A stretch of DNA of 64,000 nucleotides, taken from Trichosphaerium sp. ATCC 40318 (taxonomy: Eukaryota; Protista; Tubulinea). Where the stretch lies: contig JALMLS010000342.1 of the NCBI GenBank assembly GCA_038496445.1, forward strand, positions 248,877 through 312,876. The letters run 5' to 3'. The notes under the pieces were generated by a model that was not told where the DNA came from, made no database searches, and saw nothing but the letters and a program-made list of their open reading frames with translations. Position 1 is the stretch's first letter, and each line of letters begins with the position of its first letter. The translations under genes were made by a program, and so were the position numbers. Shown piece by piece: positions 1 through 64,000 of the stretch.

Positions 1-179
1 CCAGCGTGCTTTAAAGAGAATTGGGAACCTAAACAAAATGTTAGAAAGTACAACAGAGATAGTCACTCGTTACGAGGGTATCTACTACTGACAGTAACTA
101 TTGCGTTGCAGGACTTACAGAAGGTTTTATACTCGGGTAGGGTCATTTCTTCTCGTAAATTGTTCGGTATTTTTGACTC
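1..179 (-). CDS. Partial spliced gene of unknown function running off the left edge
   Basis: Minus-strand exon 179-74 (ESKIPNNLREEMTLPEYKTFCKSCNAIVTVSSRYP) bounded by an AG acceptor and a GTAAC...CTAAC...TTTAG intron like those of the other genes. No recognisable family with confidence. Confidence 0.3.
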
Positions 180-3100
180 CTACGCAAAGATAAGAAGGAG
201 ATAATTAGATTTATCCTGTGCGTCACATGATTTAAAACGAGTTTTTTTACAACTTCGTCGGGAGTTGTAGGTTAATTATTTTGTAACAACGTGTTTTGTT
301 TTGAAATACGTACTGAGCAGATGGTGTTCGAGTGACGCGCAATAGCTGAAGTGTTGTACAAAATGCTTTATAATGTGAAACACAACTTTTATTTAATTAA
401 CCCATTAGTTGCTCCAAAGCACTCGTAGATGAGAGATAGCGTGACCACCCTTCGTGTTCAGCTAACAACCCCCCATAATGGATCAGAGAACTTTTTCCAT
501 ACCACGCTAGTTCAAATGTTGAAGCAAGATAAAAAAAAATACGCACCAGTCTTCAACACATCCAGAATTAGAGAAATGGTGTAAAGTTAAAAAGTGTTTT
601 CTTTATCACTTTTAGTTTGGGTGATATTGCCTTACCTCCGTGCAGTTGTTGAGCTTAATTGTTTTAAGTGCCTTCATTTCAAAGGGTGCTTACCCAGTTG
701 GCGAGATTTGGTTGGTTCGTAATTGTACCTTTTGCAAAACCGCACCGTTCCGTTGTGCCTCCCCACGTGATTTATTTGAGACTCACGTGATTTTCTTGTC
801 TTGTATCGACGCAACATCTAGGTCTTCTACGGTAACAAAAATAAAAACCAAAAAAGAGCTATGGTGATCAGACGTACCACATTAAGAATTTAACAAATAC
901 AAAGACGGAGGTACGAATCTGCACTAGTACTACCATTTCCCAAGCTTTGTTCTGACTATTCCTAATTCGCAAAGGCTTACCCCAGCGTCACAACGCGTCT
1001 TGAGGCTCAATCCGTCACACAGTACGATGGTTTTTTATGTATAAACCATAACTCGAGGTATACTACCTCCAGTGCCTCAGATCAAGTATGCATGCGATAA
1101 AATACAGCGACAAAGCCAGGTGCGTGGCTTTTCTTTCATTTTGAAAATATATATGTCTCTTTGTTTTGTCACAATATTCTGTTTTTTAAGGCTTTGACGG
1201 ATACCTTGTATCCACTAAGCGTAATATATTAGAGTACAAGACCCTACGGCATTAAAAATAAGGGAAAAAAAGCTGATAATGCGGAAGTACAAAAAGTGCC
1301 AAACGGAATAAGGCGCGAAATGCACTAAAGTATAATTAGTACGTACGTAAGTAGTCGCTTTACGAATTTTGTTTTAACCATTGCCAGCCGCATATTCACC
1401 TCATTACGAAAATTGCAAGGTCTCATAACACTCGCGTGCAGATTAAACGTTTTTTTTTGTCGTTTCGAGCCACGTGCTTGGAATAAAAAGGCTAAACGCA
1501 AAGTCAGGGCGATAATGGAACATGCAGTTACACAAATGAAAAACACCGTACCGAGGCAAACTTTCGAAACAAGGATGCTTGCGATCACAAGCTAGAACGC
1601 TCGTCCGTAAAATAGCGCGACTCTTCATTGTTTTATTTTCGTGAAGGCGGTGACACGAAATAAAGGCACGTAGATTCGTCCTCGTCTTTTTGGGCAGTTT
1701 GTTGTAATTCTGTTTTGGTCTTCTGCTTCCAGTTTACGTAATGACCATACATTTATTGCGTCTAATGACCGTCATCACGATTCGTTTGATGTCATACTGT
1801 TTAAAGTACGTTCGACACTGGCGATACAATTACGTATTCTTCCTTAATTGAATGTTTTAAGTAGTTAGAGGTTATGAGAGCGCTGAATTGTTGACAACAT
1901 ATAACCCTTTGGTGGCGTAGTTTGCATGGTGACGAAAACTTGAATGTGTATTTTTACTTCAGTGCAGATAACAGCGCTAGTCCTGCCGCCAACTCCTACT
2001 AATACTTCGTGTAGTGCTTGCTGTGTGTGAGGTTTTTGTAAGTATAGAATACAACAAAATATTTTATGTAGTATTTTAGTATCACAAAGGTTTGTGATGC
2101 TTGAGTATGTTCGAGAGCGTTCGTGATTTTACTACTAATTTAAAATAGTTTATTATTTTCTAATTGAGTTGCACCGATATCACGTGGGTTAAAAATTATG
2201 TTGGATTTGCTCAAAATAACAATAGTTTATTTTTTCTTTTTCTTTTCTTTAGGTAGTACCGTATTCTTAAAAAAACTCACCCGACAAATTGTTTTGAGTA
2301 CGTAGACGTTTCAGTATGAACGCTAATTATTATTAGTAGTACGACATCTCTTAGCATTGGTTGATTAGTTTATTTTGAAACTTTTAGTTGTGGCAAAGAG
2401 GTACAAGCGAGAGCGTTTTATAAATTTTTTGAAAAAATTTTAAATTAGTCAACTTGTTTGTGAACGAACCTTCACTTATAACCTGAAAAAGAAGTAATTC
2501 TTATTTATGTTTTAGAGTGTAAATTGAGTGAAGTCGTAACCGAGGAAAAATATCTCGAGACAAAACTGTAGTTTAGCTTTAGACTAAAGTTGCCGCGTAC
2601 GTTTCTAGTATAAACCTATTGTGTTTTTCAAAAACTACACTACTATTTATAGTCCGGAAAACGTGCGCAGAAGTATTCAAAAAAATAAAATAAGCATTGG
2701 ATTTGAATCTATCACTCCTTATTCGAAACCCGGGGTGTCTTCAGTACCGTTACTACATGAAGTCTGTCGCTAGAGTATGAAAAAAAAAGAAGAACAAACT
2801 CCGATTTAAAAAAGCTCAGCGTACTAAACCAAAACACGTGCGTACCAGTCAATGTTATGCTAAATTTGTTTTAAATGGCGTCAAACGTGAGCAAAGTTGC
2901 TTAAGAGTTTACTTGCACACTTCCTCAGGACTTTCGAAAAAAAAACGACATAAAATCACAGACGATGGATTGAAGTTTTTTTTCCGCGTTTGGATGGCGT
3001 AACAGAGTTACGTCCTGCATTTACGGTACGTACTATAACGAAATCAACGATTATGACATCAACTTGTGTCGCTATCCGAGAACGCCTATAACATATTATT

Positions 3101-3251
3101 GAACCAACACGTGTAAAGCATGAACAAACAAAAAATCCCGCGTTGGCGATGTACACATAAAAATAACCTCGGAAGTTTCACGCCGGACTTTTAAAAACAG
3201 CTAATTCTCACAAGCACAGCATCAAGAGCTCCTTTCTAAAATTCCATTCCT

Positions 3252-4556
3252 ATGCACAACCCTATTTTATTCCCAAGCGATGGTACTATCACCTAACGAT
3301 TCAATAAAGAGAGTTGACTTTATATTTAGTTGCTAGCGAGAGCGAGCAAGAGCTTGTAGTTCCAAAGACAATGATTATAAAGAACGAGAGTTTAAAAACG
3401 ATAACGAAGTACAAAACCGGGAAGAAACTGGGAGAAGGCGCCTCTTCTGTCGTCTACGCGGCCAAGACATCAAAAAAACATAAACGAGTAGCTTTAAAAT
3501 TTTTCAAAACCAAATTTTATGCGAAACACGTGAGTCTTGTTGAAGAGGAGGCCAAGATTATTCGAAGTTTCAAACATCCTAATATTGTAAAGTTATTGGA
3601 TACATCTGTTCAAAACAGTACGTAGATAATTATTGTAGCAGTAGAAAACGTGTTTCTTCCTTGTGAAGTAAAAAAATCTTTTCTGTTTTTTTTTTATTTT
3701 TATTTTTCGTATTATCATTCCTTTTTTGGCTCTGTTTCGAAAAAGGCTCTTTAAAAAACCCTTGCCTTTACTTTGTATTAAAAAAACACCAGTCACCACG
3801 TTTTGTTTAATGAATAATCACATAACCCTCGTGTAGATGTTCCCGTGTTTGTTTTTGAAAGATGCAAAGCAAGCCTTGGAGTCACACTAGACGAAAGACC
3901 CTTTGTACTATTATCCACGTACAAAAGTATAATACGACAAATTCTTGGCGCCCTCGTAGCAATACACGCAGCCGGTTACGTCCACAGAGACGTTAAAGTT
4001 GGTACGCCCAGAACTAAGAAATAAAAAACAGCTCTAACTCAGTTTTGTAGAAAATATTCTTGTAGATTACGCGGGTTGTGTTAAACTAGCTGATTTCGGA
4101 TTCGCAGTCACTGTTGATAAGGCCTTGAAAGGGGCTTCTAATGTAGCTGGCACTCGCTACGTACGCATTACTAAGTTTAAGCTTATCCTAACAACCTTGT
4201 AGTACATGCCACCTGAAGCTTTTGTAGCTCCGCGAGCGTATAATGAGACTTTTGATATCTGGTCTGTCGGTATACTCACATTTAAGTTGTTGGCACAAGT
4301 CGACCATTATGAAATGCACGGGCGAACCAAATACGGCAGTGAGCAAAAGATGATACAATTATACGCCAAGGGCACGCTTGACATGAAACCTTACAAGAAA
4401 GATCTGGGTCGCGAAGAATTTGAGTTCATTTCAGCTGCTTTAACTGTTGATTTCTTGAAGAGACCGAGCGCAGCGGAGTGTCTAAAACTTGCTTTTTGTA
4501 GAACACCACCGAAAAAAAGGAAGCACAGAAGATTTTTGTCGGTCTCCAAGTCCTAA
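3252..4556 (+). CDS. Ser/Thr protein kinase (CAMK-like), spliced
   Basis: GEGASSVVY G-loop, VALK, HPNIVKL, HRDVKxENIL, LADFG, GTRYMPPE, DIWSVG and RPSAAECL across GT-AG introns. Start MHNPILFPSD at 3252 inferred from a phase-1 intron. Confidence 0.92.
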
Positions 4557-4795
4557 AGAAAGACAAAAAAATCACGTGATACAAACAAAACCAAAAACTC
4601 TAGAAACAAAATTTTGTCACCTGGGTTTAAAAATTCAGTGATGACCTCTGGGGTGCTAGTGTAAATAAACTGTATTAATATTCGTTCGTAACTCTTGAAG
4701 TGAATAAAAAAATACAAACAAAAAAAAAGTGTTGAGTGGTTTTTATTTGGATTACATGAGATTGTATCACATGGCTACTTATTGGTAGTAATACA

Positions 4796-6638
4796 CTACA
4801 GTTCGTAATCTTCTTCGTCAGTATTAAGATCCACTGTAGGCGACCCTTTATCTATAAGCGCTGTGCTATTATGACGCTTTACTACAGGGTCGGCTGTGGA
4901 TCGTGAGTGAGTGCGCATACGCCTAGGTTTGCGTGGTGGAGGAGCCAAACTGAGTGTTTGTAATCCTAAGTACACATTGGCTGATAACCTACATTCTGTT
5001 AGTGAAATTACTTTTGTATTATACCATACCAGAAGAGGTACCACCATACTACACGACCAACTGGTTTTGTGGTTACGCCCATTGCATAAGGAATGTAAAG
5101 AGCTACCATTAACACTATTATAGAGGCAATACTGAGCAGCTTGATCAACATCTAGCATGGTCATTAGTGAGTATTAATTCTCTATCATTTTGTACTTACA
5201 TCTCTAAGTGCTCTTTGCCTTTGTGTAGTTGCTGATGACTGTAATTTGGCAGCATTAGCCTTATATACACTGTATACGCGTGCTATAGTTACAACACAAT
5301 ATAACACAGTACATATCGATGTAATAGTATAGAACAAAGCAGTCGCAAATGCCATCTGTCAACAAGAATATTAGCAAAAAAAGCTAATGGAAACACATTT
5401 TTGACGCACAGCACGTAGTAAAGAAGGGAATATAGCCCTTAGCATAGATGCTGCAAACTCTTGCAACAATAAAATAGCCATCCATGCGAAAAAAACCCAA
5501 CGATACGTGTCAAGGAAGGCAGGAGCGTAAATACTCATCTGTTTGAGGAACTCGTGCCTAAAATACCATCAGTTTTTGTCAAAGGGGTACATATTTATGA
5601 CATACCAGTACAGGGCAACAAGCATTGTTGGTGCAAGAATAAATGGTAGGGAAAGAGTAACAAGAATTTCGTTCATGTAGTACGGGTAAATGTTCCTTGT
5701 TCCCAAAGGATCAATAGGAAAATAAGCAAGCATCACTAAGAGTGGTCAGTACAAAGTGTCGCAGTGTTATGTAAACGAAAGCCCAAGTCGTACATAGAGA
5801 TGCGAATATACCAAAACAGATACCAACAAATCCAACACTACATTGTTTCTTCTTTCGCGTGACGTATTGCACAAACCTAAGGGCATTCAATGAACAAGCT
5901 TGCTGGTACAGCTGGAGACATGTGGTTGTACTCACCTTACAGAGGCAAAAACGAGATTTGCTAGAATGAACAAAGTCATGCTAGCTTGCCACACAATCAT
6001 ACCAATGGACGTGTAGACGTCGTACCAGTCGTTGTTTTCTACTTCCATTAGAGGTCTCTAGAACTTTGTTTGTAGCGTACGTGGTAAGATTAGAGCTTCC
6101 ATTGTAATGTTAACGTTGTCTAGAGGAAGATTATCAATGTCATCTTCGTCAACAGCCACAATTGGTATTGTAATGTCATCGGTATTCGACCCGTCTACAA
6201 AGTACATCTCGTTCCCAGGGCGAGAGTCACTACATACAATAGCTTTTGCTTGTAGTAGCTCTCGAAATTTAGGCTCAAATGGAATGGCGCAATCACGCAA
6301 TATAACGATGGCTCCTGTGTAGTCGTTAAACCTGCGCTAAAAGTAATGATTTTGCACCCGAAATGTTGTTTGCAGTTGACAAAACAAGTTGTCCTGTAAT
6401 GTTCGCAAACTCTAACGAGTTACCGCCATATTTTAATGGCCATACCCTAGTGCATATTTAGGGGCATGCTGGGTAGCTGGTTGGGAACTTGTACCTTAAA
6501 GTGGCGTTTTGTCCGTTTGAAGACTCCACAAACATTTGCGTAGCTACCAAAGGCGCACATACTAACTAATTAACACGCGTAAACAAACCGTTGCGTACGG
6601 AGAATAAGCAAGTAGATTATCGGCGTGTAGTGTGTCAT
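4796..6638 (-). CDS. Signal peptide + PA (protease-associated)-like ectodomain + ~7 TM helices; GPCR/THH1-TOM1-like membrane protein, paralog 1
   Basis: Hydrophobic N-terminus; ITGQLV..GAIVILRDCAIPFEPKF..AKAIV..ITIPIVAV (PA-like); then multiple TM segments with DPLG and LVALYWHE motifs shared with 15623-17340; Ser/Arg-rich cytosolic tail (ORF 4796..5164). Confidence 0.7.
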
Positions 6639-6864
6639 TTGATAGTCTATATTACTATCTAACCATTCACAGTTCAAAAGGATAACGGTGTTTGATCTTT
6701 TGTCGTGTTGTGGCTGACTTTTACTCTGTTTGGCGTTTACACGTACAGTGGATTGCTAAGCGTCTATGTCAGCTATTTTTGACTAGATGACTTTTTTCAA
6801 CAACAAATTAAAACAGTGGTAATCAAAATTCAGCACTATTCATAACCCTTCTTGATACACAGAG

Positions 6865-8427
6865 ATGGCTCGCTTGAATGTACTGGTACGTACATATTAT
6901 ACGTTGCAGAAAAGCAAAATAGATACGAAGTATTAATAAGCGTTGTAGGTACTCATAAGCGCTACAGTACTTGTTCTGGCTGCGAATGCCATTCGTTATC
7001 CCACAAAATACTGTAATCCAGGCACAAAACTACCTATGGAGAAAAAAGAGCACGGAGCATCCTTACAACTGGTCCAAGGCATTCGAATTGAGTAAAATAA
7101 CGTGTCATTAATTCCAATTTGCAGTATTGACAAGACATGGAGACAGATCACCTGTTCACGGATGTAAATGGACTGGGTACGCACATGTCAATGCAACCGT
7201 CCCATAATGCTCAACATAGCAACCAACATTTCAAGTGTGACTCATCATCTTACCTTGGGTTTGGTACTACTGAGCTAGAGCAACCTCTGTACAAAAAACA
7301 ATACATTTCCGGTTGCGAGAGAGGTTAGAAATTATATGGCATGCCAAATTACTTATTACAACAAAAGGTCAGTTGACAGGTCGCGGATTTCAACAACACG
7401 TTACAAACGGCAAAGAAGTTCGTAGATACTACACAGAAGTATTAGGTTTCTTACCAGAAAAATGGGAAATTCCTGATTCTGTGTATTTGAGAAGTACTGA
7501 TTACATGCGCACTATTCTCTCGGCAGAGGTAACTTTATTGCAACTTTGTTCTCCTAATTTCAATAGGCATTTATTAATGGTGTATTTGGAACAGAGACAA
7601 GCTTTAGACGTACAGTGCTCACCATGAATAAAGAAAGAGACGTTTTGTATCCAAACCCAAGAAGGTGTCCTTTATTGCAACACAACTACGAAGCTTTTGA
7701 GGAGTCAGCTCTAAACAAGGATCATCATGAGAAAGTCACAAAGCCTCTAAGAGTTGACATTGCTAAGGCACTTGGTATTGAAGAAGAAGAAGTCCAAGGC
7801 ATGGAAGTATACGCTGATTGTGCATATTGTTACTTATGTCACAACATGGATATTCCAACAGCCATAGATCAACATCTTTTTGACAGAATTAGTGAAGAGT
7901 TTTTATGGCGCTACAGGTACCCTATCGCTCATATTATCTGTGTTTACAGTATTCTAGAACGAGAGGAGGATACCCATCTCCTATTGAAAATGGAAGGCTT
8001 GGAATTGGTGAAATCTTGAAAATATGGATTGACAATGTTAACACAAAGATTGCTGACGCAAACTCTCCACTTCAGCTTTCTGTAATGGCGGTAAGAGTTG
8101 TTTAATTTTTGTTGATCTGGCCCTTCGCAATTTTAGTACTGACTAGCGTTCAAGGCACATGACACAACTCTCCTTCCTCTCCTAGAGGCTTTCCAGGTTC
8201 TCGAAGAATGGCCAGGTTATGCAGCGACTGTAATTTTAGAGCTATGGGAGACTGAAGGTACTCACGCCATTCGTCTACGTGTAAATGGCGAATCTGTCCT
8301 TATACCAGGATGTGACAAAGAGCTATGCTCATTTAACTTATTTATGGATAAAGTTGCCAAACAATTTTTGCCTATTGAGGGAGAATGCTTTCGCTCGCCA
8401 CAATCCAAAAACAAACCAGAATTGTAA
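6865..8427 (+). CDS. Secreted/lysosomal histidine acid phosphatase (clade 2)
   Basis: Signal peptide MARLNVLVLISATVLVLAANA; RHGDRSP, GQLTGRG, LRSTDYMRTILSA, AHDTT and WPGYAATVILELW motifs after splicing. Confidence 0.93.
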
Positions 8428-8640
8428 ATAAACATTTCTTGGATTTTACGTGCACAGTACAACCAAAAGTTCTATTACATTTTCCAGACCACGAACGCCA
8501 CCTACGCTATCACCAATGGAAATCTATTGAACAATAATTGATCTGTCACATTACTTTGGGATAGAACCATTTTAGTGCCAGGGTTGCCCTGATTTCGGTG
8601 AAGAAAGTTTAAATTGTAGTTTCTAGATTCAGTACAAACC

Positions 8641-11146
8641 ATGAAGCTTCTCTTGCTATCTTTAGCATTTGCTCTGACAGCAGCACTTGTACAAGACTCT
8701 GTCGATTATGATCGCGTACCAAACGTGCCAACCCATTACTTTACAGCCCCAAAAGGTATCGTATATTTATCATTTACGTACCACTAATAATTTATAGGCA
8801 TGAAAGCACTTGCAGGCCCATTTGAAGGTACAAGAGTACGTGTTTTATTTTTCAATTTATTATTTAACCAAATGTGTCTAACGGGTTTAGACCGATGTAG
8901 CCTTGGCTTACATGCGACTCAAACACCCTGGAACGCAATGGACAGTAACAAGTGATTATCAAACAAAACATAATGGCGTAGAACACGTTTACTTGCGTCA
9001 AGTAATCAACGGCATAACAGTACGCTTTTTTTCTACTTAACGAACCCTTTTGTAGAAAATTCGACATTAAATTCCAAAACGTGCTCTAACGCTATTTCCG
9101 CTTTAGATCGTAAACGCCGTTGCTAATATAAACATTCTCAATGGCATGATCCTTAATATGGGCCACACTGTCTACGATATTTCAAGAGGCACACCTGAGA
9201 TGCCTCCATCAGAGCTTCCATTCGGCCATTTGACTCCTCAAAAGGCACGTTGTGATCAAATGTTACTTGAGGCGCGAATTCGCTAATACTTCCGAAAAGG
9301 CACTTTACGCCGTTTTGGATCACGTGAAGAGAACTGACAAAGCTTCCATGGAAACACCAGAAACATCTTTCAGCTACATTATCCTTGAAAGCGGTGAGCT
9401 AGCTTTAGCACACAGAGTACGCATTCGTATATACTATTAGCCGACTTCTAACGTAATCATCCTGTAGTTGGTTGTCGACTTGCACGATGACGTATATGAA
9501 TCATACGTTGATGTTCAAACTGGTGAAGTCCACGGCTTGTACAACTGGGTCCAATCCGAAGCCCCAACAAACGCTGAATACACTGCATACCAATACCCAA
9601 TCACCGATCCAGGAAAAGGTACAGGTGAGCGCTCAAACTTGATGAACCCATGGCAATCATTCGGTGATGCCAGTCCAGAAGGATACCACGACCAAGTACG
9701 TTTGATTTATTAACTTTAGTGTACTCACGGTTTTTTTAGGGTACAGGTGAAATCTACCACGTGACTATCGGAAACAATGTATACGCACAAGAGAACCGTG
9801 ATGGATCTAGCTCTTGGATGAACAACTACAGACCAGATGGAGGTACAATTATAGCGTGGCGAGTTTGATGTACTAATGCTGTTTGTAGGTAATCCAAGCC
9901 AAGGACTTCTCTTCTCCTTCCCTATCGACTTTGGTCAAGAACCACGTCAATACGAAGATGCTGCTATTAGCAACTTGTTTTACTGGAACAATCTCATCCA
10001 CGATTTGTTCCACATTGGTGGTTTTGACGAAGCATCAGGAAACTTCCAAGAAAACAACTGGGGTCGTGGTACGTACAGAATAACCAAAAAACCAGAAGTA
10101 TTTCGTTCTTCATGAATTAACTTTTTTAAGGCGGTCTCGGAAACGATGCCGTACAAGCCAATGCCCAAGATGGCGCTGGATTCAACAACGCCAACTTCTA
10201 CACACCACCTGATGGTACGTCAAAATCTTATCGAACTCCGACTCACTTCTGTCTTCAGGTCAAAGACCACGTATGCGCATGTACCTATGGACTAGCGCCA
10301 CTCCTAGAATCGATGGAGATCTAGACTCTGGTATTATTGTACACGAATATGGTCACGGTATTTCCAACAGGTACTTAGAAGACTATGATTTTTTTTTGTG
10401 AGCACAGTAACTTTTATTGACACCTTTAGATTGACTGGAGGTCCAAGCGTCGTTAACTGCCTAAGAAGCGGTCAATCAGGCGGTATGGGCGAAGGTTGGG
10501 GTGATTGGTGGGCAGTGATGCTTGAGACTCAAGCCTCTGATACCGCTAGTTCATCTTTCCCAATGGGCGTATATGGTAATGCTTCCAGTTGCTTGTTTAA
10601 ATATTAATACTTTATGTAGCTACTAAAAACCCAAAGGGCATCCGTAACTTCCCATACTCTTACGATATGAACACTAACCCACAAACTTTCAAGTACATCT
10701 CTGAAAGCGGATACAGTGGTGTCCATGCTAAGGTGAGTCACAACATTTATGCTTGCTTATTAACTGTTATGTCAGGGAAGTGTTTGGTGTGAGATTCTCT
10801 TTAATGTCTACTGGGAATTGAGAACCGCAAACGGTTATGACCCTGACTGGATTAACGGTAAAGGAGGTAACAACGTCATCTGGCAAAATGTCATCGACGG
10901 TCTCAAGTAAGTATTAGCCCTCATCCCTGGTGTATTCTAACCTAACAACTTTCTAGACTCCAACCTTGCAATCCAGACTTTGTCCAAGCTCGTGATGCTA
11001 TTATTGAAGCTGATAAAATTAACTTTGGCGGTGTTAACGTTTGCACAATGTGGAAGGGATTTGCCAGACGTGGTCTTGGTGTCAACGCTGTTGCAACTTC
11101 CAACCCTGTCCGTGAAGACTTCACCACCCCATCAGAGTGTCAATAG
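8641..11146 (+). CDS. Fungalysin / peptidase M36 extracellular metalloprotease precursor
   Basis: Signal peptide [15 protein letters not shown]; propeptide [16 protein letters not shown]; [72 protein letters not shown] and [16 protein letters not shown]. Confidence 0.96.
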
Positions 11147-11200
11147 GCACAAAATCACACCTATTAAATACATTTGTATTCGTTTTATAAAAGTACATGT

Positions 11201-12615
11201 TTATTTCATTTCGTCAGCTTCATCTTGTTGTGAAGAAACTGGTGTTTGTTTCCGTCTTGTGTGCCAACATTTTTTTTTGAAACCTCTTTTCTTTGTTGCT
11301 AGTTTATGATAATTTACATTAGAATCATCAAGGTTCTCACTTTCCTCACTCTCTTCATCTTCTTCGTCTTCGTCCTCTGCTTTGTCTCCTTCACTCCCTT
11401 CGCTATCTTGTGCACTTTCATCCTGTTCATTTTTTTCATCAGAGTCAGCGTTAGCTGCATTTTTATTGTCTTTACTATCATTGTCAATAGATTCTTCTTT
11501 TTCTTCTTTTTCTTCTGCTTCGTGTTCATTATCCTCTTTGTTCCCTTTATCATTTGTGGATTCTATTTCCATAGCGTCACTTTGGTTATTGTCCTGCGCT
11601 CCAGTTTTATCTTCATCACTATCGTTTTCTTTTGTGGTAGCTTCTTTTACATTATTGTCGCCTTCAGTACTCTGCACTGGTACTCTTACACTTTTCTCCT
11701 TTTTTTGCTGTTTTCTGGGCCTCCTTGGTCTCTCCACACTGCTGTCAGGTTTCTTACGCTTTGGTTTCTTTTTGGGTGTTTTACTTGACAGTTGGACTGA
11801 AGCAAGATCTGCTTTGGAGTATTTTGCGAGTGTCCGTTCTAAGAGAGCGTTTATGCGCTCTTCTTCAGTCTTTAAAACAATGTCAGTGTATTCAAAAGGG
11901 CAAAGGGGTAATGAGGTGACAGTAGTCATACCAGCATTTTTTTCGGCTCCTCTTTCAACTTTTGTTGTTTGTTTGCTCGCTCCTCTTTTTTTTTCTTCTC
12001 TTCAGCACGCTTACGGGCAAACCTTTGTAAAATACTTTCAGCAGCGGATGCTTTGGCAGCAGATGCTTTGGCAGCTTGTTTTTGAGATTTATTATTCTTC
12101 TCCTTCTCTTCTTCCTTGGTAATCACCATGTTCTCCAAGTTGGCTTTCATGGCTGTTGCATCAAGTTAGTTTATTGTCATTTACGGTTGACACTGACATA
12201 CCATCTCTTACGCGTTCGTGAATGTAGTCTCCCATAGATTCAACAACAGCACTCACTTCCCGCTCTAAATCTTGAAAATATGTGGTTCTAGACAGTATTA
12301 AGTTGCGAATACGGAACTAGTACTACCGTGCAATGATTTTTTGAACGTCTTGGGCAATTTGAAGGCGATTCTTGTTTGTAATTTCTCTACGTTCCAAAAT
12401 ACGCGAGCCCTCTATTAGATTTATTGTTTTTTGCTTGTAATGCCCAATTACATTCTAGATTCGTCAATACTTTAATAGCATTGCGTAATTACCTTTTCCT
12501 TGAGGTCTTTTATTACTATTGAACGCAGTTTATCGAATGTGCCATCTAGTTTGAGCTGCTGGAAGCATTTCTGCTCCTCTGCCGATTTGGCATTGTTATT
12601 AGTGGCTCTATACAT
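11201..12615 (-). CDS. BOD1/Shg1 (COMPASS)-like N-terminal domain protein with long acidic/basic low-complexity tail
   Basis: N-terminal CFQQLKLDGTFDKLRSIVIKDL resembles the BOD1/Shg1 'LKxxGxFDxLR' motif. ORFs 11926..12150 and 11201..11929 are joined by a GTATGA..CTGAC..AAAG intron. Start codon uncertain. Confidence 0.6.
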
Positions 12616-13098
12616 TGTTACAGTGTAATGTCATCGTGCTCAATTGGAATTATTTTTATTTTATTTCTTTATTTAACGTCAAAAGAAGTCAACTAAGACA
12701 ACTTCTCTTAGCATTAAGAGCACAGTTCATCAGGCCGTCGTACGGCGCTATTTAAGTTGAACAGTGTGACGCAGCCCTTTAACATTTTGCGGCTGATAAC
12801 TATTATTACAAGAGCACCATTGATCCTACAAGTCCGAGAGCCAAGTTCATCCATTTGTACTTTGTCGTCATCTCGCCAATAAAATCTCAATTGGAATTAT
12901 GCTTGTTACTGTACTTACAAAATCGGTTAACTTAAATTCACAAAAAGTCAACGAATAACAACTTAACTGCAATACTGGAGATTTGTATTTACATAAAAGT
13001 ACAGATTATAGGCGGTAGGTTGTCACCGCTGTTGAAAAACTCACGCCTTACGCGTGTCACCTTTTTTTTTTTTTTACCCTTGTCATTCAAGGCTTTCA

Positions 13099-15015
13099 TC
13101 ACGTTGTAATGCCGACTGGTACATTTCCAAATGCTTTGTTTTGTTTTAAACCACAGTTAATCTGTGCAACCATTGCCTGTCGTATACTGTCGTATACAAT
13201 AGTAGGCAACTCCATCTTTTTAGTAGCAGCAGCAGCCTGATATCTTCGTTAGAAATGAAATTTATTAATGTTATATCTGAACTCACGTTAACGCTTTCAA
13301 GTCTCTTTCTAAATTCTTCCAACTCTCGCTCTAGCTCGTACATATCTTCATTATCAAAATCTGTATCCGGATACGTGTCATCCGACAAGTCCTGCCGTAA
13401 AGTAAGCACTGAAAAACTAAAAGAGTGAAAACACAGTACCAGTGATTTAGATAAATCTCTATTAGAAGAACAATTAGATGTTTCATCCGATTCATCATCT
13501 AATGATTGTAAGTAAAACATTGATTTGTCAATACCACGTGCGCATGCTGTTTGTTCTACTATGTCCTTTTGTAACGACTGGAGAATCAGAACCTTGCTTT
13601 TTCTTATGTGGTTCTTTCTTCTTCCTCTTTTTCGGTTTCCTTTTCTTCTTTCCCTGATTTTTACCCTTACGCTAACAAAAAACAGTCATGAAATTATAAT
13701 ATATAGTGGATAGTACATCATCATCGCCTTCAATAAAAGCCATAAGATCGGATATAGGCCGGGGATCTTCCACTCAGCGTTAGTAATTAAAATTAGGTAA
13801 AGTAGTACCTTTTGGAACTGACTTCTGCATGGTTTTATTTCGCTTTCGTCGGTTAGGGTCACACAACTTTGAACGTAGTTTATCACGTGTGGTTGGAGGT
13901 GGAGCTTCATTTCGTTAGCAATAATCGGAATAATATGGGAGTTAGAGAATTTTTCGTCAGGGAGCAGCCACTTCGTGGCCACAATGAAAGTTGTAAGGTA
14001 ATTGTTTATAATGTTTCACAAGCTGTGTGTACGCACCATCATCTTCTGGAGTGAAGTCATATAGTATATTAAATGTCCTTCGAATTTCAGCTGGACTTTT
14101 ACCTGATGAGTTAGTTAGTGGAGACCTCGTCCATATACGAGCGAAACAAACCTTTTAATAACTGCGCAATAGCCTGGCATGTGAGGTCTACTAAAGGTTT
14201 TATTTTTAAATGATAAGCTACCTACAAGGGAGTGAGGAACAATGAAAAGCACCGTATACAAACTGGTAGAAGGAGGTTATACTAAACGTACGGATGCTAG
14301 TTCACAAAGGAGGCCTGGGTCCAAATCGCGTAGTTTATCATCCCAGTCCGTAAAAGCATTTTTTTCTTCGACTTCACCTTCAGGTTGAGGGTCAACTTCA
14401 CGTTGTCGTATGCGACAGTAGTCCAACACCTTGAAAAAAAAAAATATGCCGTTAGGTAACGGAAGAAATATGAATTACACGAGCTAAAAAAAATATATAC
14501 CTGAGAAAGAGCTCTACCAGTGATGTTTTCTAGCTGAAATACGACTGGTTTTCCATCCTTTTGTTGTTCTACTAAAAGTGTAAATTTCAGCGATTGTGGC
14601 ACATCAATTAGCGTATTTAGAGCAGTTACGCAATGTACACCGTAAAAACAGTGTTTATACGAATGAATAAAAAAAAACCGGTGTTATTTGGCGTTTTTGT
14701 ACGAAGACACAAAGTTACAATGCTGAAAACAAACTACAAAAACCCACGATGTAGTATATAATGTTAATGGAAGGTTAAAAAGAGCGTACCTAGCTTTGTT
14801 CGGATCGTTTGAGACATTCTTAACAATACGTTTTTATTCACGTCTATGACCATACCATCTGAGCACTCAAATGTAATGGTATCCCCTTGGTGCAATGTGA
14901 CGGTGCAATGTTTTTTAAGAACGGCTACATCAACGTCCGCGTTTTCACCTTGTATGGCCGTTGTATCTTCATCTGAAGCTTCAGATGACGAGTTTAGCTT
15001 TGTATCGGCTTGCAT
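13099..15015 (-). CDS. SKP1-like protein with long C-terminal extension (ASK20/ASK21 type)
   Basis: POZ-like TITFECSDGMVIDV..MSQTI; SKP1 dimerisation motif [42 protein letters not shown]; C-terminal DPRPISDLMAFIEG and DFDNEDMYELERELEEFRKRL motifs as in plant type-II SKP1s. Confidence 0.85.
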
Positions 15016-15622
15016 TTGTGGCCAATAGAATATCTTATCAATTTTGCTTGTAGTCTAGTGGTTCACGCTAGTTAGCAGCCGATCGAGTGTGCAAAGTAGT
15101 GGTTTGACCAATGAATACCAAACCAAGGGTGGCTGTTCCAAAAGGTTATGAAAAAAATTGAGATGCATCACAGCTCATGAGCAAGCGAGAAACCAATCAA
15201 ACAGTACTTTATTTCTGTTGTTTATTGCCTATGTGGAATTCGTCGATTTGCTTATTCTATCACGTTTTTTGTAACAAAACTAGCTACAACACCCTAATAT
15301 ACTAATTGTAGGAAAGACAACAGCATATCGATCAAAATATTAAAGTTACATAACAAATCCCAATGCAAAACCAACTAGATTGTATTGAGGCATGTGGAGG
15401 AGACATTTTTTCGGATATTTCTGTACAGCAATCCGGAAAGTTTTTTCTATGGATTGAAACGCTGCCAAAAGTGCAACTAAGAAGTCTGGAATAGAGTCTT
15501 TTATCTTAATTTGTTCTTCGCTCAAATATGTGAAATAGCAAAATAGTCAAAGTAATTAGTAGCTTTTAGTATAACCAACCTCAACGTGATTGATTGGCAA
15601 ACAGCATAAACACAAATTTACA

Positions 15623-17340
15623 ATGACATACCGCATCGCAATATTGCTTTCTATTTGTATGGTCGCGAGCGTCGCAAATATCCTAATAGTTACGAACGGT
15701 ACACCAAATCACCATTAGCCACAGTCTGATAGTGTCCAAATTTCTAAGTATCCGCGCGTAGGAACCTCAACGGAGTATGTTGCCACTCCGTACTTTTTCG
15801 GACGAAACTCAAGAGCTGTATTTGAGCCAGTAAACGCCACTATAATAACACCCACAAAGGACAATAATATTTCTGGTATTTTTTGTTCAATTTCGAAATT
15901 GATTTATAACACACTTTAGGCAAAGTTGTATTTGCAACATATCCTCATGATAGACGCATGTATAGGGAATGGTTCAATCGCGGAGCTGTTGGGATTATTG
16001 AATACTTTGAATCAATAAGCGATGTGGGCGTTGGGAAAGGCAATTACATCAAATTGTATGGAGGTAAGTACAGTTCCAAAGATAAAATAATATCACGTTA
16101 TTAAACGAATTATTTTAGACACACTTGATAACCTTGGAGTACCTATATTAGCTCAAAAACATCTATCCTCAATCGAGGATGGATCGCACGTTACGTTGAT
16201 GTTCTCTGAAAACGTGTGGTACAATACCTTTATGAGCCCATGGGTTATAGGTTCGTTCCGGCCACCGTACCAAAACAATTGTTATTAACGAGCTGGCAGC
16301 GGTGCATGTATTCCTGATTGTCCTCACATGTGCTTCTTTTTCTGTTTCCATCATCAGGTACCTACAATTATGGAAAACTCCGTAACCTTTTTTAGGATGA
16401 CACAGTTTGTAGCAATAGATGGCTTCCGTTTATCAATTCCGAAAGTAGGGCTATTTATTGAATTAGTAGCCAATAGCTTTCGTTTGGCTTGGTGTATCCC
16501 TGACCCACACGGATACTTGTTCATCGTTCCTGGATGGTACAATAGGCTGTAAAAAACACTATAACTTAAAAAGCTTAGGTATGACGAGGTCTTCAAAGTG
16601 TATTATACTCTTTTTTCCAACATATCGAACTTATTGATAGTTTTGTATTGGCACGAATCAATGACAAGCCTCAGTCTAGAAGTTACACCTTACCTTAAAA
16701 AAATGGCTATACCTTTTTACATCGCGGCTGGCGCAATTGTATTCGCAGAAACTTTGTTGTCAATAGTGCGAATTGCCTTATTCCCAGGTACTAAACCAAT
16801 GACTAATATCTTCAAAGCGAAAACTAACTAATTCAGAATATGATCTCACATACACATTTTATGCAACTGCAGTATTTCATACGATTGCAAATGTGTCAAT
16901 AATAGTGTACCTGTCAATTATCTCCTACAGGCTATTGAAGCGCCTCCGCCACCAATCGTCACGTAATAACGGGTCTAATGGTATGATAACACGACTACTG
17001 ATTCGTGTATCCACCAGCCTATTCATTATGATTGGCCTCGTAATTCAAGCAGCATGCTGGATTTTGTTCCCAAGTGTACGCTCGGAGCCAGGTGCGCTTA
17101 TCTCAAACTAAGTTGTATACTAACTTTAACATTAAAGTTCCTAAACTAGTCTATTGGTCTATGGCAGTTGTAAACTTTAATGCCTTGTCTGTTATACAGG
17201 CGCTAAGCTTTATACCTTCCAGGCTTCGTAGAAAGACGACAAGCGCCAGAAGGAGCGATCTCAGTTCAACCAGAGAAAACGGGCTACGCGTTGCCAGTAT
17301 TACTAGCAACGCGCCAAACACTGCTAGTGTTACTAGCTAA
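15623..17340 (+). CDS. Signal peptide + PA-like ectodomain + ~7 TM membrane protein, paralog 2
   Basis: MTYRIAILLSICMVASVAN leader; ISGKVVF..NRGAVGII..LGVPIL (PA-like); TM segments with PDPHG and LIVLYWHE; basic Ser/Thr-rich tail ending at 17340. Confidence 0.7.
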
Positions 17341-17634
17341 ATATCACGTGATTTGTAGATTAAAATGACAAATAGTACTTTTAGGGCAATACAACCACAT
17401 TCAGTTTTTGCTGTTTTTTTTTATTTGAAATTTTGCAATCGGTGTAACTCGAATTGCACACCCTCACGATCGCTTGTTCTCTCGCAGTGCCGTCCAACTA
17501 TAACTTTGAGTAGTTTTTACCCATTGTTTGCAATTTGTCATTTTCTTGATTTTACTCCCACATTTTCCTGGTGTGAATAATGTCCTTGACCCCTTTCCTA
17601 CTTCTTTGTACAAGCCATTAGCATATTTTGAGCC

Positions 17635-18747
17635 ATGGAGAAGTACAGACGCGTAGAAAAAGAGAAACAGCATGAGGAGATACAACCGAACGAAATCAGA
17701 ATAACAACTGGTGGTAAGATGAGGAACTACATCAGCTATGCCACAAACCTCCTTCAAGTACAAATTAATTGTTATTGCTACTTTACCCAATACTGCTTTT
17801 TGCATGTTTTTTCCTATCAGTAGATTATCAATACGCATTTCTCAGCGCGAAATTAGGAAAAAGAGCACAAAGATATTACACTGAAAGCTATGGGTCGCGC
17901 TATTTACAAAACGGTATGTCTTGTACAACAACGCGTTCTACATGGATTATTAACTTTTTTTTTTTTTTTGTTAGGTTACAATCGCCGAAATCATCAAAAG
18001 GCGCATAGCGGGTACAAAATACATTCGTACTCTGTAAGCCAGCTCTAACCAAATTACCCCACAGGCTTGCACCAAAATACTGTCATTGAATCTACTGACA
18101 TTACAGACGAGTGGATGCCACTAGAGGAAGGCTTGGACCCAATCAAAACAACGAGGAATGTATCATCCATCCAAATTACTCTCTCATTGGAACAATTGGA
18201 CACCACTACCCCAGGTTACCAAGAACCTATCCCAGAGGACCAAGTAAAGCCTCAGCAACAATACCACGGAAGATCGCGTTATAAGGGAGATCGCAACGAC
18301 AACCGTGACAACAGAGGAAATCGAGGACGCAACAATCGTGGAGACGATCGTGATGATGACCGCGATGATCGCGACGATGACAACAACAACCGCGGATATC
18401 GTGGCAATCGCAGAGGAGGTTACAAAGGTCACGGCAACAGAGGTGGCAAGGGTTACAACAGAAACTATCGTGGAGGATACCAAGGAAACAGACGTAACTA
18501 CGACAACTATGACCAGGATGACTACGACAATCGCGACAACCGTGACAACCGCGACAACCGCGATAACCGCGATAACCGCGACTATCAAAATGACGATAAC
18601 GACGATCAAGACCAAGGTGGATACCGTGGATACCGTAACAGGCGTGGAAGAGGCCGAGGAAGAGGTAGAGGAAGAAGGAATAGAGGTAGAGGCCGCGGCG
18701 GTCGCCAAAACTCCAACCCTCCCCGAATGAGAGACGATAACGAATAA
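17635..18747 (+). CDS. Alba/Rpp25-like nucleic-acid-binding protein with RGG/RDN low-complexity tail
   Basis: MEKYRRVEK..NEIRITTGGKMRNYISYA, LKAMGRAIYKTVTIAEIIKRRIAGLHQNT..TDEWMPLEEGL..TRNVSSIQITLS..LDTTTPGYQEP; RG/RGG-rich C-terminus. Confidence 0.92.
18526..18582 (+). repeat. Coding 9-bp tandem repeat (GAYAAYCGY) x6 encoding (DNR)6
   Basis: gacaatcgc gacaaccgt gacaaccgc gacaaccgc gataaccgc gataaccgc within the Alba tail. Confidence 0.85.
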
Positions 18748-18852
18748 TTGACAAAAACAAATAAAAAACCCACAGTTGTTTGGTTAGTTTCGAAATTTTT
18801 TATTCATCGACCAAGATTTAATTTACACGAGTTGAGTGCGGTGGTTACGTTG

Positions 18853-20045
18853 CTATTTTTTGTCCTTGTCCTTCTTCTGATTTTTCTACAGAGGAGAAAT
18901 ATTTAATTTTTTGTTGTTACAAAGTAACCAATAAATCGCAACGCGTACCTTGCCACCCTTTCCCTTAGCCACGTTGTCGTTATGTCTCTTGTCCAAGGAT
19001 CCATTGCTCTTGGCCTAAATACAAAATCTGTGAACAAACCGCAGCCAAAAAGAAAAAAAAAACGTACATCACGATAAAGTGCCGCGTATTCGTCCGTTCC
19101 GAAGTAGTCTATCAATGCTGATTGTCCGCGTTTGGCCTCCGTGTCAATTCCCTTGTGAATTTCTTTATTCGCAGACAGCTGTACTTTGTTAAGAGCAGGA
19201 CACTTGCCAAGATCTGGCGGAAGCAAGTATATGTCATTAAAGCGCAGATCGAGCTCCTAAACCCCTGTGTTAAATAGCAACCTCAAAAAATAAAATGTCT
19301 ACCCTCAAGGATGTGCACTTGCCAAGATCTTCAGGCAGGATATCGATTTTATTGTTTTCTAAGACAAGCTATACAAAAATTGTGAGTGTTTTGCTTGCAC
19401 GTGGGGTTTTTTTTTTTTTTGATTGAAATAAGTTAGGCACCTTTTGGAGGCACAAGCAGCGCCCAATATCAGGAGGTAGAGTTGTAAGCTTATTCCAAGA
19501 GCAATAAAAATCTCTGAGGGTTGAAAGAAGACCAATTTGAGGCGTAATTTCTTCCAAGTCGTTGTAACTCAAGTCCAAAGTTGTTAGTTTGTTGTAAGCA
19601 CCAAACCCTATTTTTTTTTTTAACGTTAGCATACCCTGCACAAGCAATGAAGCGTATACGTACCTCTTGGTAACGTCTTCAATTTATTACAACTCAAAAT
19701 CATACGTTCCAGCTCCAGGAGCGTGGTAATTTCGCCAGGCAATACAGTCAAGCGGTTTGAGCAGAGGTTCAACTCTTTTAACTTGCGCAATTGTCCAATT
19801 TCCGGTGGCAAGTTGGAAATGCTATTGTAACTTGCATTTAGGTACTCGAGGGCAGTAAGCTTGTTTATGTTGTGGGGAATATTGCCAAGGTTCTTGCTTT
19901 TTACGTCCAATCGTACAGTTTGTGGGATCCTACCCTTTTTTTCGAGGCTGGGTGAAGTATAAACAAAATGGCGACAGTTGAACGTTTTTTTATTTCTTTG
20001 CAAAATAGTGTACCTGTCTATGTCCTTAGCTAAATTTGCGCCCAT
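18853..20045 (-). CDS. Small leucine-rich-repeat protein (RSU1/SHOC2-like LRRs), possible N-myristoylation
   Basis: Repeated LxxLxLxxNxLxxLPxxIG units; N-terminus MGANLAK; basic C-terminus. Confidence 0.88.
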
Positions 20046-20215
20046 GGTTTTTTAGCTGTTGAATTTAAAAGTCTCCACGCCCAAAAAACGCTGTTGGGGT
20101 AGTTATTTTCAATTTTAATTCTACTGTTTTTGACTTATGCGACTCCGTTGAAAAAATTCTCTTGATTTTCTCCCTGTACCCTGAACGTATAAGCTTCAAA
20201 AATCAATAACGCAAC

Positions 20216-23200
20216 ATGGCAGAAACTAGTCGCTTATGGCTCGCAGGAGGAGAAGACAGTGACTCAGATGAAGATGATTTCGCCTATGGAAGTTCTACAG
20301 ACGAAGGTGGCCTCTCTGATGACAGCGAAGAGAGTGACGATAACAATCAAACTTCTTCTTTTTTCGACGCTGGGTCGTCAGAAGAGGAAGACGATAAACG
20401 TTTCGTTAAATCTGAGCGAGCGAAGCAATTTGAAAGAACACAAGGTAAATTTGTTTACAAACGTTCTAAAATACTGTGAATGTAGTACTTACATGTTACA
20501 GAGTTTACTACAAGGATAACAGATGCAGCTGACAAGAACGAATGGATTGATGTTAGCACTGGTACACCGTTTTTGTTATTTTCACGCTATTCAAAATAGA
20601 AAACTTATGGCGCTTGCTGCGTTTTTTTTTTGAATAAAACTCCTTATTGTGTCGTTCTTACGCGTAGAAATTTGCTCCTATCGCTCCTTTAGCTTCCTTT
20701 TTGTTTCTAATACATGCTAGAATGGACACCTTTCTTGAGACAATACAAAATTACAACCAAGCTACAACTATTCGACAAATATGGTTATCCTAGATTCTTA
20801 GTGCGGTGTTTGGTCAAGTTAGCTGAAACCGTACGCAAATTGGGTAAAAACATGAAGGCTATCCAAAAAGTCATAAAAGGTACTGTAGCCACTTGTTACG
20901 CGCCGTGGTGCTTACTTGTTTCGCTAAATTAAGATGGTAATCAACGTAAATCGTACATTCGCTTCCAATCCCAGTTCACGAAGTGGATTAACAGCCAATC
21001 TGAGCTCAAAGAAAAGGTTGACAACTTTGAAGAAGGTCCTGATGATGAGGAATATGATGACGAAGCAGATGGCGATGGCGAAGGCAAACGTAAGAGCTAC
21101 TTGGCTTTTCCATATTTCTGCTCCTAGTCGCTCACTCAACTGTGTAGAGGATCTTAAATTAGAAACTGGCGGCGATGATGAAGATGGTGAAGACGAAGAA
21201 GATGAGGCTAAAGAAGAGACTTGGACAAAAGAAATCATTGAAGAAAAAATTGATTATTTGTTGAAACAAAGAGGTAAAAAAGTACGTTGTTGTGTATCAT
21301 ATCTCTATAAGGGTTTTTTTTATTTATACCAACATTAGTACGACAGAATCAAGAGAATTGCTCGATGGGAAAAAATGCTTGTGCTAGCCGAGAACAAGGT
21401 ATTTACTTACCACACGCGTAAAAATTAATCTAATTTTCGCTAGAAATTTGTTCCTGGACGCCTCCTTGAAGTTAAATTCTACTTAATTAACGCTATTTTG
21501 GACGTTAACCCAACTGTACTGTTACCTATGGCAACTGACCACTGGAAAAAGTGCGTTTGAATGTACGAAGTTAGACTAAACTTGTTGCGTAGGTGCTTTG
21601 TAGTGCTCACTGATATCCTCGAGCAAGTTATTGAAAATGATAAATTGGTTGCTATTAACGTAATCAATCCTGATGTAGTCGCTTCTCTTACCGAACAAGA
21701 TGACACTAAGTATTACGTTCAAGGAAATTTATCCCAGAAACTAAGACGACTTGGTGATGAGGTAAAGTGCACTTATCTTTTTTGTCTCTTTGATGCAGGC
21801 GCTTACAACTTTCATTAGTTGTTCAGAAGCCTTCGTAGTCTTGATGTGCACAAAGGCGAATACGTCGATAGGTTGAAGGACGAAGTGCCATTCTACCTTC
21901 TATTGACACGAGCTCAAAATTACTTTCAAGAAATGGGTAAATTCAAACTCGTTGCTGGTTTCGCCAGCGGACGTGCTGAATTGCTCTACTACCGCAAGAG
22001 TATGCCACAACCTTCTGTAACATACAGAGTACCAAAAGATGTTTCCGTACCAGAAGACGCTCTTGAAGAACTCAAACTTTGCGCCTCAACTGTATACAAG
22101 CACGGCGCTGACTCCTTGAAGAGAATGGTAGTTATACAGCAAGTCTACGCACTAGCTATTCGGGATTTGTATTTCGAAGCTAGAGATTTGATGTTAATGA
22201 CCCACCTTCAAGATACAATCGACAAAGCTGAACCTGTTGCCATGATTTTGTTTAATCGTGCCATTGCTCAACTCGGGCTTGGCGCTTTCAGACTTGGTCG
22301 TATCTACGAAGCACAGCAATGTTTGGCCGATCTTGTTGGAAGCAACAAAATCCGTGAGATGTTAGCTCAAGGTGTAAGCCGTTACGCTCAAGATAAAACC
22401 CAAGAGCAAGAAAAACAAGAAAGGAAAAGACAGATGCCTCACCACCTTCACATATCTACAGAACTTATTGAAGCTTCGTACCTTATCTCAGCTATGCTTT
22501 TAGAGATTCCAAACATGGCTAGACGCGACACAAGACCAAAGGTATGCAGCGCCCTTTTGTTTTTGTTTTCTCCTTTCCTTCATTGCTTTCGTGTCGTAAC
22601 AGTAATCTTTAGTTGCACAGCAAATCGTTTAGAAAGACTATGGATTTCCACAACCGTCAAGTATTCCGTGGGCCGCCAGAGAGCTCAAAAGAAGCTATTG
22701 TTGCCGCTGCCCAAGCAATGCAAGTTGGCGATTGGCAAACAGCGCAAAATCATGTTATCGGCTTGAGTGTTTGGCGTTATGTACCATCCTTTGAAGAGAA
22801 GATTGCACCTCTTCTTAAACAGTACGCTTGTTTTTCTTTCTTGCATTTTCATTTTCTGACGATGTGTTTTAGGCAAATCCGAGAGCAAACACTAAAAACG
22901 TACTTGTTCTCATACGGCAAATTCTATGAAGCTTTGAGTTTGGACCGTTTGATGGATATTTTCCAATTGACAAAGTACGTTATAAATTTTTTGTTTGCGA
23001 TTGTGACTAACATGGTTTTTTTTCTACAGGAGTCAAATACACAGTGTAGTCAGTAAGATGATGATCTCTGATGAATTGCCAGCTTCTTGGGATCAACCAA
23101 CTGGAACTATCATCTTTAACCGTGTTGAGCCAACGAAGTTGCAACAAATTACATTACAACTCGCTGACAAGGTAATCTTATTGATTTCCGTTTTAAATAA

Positions 23201-23467
23201 TCTACTAAAACTGTGTTTCTAGGCAACTCAAGTTATTGACAACACTGATCCTGACTCCAAGTCATATGCTCACAGAGACAACAGGTGGCAAGATTCCCGA
23301 TTCCGTTATGGTACCGCGAGGATTTGAATGAGTTGACAACATTATCTAACACTTTTTTTAGCAAACAGAAGAAATGATCGTGGTCAAAAGTACGGCCATG
23401 ACAGAAACCGCAGGTAGATAATATCAGCACTTTGTTTATTGATTACTTACGCACATATAGGAAGTGA
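20216..23467 (+). CDS. eIF3c: Eukaryotic translation initiation factor 3 subunit C
   Basis: Acidic N-terminus with VKSERAK; YVDRLKDE; FEARDLMLMTHLQ; ILFNRAIAQLGLGAFRLG; RQMPHHLHISTELIE; QVFRGPPE; PCI end VVSKMMISDELPASWDQ. Confidence 0.96.
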
Positions 23468-23742
23468 AACAAATAAGGTAGTCAAGTGGCGAATTTTGGA
23501 GTTCCCTTTTTGTAATAAAATAAATACGCTAACCTTACCCAAACCTGGTTTTTCTTTATTTTTTATTGGTGGGGAGGCGGCTGGTATCACATTTCTTGCT
23601 GTTGCGACCTGTGTTGAATTTTTTTTCTGATTGTTTATTAAATTCAACCCATAATCCATAAGGGTACTGTCAGTGCCCTCAAATGCGCTAAGCCATAGTG
23701 TAATTAATGACTACAGCTTGTTATGATTTGTTCTTGCACGTT

Positions 23743-25755
23743 ATGGCGTGTTTGCGCCCAGGAGCCTCGTGGCGTTCATTCAAGCTGTAAGAAGCGTATG
23801 ATAGTGAATAATTTGTACTAATCCAAACTTAAAGCTGTTACCAAGCGAAACCTCTTCGCTGATGGCGCCAGTGTCGCTCATAGCTTCTGGAACGAAATGT
23901 CAAACCGACGAGCATTCTTTAATTCCATTAGAAAGCAGTTAAACGTTGTACACGACGAAGATTGGTACAATGTTACAATTCGAGAGATTGGGCTGTACGT
24001 ACCAAGTCAACATTGTATCTTTTCGTTAATATGGGTTTAGCTTGGAGGATTTGGTCTTCTTAGGCGGTATTGTAGTAGTTGCTTGTAATTCATTATGACA
24101 ATACCAGGTATAAGGGATCACTATGCAACACTCTTAGAGAGACTTTCCCTGAACGTGTTTGGATTGAGTATAGGTTCAAGTACGTTGTTGATAACATCAA
24201 CACGTGATAGTATCAGTTATTCTCATTTCATATAAAGGAGCAAGAGGCGCAAAGATATTACAGCAAACTCACGGAAGAGATTTGATCAGGTGTGCTTAGT
24301 TGTCTTGTTAAATCGAACTCTAACATAGTTCAGATTGCAGCACGTATGGGTATTAAAACAAGAGATGATTGGGATAAAGTTACAGCAGATGATGTAAAAC
24401 GTGAAGGAGGAAACAGTACTTTGAACAAGTATGTATTAACATGTTCTTACATACGTGCTGATGCAACCAAGATATAGCAAATCTGTTAGTCATGCCGTAA
24501 ACTGTCTCTATGGTGGCGAGAGATCATTGTAAGTGCAACACTTTAAACAGCATGGTGCAGCATTTATAACTTAAAAAGGTATGGGCGCAAGCCTATTGGT
24601 TTTTGGCGTAACAAGTCAAATCAACGCGAACACTTTGAAGAGATAGCAATGAGTTTAGATGTTAAAACTATAGATGATTGGCGTAACCTAAAATATCGGG
24701 ATCTCATCCCGTTTGGAGCTAGAACAATACTATGGCTGTATGAAACTCACTTTTTTTTTTGTTCTAAGGGATGTTGTCTTTTAGGTACAATGATTCTATG
24801 AGAAAAGCATTGAATGTGATATATCCAGAATGGGAATGGAAGCTTAACAAAAAGCCAAGGTTGAAACATTCAAACGAAAGAAAAACTAACCTTGCCTTAG
24901 GCACAGGAGTGGTCATTGGCAAGATATTAGTAACATCACTTCTTACTTGCGAAGAGTAGCTTCTGATAATGATATCACTGAACCTAGTGGTTGGTATCGT
25001 ATATCTAAAGAGCAGCTTGCTGCTAGAGGAGGTGCTGGTGTTCAAACATATTATCCACGGATTCTACAAACAATGTATCCAAATGTAAAGTTCACTTGGG
25101 AGAAGTTTGGATTCAAAGTTCAAACAAAAAAAGCCAAGCAATGTGTTTTGCTCATGCAAGTTCAACATTTATTACCAAATACGGCTGTGTTAGAGGAACA
25201 ACAGATTGGTACAAGGGACAATGGTAGTGTCTTGACTATAGATGTATTCGTTCCCAAGTATAAAATGGCTTTGGAGTATCAAGGTAAACGCACCATGCTT
25301 GCAATTTGCTTACTCTTTTTATAGGAGAACATCACTACAACAATCCTGTTGTATTTAGTGTACCCTCAACTGTCTTTTCTTCCTTGGATGATGAGAAAGT
25401 GCGACTTTGTACAAAGATGGGTTCGTCTCTTAATAAACTTATGTTGTTGTTAAATATGCACTTTAGGGCTGTCGTTGATTCCTATTCCTTATTGGTGGTA
25501 CGTTTCTAAGTGACTATTGTGTGGACTATTCTTACTTCATATTGTAGGAACGGAGACTTGCCTTCGCTAGCTAGTACAATTATGTACTATTGTCCTAGTA
25601 TGAGTTTTGATATAGCCAATGGCGTTGCCCCACTCATTAATTCGCCGTTGGCACTTGAAGACGGTGCTGGTGCGTTGGTGATTTATGATTGTTGATACTG
25701 AAAAACCTACGTAGGCAAAGTAATGAATTGTGATGCTGTTCAGTTTTCAACATAG
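23743..25755 (+). CDS. Trp-rich ~70-aa repeat protein (about 4 units) with C-terminal PD-(D/E)XK (Vsr/DUF559/RAP-like) nuclease domain; paralog 1
   Basis: Leader MACLRPGASWRSFKL; units such as FWNEMSNRRAFFNSIRKQLNVVHDEDWY..GG..LLRRYKGSL..L..TFPE..W..RF; tail VLEEQQIG..LTIDVFVPKYKMALEYQGEHHY..DDEKVRLC..GLSLIPIPYWW. Confidence 0.8.
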
Positions 25756-26268
25756 AACAAGAATGAAGGAAATCGCGTTTAGTCTACTCGTGCTGCACGT
25801 CAGATTGAGTGACAATCACATGTGTATTGTTCACATGCAAAGTAAATTATTCAAACAAAGCCTAACTAAGGGCTACACAGGCGCAATCTAAGAAGTATGA
25901 ACAGTTGTTACATTAATTTGTAGCACAAAAAATGTGAAACTATTGTAAGATATGTACAAACAAATGTCGAATCTTTATAACTGGTGTTTATTCCTTATTT
26001 ATTTTAAATTCAAGTGATTTGATGAAGTACTTAAAAGTAGTTGCGTCAATGCAGTATCTTGCGCGAGGGCGTGTTTCCTATGACCTTGGCACTAGAGAGC
26101 ATAGACGTTCATTTTGAATAACTCTGTGGGAGGTCATGGCTGTAATCTACGTGGAGAGTGCCAGTATGCCGTATCACACCATGGTTATGATATCCGAGCA
26201 CGGCGAGGTTTTAGTAACTAGTTCAGCTTTGATTGAAGTCCATTTCGGGAGTCACAAATAGCCAACTT

Positions 26269-28482
26269 TTAGTTGGTGGTAGATAACACTTTTACACTAT
26301 TTGAACCCCATTTGGCTTCATAAGTGGTATGCCTAGCTTTTGTTAGTTTCTCTTTGTGCTAACTGGGATGTACTTTTAGACTGGGGACAAATTGCTATGA
26401 GGTCATCATTACAGGCTACCGCCAGCTCAATATCAGGTCTATGGAATCGAATGATGCCTGCTATTGCTTCCAAATCACCTGGACGCCACCAGTATGGAAT
26501 AGGAATAACAGTAACGCCTTAGAAACCAGTTGAGTACTTATCAATCTTAACAGTCTTTGGTACCTGCAATACGACAATGCTGCTGCTTCTCAGCATCACG
26601 ACGTTTTTGGGTGTCAGCAAAAAGTTCAAGGTAAATGTGGTCGTGGTAATGATGCTCGCCTACTCATATTTAGGGTAAAGAAAGAGATTGTGCAGCTTAC
26701 CTTGGTATTCAAAAGCAAGGTTATATTCTGGAACATAAATATCTACTGTAACTGTTTGTTGAGCAAATGTTGAGATGCCAATTGAATGTTCTTCCAATAC
26801 ATTACATGTGGGGAATATTGTTCGGATACATCTTTCAAGAGAACTAAAAAACTTTATAGGCCATTCACTAACTAAATAATAGTGTGAACAAAGTGCTTAC
26901 CTTTGATTTGTTGCTTTTCCTTTGCGTGTGAATTTATGCCAGTCCCACATAAACTTTGGCTCCATTGTTAATATGGCTCTTGGCCAGTAAGTGAGTATCC
27001 CAGCACCGCCCAATTTCACCAATTGGTACCCAGCAACTCTGTACCTACATATCAAATATATAAGAATTCATACAATGTAGAGATAGACTGTACCAATCTT
27101 TAGCAGTGTTGATACCCAACTTGCTAGCAACTGTTGTCAAGAACTTTTTTTGGTTTTCTTGCACTTCCCAGTATCCGCGTTTCCAACTGAAAAGGTCACT
27201 GTCCCAAGGATAGTCATAAAATACTTGCAAAGCACGCTGTAATGTCTTATACCTATTCACTTGAATTAAGTTTCCAATTTCTTTCCTTAAAAACCATCTC
27301 GGGCTCACCTTCGTAAAATACTTGGCATCAACTTACAAGCTACGCCAGCCTCCACAGCATACCAATCACTTAGCACTTTTACGCCAAAGCTTTGAGCTTG
27401 TACTTCAAACGCCATCTTGTCAGCGCTAATCCACATGCTATCAATAGAAGCCAGTAGCTCCCGTCGCTGTTTTTGCCTCTCGGTCTCGGATTCCTGCTCC
27501 ATATTCCGTGGCATTGGAGTATTCTGGAGTGCCTTAATAAAACGGTGACTTGGGTAGACATCCTCTAAAAAGAGTTCTTTGCTGGAGTAGTACATGCTAA
27601 AGACACTTAGCTAAATAGCTAATACAAAACACCGCACTATATACTGCTACCACCGTGCTCCAATATTTGGACTTGCGTTACTCTTTCCCAATCAGCGTAG
27701 TCCTTGATTTGTAAAGCGTCAGCAAGGCTGTCAGCAAAGTCTTTTCGACTGGACAATGAGCTCCAGTGATTACGGGGAGAATGCCTATACAATAGTTTGA
27801 AGGTATGCCATTGGAAAATACTTACTTGAATTGAACAGGATCCCATGCATAGTTGGGATAGAGATAAGCTAAACAATCAACCAGAGAGCCATTATTCTTG
27901 CTTTGCTTTATCATTAACATGTCAAATGTAAAACGTACTTACGAAAGTAAAGTTGCAGCTCCCAATTCTATTACTGCCTCCTGGTCTACAGTGTACCATT
28001 GCGCCATGTCTTTTATCTCCAATTGTTCTCCAATATAGTCAAAGGCTGCAATTTGATTCTCAATATCGCTCCAACAATTCTTGGGCACATTCCTTGAACG
28101 TTAGCCAATTGCAACAGTTGGTCTGGGTACAAGTGCGCACTTAAACTTCCAAGGCTGCCATTTGTACTTGCTATAAACCCATGCAAGACACGACGCAAGA
28201 GAATTGTTGAAATGTGTTCTAACGCAATTAGGAGGTACGCAAGTTTTGTAGGTTAGTACCGTAGCACAGCACGTGCACCGTCCGTCTTGATATCTGAGAA
28301 ATTTACTACGTACCAACCCTCCAGATCCTTTATTTGAAGGTCTTTTGCGATTCTATGTAACATTGGTTTACAAACGCCGTAGAGGTTGTCTGGCAGTTGC
28401 ATACTACTAGGTGTAAGCTACATTAGCGATTTTAAAGGGTTATGTTGTACTGATGCGACGATATAAGCAAAGATGCCCTCAT
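26269..28482 (-). CDS. Trp-rich repeat protein (about 5 units) with C-terminal PD-(D/E)XK nuclease domain; paralog 2
   Basis: Units e.g. RGYWEVQENQKKFLTTVASKLGINTAKDWY; tail VLEEHSIG..VTVDIYVPEYNLAFEYQGEHHY..RDAEKQQHCRIAGVTVIPIPYWW. Start uncertain. Confidence 0.8.
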
Positions 28483-28746
28483 AACTCTACAGTATATGCT
28501 TGGCGCTTGAAACTACTAGTAATATAGGTTTGCTGTGATTGTAAGCAAAAAAAAACCTGCACAATTGTGCCTTAACCCTAAACGGCCTTAGCCAGTGACA
28601 TATCACCCTCGCTAATTGCCATCATAGCCGGTTGGTAGGTGACATGTCACCCGATTTAGACACCTACGGTACGCTAGAACCACATTTTTGGTTTATTTGC
28701 TTAGTTATTTACATTTAAGTCCAACTTGATTTTTACATTTTTCTTT

Positions 28747-31700
28747 TTACATAGAAGAGGTTGTCGTCAACGCACCTGACGGAGGTTTAATGCGAAGAGT
28801 AGGTACGGCTCTTTTCGGTTCTCCATTGTGCCAAGTGTTATCTTTAGAATTAGAACTGTCTAGAGATGGAGTCGTGTTCTCTGAAATAGAAACGGATGAC
28901 CTTGCTGAGCTAGCAAAAAAAAGTCAAATTAACATCTTACTAGTACTGAACGTACGCGTGACCGGTAGGCACTTTTAATGTGCTCTGAGCAATTTTTTCT
29001 TGTGCGGTGTGGTCGTAACCTGCATTTAACCAACCAGCACTAGTGCTGGTTGACTCTATATTGGATATTTCCAGTACTGGCGCGGACGTATAACGTTGTG
29101 AAACCAATTCCTTTTCCTAACGATACATTGAGAGGAAGAACATTGTTTGAAGTAAATGACTGAAAAAAGAAAAAAAAAAAAAAGAACGCACCTGCAATTC
29201 AAACTGCTCATTTTCTTGAAGCTCTTCTTCCAACCTATTGAGTATAACCTTCAATTTGAGTATGCGATCTGGGAAGTCAGTTTGATATTTAAGCTCCATG
29301 TCTGGTAAAGACTGCTTTAAATGGCCGTGTACTCGGGCCATCTCTCTACCAAATATATGCGCAGATTGCTTGGCAGGCTCCTATTGCAAACACCATAAGC
29401 AATAAAGAAAAGATTACGCTTTCTCTTAATGTGGGACTTGCCTCATCAATTGCATCTGTTGGAATTGCGCATATACCAGCTATAAATGTCCTCATCTTTT
29501 CCTTATTCGATTCTATTACCACATTGACACCAGCCATGTATGGCTCTTTTTGTCCTACAATTGAGGTTAATAACAAAAACATTTGAAGTACTAAACAACA
29601 AACTGTATCCGTACCAAAGTTAACTAAGTTGCCAAGATTTTGGATGGTCTTGGCTATCAATGTTAAATCCCTAGCTATGTTTGCTGGTGGATGCTCCTCT
29701 ACCAGGCCAAATAACTTTGGTCCAAGCAAAGCAGGGCAGAAGAAACGCAAGAAAATAAATCCTGAAGGTGCTGTATACAACACTACATCGTCTTCTGGCC
29801 ACTTGGCTTTAACCTGAAACATTCCAATGAGAACCATAGGCAAATATTATGTTGATAATCATACCTCCTGTTTAATGTGCTCGAATATATTCCTAAACGC
29901 AGACGGACACCACTTTAGTGATGTAAAAACGCTGTCGCATATTTTTTGAACATAATATTTTAGTGTGCCCAAGTTTTTCTTTAATTCTTTTTCTTTGTTT
30001 TTAGCTTCAATACGATACGCATCCAGCTAGTAAAAAAAAACTGAATACACAGTTATTCAGCTATTTTTTGTGGTACCTCACAAGACTTTTTGCCAGCATT
30101 TGAAACCAATTCATCAATGATAGGTTTTAGAACCTTGTGTAAATACGGCATGCCTAACATTAATAAGTAAAACTTAATTGCGTGCACCATTATACCTGTT
30201 AGTTTCATGTACATATCTAGAGCTTTTGTTGCGACTGTGTTTGCTCTGAAAATAATGTTTGCATTTTCTAGTTTAGAAAGTAAGGTTTTATGTAATGAGT
30301 TGGCAAATGTCACGTACTTGTTTCTCTAATTTCCGCAGCAGCTATCTCCTTGATAAAATGAACGCCAGTTTTTCTAATTTCAAAGGCCTTTATCAGACAC
30401 TCAGCTACAGACTTTTCTTTCTTTTGAGAAACACCAGCTAACATCTTTGTTAACGCCATCTCTTCTCTTAAAAGCTCAAAAAACAATTCATCATAAGAAG
30501 TATCAGGCAATATGGTGATGCACTAAGTTATTAGGTCAGCATGATAAAGAATAAACATCATTCTTTATACCGCATAACGCCATGTTGCACGCATTTCTGG
30601 TGCTGTCCCGTCCCACTCAAGTTCTGGTGGTGATAAGCGCCACCATTTATCTTGATTTACAGGGTTCGATAAATCCTGCAGTGGAACGCAAAATTGACCA
30701 ACCGGCTCCTTGTCCCACACCTCAAATAAGATTGAATCGTCTGCAAGCTCAGGTGGAATTTGGCTACACAAACAATTAACTAGTGGATCAAATTGAATAG
30801 CAAATGGCTTTAGTAAAGGCGTACAAAGTGCATTCTGCTTTCTTCCATTTTGGGTTAGAACTCTTTTTGGTTGTCGGTGTCTTACTTTTGTATGTCTGGT
30901 CTCCCAGCTTACATAAAAAATAAGGTTCGGTAGCAGCGTTTTCACTTTGTGGTAGATCACGACCAGCGCGAACTAAATAGTAATAAGAACAAAGAAAAAA
31001 AGCTTTAAAATTAACACGTCAAAACGTACTCGAAAACGAAACTGTGTTGTTACTAGGTTGATATTTAAATGCGACGTTTACTTCTCCTCTAATGTCGCAA
31101 TGGAGAGGTACTAATTTTCGCCAATCCTCTTGCGTTTGGCCAGAGACTAAATTAGAAACTTTTATCAAAACCTACATGCAAGATTAATAGATCAAGAATA
31201 ATAATTATTCAAAAAAAAAAATTGTCTCCATACCCTGCCAATTGGAGGACTGCGCTTCCGTTTTTGCTCGCGCACAATGACGTACACTTCGCTAGTATCT
31301 AGAGACAGATCGCTAACAAAGAACTTTAGAGACTTATGGCATTGATAAAAAACAAATATAAATTCAACTTTGAGAGTAATGTCATTTTACGTACAAATCG
31401 TATTCTTGCAAAAAACAAGGATTATCAGTGCGCCAAAGTGTAGGAGTGCGCGCTTTCTGTACTCTATCAGCAAAGATGGTACAGTAGGTATCTTTGGGCT
31501 TATCCAAATTCCGAACTTCAGAAACTTGAAAAAAAAAAAGATAAGTACAAGGCTGTTTTGACATAAAATGATGTCTCTTTACCTCTAACATACAAACCAA
31601 CCTCCTTTCTGTACTTTCCTGGACCATATTTAAATTCTGCGGAAGTTTGTTGCTTTGAGTGTGTCAGTGAACAAAAAAATGGTAACGCAAATTTTTTTTG

Positions 31701-32273
31701 ATGGTTTAAACGCACGTTTATGGTTTGTTGTATCTGAAACATCCACTCACTTAGGTCAACCGAGTTGGCGACTTGAAAGTAGTATGTTGTTATTTTTTTC
31801 TCTTTGGCCTTGCTTCCAACAGGCGCTGTGTCGTCCTTTTGGAACAGTTTAAATTGGTAATAGTTTTTTTTCTTAGTTAAGGGTTCACAACCTTTATATT
31901 GAGCCAAATCAATTACAATTTTCGCGTCTTGGGCCTTGAAATAAAACATATAAGCCCCCCCATAGTTTAATTACAAAAATGGGTTTGAAAAAAAAAAAAC
32001 GGGTAAGCTTAAAATGGCCTTCACAGGTGCGCTAGCGTTAAGAAAAGCTCTCGGAAGTAATACCTGCTCATCAGAAAACACGTATAGCATGGCCTCGTGC
32101 AAGATCAGCCATTTCTTCTTCCACTGAACGTTGCGAGTTTTCAGCGATACATAACCTTGTTTTTTTGCGTTGGATAGAGAGATAGCGGACACAGCTAACA
32201 AGGGGTTGTCACCCCTAGCGCTTTTATTGCCCCTGCTACTTTTATTCCCTTTGCTCCGCTTTGGTACGTGCAT
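28747..32273 (-). CDS. Ras GTPase-activating protein with PH and two C2 domains
   Basis: PH (KQGYVSLKTRNVQWKKKWLIL..EWMFQI); C2 (DTYCTIFAD..ARTPTLWRTDNPCF; ILFEVWDK); RasGAP (IFRANTVATKALDMYMK, FIFLRFFCPALLGPKLF, LTLIAKTIQNLGN, KEPYM). Confidence 0.93.
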
Positions 32274-32582
32274 AGTGCGTTGGCGTTAATGTTAGAGCGT
32301 AGGGTCGCTATTTGGGTTTTTGCTTCCTTTTTTTTTTTTTTCCAATGAAACCCTCTGTCTACCAAGCGTTTTGGAGAGAGTTCATGTATTACCACCTGTT
32401 GAAAGTACGTCGGTTACAGACAAGTACTTAAGGGCAACGATAATTTTTGACGTTTTTTATTGAGGAATTTTGTTGCAGTTGACATATTGCGGACTAGAAT
32501 TGCTCCAAGTGCAAAACAACTACTAGGTACTCACCTCCTTGGCTTTTAGTCTTGCTTACTCCTTTACTAAGCTATAAAAAAA

Positions 32583-33018
32583 ATGGTATACCTCACAGTA
32601 ACAAAGTTTGACAAAGAGTTCATCCTTGTAGAAAGGCCAGATAAACAAGAGTACGCTCTATTACTATGAGGCGCAACCATTTTGCAAGAAATCGAAAGTT
32701 TACTGCGGTGGCCCTAAAAATATTTACGCTGCTAAAAGCCCTTGGTATATGCTAACACATCCACGCAAATTTAGAAAGTACAATGGTAGCTTGTGTGACC
32801 TATTTAACAAACTCGAAAACGAAGGTTTTAATCTAATCTCTTCTGGAGGTGCTGCTTGGGAACTAGTTTTCGTTTTCCACAAAGTACGGTTGTTTACTTC
32901 AAGTTTTGACTATTTACTCACTCAATATCTGCAGGACGGTCTTGCAGTCATCAAGGAAAAAGAAACTGAAGAACCTGCTCCAGTAGAGTCTAAAAAGAAA
33001 AAGAAGAGCAAGCACTAG
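32583..33018 (+). CDS. Small protein resembling the GFRP (GTP cyclohydrolase I feedback regulator)-like fold, with polybasic C-terminus
   Basis: Three exons: MVYLTVTKFDKEFILVERPDKQ / KYNGSLCDLFNKLENEGFNLISSGGAAWELVFVFHK / DGLAV..KKKKSKH. LxKLExxGFxxxSxxG..VxxxHK is similar to the GFRP C-terminus. Confidence 0.5.
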
Positions 33019-33327
33019 AGCTATTGTAGAGTGTGTACCGCCCAAAGTAACGTGATACCGGTTTATCGCGTTACAAAAAGAAAAAAAATAAAGCTAAATT
33101 ATCAAGGCGTTGCATTTGAACAACAATTTTTCCGTTTTATTTTTCAACTTTGACACTTTACGTAAAACAAACAGAATATGGCACCTGCTAGTAGCTGTTG
33201 TATCATTGTCTACACAATAACGTTCTTTTCAGAATAGAACAATTCGTCTAAATTCAGTAATCTGAATTTCAGTTTAAGCGAGGCACGCGACCTACTATAC
33301 TATAGTTCAGTATTTTAGCCAGACATT

Positions 33328-34400
33328 ATGAGTGAAGCAAAGAAGAAGCTTAAAATATTATGTGTACACGGTTTCATGCAAAATGGCGACATTTTTCGCA
33401 AAAAAAGTGGTTCCTTTAGGTATTATCGCAACCCCAACTGTGTTGTAATGTGTTTAGGTCAATGGTAAAGGCTACATGCGAATTTGGTACGGCTTAACTA
33501 TTTGCGTTTGAAACGTAGTTTTACCGCGTCGTGTCGCGTGTATGGCATTTACCATAGCGCGTGCAGGTGTTAGTAGCGTCCCAGGACTTGACACCCAACA
33601 CAAGCTACATGAATTTCACCAACTTATTTTTCAGTGAAGTTCTACCTCCACGTAAACTTATTGGTTACCACGTAGATTTTGTAACAGCGCCTCATAAAGT
33701 TGGAGTATCAGATGATGGTCAGGGTGCGTCTGGCGCAATTTGATTGCTGCTTCGGTTTTGTTACTCACCTTAATTTCCTTGCAGACGTTTTTGGATGGTG
33801 GACATCAAAGAACCCAGATGATTATTTGACTTGTAAGGACCTTGTTGGCGTTGAGGAATCAGTGCAATTAGTAACCACCTATTGTGCAAAAAATGCAAGT
33901 TATTATTTCCGCACCTCTTTTTTAGCCTTTTGTAGTCTTACTTTCTTGTAGGGCCCTTTTGATGGTAGTTGCATCACAATAGTATCTGACCTGATTTGTC
34001 GTGTTTAGGTATACTTGGATTTTCTCAAGGAGGTATTCTTGTGAGCATTCTCTGTGGAATGTCAGATCCTAGCCTGTCATTTAAATTTGCTTGTATTTTT
34101 TCATCGTTTCCTATGGCGAATCCAGATTGGGCAAAGTACTATGACTCACTGAAACCAATGCCATATTTCTTTGGTAGGGTTCAATGTATTTTTATACATT
34201 GAAGCTGACACTTTTATGAAGGTTATGGCACACGAGATGACATTGTTCCTACTGATTGGTCGAAGAAAGTAGTTGCACTACTTCCGAGCGAATCAACAAC
34301 TGTTTATGAGCATGATGGTGGGCACTACTTACCAACAAAAGCTACCGCTAAGAAAGCTTTACGAGCTTTCATGGTAGACCAGCTTGCAAAAAAAAAGTAA
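33328..34400 (+). CDS. FSH1/OVCA2-family serine hydrolase
   Basis: LKILCVHGFMQNG..FRKKSG, FVTAPH, GPFDGILGFSQG nucleophile motif, GTRDDIVP and HDGGHYLP. Confidence 0.93.
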
Positions 34401-34501
34401 AGAACAAAAACGGAGGCTGTTGCGTTTTTGGTACTAAGTATAATAACAAATAAACTAAGGCACTAATATAGTACAATACAAGGATTTTGTTTAGTTCTAA
34501 T

Positions 34502-37500
34502 TTACATCATCATTAAGTTAGGAGACATAATAGATCTCACGTGTTCGCTGCCAGCTGGTTGCCCAAGAGCTTTATTTGTGTATTAGTAAAGTATCGTAGT
34601 TAGTTTGTAAAGTACCTTGAGGTGCGCTATCAGTTGATATAAGCGGTGTCACACCATGCAAGTCATTTTGTGAAACTGACATTTTGACTTCGGGCTTGTA
34701 GTGATATATTGTGGCTGCAATAGTTTCAAGGTCTCCTATTAGCGTGTCAATCACTACATCATGATCAATATGTACCTTTCCACCAATACGGGATATTAAC
34801 TAGTGTAATGCCTAGAATACTATTAAGAAACGCCAACCTAGCTTTTACCCGTACCTGCTGCTTTACATGCTTGTCGCTTCTCAAAGTCACGAGCCTTATA
34901 TACACTCGATGGAATGACATAGTATTTTACTACGTCATCGTAATGATGTTCTCCTAATGGAATAGGTTAGTAAAACTAGTAGAGAGGTGCTAGGGTGTTA
35001 CCTTGATATTCAATAGCGAGGTTGTATTTTGGTACAAATACGTCAATTACAAGAGCTGATCCCGTGGAGTTGCAGGTGCCAATATTGCATTCTTCTTGTA
35101 CACGTTGGTCCGGAAACAGCCTATTTACTGAATCCTTTAAGCTTCTAGTTACTAGTTAGGTATGTTTTCAAACAGTTGTACTGTGTACCTTTGCTGTGAT
35201 TTTTTTGTTTGACAAACAAAATTTGTCCAGTCCCATTGTTTGGAGGGATAAAGTCGTTTCAGCGCATGCGGGAAATGTATGACAAATCCCCCAGCTCCAA
35301 GAGCTTGAAGTTGTTCTGATGAAACACGATACCTAATGTTGAGCAGTTAGAATATATGGTCTAGCCGGCTAGAAAACTATACCATTGGCTTGGGTTGCTG
35401 ATGCCAAGTTTGTGTTTAACCTTTTTCAAAAATGCAACTTGATTAGTCTGCTTGACCCAGTGCCCATAGGGTTGCCTAGAAGTGTTTCTGAAGGAAAAAT
35501 GAGCCAAGGAGCCCATACGAAGTAGGTGAGTTAAGTACTTGAAGTCCCAGTCGTAGTCAGGGTAGATAGCTGTAAGCACAGCTGGTAGGTTAGTACCATG
35601 CCTTAAAATGTTTTAGTATCAGTGGTAATATGGAAAAAAAAAGGGATACATACTTTTTGAAGATACTAGAGGCACCGTTTTCAATAAATGTTTTGTGACT
35701 GATCGTTCGCCAATCGTCCATAACGAGTATGCGAAGTTCTTGTCCCAAATCTTCAAATTTTGCTCTTTGATTTTTCATGTCATCCCAATAGTGTTGTGGT
35801 GCACTCCTAAAAGGCCTTATCAGTTACAATTTATATGTAAAATCGCTCCATACAAAAAGGAATAAGGCTTCCAATCAATATCTGGATACACGTCCTGAAG
35901 TAATCTTGACAAAGATCCTTGATACCCATACATATGATTAAGCATGCTATGTTTACAAAAAAAAAAAGTGAAAGGGGGGTACTGTTTTAGTGAGGTATGT
36001 CCGCCATTGTTTTGTACTTGTGACACTTGAACTGTATACCAATCTTTGAACAGTTTTACACCCAAACGTTCTCCGATAGATTCAATAGTAGATTTTGTGA
36101 GTCCTATCTTAGTGTATCTAATGATGTGGAGGCAAATTAGGATGCAGTGATGTATCCAGCAAATACAATAGAAAAGCAAGTTACATACACAAATTTCCAT
36201 CGTTTCCAATCAAAATCGGGATACACGTGGCTCAGGAAAGTGAATAAGCTGTTATCAAATCTAATCTTATCTTTAGAAAAAAACCCTGACACTTTCTGTA
36301 TATGTGCGACCTTGAAAGCATGCCGCCACCTCCAAGATCGTGGAATGTTCTCACATTCATGGTGTACCATCCTTCTAGATCCTTAATGCCAACTTTTTTA
36401 GCCATGAAGTTTATTTTCTCTCTTTTTTGCGCTATTGATTTGAGTGTACCCCATTCGGCTCCAAAACTATCTAGCTGTCAGTTTTAAAGCTAGTTACATG
36501 TATGTACCTGAGTCTATATGCGGCCCAATCGTAATATGGGTACACCGCCTCCAGGGATTGTGTTATACTCCTGTACCTTGACAACGTAAGCAAGTGGATA
36601 GCAAATTAAATTGTAACAAACTAACTTGTTTTTTATAAGGGAGATGCATCCTTCACTCAAATCAGTGAGTTGTACATCAAGCCAGTCATATTGTGTCATG
36701 ACTCTGCATTTTTGTGCGTCTACATCAAACTGTTGTCGCTGCTCTTCTAAAGTCCCCCTGTTAACTGATAATCTATTTAAAATGAAATGAGCTATTAATG
36801 TGCATAATTACAAAAAGGGATGCTCACTTTGTAGATAGTGACCAAGGATATTCAGGATATATACTTTGGAGGGCTGCCAAAAGAGAACCATTGTACAACC
36901 TACATTAAGTCAGGAGCCGGGGTGACATGTTTTTTTTTTTTTTTTTCCCTGCTGAACAAAAATACGAAAGTTATGTGTATACCCTACTATCGTTTTCCCA
37001 CGTGTTGTGGAAATAGATTGTATATCCACAATGTACCAATCCTCATAGGTATGAATGTTTAACTCTTCTCCTAGGATATTAAACGCGTCACGTTGATGTG
37101 ACAGTTTTGCCCAGTAACGCGCAGGTACTTGTCTAGTTACCACTTTTTAAGTTGGACGTGTGGCCAAAATGCTTTACCTGAATTTCCACACCTGCCATCT
37201 TTCGGAGGGTATTACGCTTGTTAGTGATAACGCTAGTGAGCCGTATCTAATATAACTGTCATTTGGTGTTTTTTTTTTAAATTAAGCAAAACATCTTGTT
37301 GTTGTTAAGAGCGTACTTGCGCAGTACACTATATCCGCCTGCACCTCTGACACGCTCTGATGTATGTTTATACCAATCATCGGTTGTCTTGATATTCAAA
37401 GTGGCTGCGACGCGTTCTAATACCTTTCTATAGCGTTTCCTCGCATTTGCAGCTTTTCTCGGCTTTGCTAGCATTTCGCATTATAAAACTAAACGGAAAG

Positions 37501-37769
37501 CGCCCTACTCACAAGTACTGCGCAACTTTTGTGCTAATTTGGAGGTCATTGCGATCGACCATTGCTCCAATAGTGCAAAATCAACATCTGTCAAAATGAA
37601 CTTAAGTTTGACACCTTTTTTTTTTTTCTTTTTTTTTTTGAAAGCTGGCTTTCCGCATTGCTCTTGCCTTCTTCGGATTTACAAGTTTATTGTACATGTT
37701 ATTTACGCAAGTATCTTGGTGATTTACACCATGTGTAGTCGTGCAACGGCTGAAACACAACCTTAACAT
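34502..37769 (-). CDS. Trp-rich repeat protein (about 7 units) with C-terminal PD-(D/E)XK nuclease domain; paralog 3
   Basis: Leader MLRLCFSRCTTT (inferred); units e.g. VPARYWAKLSHQRDAFNILGEELNIHTYEDWY and APQHYWDDMKNQRAKFEDLGQELRILVMDDW; tail VQEECNIG..LVIDVFVPKYNLAIEYQGEHHY..RDFEKRQACKAAGITLVNIPYWW. Confidence 0.8.
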
Positions 37770-37828
37770 AAAAATAAAAAAAAACGGAGCTTTACAAAGC
37801 GGGGCGTTGGTTGAGAATACTCGCTGGT

Positions 37829-39956
37829 TTAGTCCCGGAAGTAGAAGCCTTCGTCGTCTTCTAACTTTGGTCGCATCTCCCTTTGGCGAGGTTTTTCAAG
37901 TTCCATACCACGGTCTGCTTTTACCCTATCAAAGAATTCCTTTTCACGTTGGGCCATAGCGGTTTGATGTTTTTCATTCGTTCTCCTATTCTCAAGCGTA
38001 TCCTCTCTTGGGCTACTCAAAGGATCTTCAATTGTCACCCAATCAGATGCTTTTCCAGTTATAGCTCCCTCGTTGCCTGTGAAAGTGTGTTACTTACTCA
38101 ACTACTAAACCGTGTTGTGAGATTAAAAACAATTACGTACCAAACACTTCTTGATAATGTTCTGAATCCTTCCAGTCTCTAGAGCAAAATACGTTAACGA
38201 GGAAAAAAAAAAATTGGGTTGCATACGGTGAACTCTTCTTTGTTTCCACTTCACCAAACCTATCAATGTACATTTGCTTCTTATTGAATCTTTTGCATGC
38301 TGCCAGTACTATGTTCTTGAGTTTGGATGTTGCTTCCAGTCCTTTGGAGAGCATCTCATCGATAATAGCAAAGCCCTCATCAAAACTTCTACCTCGAACT
38401 AAAACCTCAATTACTCTGCTGTACACTTCTACAGTTGGGTCGACATTTCGCTATAAATTAGACATTAATGGGATGACACTTTAGGGTTACTTTTTTTTTT
38501 TTCAAAGATCAGCGCAAACCTTTTTCATATCCTCGAAGTACCAAAGTGTCAAGTCTTTCTTTTTGGATTTGGAGTAATGCTTGATCAAGATAAGGTAGAT
38601 ATCTGAAGTAGGCTTAATCCCTTTGTCCTCCATCTCTTGAAACTTTTTGTGAATGTATTCCAATCTACGAGAATTTATTGAATGTTTTATTGGATTGTGT
38701 TAATCTGGTCTTTTATTGGTGGTAACGTACTTGTTGCTCTTTACCAAACATTCTATTAGGTACTTGTAGGTGTCTAAATTTGCGTCTAAACCATAGTGTG
38801 GCAAGAGTGTAACCATTCGGCGAGCTAACTCATAATCACAAGTTACACTTGTACGTTTAATTATGCTATTTATATTAAAGGTAATAGGACGGATGTTTTG
38901 AGATTGCATAATCTAGCAAGTAGCCATAAGTTCAACTCCTTATTGGCAAACAAAAAAAAAAAACATATCATTTACATACCACTAAGAACTCTCGAGCAAG
39001 TTCAGGCTTTCCTGCAAGGCACATGACTTCAATTACGGCGCTATTGGAATAATGTGAACATACGGTTTCGGTGTTGTATAGTATTTACCTGTATGATAGT
39101 AAAGTAGGTTGTGTACCTAGCAGTCAGTTAATTCCGTTTCATTTTATATTTGAATTTTTAGGGGGCTACCAGATGCCTTCAATTCCTCCCAGATTGTAAG
39201 AGCGTCATCTAAGTTATTGCGTTTGGCGGTGGCCACCATCATAGCTGCGCATACGTCTATTTGATAGTTAGTAAAGAGCTTCGCAGCTAAGCAGTGATTG
39301 CTTTCCTTCTTTGTACTGTGTCGTTCCTTCTTGTCGCCGAGCATCATCAAAGGTTTCCAATACGTCCGGGTAATTGCGCTTGGTTAATAACAGTCAACAC
39401 AAAATAATAAAAAAAAAGAAAGTTGACACCGCAATGTGTCATGCCAAACAAAAAAAAAAAAAAGCACTCACTCTTGTAGAATTTTTTACAACGGCCGCCA
39501 AGAACTCTCCAATATGTTCAGGTGTGCATTTGGTCTCGTCATACCGCAGTTCGCTGTCTGCGAACATGGAAAACCAAAAAGTTTCTTGTGGACCGAAAAC
39601 ATCCACCTCAGGCTCTTTCCCGTGTATGGTCGCTGTACCGTCCGTGCAATACGCCATGTAGCCTGTACCTGTCATTATTAAAATTATTTTACTTTATAAC
39701 TCTATGTGAGCACATACCAGGCGTAGTTGAGTTCACTCGCAAGAAGTGGGAGCGTCCAAGGTTGTACACGCATCGAGAGCTTGTTTGGTGCGTAACACTT
39801 CGCACTGGCGTAGCTTTAATGTATTTAGTACGCACCGAAGCACCACGTATTATTCTGAGCAGCATAGCTGCCAGCTACAGAAATTTTTCGTGTTTGGAAC
39901 AATGTTGACATTGTGGAGTTTTTTTTTTTGGTTGTTTGCTCTTTTATTACCACCAT
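37829..39956 (-). CDS. Pentatricopeptide-repeat (PPR) protein, probably mitochondrial
   Basis: Arg/Ser-rich, acid-free leader MLLRIIRGASVRTKYIKATPVRSV (ATG at 39865 or 39956); tandem ~35-aa motifs such as TYKYLIECLVKSN..FQEMEDKGIKPT and VYSRVIEVLVRGRSFDEGFAIIDEMLSKGLEAT. Confidence 0.85.
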
Positions 39957-39996
39957 TTTAGTTGGTTGCTGAGGTCCCTACCCCTTCTCTTGCGTA

Positions 39997-41129
39997 ATGA
40001 AGGGCGTAGTGCGATTGTTTAAAGAGGGTAAGACAGGTGACAAGTTTCACAGTGTGAGTGTTAAACTGTAAATAAAACGGTCATATTAACATAGCTTTTA
40101 GGCACTCTCACAGGTACAAAATTAAATTCCACTGAACGATTGGTTTTTTTTCCTTCTTTCCGCGTTTTATTGGTACATCTAGGCAAACTACACCGTACAA
40201 TACTCTCCAGTGCTGTCCTTCGCGTACATAAATGCAGAGGCGCTCAAAAATGCTTTAGAGCACGCAAATGCGTACTCAGGCATGGTAGTAACAAGTTCGC
40301 GAGCTTTCACGGCATTGCGTAATTTATTTCCTGATGAGGCTACTTTACAACATTTGTGCAGCCCATGGCTTACTAAACCTCTGTTTGTAGTTGTGCGCAA
40401 CCACAGCTATTTTATTTTTTTGTATTGTTTTTTTTTAATCACGTGACTTCAGGGAAAATCAACACTATCCAAGGCTCCTGTAAAATTTAAAAATATTACT
40501 CAAGGCCCAGCGGGATCAATAGAGCTTTCAAAATTAATTGTTGCAAAAGTGAAATGCAAAGAAGAGGTACAAATAAACCTTTACACTCATGTAGAAACCG
40601 TTAAGTATATTGTTTTGTATGCAGGAAACTAATTATGTCAACAGTCTCTACCATTACTTTATCTATGCAGTAGTATACGTCGCAACGAACTACCAGATGC
40701 CCTTGCTTTAGAGGGGATTAAACTCGCAGAACTTGTTGTATACGAGACTGTAGGAATAGATATCAACTTGGAAGACCAAAGGTAAAGAGTAAAATTCTCA
40801 TTTTTTTTGTAATTTATTCTCGTTTGTTGCAATTTGACACTTTTGCTTATCCACATTAGTGACAAGCCTTGTTGGGTAGTTTTCTTTTCCCCGAGTGGTG
40901 TAAAGGCGGTACTAAGCAAGTATCCTCCATCATCCAAAATGTGGACTGACATTAAATTTGTGCGTTTCATCCTTTTTTTTTTGTTCTGTTTTTGCACTAG
41001 CATCTGATTAGATGTTAGGCCTCCATTGGTAAAACTACAAATGCTTCCTTGATTTCATATGGTATCATTGATTCCACTGTCGCAACATCGCCCACACCAA
41101 AAGGTCTGATAGAAGTAATTGATAAGTAA
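39997..41129 (+). CDS. UROS: Uroporphyrinogen-III synthase (HemD/UROS)
   Basis: PVLSFAY, YSGMVVTSSRA, LLYLCSSIRRNELPDAL..GIKLAELVVYET, WVVFFSPSGV, ASIGKTT and ATSPTPKGL. Confidence 0.9.
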
Positions 41130-41174
41130 AGTAACGCTTCTTTCTTGCGATATTCGGTTTAGTTTCCCTTGGAC

Positions 41175-42630
41175 TTATGCAATGGCTTTCTTAATGGCGA
41201 GTAGTAGATCCCTTGAGAAAAATGTCACCAGAATTAAGAACAGCCAAAAGAAAAGGGGCACCTTTGCTTTACTTTCTTGTTAAGTACTCGAAACTTAGAC
41301 CAATCCCAGTCTACAGTTGGATACATTGAACTAAGTACATACGGAAAGTATGCTAGCAAGCCGCTTCCACCTTTGTGGACAATCTGAGGGACAGAAATGC
41401 GGTACCTAAGTCTCCACGGTTAACATCAATAACCAAAGCAATAATCAGCAAAACAAAAAAAAAAAAAAAAAAAAAAAGAAAAGAGAAGTAGGTTACCAGT
41501 TGTAACAATGGTCTATATGTAACGTGGTTGTTAGCTGCTCCATAAATTTTATTCTGTTCGATTCATTGCGCCAATAGTTTCTTGAAGCGAATCTATTCAA
41601 CTCCCAAGTGTAATCTGGATACAATGTTGCAAGTAACTTTGCAAGTGAACTGCCATACCTTTAATATTGAGTTAGCAATGAGTTGAGGTGCTATCATAAG
41701 TAGTAGTACTTGTTGAGGATGGTTGCTCCACCGCACTTTGCAACGTCTACTTGTTGTACTGTATACCACCCAGCCATATCTTTTATCTTGAGCAACTTAC
41801 CAATGTGGTTCATTTTGCGTCTCTGGTTGGCTGGATCATCCCAATGAAACATGGGCGTTCTTCTACAACAAAGGGTCACAAAAAATTGTACGAATAAAGA
41901 AAAAAAAAAAAAGAAAAAAAAGAGGTGGTTGGTTACTTGAATCTGTGACTCTGCCACGAAAACTCTGGGAATACTTGCTTCAAACACAGCGTTATGCTAT
42001 CATTGTATCTAGTGAGGTCGGTTACAGAACGTCCGAATAGTCGGTTCAGCGCTACCTTGTCTTCAATAATTTGTACATAACGCGTTGCTCATCTACCGCC
42101 ATTACATCTTTGTAGTTATACAAGTACCAGTCTTGAAGCTTCTTAACACCTAATAAGCTACCAACTGCAAGTACATGCATTCGTTGAGTAACCAAATCGC
42201 CCCAGTAACTGGTAGGAGCGTTCCTACGAATAATAATGACTACAAAACGGGGACAACACCAAAAAAAAAAAAAAAAAATAAAACAAAGGGGGGGTTACCT
42301 GAAGCGGTGCAATCTCCATGTATGACTTGGGTACAAACATTGCAACGCACGTGGAAGAGAGTTACCAAACCTAGTTTCAATTTAAAAAAAAAGATTGTCA
42401 GCTTTTGCGTCGTTTACAAAGAACGCTTGCTATAGCGTATACACGCGTTTAGGTTCAAGCCTAGTTAATCTGTACCTGCTCAAAAGCGATGCAGCGCCTA
42501 ATTCCAGCAACTCTTCCTTCGTTATACTGTACCATTCATCTATGGTATGTACACAAAGTTTGCGCTCTGCTTGCCGAAAAAACCGCGTTTGGTTTGTTCT
42601 GAGCAGCCAGAACCCTCGGGGAACGTTCAT
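41175..42630 (-). CDS. Trp-rich repeat protein (4 units) lacking the nuclease domain; paralog 4
   Basis: MNVPRGFWLLRTNQTRFF..DEWY; NAPTSYWGD..QDWY; TPMFHWDDPANQRRKM..AGWY; RNYWRNESNRIKFM..NWYRIS; ends KKVKQRDLLLAIKKAIA* (41175). A 5' exon near 42803 is possible. Confidence 0.72.
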
Positions 42631-43383
42631 GGGCGTAGGTAGGAGTGACAGATTGACATAGTAATTTTTTTTTTTTTTGGTTTATTTTGAGATAAAGCGA
42701 GACCAAACTTCAAATTTTTTTTGTTTTTGGGTGAAAAAAGGACAAAACACCTCCTCGTCCTGTATTTTGATTTGTCCGCTCTATTGGCGAGCCTCACGCG
42801 CATAACGGAACAATGAGCAGTCGTGTACGTTATTACACCACAAATAAACCGAATTTTTTTTTGGCCCAAAACCACCGTAAAGCGGCCAGAGTAGCCACGT
42901 TTTAACGCCACGATTGTTTGTTGTTATCAGGACGCAGTTTTCAACAACATAGTTGCTTGTTTTGCGCTCGTACCCTGATATCAGGTAACAAGACGTGTTT
43001 GATACTACTGAGTATGTAATATCGAAAAATGGACAGAACTTTTTTTAATTAAACAGTTGCGCCACTTGCTGAGCTGTAATAGACCAAATAGAGAAAAAAA
43101 TTACTACGCCCTAACTCCGTGTATCTGTGGTAGTGCTGGGCGTGTCTATACGGTTGTTTTTTTTTTCTTGTTGTTGTTGCTTGCAAAAAAAAAAAAAATT
43201 GAACCTTGTATTCGCATTGCGCTGTTGCCTAGGGTTATTTGACATTCTTCTTTATTGCACCCTTTTGGTTTTGTTATTTCACCAAATCATTTTTCTTTTT
43301 CAAAACCTCACATTAACCACAAACTAAAAACCGTTATCTTATAAAATTTTAACGTACGTGGTACGTACTAAATTCTATTATAG

Positions 43384-46300
43384 CAATCCCCGTCGTTGTA
43401 CATCAACAAATTGAAGGAATCTGCAGATCTCACAGTGCTCAAACAACTTCGCAAAACGTTGGAGAATGAGAAAATAAGTTGGATAGAGCGTTTCAGGCGA
43501 AAGGGTGGCTCCAAGTGCTTGATTCTTACTTTAGAGCGTATTAAAACTTCCAAAACGCAAGGTACAAGAGAAGAACACATGCTAATACAATGCATGAAAT
43601 GTTTACAACAACTCATGAGTGACAAGGAGGTATGTAAAGTTTTTCTCTAGCACGTGTAATTTTTTTTTTTTTTTGTTTGTCTACTAATCACACCCCTTAA
43701 CAGGCGACCACAGACTTACTAGTTAGCGAACCAAATCTGATCAGTGAAATTGCAGAAGCAATTGATACTCCATTTGGCTCTGTAAAAGGTAAGTACAATT
43801 CTATAAAGCCAATTATCAATTTGTCACTGTTTTTTTTTTTTTTATGTTGCAATACATATTTGTTTTAACCTTCGTCTACTTTTTATTCACAAGCTTCTTT
43901 TTTAAAGCTATGGTGTATGAATTACTTGCTGCTATTGTACTCCTTACTGAAGACGGGCATCGTAAAGTATTAAAGGCCATGGATTGGTAAATAACGACCT
44001 TTTTTTTTTTTTGCTTAACTATTCTTTTTCTTCCTATCTACCTGTTTGTTAACTAGGAGATTAGGTACCACTACAAATTTAGGGAGCGCCGTAGATTTCA
44101 AAATCTCGTTGATTGTGTGAGACTTGATAAGAGTTCAACTGTTAGAGCAACTGCGTTTTCGTTCATCAATTGTTTATTGAATACCCCAGAAGAACTGGAT
44201 GCCCGTGTAGATTTGCGTCAAGAATTTCAGTCATTGGGGCTCGACATAGCGAAATTGAAACAAACTGAATTAGACGAAAAAGTTCTAGAGCAAGTGGAAG
44301 CGTTCGATCAAGATGCACAACAAGGTGGGCATACATTTTTTTTTAACGCATCTTGTGTGCGGTAGGGTAGTAGTATCAATTGACAGAACAAACAATAAAA
44401 AAAAAAAAAAACTCGCCAAAACAACCCAATTCGCCGGAAAACCGACTGATTAATTTTTTTCAGATGAGGAAGAGTATAAGGAACGCATGGCTGGCCGCAA
44501 GATCAATTTCCGCGCACCAAAGGATCTCTTTATTAATTTGATTTCTCACCTAAGACCAGCGCCTCACTTGCGCCCACTGTTTCTATCTATAATGCGAGAC
44601 ATGAACTTGATGAAAACTGACAAAGATGGTGGTCTGAAATGCTGGTTGTTGGCTACAAAATTTATTCACAATGTTGCTGCTAATACAAAATCGTTCTCGT
44701 GGGATAATGGTGCGTGACAACAAATTATTGTGACAACAAAAACCTGTTTTTGTTTGAACAAAAGCGAACGAAAAAAAAAAAAACCCCTATTGGCTTGACA
44801 CGTGTTTCAAAATCATTCTTCGAATCCGCTAAGTTAATGTGTTCGGTTTTTTTTCTGCTTGTGTTCTGTTTGGGGCGCTGAACTAATGCATTTTTTTTAC
44901 CCCTAGACCACACTGTGGATTTTGATGAATTAATGGAAGCCATTGACGAAGAAGAACTTGAGTTGCTTCGATCATCGCCCAAAGATGCTGCTGTGCGCTT
45001 AAGGAAAGAGCTTGAGGAATGTCAGCAAAAGCTTGATGGGTTAGATGATCTCAAGAAAGAAAACAAGGCTTTACAAGAACAAATTGTCAAACTTAAAAAG
45101 AGTGTGGCCTCTGGAGGAGGTACCCCCTTTGTTCTCATTTTCGTACCTTTTCTCATTGTCTTTTTTAACCTGACCACACCGTAGCGCCACCACCTAAATC
45201 AAAACCATTGGAAATATCTTCAGCACCACTTCCCCCACCACCACCTCCTCCAGGCATGGCCGTTACAGGAGGACCTCCACCACCCCCACCCCCACCGGGC
45301 ATGGCCGTTACAGGGGGACCACCGCCGCCTCCACCACCAGGTATGAGTGGCCCAGGAGGACCACCACCGCCACCACCACCGCCGGGTATGGGCGGGCCTC
45401 CAGGACCGCCACCACTACCTGGAATGCCAGGGCCTCCTGGTGCGCCGCCAATGGGAAAACCAAAGCCCACCTATACGGTACGTTCTATCGCTTCTCATTA
45501 TTATTATTTGCTTACGCCTCCCATGTTTTGCACATATTGGTTCTACACTTATAGTCTTTATTATATATCTATGTAGTTATATATATGTTTATTAATACGT
45601 ACCCCTATCATCGGTGACATACATATCGAAGTTTTGTTTTGCCCAAGCCTGGCCTCTGAACTAACCTATTTATCTAAACAAAAGGGACCCAAACCATCAG
45701 TAAAAATGCGAAATTTGAACTGGCGTAAAGTTCCTGCGCACAAATTACAGAATACAATTTTCGCGGATATGAAGTGGCAAGATTTGAAATTCAACCACGC
45801 AGATCTCGAAAAGAAATTCGCAAAAAAAATCATTATCAAGAAAAAGAAAGAAGGTACGCCGCCACCCAAAAATACTTTTTTTCTCAGTGCTTTTTTTTTG
45901 TTTTGTTTTGTTTTCCATTCCTGCACAAATGAACTCTATTGTTAATTAATTTCTTAGCTTCAGCAGTAGCGAAAGCGAAGAAAGTGAGCCTTGTCGCTCC
46001 TAAGAGAAGTCAAAATTGTTCTATTTTTTTGAGTCGTTTTAAGATGGACTCAAGCACTGTAATTAATGCCATCACAAACTGTGATGAGAAAGTTCTTACT
46101 TTAGAAACAGCCTTAAGTTTGCTGTTGAATATGCCAGCAAAGGAAGAGGTACCTACCATTGCTTCTGTTTTATTTATTTATTTATTTATTTTTTTACCAA
46201 ACTGTGTTGTAACGCCTCCACTCCCTAGCTCCAACTCATTAATGATTACTTACAAAACAATGGCAAACCTGAGATGCTGGAAAAAGTGGAACAATTTTAC

Positions 46301-48168
46301 ATCAAATTATCTAAAATTCCAGTACTTCAGCTACGCATGGATGTTATGGTGTTCAAGCTGAGGTTCCCAGAAAAAATGGGCGAGTTGAAGCCAGTGCGTT
46401 GCCCACCTTGGTTGTCTATTTTTTTTTTCTTTCAACTTTTTTTACGCCGCAATGCTGATAGCCTCCGTAGGCAGTGTTTAAAGTTGGCAAAGCTATACGT
46501 GACTTACGTCACAAAGGAAAAAACTTTGTAAAGATAGTGGAGGTACCTACTTGGTTATTTTTCTTTTAGTATATATATAAAGTTGACCCCTTTTTGTTTC
46601 TAACAACCACTCTTAGATTATTTTAGCTGTAGGAAATTTTATAAATCACAGTACTACACGTGGTAATTGTATGGGTTTTTATTTCCCTTCTTTGCTCAAG
46701 GTACATTTTTTACTCTTTTCTTTTCTTTTCATTTATTTTTTTTTTCTTTTGGTTCTGATTTTTTTTGTAGCTTGTTGATACACGTACAACTGATAACAAG
46801 GGAAATTTATTACAATGGATAACAGAGTATATTGAATCAACAAATCCAGAAATCCTTAAATGGACGAATGAGCTGAAGAGTTTAAAACACGCCACCAGGA
46901 GTATGCACACAATTTCAGATTTGTTTTTCTTTTTAAAGAAATTTTATTACATTTAATTGCAAAGCCTCACTAACTATTTGTGCAAACAGTTAGCTGGGGC
47001 AATGTGACTGGCGATATAAACAAAATGAAAGGACAAATGAACTTGTGCGAAAAGAAGTTGAAACAAGTTATTGAGACGAAAGGCAGACCAAAGGATAAAT
47101 TTGACGAAGTTATGCCAGTACGTCGATGTCTGTGTTTGCTTTTTTTTTTCTTCATTATTGTATTTTTTGTTTTCACGATTGAGCGTATTTAACAATGTGT
47201 TAGCCATTCCTTGCTGAAGCAAGAATGGAGTTTGAAGAACTTGAAAAGAGCTCTAAGCTTGTACAAGACCATTACAAGCGCATTGCTGAGAAATTTGGTG
47301 AGAAACCATCCACAGCACCAGAGGTGTTGTTTGGGTATGTCAATGCGTTTGCAGAGGCTTTTAAGGTACGCAACAAGCAACTATCGATAAGACAACTGTT
47401 TCTTTCAGCTGGTAAATAAACTAATACTCTGTGTGTCAAGAAAGCACGCAAAGAAGTTAAGATACGCAAGACACGTGAAGAAAAAGAGCGCCGTAAGAAG
47501 CGGCAAGAAGAAAAGGCGGAGAGGTTGAAGCAACGTCAAAAGACCGGCAAAGACACTGAAGTCAAAAAACTGTCTGAAAAAGAGGAGCGTGAACGCCAGA
47601 GGGAGCTCAGACGTAAACGACGTCGTCAAGAAAAGAATGTGCGTAGCCAACTCTTTTATTTCAATTCAATGTTGCCAAAAAGGGGGGTTTAGTTGGAACT
47701 AACTTACATCTCGTGTAGAAAGCAGATAAACCATCGTCATCATCCTCCTCATCATCGAATGCACCTAAGAAAGAAAAGAAGGCTGTAGTAGTTGTTATTG
47801 ATGATAATCCTGCTAGCGATAGTGAAAAGGAACAACCAGAGGATATCACTGATGCACTTAGCCAGCTAAGGTGCTTTAAATCTTGCCCATTGTTTTGTTT
47901 TTTTTTTTTTCCCCTTTGTTTGTTAAATTAGTAACACTTTTCGCTAATTGTTCATCTATAAGATCTGGCAATGGGTTCCGTAAAAGACGCTTGCGCAGGC
48001 AGAGTACATTACGTCAACGTATGTTTTTATTTTACCATTGCTATGTTTGTTTTTTTTTTGTCCAAATTTCAAAGGCTCTAATTACGGCTTCTAGAGCGTG
48101 AAAATCGTTTGCGTACAGCAAATGATGTGTTTGGCGTTGATAAAGCTGGTGATGATGAAGAAGAGTAG
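43384..48168 (+). CDS. Diaphanous-related formin (GBD/FH3-FH1-FH2-DAD), copy 1; start codon not located
   Basis: SPSLYINKL..SWIERF..GG (GBD); FSFINCLLNTPEELDARVDLRQEF (FH3); polyproline FH1; KMRNLNWRKV..NTIF, KRSQNCSIFLSRF, ILAVGNFIN..GF..SLLKLVDTR (FH2); DALSQLRSGNGFRKRR (DAD). Confidence 0.93.
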
Positions 48169-48463
48169 GTTATTCTTTGTTGTGTATAAAATGTTTTTTG
48201 TTGTACAAAAGTAAGTTGTAGCATGACTCAATAAAGATAACATTTATAAGTTTTGGTGTTACAGTGGAAAGTGTGCTGCCAATGTTGACAATCCAAATTT
48301 GGTTTTGGTAAAGATGTTATACAGTAAAAGTAACTTTAATCTAAAATACAATTATAAGTATGCTAAAAGCAACAAAATGAACGTTATTGTAAACTGTTTC
48401 ACATTAGTTAGTGATACATAATAACTTAAAGAAAAAGCAAGGCTAGTAAAATATTGGACTCAA

Positions 48464-48614
48464 AACCCTAATACATATTAACCTAACCCTAATTCTACTT
48501 AGGGTTGTAACCCTATATCTAGCCCTAGCCAACATAGTGTAATCATTAGGGTTGTAAACCTAGCCCTAACCCTAACCCTAACATAGAATCTGATATTAAG
48601 CCCTAATCCTAATC
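48464..48614 (+). repeat. Degenerate telomere-like (CCCTAA) tract
   Basis: aaccctaa, acctaaccctaa, agccctagcc, gccctaaccctaaccctaac and ccctaatcctaatc, interspersed with two ttagggttgtaa. Confidence 0.75.
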
Positions 48615-49227
48615 TACAATATTATCAATCAAGTAAAAAGCAAATTACATTTGATGAAGGATTTTCACAGAACAAGGAAGGCCAAAAACCTTTTGATTTT
48701 CAATGCAAGTCCAAAAAAGTGTTGCAAGTAATCAAAGCTATTTTTTTCAAATCACAAAACAATTCATAAGACATGAGTCGTAATAACTTTGGGCTTTATT
48801 CTTGTAAATTATACAACAAGATTATTTTAGGTTTGGTATGTATTAAACTGCACCACATGATGATAATTTTAAATTATTTACAAAACTGAGGTTTAACTCC
48901 TCTGTCATGTGCCCAACACCTGGTAAAAGGCAATCACCAGCCATATAAAAAATCTAGTAAATAGATAAAACTTCTTGGCTGTAGTTTAAATGACATTGTA
49001 CATTGTGAAAAAGTGTTTAAAACTCAAAATAAACAGTTTATCAGCTTGAACCAACTTATGTTTTGAATTGTTTTGATTTGGAAAAATAACTTCGATTACT
49101 TGCAACTTGCATTGAAAATTGCAAAGTTGGATTTCACTACCAAATTTATGTATTCTGTTAAAATACTTCGTTGGATGTAATTTGCTTTTTACTTATTAAG
49201 ATTATATTCTATAAACCAATTAGGGTT
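48601..49227. repeat. Nested imperfect inverted repeat (~170-bp arms, ~275-bp loop), MITE/fold-back-like
   Basis: aagtaaaaagcaaattacat (48631-48650) pairs perfectly with 49175-49194; ttttcaatgcaagt pairs with acttgcattgaaaa; ttgcaagtaatc pairs with gattacttgcaa; outer ends are ccctaa / ttaggg. Confidence 0.75.
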
Positions 49228-50288
49228 AAAATTACCTAAACCTCTACTTTTCCGATTTTATTAGATTTTGCTACTTTCATGGCTGTGTTGTTAGGCACAG
49301 GCATGTATTATTATGGTGTGCAGCATTGACAATGATATTGTGCACTACATGGCCTGTGAGCGACACGCGAACTTTTTTTTGGTGTAAATTTTGAAATATT
49401 TTTACCATGCAGTTGTGTTTGGAGGCTGCATTTACAAATGTATTTTTAATTACTTTATGTATGTACATATATGTTATTAGGCCATATAAACGTGATACAA
49501 GCAATAATTGATTTGTAGGTATTTATAGTGATGAGTTATATAGATGTAAGCGATTTTGAGTTTGTAATTGGCTTTTTTTTTTGGTAAAAAATATGTATGC
49601 ACATTTCTCATATACACAAAGTTTTTAGTATATCATGTGTAGCTAAATTGTAATTTAAATTCATATTTATATACATACATGGTAACATAATGAGATATTA
49701 TTTATTTTCATATCTATTCATGACTATGAGATATAAGATAATCTTTTATTGGTAACTAAGATAATTTTTTATTCTTTTGGTAAAATAGTTTTCAAGAAAC
49801 TATCTACCACAAAGATTAAGGTTGTAATAAAAACGAACCTCTAACTGAGCGAAAATATGGCCTCAAGCATTCCCCATGAAAATATAAAATATGTTTCTAG
49901 CCCTTAAATGGCCGTTGCAAGCCAAATATGGCATCAAAATTATCATAAGTATTCTCCATAATGAGATAGCGTTTTTGGCAGCATTTTTACTGCTTTTCGG
50001 CACTTTTTAGCGGCAAAATCACGTTGGCCTAAGGATTGCTTACACAATGGCATTATAATATCACCTATAACACCCCACAAAGCTTTTTTGTATGTGCTTA
50101 TAATCTGACTACATGATGCAAGCAACGATTTGGTCATAGATGGTCATGGCTTTCGGTGATTCGAATGCGCGTTCATTACTTATTTTTAAGCAACTTCTTT
50201 TTGCATGAGGGCCCCCCTTGCCATATTGTCTCGTGATGCGAAACCGTGTTTTTAGTCTCCAAATTGCCATAAATTATGAATATGCAAT

Positions 50289-50969
50289 ACAAACGGCTCA
50301 TACTTTATACATAGTAAACCAAGACATATTGGCATAATATATATCAGGCGCTACATATATGGTGATATACATGGCACGTAATCAAGGCAACCCTAATGGG
50401 TAGACCATAAAATGGCAAAAAATATTTATTTACTATCACTATGCTGAATCACACTCTAGTTTTTATCATCATGTAAATATGGCTTTATAACCATGAGGTA
50501 CATATATAATGTGATGTTTGGTACAGCGGAGGGGGCTGGGGGCATTGGTGAACAGAGCAAAAAAAATGAATTTTTTACACATTTTCGGTAAAAAGTATCA
50601 ATGCGGGTAGTAGCACATCTCATTCACTGAACAAAATATGTTTGGTATCTCCATGATGGCACAAACATCAATTTATTAAAAACTAAGTTTCGCAACTCTG
50701 AGATGGCCACCATACATCATACGCGATTCAAAGTACAAAGCAACATTTTGGGCAAAAAATGACAGAAAACTAAAATGGCATGTAGGTAATATTTACATTT
50801 ACCATGTTGCTATCCAAATACAACTATATGAGGCATGTATAACAACTATGCCATATAGGATAAAAAATCACGTGGTGTATGGTGGCAAGCGATCGAAAAA
50901 CCCAAAAATGGTTCTGACTTTATGTATTTCACAAATTTTGGATCACATATATGCCGCCTCACCATTTCG
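50289..50969. other. Unique ~680-bp central spacer (S) of the palindrome, orientation 1
   Basis: Arm symmetry ends at ...gaatatgcaat (50288) and resumes at attgcatattc (50970); no credible ORF. Confidence 0.9.
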
Positions 50970-52637
50970 ATTGCATATTCATAATTTATGGCAAATTTGG
51001 AGACTAAAAACACGGTTTCGCAATCACGAGACAATATGGCAAGGGGGGCCCTCATGCAAAAAGAAGTTGCTTAAAAATAAGTAATGAACGCGCATTCGAA
51101 TCACCGAAAGCCATGACCATCTATGACCAAATCGTTGCTTGCATCATGTAGTCAGATTATAAGCACATACAAAAAGCTTTGTGGGGTGTTATAGGTGATT
51201 TTATAATGCCATTGTGTAAGCAATCCTTAGGCCAACGTGATTTTGCCGCTAAAAAGTGCCGAAAAGCAGTAAAAATGCTGCCAAAAACGCTATCTCATTA
51301 TGGAGAATACTTATGATAATTTTGATGCCATATTTGGCTTGCAACGGCCATTTAAGGGCTAGAAACATATTTTATATTTTCATGGGGAATGCTTGAGGCC
51401 ATATTTTCGCTCAGTTAGAGGGTTCGTTTTTATTACAACCTTAATCTTTGTGGTAGATAGTTTCTTGAAAACTATTTTACCAAAAGAATAAAAAATTATC
51501 TTAGTTACCAATAAAAGATTATCTTATATCTCATAGTCATGAATAGATATGAAAATAAATAATATCTCATTATGTTACCATGTATGTATAAATATGAATT
51601 TAAATTACAATTTAGCTACACATGATATACTAAAAACTTTGTGTATATGAGAAATGTGCATACATATTTTTTACCAAAAAAAAAAGCCAATTACAAACTC
51701 AAAATCGCTTACATCTATATAACTCATCACTATAAATACCTACAAATCAATTATTGCTTGTATCACGTTTATATGGCCTAATAACATATATGTACATACA
51801 TAAAGTAATTAAAAATACATTTGTAAATGCAGCCTCCAAACACAACTGCATGGTAAAAATATTTCAAAATTTACATCAAAAAAAGTTCGCGTGTCGCTCA
51901 CAGGCCATGTAGTGCACAAATATCATTGTCAATGCTGCACACCATAATAATACATGCCTGTGCCTAACAACACAGCCATGAAAGTAGCAAAATCTAATAA
52001 AATCGGAAAAGTAGAGGTTTAGGTAATTTTAACCCTAATTGGTTTATAGAATATAATCTTAATAAGTAAAAAGCAAATTACATCCAACGAAGTATTTTAA
52101 CAGAATACATAAATTTGGTAGTGAAATCCAACTTTGCAATTTTCAATGCAAGTTGCAAGTAATCGAAGTTATTTTTCCAAATCAAAACAATTCAAAACAT
52201 AAGTTGGTTCAAGCTGATAAACTGTTTATTTTGAGTTTTAAACACTTTTTCACAATGTACAATGTCATTTAAACTACAGCCAAGAAGTTTTATCTATTTA
52301 CTAGATTTTTTATATGGCTGGTGATTGCCTTTTACCAGGTGTTGGGCACATGACAGAGGAGTTAAACCTCAGTTTTGTAAATAATTAAAATTATCATCAT
52401 GTGGTGCAGTTTAATACATACCAACCTAAATAATCTTGTTGTATAATTTACAAGAATAAAGCCCAAAGTTATTACGACTCATGTCTTATGAATTGTTTTG
52501 TGATTTGAAAAAATAGCTTTGATTACTTGCAACACTTTTTTGGACTTGCATTGAAAATCAAAAGGTTTTTGGCCTTCCTTGTTCTGTGAAATCCTTCATC
52601 AAATGTAATTTGCTTTTTACTTGATTGATAATATTGT

Positions 52638-52790
52638 AGATTAGGATTAGGGCTTAATATCAGATTCTATGTTAGGGTTAGGGTTAGGGCTAGGTTTACA
52701 ACCCTAATGATTACACTATGTTGGCTAGGGCTAGATATAGGGTTACAACCCTAAGTAGAATTAGGGTTAGGTTAATATGTATTAGGGTTT
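52638..52790 (+). repeat. Degenerate telomere-like (TTAGGG) tract, mirror copy
   Basis: ttaggattagggc, gttagggttagggttagggctagg and ttagggttaggtt. Confidence 0.75.
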
Positions 52791-53084
52791 TGAGTCCAAT
52801 ATTTTACTAGCCTTGCTTTTTCTTTAAGTTATTATGTATCACTAACTAATGTGAAACAGTTTACAATAACGTTCATTTTGTTGCTTTTAGCATACTTATA
52901 ATTGTATTTTAGATTAAAGTTACTTTTACTGTATAACATCTTTACCAAAACCAAATTTGGATTGTCAACATTGGCAGCACACTTTCCACTGTAACACCAA
53001 AACTTATAAATGTTATCTTTATTGAGTCATGCTACAACTTACTTTTGTACAACAAAAAACATTTTATACACAACAAAGAATAAC

Positions 53085-54482
53085 CTACTCTTCTTCATCA
53101 TCACCAGCTTTATCAACGCCAAACACATCATTTGCTGTACGCAAACGATTTTCACGCTCTAGAAGCCGTAATTAGAGCCTTTGAAATTTGGACAAAAAAA
53201 AAACAAACATAGCAATGGTAAAATAAAAACATACGTTGACGTAATGTACTCTGCCTGCGCAAGCGTCTTTTACGGAACCCATTGCCAGATCTTATAGATG
53301 AACAATTAGCGAAAAGTGTTACTAATTTAACAAACAAAGGGGAAAAAAAAAAAACAAAACAATGGGCAAGATTTAAAGCACCTTAGCTGGCTAAGTGCAT
53401 CAGTGATATCCTCTGGTTGTTCCTTTTCACTATCGCTAGCAGGATTATCATCAATAACAACTACTACAGCCTTCTTTTCTTTCTTAGGTGCATTCGATGA
53501 TGAGGAGGATGATGACGATGGTTTATCTGCTTTCTACACGAGATGTAAGTTAGTTCCAACTAAACCCCCTTTTTTGGCAACATTGAATTGAAATAAAAGA
53601 GTTGGCTACGCACATTCTTTTCTTGACGACGTCGTTTACGTCTGAGCTCCCTCTGGCGTTCACGCTCCTCTTTTTCAGACAGTTTTTTGACTTCAGTGTC
53701 TTTGCCGGTCTTTTGACGTTGCTTCAACCTCTCCGCCTTTTCTTCTTGCCGCTTCTTACGGCGCTCTTTTTCTTCACGTGTCTTGCGTATCTTAACTTCT
53801 TTGCGTGCTTTCTTGACACACAGAGTATTAGTTTATTTACCAGCTGAAAGAAACAGTTGTCTTATCGATAGTTGCTTGTTGCGTACCTTAAAAGCCTCTG
53901 CAAACGCATTGACATACCCAAACAACACCTCTGGTGCTGTGGATGGTTTCTCACCAAATTTCTCAGCAATGCGCTTGTAATGGTCTTGTACAAGCTTAGA
54001 GCTCTTTTCAAGTTCTTCAAACTCCATTCTTGCTTCAGCAAGGAATGGCTAACACATTGTTAAATACGCTCAATCGTGAAAACAAAAAATACAATAATGA
54101 AGAAAAAAAAAAACAAACACAGACATCGACCGACGTACTGGCATAACTTCGTCAAATTTATCTTTTGGTCTGCCTTTCGTCTCAATAACTTGTTTCAACT
54201 TCTTTTCGCACAAGTTCATTTGTCCTTTCATTTTGTTTATATCGCCAGTCACATTGCCCCAGCTAACTGTTTGCACAAATAGTTAGTGAGGCTTTGCAAT
54301 TAAATGTAATAAAATTTCAAAAAGAAAAACAAATCTGAAATTGTGTGCATACTCCTGGTGGCGTGTTTTAAACTCTTCAGCTCATTCGTCCATTTAAGGA
54401 TTTCTGGATTTGTTGATTCAATATACTCTGTTATCCATTGTAATAAATTTCCCTTGTTATCAGTTGTACGTGTATCAACAAG
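53085..54482 (-). pseudogene. Inverted 3' fragment of the formin gene (distal FH2 + DAD)
   Basis: Exons from LVDTRTTDNK to ..GDDEEE* in reverse orientation; 5' part absent, broken within an intron at ~54510. Confidence 0.85.
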
Positions 54483-54549
54483 CTACAAAAAAATCAGAAC
54501 CAAAAAAAAAAAATAAAGAAAAAAAAAGAAAAAAAGAGGTGGTTGGTAC

Positions 54550-55211
54550 TTGAATCTGTGACTCTGCCACGAAAACTCTGGGAATACTTGCTTCAAACAC
54601 AGCGTTATGCTATCATTGTATCTAGTGAGGTCGGTTACAACAGAACGTCCGAATCGTCGGTTCAGCACTACCTAGTCTTCAATAATTTGTACATAACGCG
54701 TTGCTCATCTACCGCCATTACATCTTTGTAGTTATACAAGTACCAGTCTTGAAGCTTCTTAACACCTAATAAGCTACCAACTGCAAGTACATGCATTCGT
54801 TGAGTAACCAAATCGCCCCAGTAACTGGTAGGAGCGTTCCTACGAATAATAATGACAAAAAAAAATAAAACAAAGGGGGTTTTACCTGAAGCGGTGCAAT
54901 CTCCATTTATGACTTGGGTACAAACATTGCAACGCACGTGGAAGAGAGTTACCAAACCTAGTTTCAAAAAAAAGATTGTCAGCTTTTGCGTCGTTTACAA
55001 AGAACGCTTGCTATAGCGTATACACGCGTTTAGGTTCAAGCCTAGTTTATCTGTACCTGCTCAAAAGCGATGCAGCGCCTAATTCCAGCAACTCTTCCTT
55101 CGTTATACTGTACCATTCATCTATGGTATGTACACAAAGTTTGCGCTCTGCTTGCCGAAAAAATCGCGTTTGGTTTGTTCTGAGCAGCCAGAACCCTCGG
55201 GGAACATTCAT
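54550..55211 (-). pseudogene. 5' half (2 units) of Trp-repeat paralog 4, duplicated and truncated
   Basis: MNVPRGFW...FSWQSHRF, then the intron is cut by the rearrangement junction. Confidence 0.75.
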
Positions 55212-55947
55212 GGGCGTAGGTAGGAGTGACAGACGGACATAGTAATTTGTTTTTGGTTTTGAGATAAAGCGAGACCAACAAATTTTTTTTGTTTTTGGAG
55301 TAAAAAAGGAAAAACACCTCCTCGGTCCTGTATTTTGATTTGTCCGCTCTATTGGCGAGCCTCACGCGCATAACGGAACAATGAGCAGTCGTGTACGTTA
55401 TCACGCCACAAATAAACCGATTTTTTTTTACCCAAAACCACCGTAAAGCGGCCAGAGTAGCCACGTTTTAACGCCACGATTGTTTGTTGGTATCAGGACG
55501 CAGTTTTCAACAACATAGTTGCTTGTTTTGCGCTCGTACCCTGATATCAGGTAACAAGACGTGTTTGATACTACTGAGTATGTAATATCGAAAAATGGAC
55601 AGAACTTTTTTTAATTAAACAGTTGCGCCACTTGTTGAGCTGTAATAGACCAAATAGAGAAAAAAATTACTACGCCCTAACTCCGTGTATCTGTGGTAGT
55701 GCTGGGCGTGTCTATATGGTTGTTTTTTTCTTGTTGTTGTTGCTTGCAAAAAAAAAAAAATTGAACCTTGTATTCGCATTGCGGTGTTGCCCAGGGTTAT
55801 TTGACATTCTTCTTTATTGCACCCTTTCGGTTTTGTTATTATTCACCAAATCATTTTTCTTTTTCAAAACCTCACATTAACCACAAACTAAAAACCGTTA
55901 TCTTATAAAATTTTAACGTACGTGGGACGTACTAAATTCTATTATAG

Positions 55948-58900
55948 CAATCCCGTCGTTGTACATCAACAAATTGAAGGAATCTGCAGATCTCACAGTG
56001 CTCAAACAACTTCGCAAAACGTTGGAGAATGAGAAAATAAGTTGGATAGAGCGTTTCAGGCGAAAGGGTGGCTCCAAGTGCTTGATTCTTACTTTAGAGC
56101 GTATTAAAACTTCCAAAACGCAAGGTACAAGAGAAGAACACATGCTAATACAATGCATGAAATGTTTACAACAACTCATGAGTGACAAGGAGGTATGTAA
56201 AGTTTTTCTCTAGCACGTGTAGTTTTTTTTTTGTCTACTAATCACACCCCTTAACAGGCGACCACAGACTTACTAGTTAGCGAACCAAATCTGATCAGTG
56301 AAATTGCAGAAGCAATTGATACTCCATTTGGCTCTGTAAAAGGTAAGTACAATTCTACAAAGCCAATTATCAATTTGTCACTGTTTTTTTTTTTTATTTT
56401 TTTATTATGTTGCAATACATATTTGTTTTAACCTTCGTCTACTTTTTATTCACAAGCTTCTTTTTTAAAGCTATGGTGTATGAATTACTTGCTGCTATTG
56501 TACTCCTTACTGAAGACGGGCATCGTAAAGTATTAAAGGCCATGGATTGGTAAATAACGACCTTTTTTTTTGCTTAACTATTCTTTTTCTTCCGATCTAT
56601 CTGTTTGTTAACTAGGAGATTAGGTACCACTACAAATTTAGGGAGCGCCGTAGATTTCAAAATCTCGTTGATTGTGTGAGACTTGATAAGAGTTCAACTG
56701 TTAGAGCAACTGCGTTTTCGTTCATCAATTGTTTATTGAATACCCCAGAAGAACTGGATGCCCGTGTAGATTTGCGTCAAGAATTTCAGTCATTGGGGCT
56801 CGACATAGCGAAATTGAAACAAACTGAATTAGACGAAAAAGTTCTAGAGCAAGTGGAAGCGTTCGATCAAGATGCACAACAAGGTGGGCATACATTTTTT
56901 TTTAACGCATCTTGTGTGCGGTAGGGTAGTAGTATCAATTGACAGAACAAACAATAAAAAAAAAAAAAAACTCGCCAAAACAACCCAATTCGCCGGAAAA
57001 CCGACTGATTAATTTTTTTCAGATGAGGAGAGTATAAGGAACGCATGGCTGGCCGCAAGATCAATTTCCGCGCACCAAAGGATCTCTTTATTAATTTGAT
57101 TTCTCACCTAAGACCAGCGCCTCACTTGCGCCCACTGTTTCTATCTATAATGCGAGACATGAACTTGATGAAAACTGACAAAGATGGTGGTCTGAAATGC
57201 TGGTTGTTGGCTACAAAATTTATTCACAATGTTGCTGCTAATACAAAATCGTTCTCGTGGGATAATGGTGCGTGACAACAAATTATTGTGACAACAAAAA
57301 CCTGTTTTTGTTTGAACAAAAGCGAACGAAAAAAAAAAAAACCCCTATTGGCTTGACATGTGTTTCAAAATCATTCTTCGAATCCGCTAAGTTAATGTGT
57401 TCGGTTTTTTTTCTGCTTGTGTTCTGTTTGGGGCGCTGAACTAATGCATTTTTTTTACCCCTAGACCACACTGTGGATTTTGATGAATTAATGGAAGCCA
57501 TTGACGAAGAAGAACTTGAGTTGCTTCGATCATCGCCCAAAGATGCTGCTGTGCGCTTAAGGAAAGAGCTTGAGGAATGTCAGCAAAAGCTTGATGGGTT
57601 AGATGATCTCAAGAAAGAAAACAAGGCTTTACAAGAACAAATTGTCAAACTTAAAAAGAGTGTGGCCTCTGGAGGAGGTACCCCCTTTGTTCTCATTTTC
57701 GTACCTTTTCTCATTGTCTTTTTTAACCTGACCCACCGTAGCGCCACCACCTAAATCAAAACCATTGGAAGTATCTTCAGCACCACTTCCCCCACCACCA
57801 CCTCCTCCAGGCATGGCCGTTACAGGAGGACCTCCACCACCCCCTCCACCACCGGGCATGGCCGTTACAGGGGGACCACCGCCGCCTCCACCACCAGGTA
57901 CGGGTGGCCCAGGAGGACCACCACCGCCACCACCGCCGGGTATGGGCGGGCCTCCAGGACCGCCACCACCACCTGGAATGCCAGGGCCTCCTGGTGCGCC
58001 GCCAATGGGAAAACCAAAGCCCACCTATACGGTACGTTCTATCGCTTCTCATTATTATTATTTGCTTACGCCTCCCATGTTTTGCACATATTGGTTCTAC
58101 ACTTATAGTCTTGATTATATATCTATGTAGTTATATATATGTTTATTAATACGTATCCCTATCATCGGTGACATACATATCGAAGTTTTGTTTTGCCCAA
58201 GCCTGGCCTCTGAACTAACCTATTTATCTAAACAAAAGGGACCCAAACCATCAGTAAAAATGCGAAATTTGAACTGGCGTAAAGTTCCTGCGCACAAATT
58301 ACAGAATACAATTTTCGCGGATATGAAGTGGCAAGATTTGAAATTCAACCACGCAGATCTCGAAAAGAAATTCGCAAAAAAAATCATTATCAAGAAAAAG
58401 AAAGAAGGTACGCCGCCACCCAAAAATACTTTTTTTCTCAGTGCTTTTTTTTTGTTTTGTTTTGTTTTCCATTCCTGCACAAATGAACTCTATTGTTAAT
58501 TAATTTCTTAGCTTCAGCAGTAGCGAAAGCGAAGAAAGTGAGCCTTGTCGCTCCTAAGAGAAGTCAAAATTGTTCTATTTTTTTGAGTCGTTTTAAGATG
58601 GACTCAAGCACTGTAATTAATGCCATCACAAACTGTGATGAGAAAGTTCTTACTTTAGAAACAGCCTTAAGTTTGCTATTGAATATGCCAGCAAAGGAAG
58701 AGGTACCTACCATTGCTTCTGTTTTATTTATTTATTTATTTATTTTTTTTTACCAAACTGTGTTGTAACGCCTCCACTCCCTAGCTCCAACTCATTAATG
58801 ATTACTTACAAAACAATGGCAAACCTGAGATGCTGGAAAAAGTGGAACAATTTTACATCAAATTATCTAAAATTCCAGTACTTCAGCTACGCATGGACGT

Positions 58901-60715
58901 TATGGTGTTCAAGCTGAGGTTCCCAGAAAAAATGGGCGAGTTGAAGCCAGTGCGTTGCCCACCTTGGTTGTCTATTTTTTTTTTCTTTCAACTTTTTTTA
59001 CGCCGCAATGCTGATAGCCTCCGTAGGCAGTGTTTAAAGTTGGCAAAGCTATACGTGACTTACGTCACAAAGGAAAAAACTTTGTAAAGATAGTGGAGGT
59101 ACCTACTTGGTTATTTTTCTTTTAGTTTTTTAAAGTTGACCCCCTTTTTATTTCTAACAACCACTCTTAGATTATTTTAGCTGTAGGAAATTTTATAAAT
59201 CACAGTACTACACGTGGTAATTGTATGGGTTTTTATTTCCCTTCTTTGCTCAAGGTACTCTTTTTCTTTTCTTTTCTATTTATTTTTTTTTTCTTTTGGT
59301 TCTGATTTTTTTGTAGCTTGTTGATACACGTACAACTGATAACAAGGGAAATTTATTACAATGGATAACAGAGTATATTGAATCAACAAATCCAGAAATC
59401 CTTAAATGGACGAATGAGCTGAAGAGTTTAAAACACGCCACCAGGAGTATGCACACAATTTCAGATTTGTTTTTCTTTTTGAAATTTTATTACATTTAAT
59501 TGCAAAGCCTCACTAACTATTTGTGCAAACAGTTAGCTGGGGCAATGTGACTGGCGATATAAACAAAATGAAAGGACAAATGAACTTGTGCGAAAAGAAG
59601 TTGAAACAAGTTATTGAGACGAAAGGCAGACCAAAAGATAAATTTGACGAAGTTATGCCAGTACGTCGGTCGATGTCTGTGTTTGTTTTTTTTTTTCTTC
59701 ATTATTGTATTTTTTGTTTTCACGATTGAGCGTATTTAACAATGTGTTAGCCATTCCTTGCTGAAGCAAGAATGGAGTTTGAAGAACTTGAAAAGAGCTC
59801 TAAGCTTGTACAAGACCATTACAAGCGCATTGCTGAGAAATTTGGTGAGAAACCATCCACAGCACCAGAGGTGTTGTTTGGGTATGTCAATGCGTTTGCA
59901 GAGGCTTTTAAGGTACGCAACAAGCAACTATCGATAAGACAACTGTTTCTTTCAGCTGGTAAATAAACTAATACTCTGTGTGTCAAGAAAGCACGCAAAG
60001 AAGTTAAGATACGCAAGACACGTGAAGAAAAAGAGCGCCGTAAGAAGCGGCAAGAAGAAAAGGCGGAGAGGTTGAAGCAACGTCAAAAGACCGGCAAAGA
60101 CACTGAAGTCAAAAAACTGTCTGAAAAAGAGGAGCGTGAACGCCAGAGGGAGCTCAGACGTAAACGACGTCGTCAAGAAAAGAATGTGCGTAGCCAACTC
60201 TTTTATTTCAATTCAATGTTGCCAAAAAGGGGGGTTTAGTTGGAACTAACTTACATCTCGTGTAGAAAGCAGATAAACCATCGTCATCATCCTCCTCATC
60301 ATCGAATGCACCTAAGAAAGAAAAGAAGGCTGTAGTAGTTGTTATTGATGATAATCCTGCTAGCGATAGTGAAAAGGAACAACCAGAGGATATCACTGAT
60401 GCACTTAGCCAGCTAAGGTGCTTTAAATCTTGCCCATTGTTTTGTTTTTTTTTTTTTCCCCTTTGTTTGTTAAATTAGTAACACTTTTCGCTAATTGTTC
60501 ATCTATAAGATCTGGCAATGGGTTCCGTAAAAGACGCTTGCGCAGGCAGAGTACATTACGTCAACGTATGTTTTTATTTTACCATTGCTATGTTTGTTTT
60601 TTTTTTGTCCAAATTTCAAAGGCTCTAATTACGGCTTCTAGAGCGTGAAAATCGTTTGCGTACAGCAAATGATGTGTTTGGCGTTGATAAAGCTGGTGAT
60701 GATGAAGAAGAGTAG
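55948..60715 (+). CDS. Diaphanous-related formin, copy 2 (FH1 variants)
   Basis: Same exon series as 43384-48168; FH1 differs (EVSS vs EISS; TGGPGG vs MSGPGG; one Pro fewer; PPPPPG vs PPPLPG). Confidence 0.88.
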
Positions 60716-61008
60716 GTTATTCTTTGTTGTGTATAAAATGTTTTTTGTTGTACAAAAGTAAGTTGTAGCATGACTCAATAAAGATAACATTTATAAGTTT
60801 TGGTGTTACAGTGGAAAGTGTGCTGCCAATGTTGACAATCCAAATTTGGTTTTGGTAAAGATGTTATACAGTAAAAGTAACTTTAATCTAAAATACAATT
60901 ATAAGTATGCTAAAAGCAACAAAATGAACGTTATTGTAAACTGTTTCACATTAGTTAGTGATACATAATAACTTAAAGAAAAAGCAAGGCTAGTAAAATA
61001 TTGGACTC

Positions 61009-61162
61009 AAAACCCTAATACATATTAACCTAACCCTAATTCTACTTAGGGTTGTAACCCTATATCTAGCCCTAGCCAACATAGTGTAATCATTAGGGTT
61101 GTAAACCTAGCCCTAACCCTAACCCTAACATAGAATCTGATATTAAGCCCTAATCCTAATCT
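61009..61162 (+). repeat. Degenerate telomere-like (CCCTAA) tract, copy in second unit
   Basis: Same sequence as 48464-48614. Confidence 0.75.
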
Positions 61163-62833
61163 ACAATATTATCAATCAAGTAAAAAGCAAATTACATTTG
61201 ATGAAGGATTTTCACAGAACAAGGAAGGCCAAAAACCTTTTGATTTTCAATGCAAGTCCAAAAAAGTGTTGCAAGTAATCAAAGCTATTTTTTCAAATCA
61301 CAAAACAATTCATAAGACATGAGTCGTAATAACTTTGGGCTTTATTCTTGTAAATTATACAACAAGATTATTTTAGGTTTGGTATGTATTAAACTGCACC
61401 ACATGATGATAATTTTAAATTATTTACAAAACTGAGGTTTAACTCCTCTGTCATGTGCCCAACACCTGGTAAAAGGCAATCACCAGCCATATAAAAAATC
61501 TAGTAAATAGATAAAACTTCTTGGCTGTAGTTTAAATGACATTGTACATTGTGAAAAAGTGTTTAAAACTCAAAATAAACAGTTTATCAGCTTGAACCAA
61601 CTTATGTTTTGAATTGTTTTGATTTGGAAAAATAACTTCGATTACTTGCAACTTGCATTGAAAATTGCAAAGTTGGATTTCACTACCAAATTTATGTATT
61701 CTGTTAAAATACTTCGTTGGATGTAATTTGCTTTTTACTTATTAAGATTATATTCTATAAACCAATTAGGGTTAAAATTACCTAAACCTCTACTTTTCCG
61801 ATTTTATTAGATTTTGCTACTTTCATGGCTGTGTTGTTAGGCACAGGCATGTATTATTATGGTGTGCAGCATTGACAATGATATTTGTGCACTACATGGC
61901 CTGTGAGCGACACGCGAACTTTTTTTGATGTAAATTTTGAAATATTTTTACCATGCAGTTGTGTTTGGAGGCTGCATTTACAAATGTATTTTTAATTACT
62001 TTATGTATGTACATATATGTTATTAGGCCATATAAACGTGATACAAGCAATAATTGATTTGTAGGTATTTATAGTGATGAGTTATATAGATGTAAGCGAT
62101 TTTGAGTTTGTAATTGGCTTTTTTTTTTGGTAAAAAATATGTATGCACATTTCTCATATACACAAAGTTTTTAGTATATCATGTGTAGCTAAATTGTAAT
62201 TTAAATTCATATTTATACATACATGGTAACATAATGAGATATTATTTATTTTCATATCTATTCATGACTATGAGATATAAGATAATCTTTTATTGGTAAC
62301 TAAGATAATTTTTTATTCTTTTGGTAAAATAGTTTTCAAGAAAACTATCTACCACAAAGATTAAGGTTGTAATAAAAACGAACCCTCTAACTGAGCGAAA
62401 TATGGCCTCAAGCATTCCCCATGAAAATATAAAATATGTTTCTAGCCCTTAAATGGCCGTTGCAAGCCAAATATGGCATCAAAATTATCATAAGTATTCT
62501 CCATAATGAGATAGCGTTTTTGGCAGCATTTTTACTGCTTTTCGGCACTTTTTAGCGGCAAAATCACGTTGGCCTAAGGATTGCTTACACAATGGCATTA
62601 TAAAATCACCTATAACACCCCACAAAGCTTTTTTGTATGTGCTTATAATCTGACTACATGATGCAAGCAACGATTTGGTCATAGATGTCATGGCTTTCGG
62701 TGATTCGAATGCGCGTTCATTACTTATTTTTAAGCAACTTCTTTTTGCATGAGGGCCCCCTTGCCATATTGTCTCGTGATTGCGAAACCGTGTTTTTAGT
62801 CTCCAAATTTGCCATAAATTATGAATATGCAAT

Positions 62834-63509
62834 CGAAATGGTGAGGCGGCATATATGTGATCCAAAATTTGTGAAATACATAAAGTCAGAACCATTTTTG
62901 GGTTTTTCGATCGCTTGCCACCATACACCACGTGATTTTTTATCTATATGGCATAGTTGTTATACATGCCTCATATAGTTGTATTTGGATAGCAACATGG
63001 TAAATGTAAATATTACCTACATGCCATTTTAGTTTTCTGTCATTTTTTGCCCAAAATGTTGCTTTGTACTTTGAATCGCGTATGATGTATGGTGGCCATC
63101 TCAGAGTTGCGAAACTTAGTTTTTAATAAATTGATGTTTGTGCCATCATGGAGATACCAAACATATTTTGTTCAGTGAATGAGATGGTGCTACCCGCATT
63201 GATACTTTTTACGAAAATGTGTAAAAAATTCATTTTTTTTGCTCTGTTCACCAATGCCCCCAGCCCCCTCCGCTGTACCAAACATCACATTATATATGTA
63301 CCTCATGGTTATAAAGCCATATTTACATGATGATAAAAACTAGAGTGTGATTCAGCATAGTGATAGTAAATAAATATTTTTTGCCATTTTATGGTCTACC
63401 CATTAGGGTTGCCTTGATTACGTGCCATGTATATCACCATATATGTAGCGCCTGATATATATTATGCCAATATGTCTTGGTTTACTATGTATAAAGTATG
63501 AGCGTTTGT
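62834..63509. other. Central spacer in the opposite orientation (S')
   Basis: Begins cgaaatggtgaggcggc (reverse complement of the end of S) and ends ..gagcgtttgt (reverse complement of the start of S). Confidence 0.9.
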
Positions 63510-64000
63510 ATTGCATATTCATAATTTATGGCAAATTTGGAGACTAAAAACACGGTTTCGCAATCACGAGACAATATGGCAAGGGGGGCCTCATGCAAAA
63601 GAAGTTGCTTAAAAATAAGTAATGAACGCGCATTCGAATCACCGAAAGCCATGACCATCTATGACCAAATCGTTGCTTGCATATGTAGTCAGATTATAAG
63701 CACATACAAAAAGCTTTGTGGGGTGTTATAGGTGATTTTATAATGCATTGTGTGTAAGCAATCCTTAGGCCAACGTGATTTTGCGCTAAAAAGTGCCGAA
63801 AAGCAGTAAAAATGCTGCCAAAACGCTATCTCATTATGGAGAATACTTATGATAATTTTGATGCCATATTTGGCTTGCAACGGCCATTTAAGGGCTAGAA
63901 ACATATTTTATATTTTCATGGGGAATGCTTGAGGCCATATTTTCGCTCAGTTAGAGGGTTCGTTTTTATTACACCTTAATCTTTGTGGTAGATAGTTTCT
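63510..64000 (-). repeat. Start of another inverted arm (B'), running off the right edge
   Basis: attgcatattcataatttatggc... matches 50970 onward, with many single-base deletions. Confidence 0.9.

Follow-up and report, generated by a model that had tools for sequence, protein, structure and literature searches.

Tandem DUF4046-type repeats joined to a predicted Vsr-type nuclease domain in clustered genes of Trichosphaerium sp. ATCC 40318

In the window, the whole 64,000-nt stretch of contig JALMLS010000342.1 of Trichosphaerium sp. ATCC 40318 that was analysed, four paralogous genes encode tandem arrays of a 75-aa unit, and three of them end in a domain that models as a Vsr/EDxHD-type PD-(D/E)XK fold. 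It is likely, with a probability of about 0.55, that they represent repeat-guided, probably organellar modular endonucleases encoded by intron-containing nuclear genes, with DNA favoured as the substrate. The architecture proposed by the sequence-only reading, in which a PD-(D/E)XK domain follows a repeat array at the C-terminus, was upheld by HMM matches and by the model of the tail. The claim that the family is new was weakened. Public protein data contain relatives of the window genes in 1,458 clusters (50% identity). Nearly all are unnamed, some carry an automatic RAP name, and the unit belongs to a catalogued, uncharacterised Pfam DUF. When alignments A2 and A4 were used in a word-indexed search of proteins, only a handful of unnamed relatives without Pfam labels came back, and no experimental work on any family member was found in the literature.

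The genes were located by a six-frame reading of the window and by an HMM of the unit made from independent homologs in databases; its individual E-values in the window range from 1e-9 to 1e-26. Both methods recovered the four repeat genes where they had been placed earlier, with 4, 5, 7 and 4 units. Exons were joined by a splice-aware dynamic programme that admitted only GT-AG introns of 30-260 nt, and exon borders are approximate. All HMM-positive exons were joined into open frames; thus, the four predicted genes look intact. They are nuclear, with many GT-AG introns of 40-70 nt each. Pfam searches of single exons gave no match, which is attributed to the splitting of the tail over three exons. 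A search of the window against Rfam gave no match.

Paralog 1 (23707..25695, forward strand) is composed of four units (~23872-24179, 24300-24528, 24561-24859 and 24901-25108), a nuclease tail in three exons (25124-25509) and a C-terminal extension to 25695. It starts with a short basic leader, and the ATG at 23743 is an alternative start. The other paralogs are on the reverse strand. In paralog 2 (26333..28482), the ATG at 28482 precedes a 44-nt intron (28450-28407). The five units lie at 28363-28141, 28092-27826, 27784-27540, ~27450-27186 (degenerate) and 27182-26927, and the nuclease tail at 26839-26420. The end at 26269 given earlier would need one extra intron. Paralog 3 (approximately 34575..37474) has seven units (37465-37180, 37131-36836, 36757-36513, 36450-36191, 36095-35856, 35802-35532 and 35477-35218) and a nuclease tail (35146-34771), from which a 40-nt intron (34775-34736) leads into a C-terminal extension. 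The gene may have further exons upstream, as far as ~37769. A weak PPR-like gene adjoins paralog 3.

Paralog 4 (41237..42630) consists of four units (42624-42301, 42219-41936, 41858-41586 and 41585-41288) without a nuclease domain. About 20 residues after the units match nothing of the tail region beyond its first helix, and a stop follows. The tail HMM has no match in paralog 4, nor anywhere between 40000 and 41300. A truncated fifth copy, absent from the sequence-only reading, is present at 54483..55211 on the reverse strand and consists of units 1-2 of paralog 4 with 97% identity. It arose by a 12.55-kb direct duplication, in which 42024-51437 is repeated as 54640-63973. Paralog 4 and its truncated duplicate lack the nuclease and would be either copies in decay or proteins that only bind.

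The period of the unit is 75 aa (mode), somewhat longer than the ~70 aa given earlier, while the consensus proposed for the window genes agrees with that of 124 units from other organisms. Proteins of the family have a median of 6 units and a maximum of 25, and each unit comprises four to five short helices. The arrays are basic, with a median pI of 9.1 and a pI above 8 in 84%. Those of the window paralogs are strongly diverged, at 30-38% identity. As suggested earlier, the unit is unlike PPR, OPR and TALE repeats. PPR, OPR, HPR and TALE units are 34-40 aa long and carry their own family consensus, and the 75-aa period falls outside this range. PPR, TPR or related Pfam repeats have no match in the arrays, and neither do NUMOD/HTH or zinc-ribbon modules. 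The 'homing endonuclease associated repeat' PF18780 appeared only in weak Atlas rows with TM 0.28-0.35. CH, GIDA_C_1st, EcoEI_R_C and DUF2063 were rejected as identifications; their scattered sub-threshold Pfam matches to whole homologs and to the 124 units were inconsistent.

Profile comparison identifies the unit as a distant branch of DUF4046 (PF13255) in Pfam, a link that had been offered without verification. In hhalign, three eukaryotic units (alignment A4) matched an alignment of 23 proteins positive for DUF4046 (alignment A5) with 98.9% probability and an E-value of 2.3e-17 over 193 columns, and a single unit matched DUF4046 at 96% and 4.8e-9. Reciprocally, the unit HMM matches all 41 DUF4046 proteins (41/41), and the HMM built from A5 finds 70 of the 175 family proteins, at up to 154 bits, and also window genes 2, 3 and 4 (32-36 bits). 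The consensus of A5 and those of A3/A4 share the tandem, in-register ~75-aa unit, which starts with P-x-x-[FY]-W and ends with YP(G/E)..W. The Pfam DUF4046 model itself does not reach the eukaryotic branch. Its gathering score was not attained, whole homologs gave no match, and one of the 124 single units matched, at an E-value of 0.074. The DUF4046 proteins of Bacillota also differ in having ~3 units and no nuclease.

A literature search on DUF4046 found no paper. The predicted structure of two units plus the tail has a pLDDT of 83, and all of its PDB matches fall on the nuclease domain; the repeat part had no match among solved structures. The uncharacterised status of DUF4046, this lack of a structural match and the absence of a nuclease from the bacterial members and paralog 4 would suit a role outside nucleic acids, with the array as a protein-protein scaffold and the tail as a structural relic or a binder of something else. 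Such a role is very improbable, given the basic arrays, the ligase fusions of some relatives and the five catalytic-motif residues that are invariant across 70-80 distant homologs.

The tail carries these residues. The tail HMM matches genes 1, 2 and 3 at 102-104 bits and gene 4 not at all, in agreement with the three tails noticed at first sight. The motifs quoted then (EE..IG, IDVFVP, EYQGEHHY, D.EK and IPYWW), together with the catalytic set described as intact, fall on invariant columns of 70-80 homologs. Among 70 tails, the residues E61, G64, H67, D85 and K88 never vary and D50 is kept in at least 90%, and paralogs 1-3 have the same motifs. The residues of the catalytic set align with those of a phage VSR endonuclease. 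The position of the five invariant residues at Vsr/EDxHD catalytic motifs argues for retained chemistry.

The Vsr/DUF559/RAP-like PD-(D/E)XK fold assigned earlier to the tail was borne out by structure prediction. The AF2 model (pLDDT 89) models as the Vsr/EDxHD type, with Foldseek probabilities of 0.97-0.99 for a Vsr-like nuclease fold. Its VIA Z-scores are 9.8 to the homing endonuclease I-Bth0305I (3r3p), 9.5 to NGO0050 (3hrl), 9.3 to Vsr (1cw0), 9.2 to a mitoribosomal chain of T. gondii (9g6k_Li), 9.0 to the FAST-RAP module of FASTKD4 and 8.8 to an ATP-synthase chain of Polytomella (6rd4_2). DUF559 proteins in AFDB also show a similar fold. By sequence, searches of PDB with single proteins and with the tail profile gave no match. 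With hhalign, the tail profile shows homology to an enzyme of a phage, a 'group I intron-associated VSR homing endonuclease' that sits within a split terminase gene (98.2%, E-value 3.7e-14). The Vsr/DUF559/DUF2726 group was listed as prokaryotic in the 2012 survey of PD-(D/E)XK proteins (PMC3424549, group 58). The tails described here differ from that group as surveyed in forming a large eukaryotic branch and in their fusion to repeat arrays. The Pfam DUF559 model (PF04480) is silent on 80 members, and DUF2726 matches 28 of 80 tails weakly.

The same fold admits a reading in which the proteins are organellar RNA factors like RAP, FASTK and OPR proteins. The array would bind mitochondrial transcripts or rRNA pieces, and the tail would process RNA or merely hold it, as in FASTKD4 or the mitoribosomal RAP proteins of T. 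gondii. We consider this possible, though not the expected outcome. RAP proteins have helical repeats followed by a C-terminal nuclease-like domain (PMC8190603), a plan that the present family matches, its presequence-like leader included. FASTKD4 (9gek), T. gondii RAP/HPR proteins (9g6k/9i05) and Chlamydomonas OPR-RAP proteins share the order of repeats and Vsr-like domain with it, the tail scores Z 9.0-9.2 to the modules of FASTKD4 and T. gondii, and organellar targeting is probable. The first PDB matches of the tail in Foldseek are T. gondii mitoribosome chains. RAP modules, which lie at an equal structural distance from the tail, have their roles on RNA or in ribosomes, and this counts against the endonuclease reading favoured here. 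The PPR-like gene beside paralog 3 also fits an RNA role, as does the automatic name 'RAP domain-containing protein' that some close relatives bear in UniProt/Atlas, although its source is other than the Pfam RAP model. That model (PF08373) matches none of 80 members at E<=1. The 75-aa repeats are also unlike the 34-40-aa repeats of RAP proteins and are unrelated to PPR, HPR and OPR, and the sequence affinity of the tail is to DNA-cutting homing endonucleases.

Fusions within the family also point to DNA. Three relatives, P0147, P0138 and P0032, have a Lig E-type ATP-dependent DNA ligase C-terminal to the tail. The NCBIfam Lig E profile is matched over nearly its whole length in P0147 (E-value 1e-42) and P0138 (2e-39) and partially in P0032 (6e-22). 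The best PDB matches of the ligase part are DNA ligases, and the KxDGxR motif is present in P0147 and P0032. Because of these fusions, DNA is favoured over RNA as the substrate. Taken with the homing-endonuclease homology and the basic arrays, they favour DNA more than a FASTK-like RNA role.

The N-terminal leaders of the family contain 4.1% D+E, compared with 12.8% in the remaining protein, and 18.6% R+K. From composition only, they look like mitochondrial presequences. The leaders of the window genes themselves are short and lie on predicted start exons, and paralog 4 has none. We infer that the array binds nucleic acid, that the tail cleaves, that the substrate is DNA and that the location is mitochondrial. 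In the repeat-guided endonuclease proposed here, the short basic leader would probably direct the protein into the mitochondrion. The 4-7 helical DUF4046-type units would form a basic surface that chooses a nucleic-acid site. The Vsr/EDxHD-type domain, in which the presumably catalytic, family-invariant D, E, H, D and K are all present, would then nick or cut at or near that site. Repair, recombination or processing of mitochondrial DNA is the most likely role.

If this is true, PPR, PUF, TALE, OPR and HPR would be joined by another class of modular repeat for nucleic-acid recognition, naturally wired to an apparently active (predicted) Vsr-type nuclease and, in some members, also to a DNA ligase. 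DUF4046 would acquire a first functional context, and the Vsr/DUF559/EDxHD group, listed as prokaryotic in 2012, would reach into eukaryotes as a large family. For amoebae and other protists, this would also indicate a layer in the maintenance of organelle genomes that is so far unexplored. A stronger version, which we regard as doubtful, is that each 75-aa unit reads a fixed base stretch via hypervariable positions. Such repeat-coded DNA recognition would make the protein a natural programmable 'cut' machine with its nickase or nuclease, or a 'cut-and-reseal' machine where a Lig E-type ligase is present, on mitochondrial DNA. A repeat-to-sequence rule, if decipherable, would matter directly to genome engineering. 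Engineered TALENs likewise join a tandem repeat array as the targeting module, putative here, to a nuclease. The likeness is one of concept; homology is lacking, a unit has 75 aa instead of 34 aa, the array is not known to follow a repeat-to-base code, and the fusion is natural.

The nearest characterised relatives are endonucleases of mobile introns. EDxHD/VSR homing endonucleases such as I-Bth0305I (PMC3239194) resemble the window proteins in their Vsr-like fold (Z 9.8), in conserved acidic and His residues and in the order of parts, with modules for binding at the N-terminus and the nuclease at the C-terminus. Their binding regions are NUMOD/HTH, zinc-ribbon or CapR modules, whereas the eukaryotic family has 4-7, and up to 25, DUF4046-type units and presequence-like leaders. 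Prokaryotic and viral versions of the tail are joined to DUF4379, CapR, DUF723 or NUMOD1, known DNA-binding modules of homing endonucleases. Trp-rich units were found at 0/80 prokaryotic and 1/80 viral loci with the tail motif. The N-termini of three bacterial tail-bearing proteins show no relation to the unit, and tblastn of one array against phages gave no match.

This kinship raises the question of selfish or defensive nucleases outside organelles, either homing-endonuclease-like genes, domesticated or still mobile, for which exchange with giant viruses is possible, or a fast-evolving restriction-like defence of the amoeba against foreign DNA. Atlas clusters of the family include Nucleocytoviricota, and a 6.9-kb IMG/VR contig (L088) encodes four units and the tail without introns. 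The clustering of the paralogs, their array divergence and the partial duplication of one of them could also be accommodated. The 'viral' contig, however, may be misbinned host DNA. In phages and bacteria, EDxHD/VSR genes reside in group I introns or inteins, whereas the window genes are nuclear, have many spliceosomal introns each and lie among ordinary neighbours, e.g., RasGAP and PCI genes, with no self-splicing intron or intein context. Together with the presequence-like leaders of the family, this makes a selfish or defensive role outside organelles quite improbable. The phylogeny of the tails points the same way. In a quick tree, the eukaryotic tails mostly form one group and the three from the window cluster with Trichosphaerium proteins, a pattern that fits vertical descent with lineage expansion.

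It is somewhat likely (probability about 0.55) that proteins of the type encoded by genes 1 to 3 are repeat-guided endonucleases, probably mitochondrial, which would cut DNA. Their architecture and homology are solid.

The unit and tail HMMs were made from database homologs, with the window excluded, and all six frames of the window were searched. The window is eukaryotic, with GC ~0.39 and short GT-AG introns of 40-70 nt. The unit HMM matched only the four genes, at 23707-25695 (+), 26333-28482 (-), 34575-37474 (-) and 41237-42630 (-), and a locus at 54483-55211 (-). The tail HMM matched only genes 1, 2 and 3, in agreement with the sequence-only reading, which had placed a nuclease tail in three of four genes. 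Gene 4 has no tail in any of the six frames, and its stop codon is ~20 residues past the fourth unit. In a splice-aware dynamic programme with GT-AG introns only, all HMM-positive exons of each gene join into a single open frame; exon borders and start codons are modelled. The spliced models of genes 1 to 4 contain 4, 5, 7 and 4 units by the unit HMM, the same numbers as had been counted by eye. The motifs FW..NQR..F, DWY.V, GG..LL..Y and YP...W...F of the sequence-only reading are present in stop-free fragments on the assigned strands. The four paralogs are old. They are 30-38% identical to each other in the arrays and 37-51% in the tails. Long T or A runs (poly-Phe/poly-Lys when translated) are observed within or beside introns of paralogs 3 and 4, for example at 41870-41990, 42240-42300 and 37600-37680.

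No Pfam family was matched by the unit, either in whole homologs or in 124 single units. The relation to DUF4046 (PF13255) was first indicated by ESM Atlas searches. An Alicyclobacillus plasmid protein matched by tblastn passes the Pfam DUF4046 threshold, and PF13255 is found in all of its 40 relatives. Their alignment shows tandem ~75-aa units, from a P..YW start to a YPG.FKPWEF end. Against the DUF4046 alignment, one eukaryotic unit gave hhalign 96% (E 4.8e-9), and three units gave 98.9% (E 2.3e-17), with the 193 aligned columns in register. The unit HMM matches 41 of 41 DUF4046 proteins. Reciprocally, with the HMM of an alignment of 23 Pfam-positive DUF4046 proteins, matches were obtained in 70 of 175 family proteins (highest score 154 bits) and in window genes 2, 3 and 4 (32-36 bits). 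Judged from the in-register hhalign scores and these reciprocal matches, the unit is a distant branch of DUF4046, a link considered possible in the sequence-only reading. Eukaryotic proteins that the Pfam PF13255 model misses score up to 154 bits with the alignment-derived HMM; the model apparently does not cover the whole of its superfamily. Neither DUF4046 nor PF13255 is mentioned in the papers searched. In an AlphaFold2 model of two units and the tail (pLDDT 83), each unit comprises a longer helix and, after it, three or four short helices. Every PDB match of this model is located on the nuclease part; thus, the repeat part has no match among solved structures.

An exhaustive HMMER search with 129 residues of gene 1 (the last unit and half of the tail) retrieved relatives in 1,458 clusters (50% identity) at E<=1e-3 and in 412 at E<=1e-10. 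Transcripts of Trichosphaerium, an amoebozoan, give the nearest matches (42-48% identity), and one member is from Heterolobosea sp. BB2. ESM Atlas clusters list Tubulinea, Discosea, Nucleocytoviricota and Planctomycetota. The retrieved relatives include 945 units over 162 proteins, with a period of 75 residues (mode) and a median of 6 and maximum of 25 units per protein. The C-terminal tail is common to most of them. Nearly all are unnamed, and a few are automatically named "RAP domain-containing protein (Fragment)". One IMG/VR locus (L088:65-1273, on a 6.9-kb contig) has 4 Trp-rich units and a tail without introns, the sole such case in 80 "viral" contigs. The locus may be a copy carried by a giant virus, or the DNA may be eukaryotic and misbinned.

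A modular binding array with a Vsr-like nuclease is an already known plan. Phage EDxHD homing endonucleases likewise have it, and organellar RNA factors have its RAP variant. The DUF4046-type 75-aa units as the binding module, the eukaryotic scale and the ligase fusions are new here. The Vsr/DUF559/DUF2726 group was entered as prokaryotic in the 2012 PD-(D/E)XK survey (PMC3424549). A literature search of limited coverage found no publication on a family of DUF4046 arrays with Vsr-like nucleases.

In the alignment of 70 tails, E, G, H, D, K, P, W and W are invariant and an upstream D is nearly so; that the proteins are non-enzymatic scaffolds is highly improbable. The AlphaFold2 model of the tail (mean pLDDT 89) has an alpha-beta-beta-beta-alpha-beta core. 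Its top Foldseek matches were T. gondii mitoribosome chains, Vsr and I-Bth0305I in PDB, and uncharacterized bacterial proteins, two plant RAP-domain proteins and Vsr-type nicking enzymes in AFDB/Swiss-Prot. VIA-align Z scores were 9.8 to I-Bth0305I, 9.5 to NGO0050, 9.3 to Vsr, 9.2 to the T. gondii mitoribosome chain 9g6k_Li, 9.0 to the FASTKD4 FAST-RAP module and 8.8 to the Polytomella ATP-synthase chain 6rd4_2. The Vsr-like fold proposed for the tail is thus borne out by the model. RAP modules are as near in structure as Vsr, and RAP proteins have the organellar helical-repeat plan in common with the family. For these two reasons, a RAP/FASTK-like role on RNA is kept as a possible, though doubtful, reading. 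Pfam RAP and DUF559 models matched none of 80 members, and DUF2726 matched 28 of 80 weakly.

A phage relative of the tail found by tblastn is an Enterococcus phage "group I intron-associated VSR homing endonuclease", flanked by two terminase-gene halves; the family profile matches its catalytic core (hhalign 98.2%, E 3.7e-14). Bacteria, archaea and viruses are rich in the tail motif (>331 and >313 confirmed stretches). Its partners there are DUF4379 zinc ribbons, CapR, DUF723 and NUMOD modules, with which homing endonucleases commonly bind DNA (PMC3239194). In a quick tree, which needs caution due to its few columns, 46 of 48 eukaryotic tails form one group and the three tails of the window adjoin Trichosphaerium proteins. 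The top prokaryotic tail match (E 1e-34), from a Poseidoniaceae archaeon (L002:2837-4339), has five DUF4379 treble-clef zinc fingers before the tail and is placed with eukaryotic tails in the same few-column tree.

Low-acid, basic leaders are typical of mitochondrial presequences. Among 80 members with leaders of >=15 residues, D+E account for 4.1% of the first 20 residues, versus 12.8% in the remainder of the protein, and R+K for 18.6%; acidic residues are absent from the leader in 37 of 80. The family leaders thus appear presequence-like in composition. At their modelled starts, genes 1-3 have a short, basic, acid-free stretch. A selfish or defensive role, played outside organelles, is unlikely; both it and the scaffold are less likely than the endonuclease and RNA readings.

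The arrays have a basic character, with a median pI of 9.1 and values of 9.6-9.9 in three of the four window arrays. Homologs with the tail away from the C-terminus were screened for ligase fusions, and Lig E-type ATP-dependent ligases were found after the tail in proteins from other organisms, essentially complete in P0147 and P0138. These two pass the Pfam DNA_ligase_A_M threshold. NCBIfam PRK09125 "DNA ligase" matches P0147 (E 1e-42) and P0138 (E 2e-39) over nearly the whole profile and P0032 (E 6e-22) over part of it. For the P0147 extension, the best matches among solved structures are small ATP-dependent DNA ligases (E 5e-24). The KxDGxR motif is present in both P0147 and P0032; P0089 and P0011 have the same extension. 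In the quick tree of few columns, P0147 and P0138 are neighbours, close to the root of the eukaryotic group. At least in the ligase-fusion branch, the placing of a DNA nick-sealing enzyme after a Vsr-type nuclease speaks for a DNA substrate.

All four paralogs described in the sequence-only reading were found by the unit HMM, but a further partial copy was overlooked. It is at 54483-55211 (-), corresponds to units 1-2 of gene 4 with 97% identity, and is a product of a 12.55-kb direct duplication, in which 42024-51437 is repeated as 54640-63973 with 90-100% identity. Paralog 4 contains the left border of this duplication. Long, near-perfect inverted repeats overlie it, with arms between ~46715 and ~63500 (for example, 53336-54535 versus 59264-60463). 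This arrangement may be real (a segmental duplication or palindrome) or may have arisen in the assembly. An open frame with weak PPR similarity (E 0.0045, below the Pfam cut-off) is situated at 38136-38426 (-), between paralogs 3 and 4. The neighbours at 29349-32273 (-), 32749-33015 (+) and 22613-23053 (+) are ordinary eukaryotic genes, with a RasGAP match (E 3e-12) and weak, sub-threshold PH domain, GFRP-like and PCI/SAC3-like pieces.
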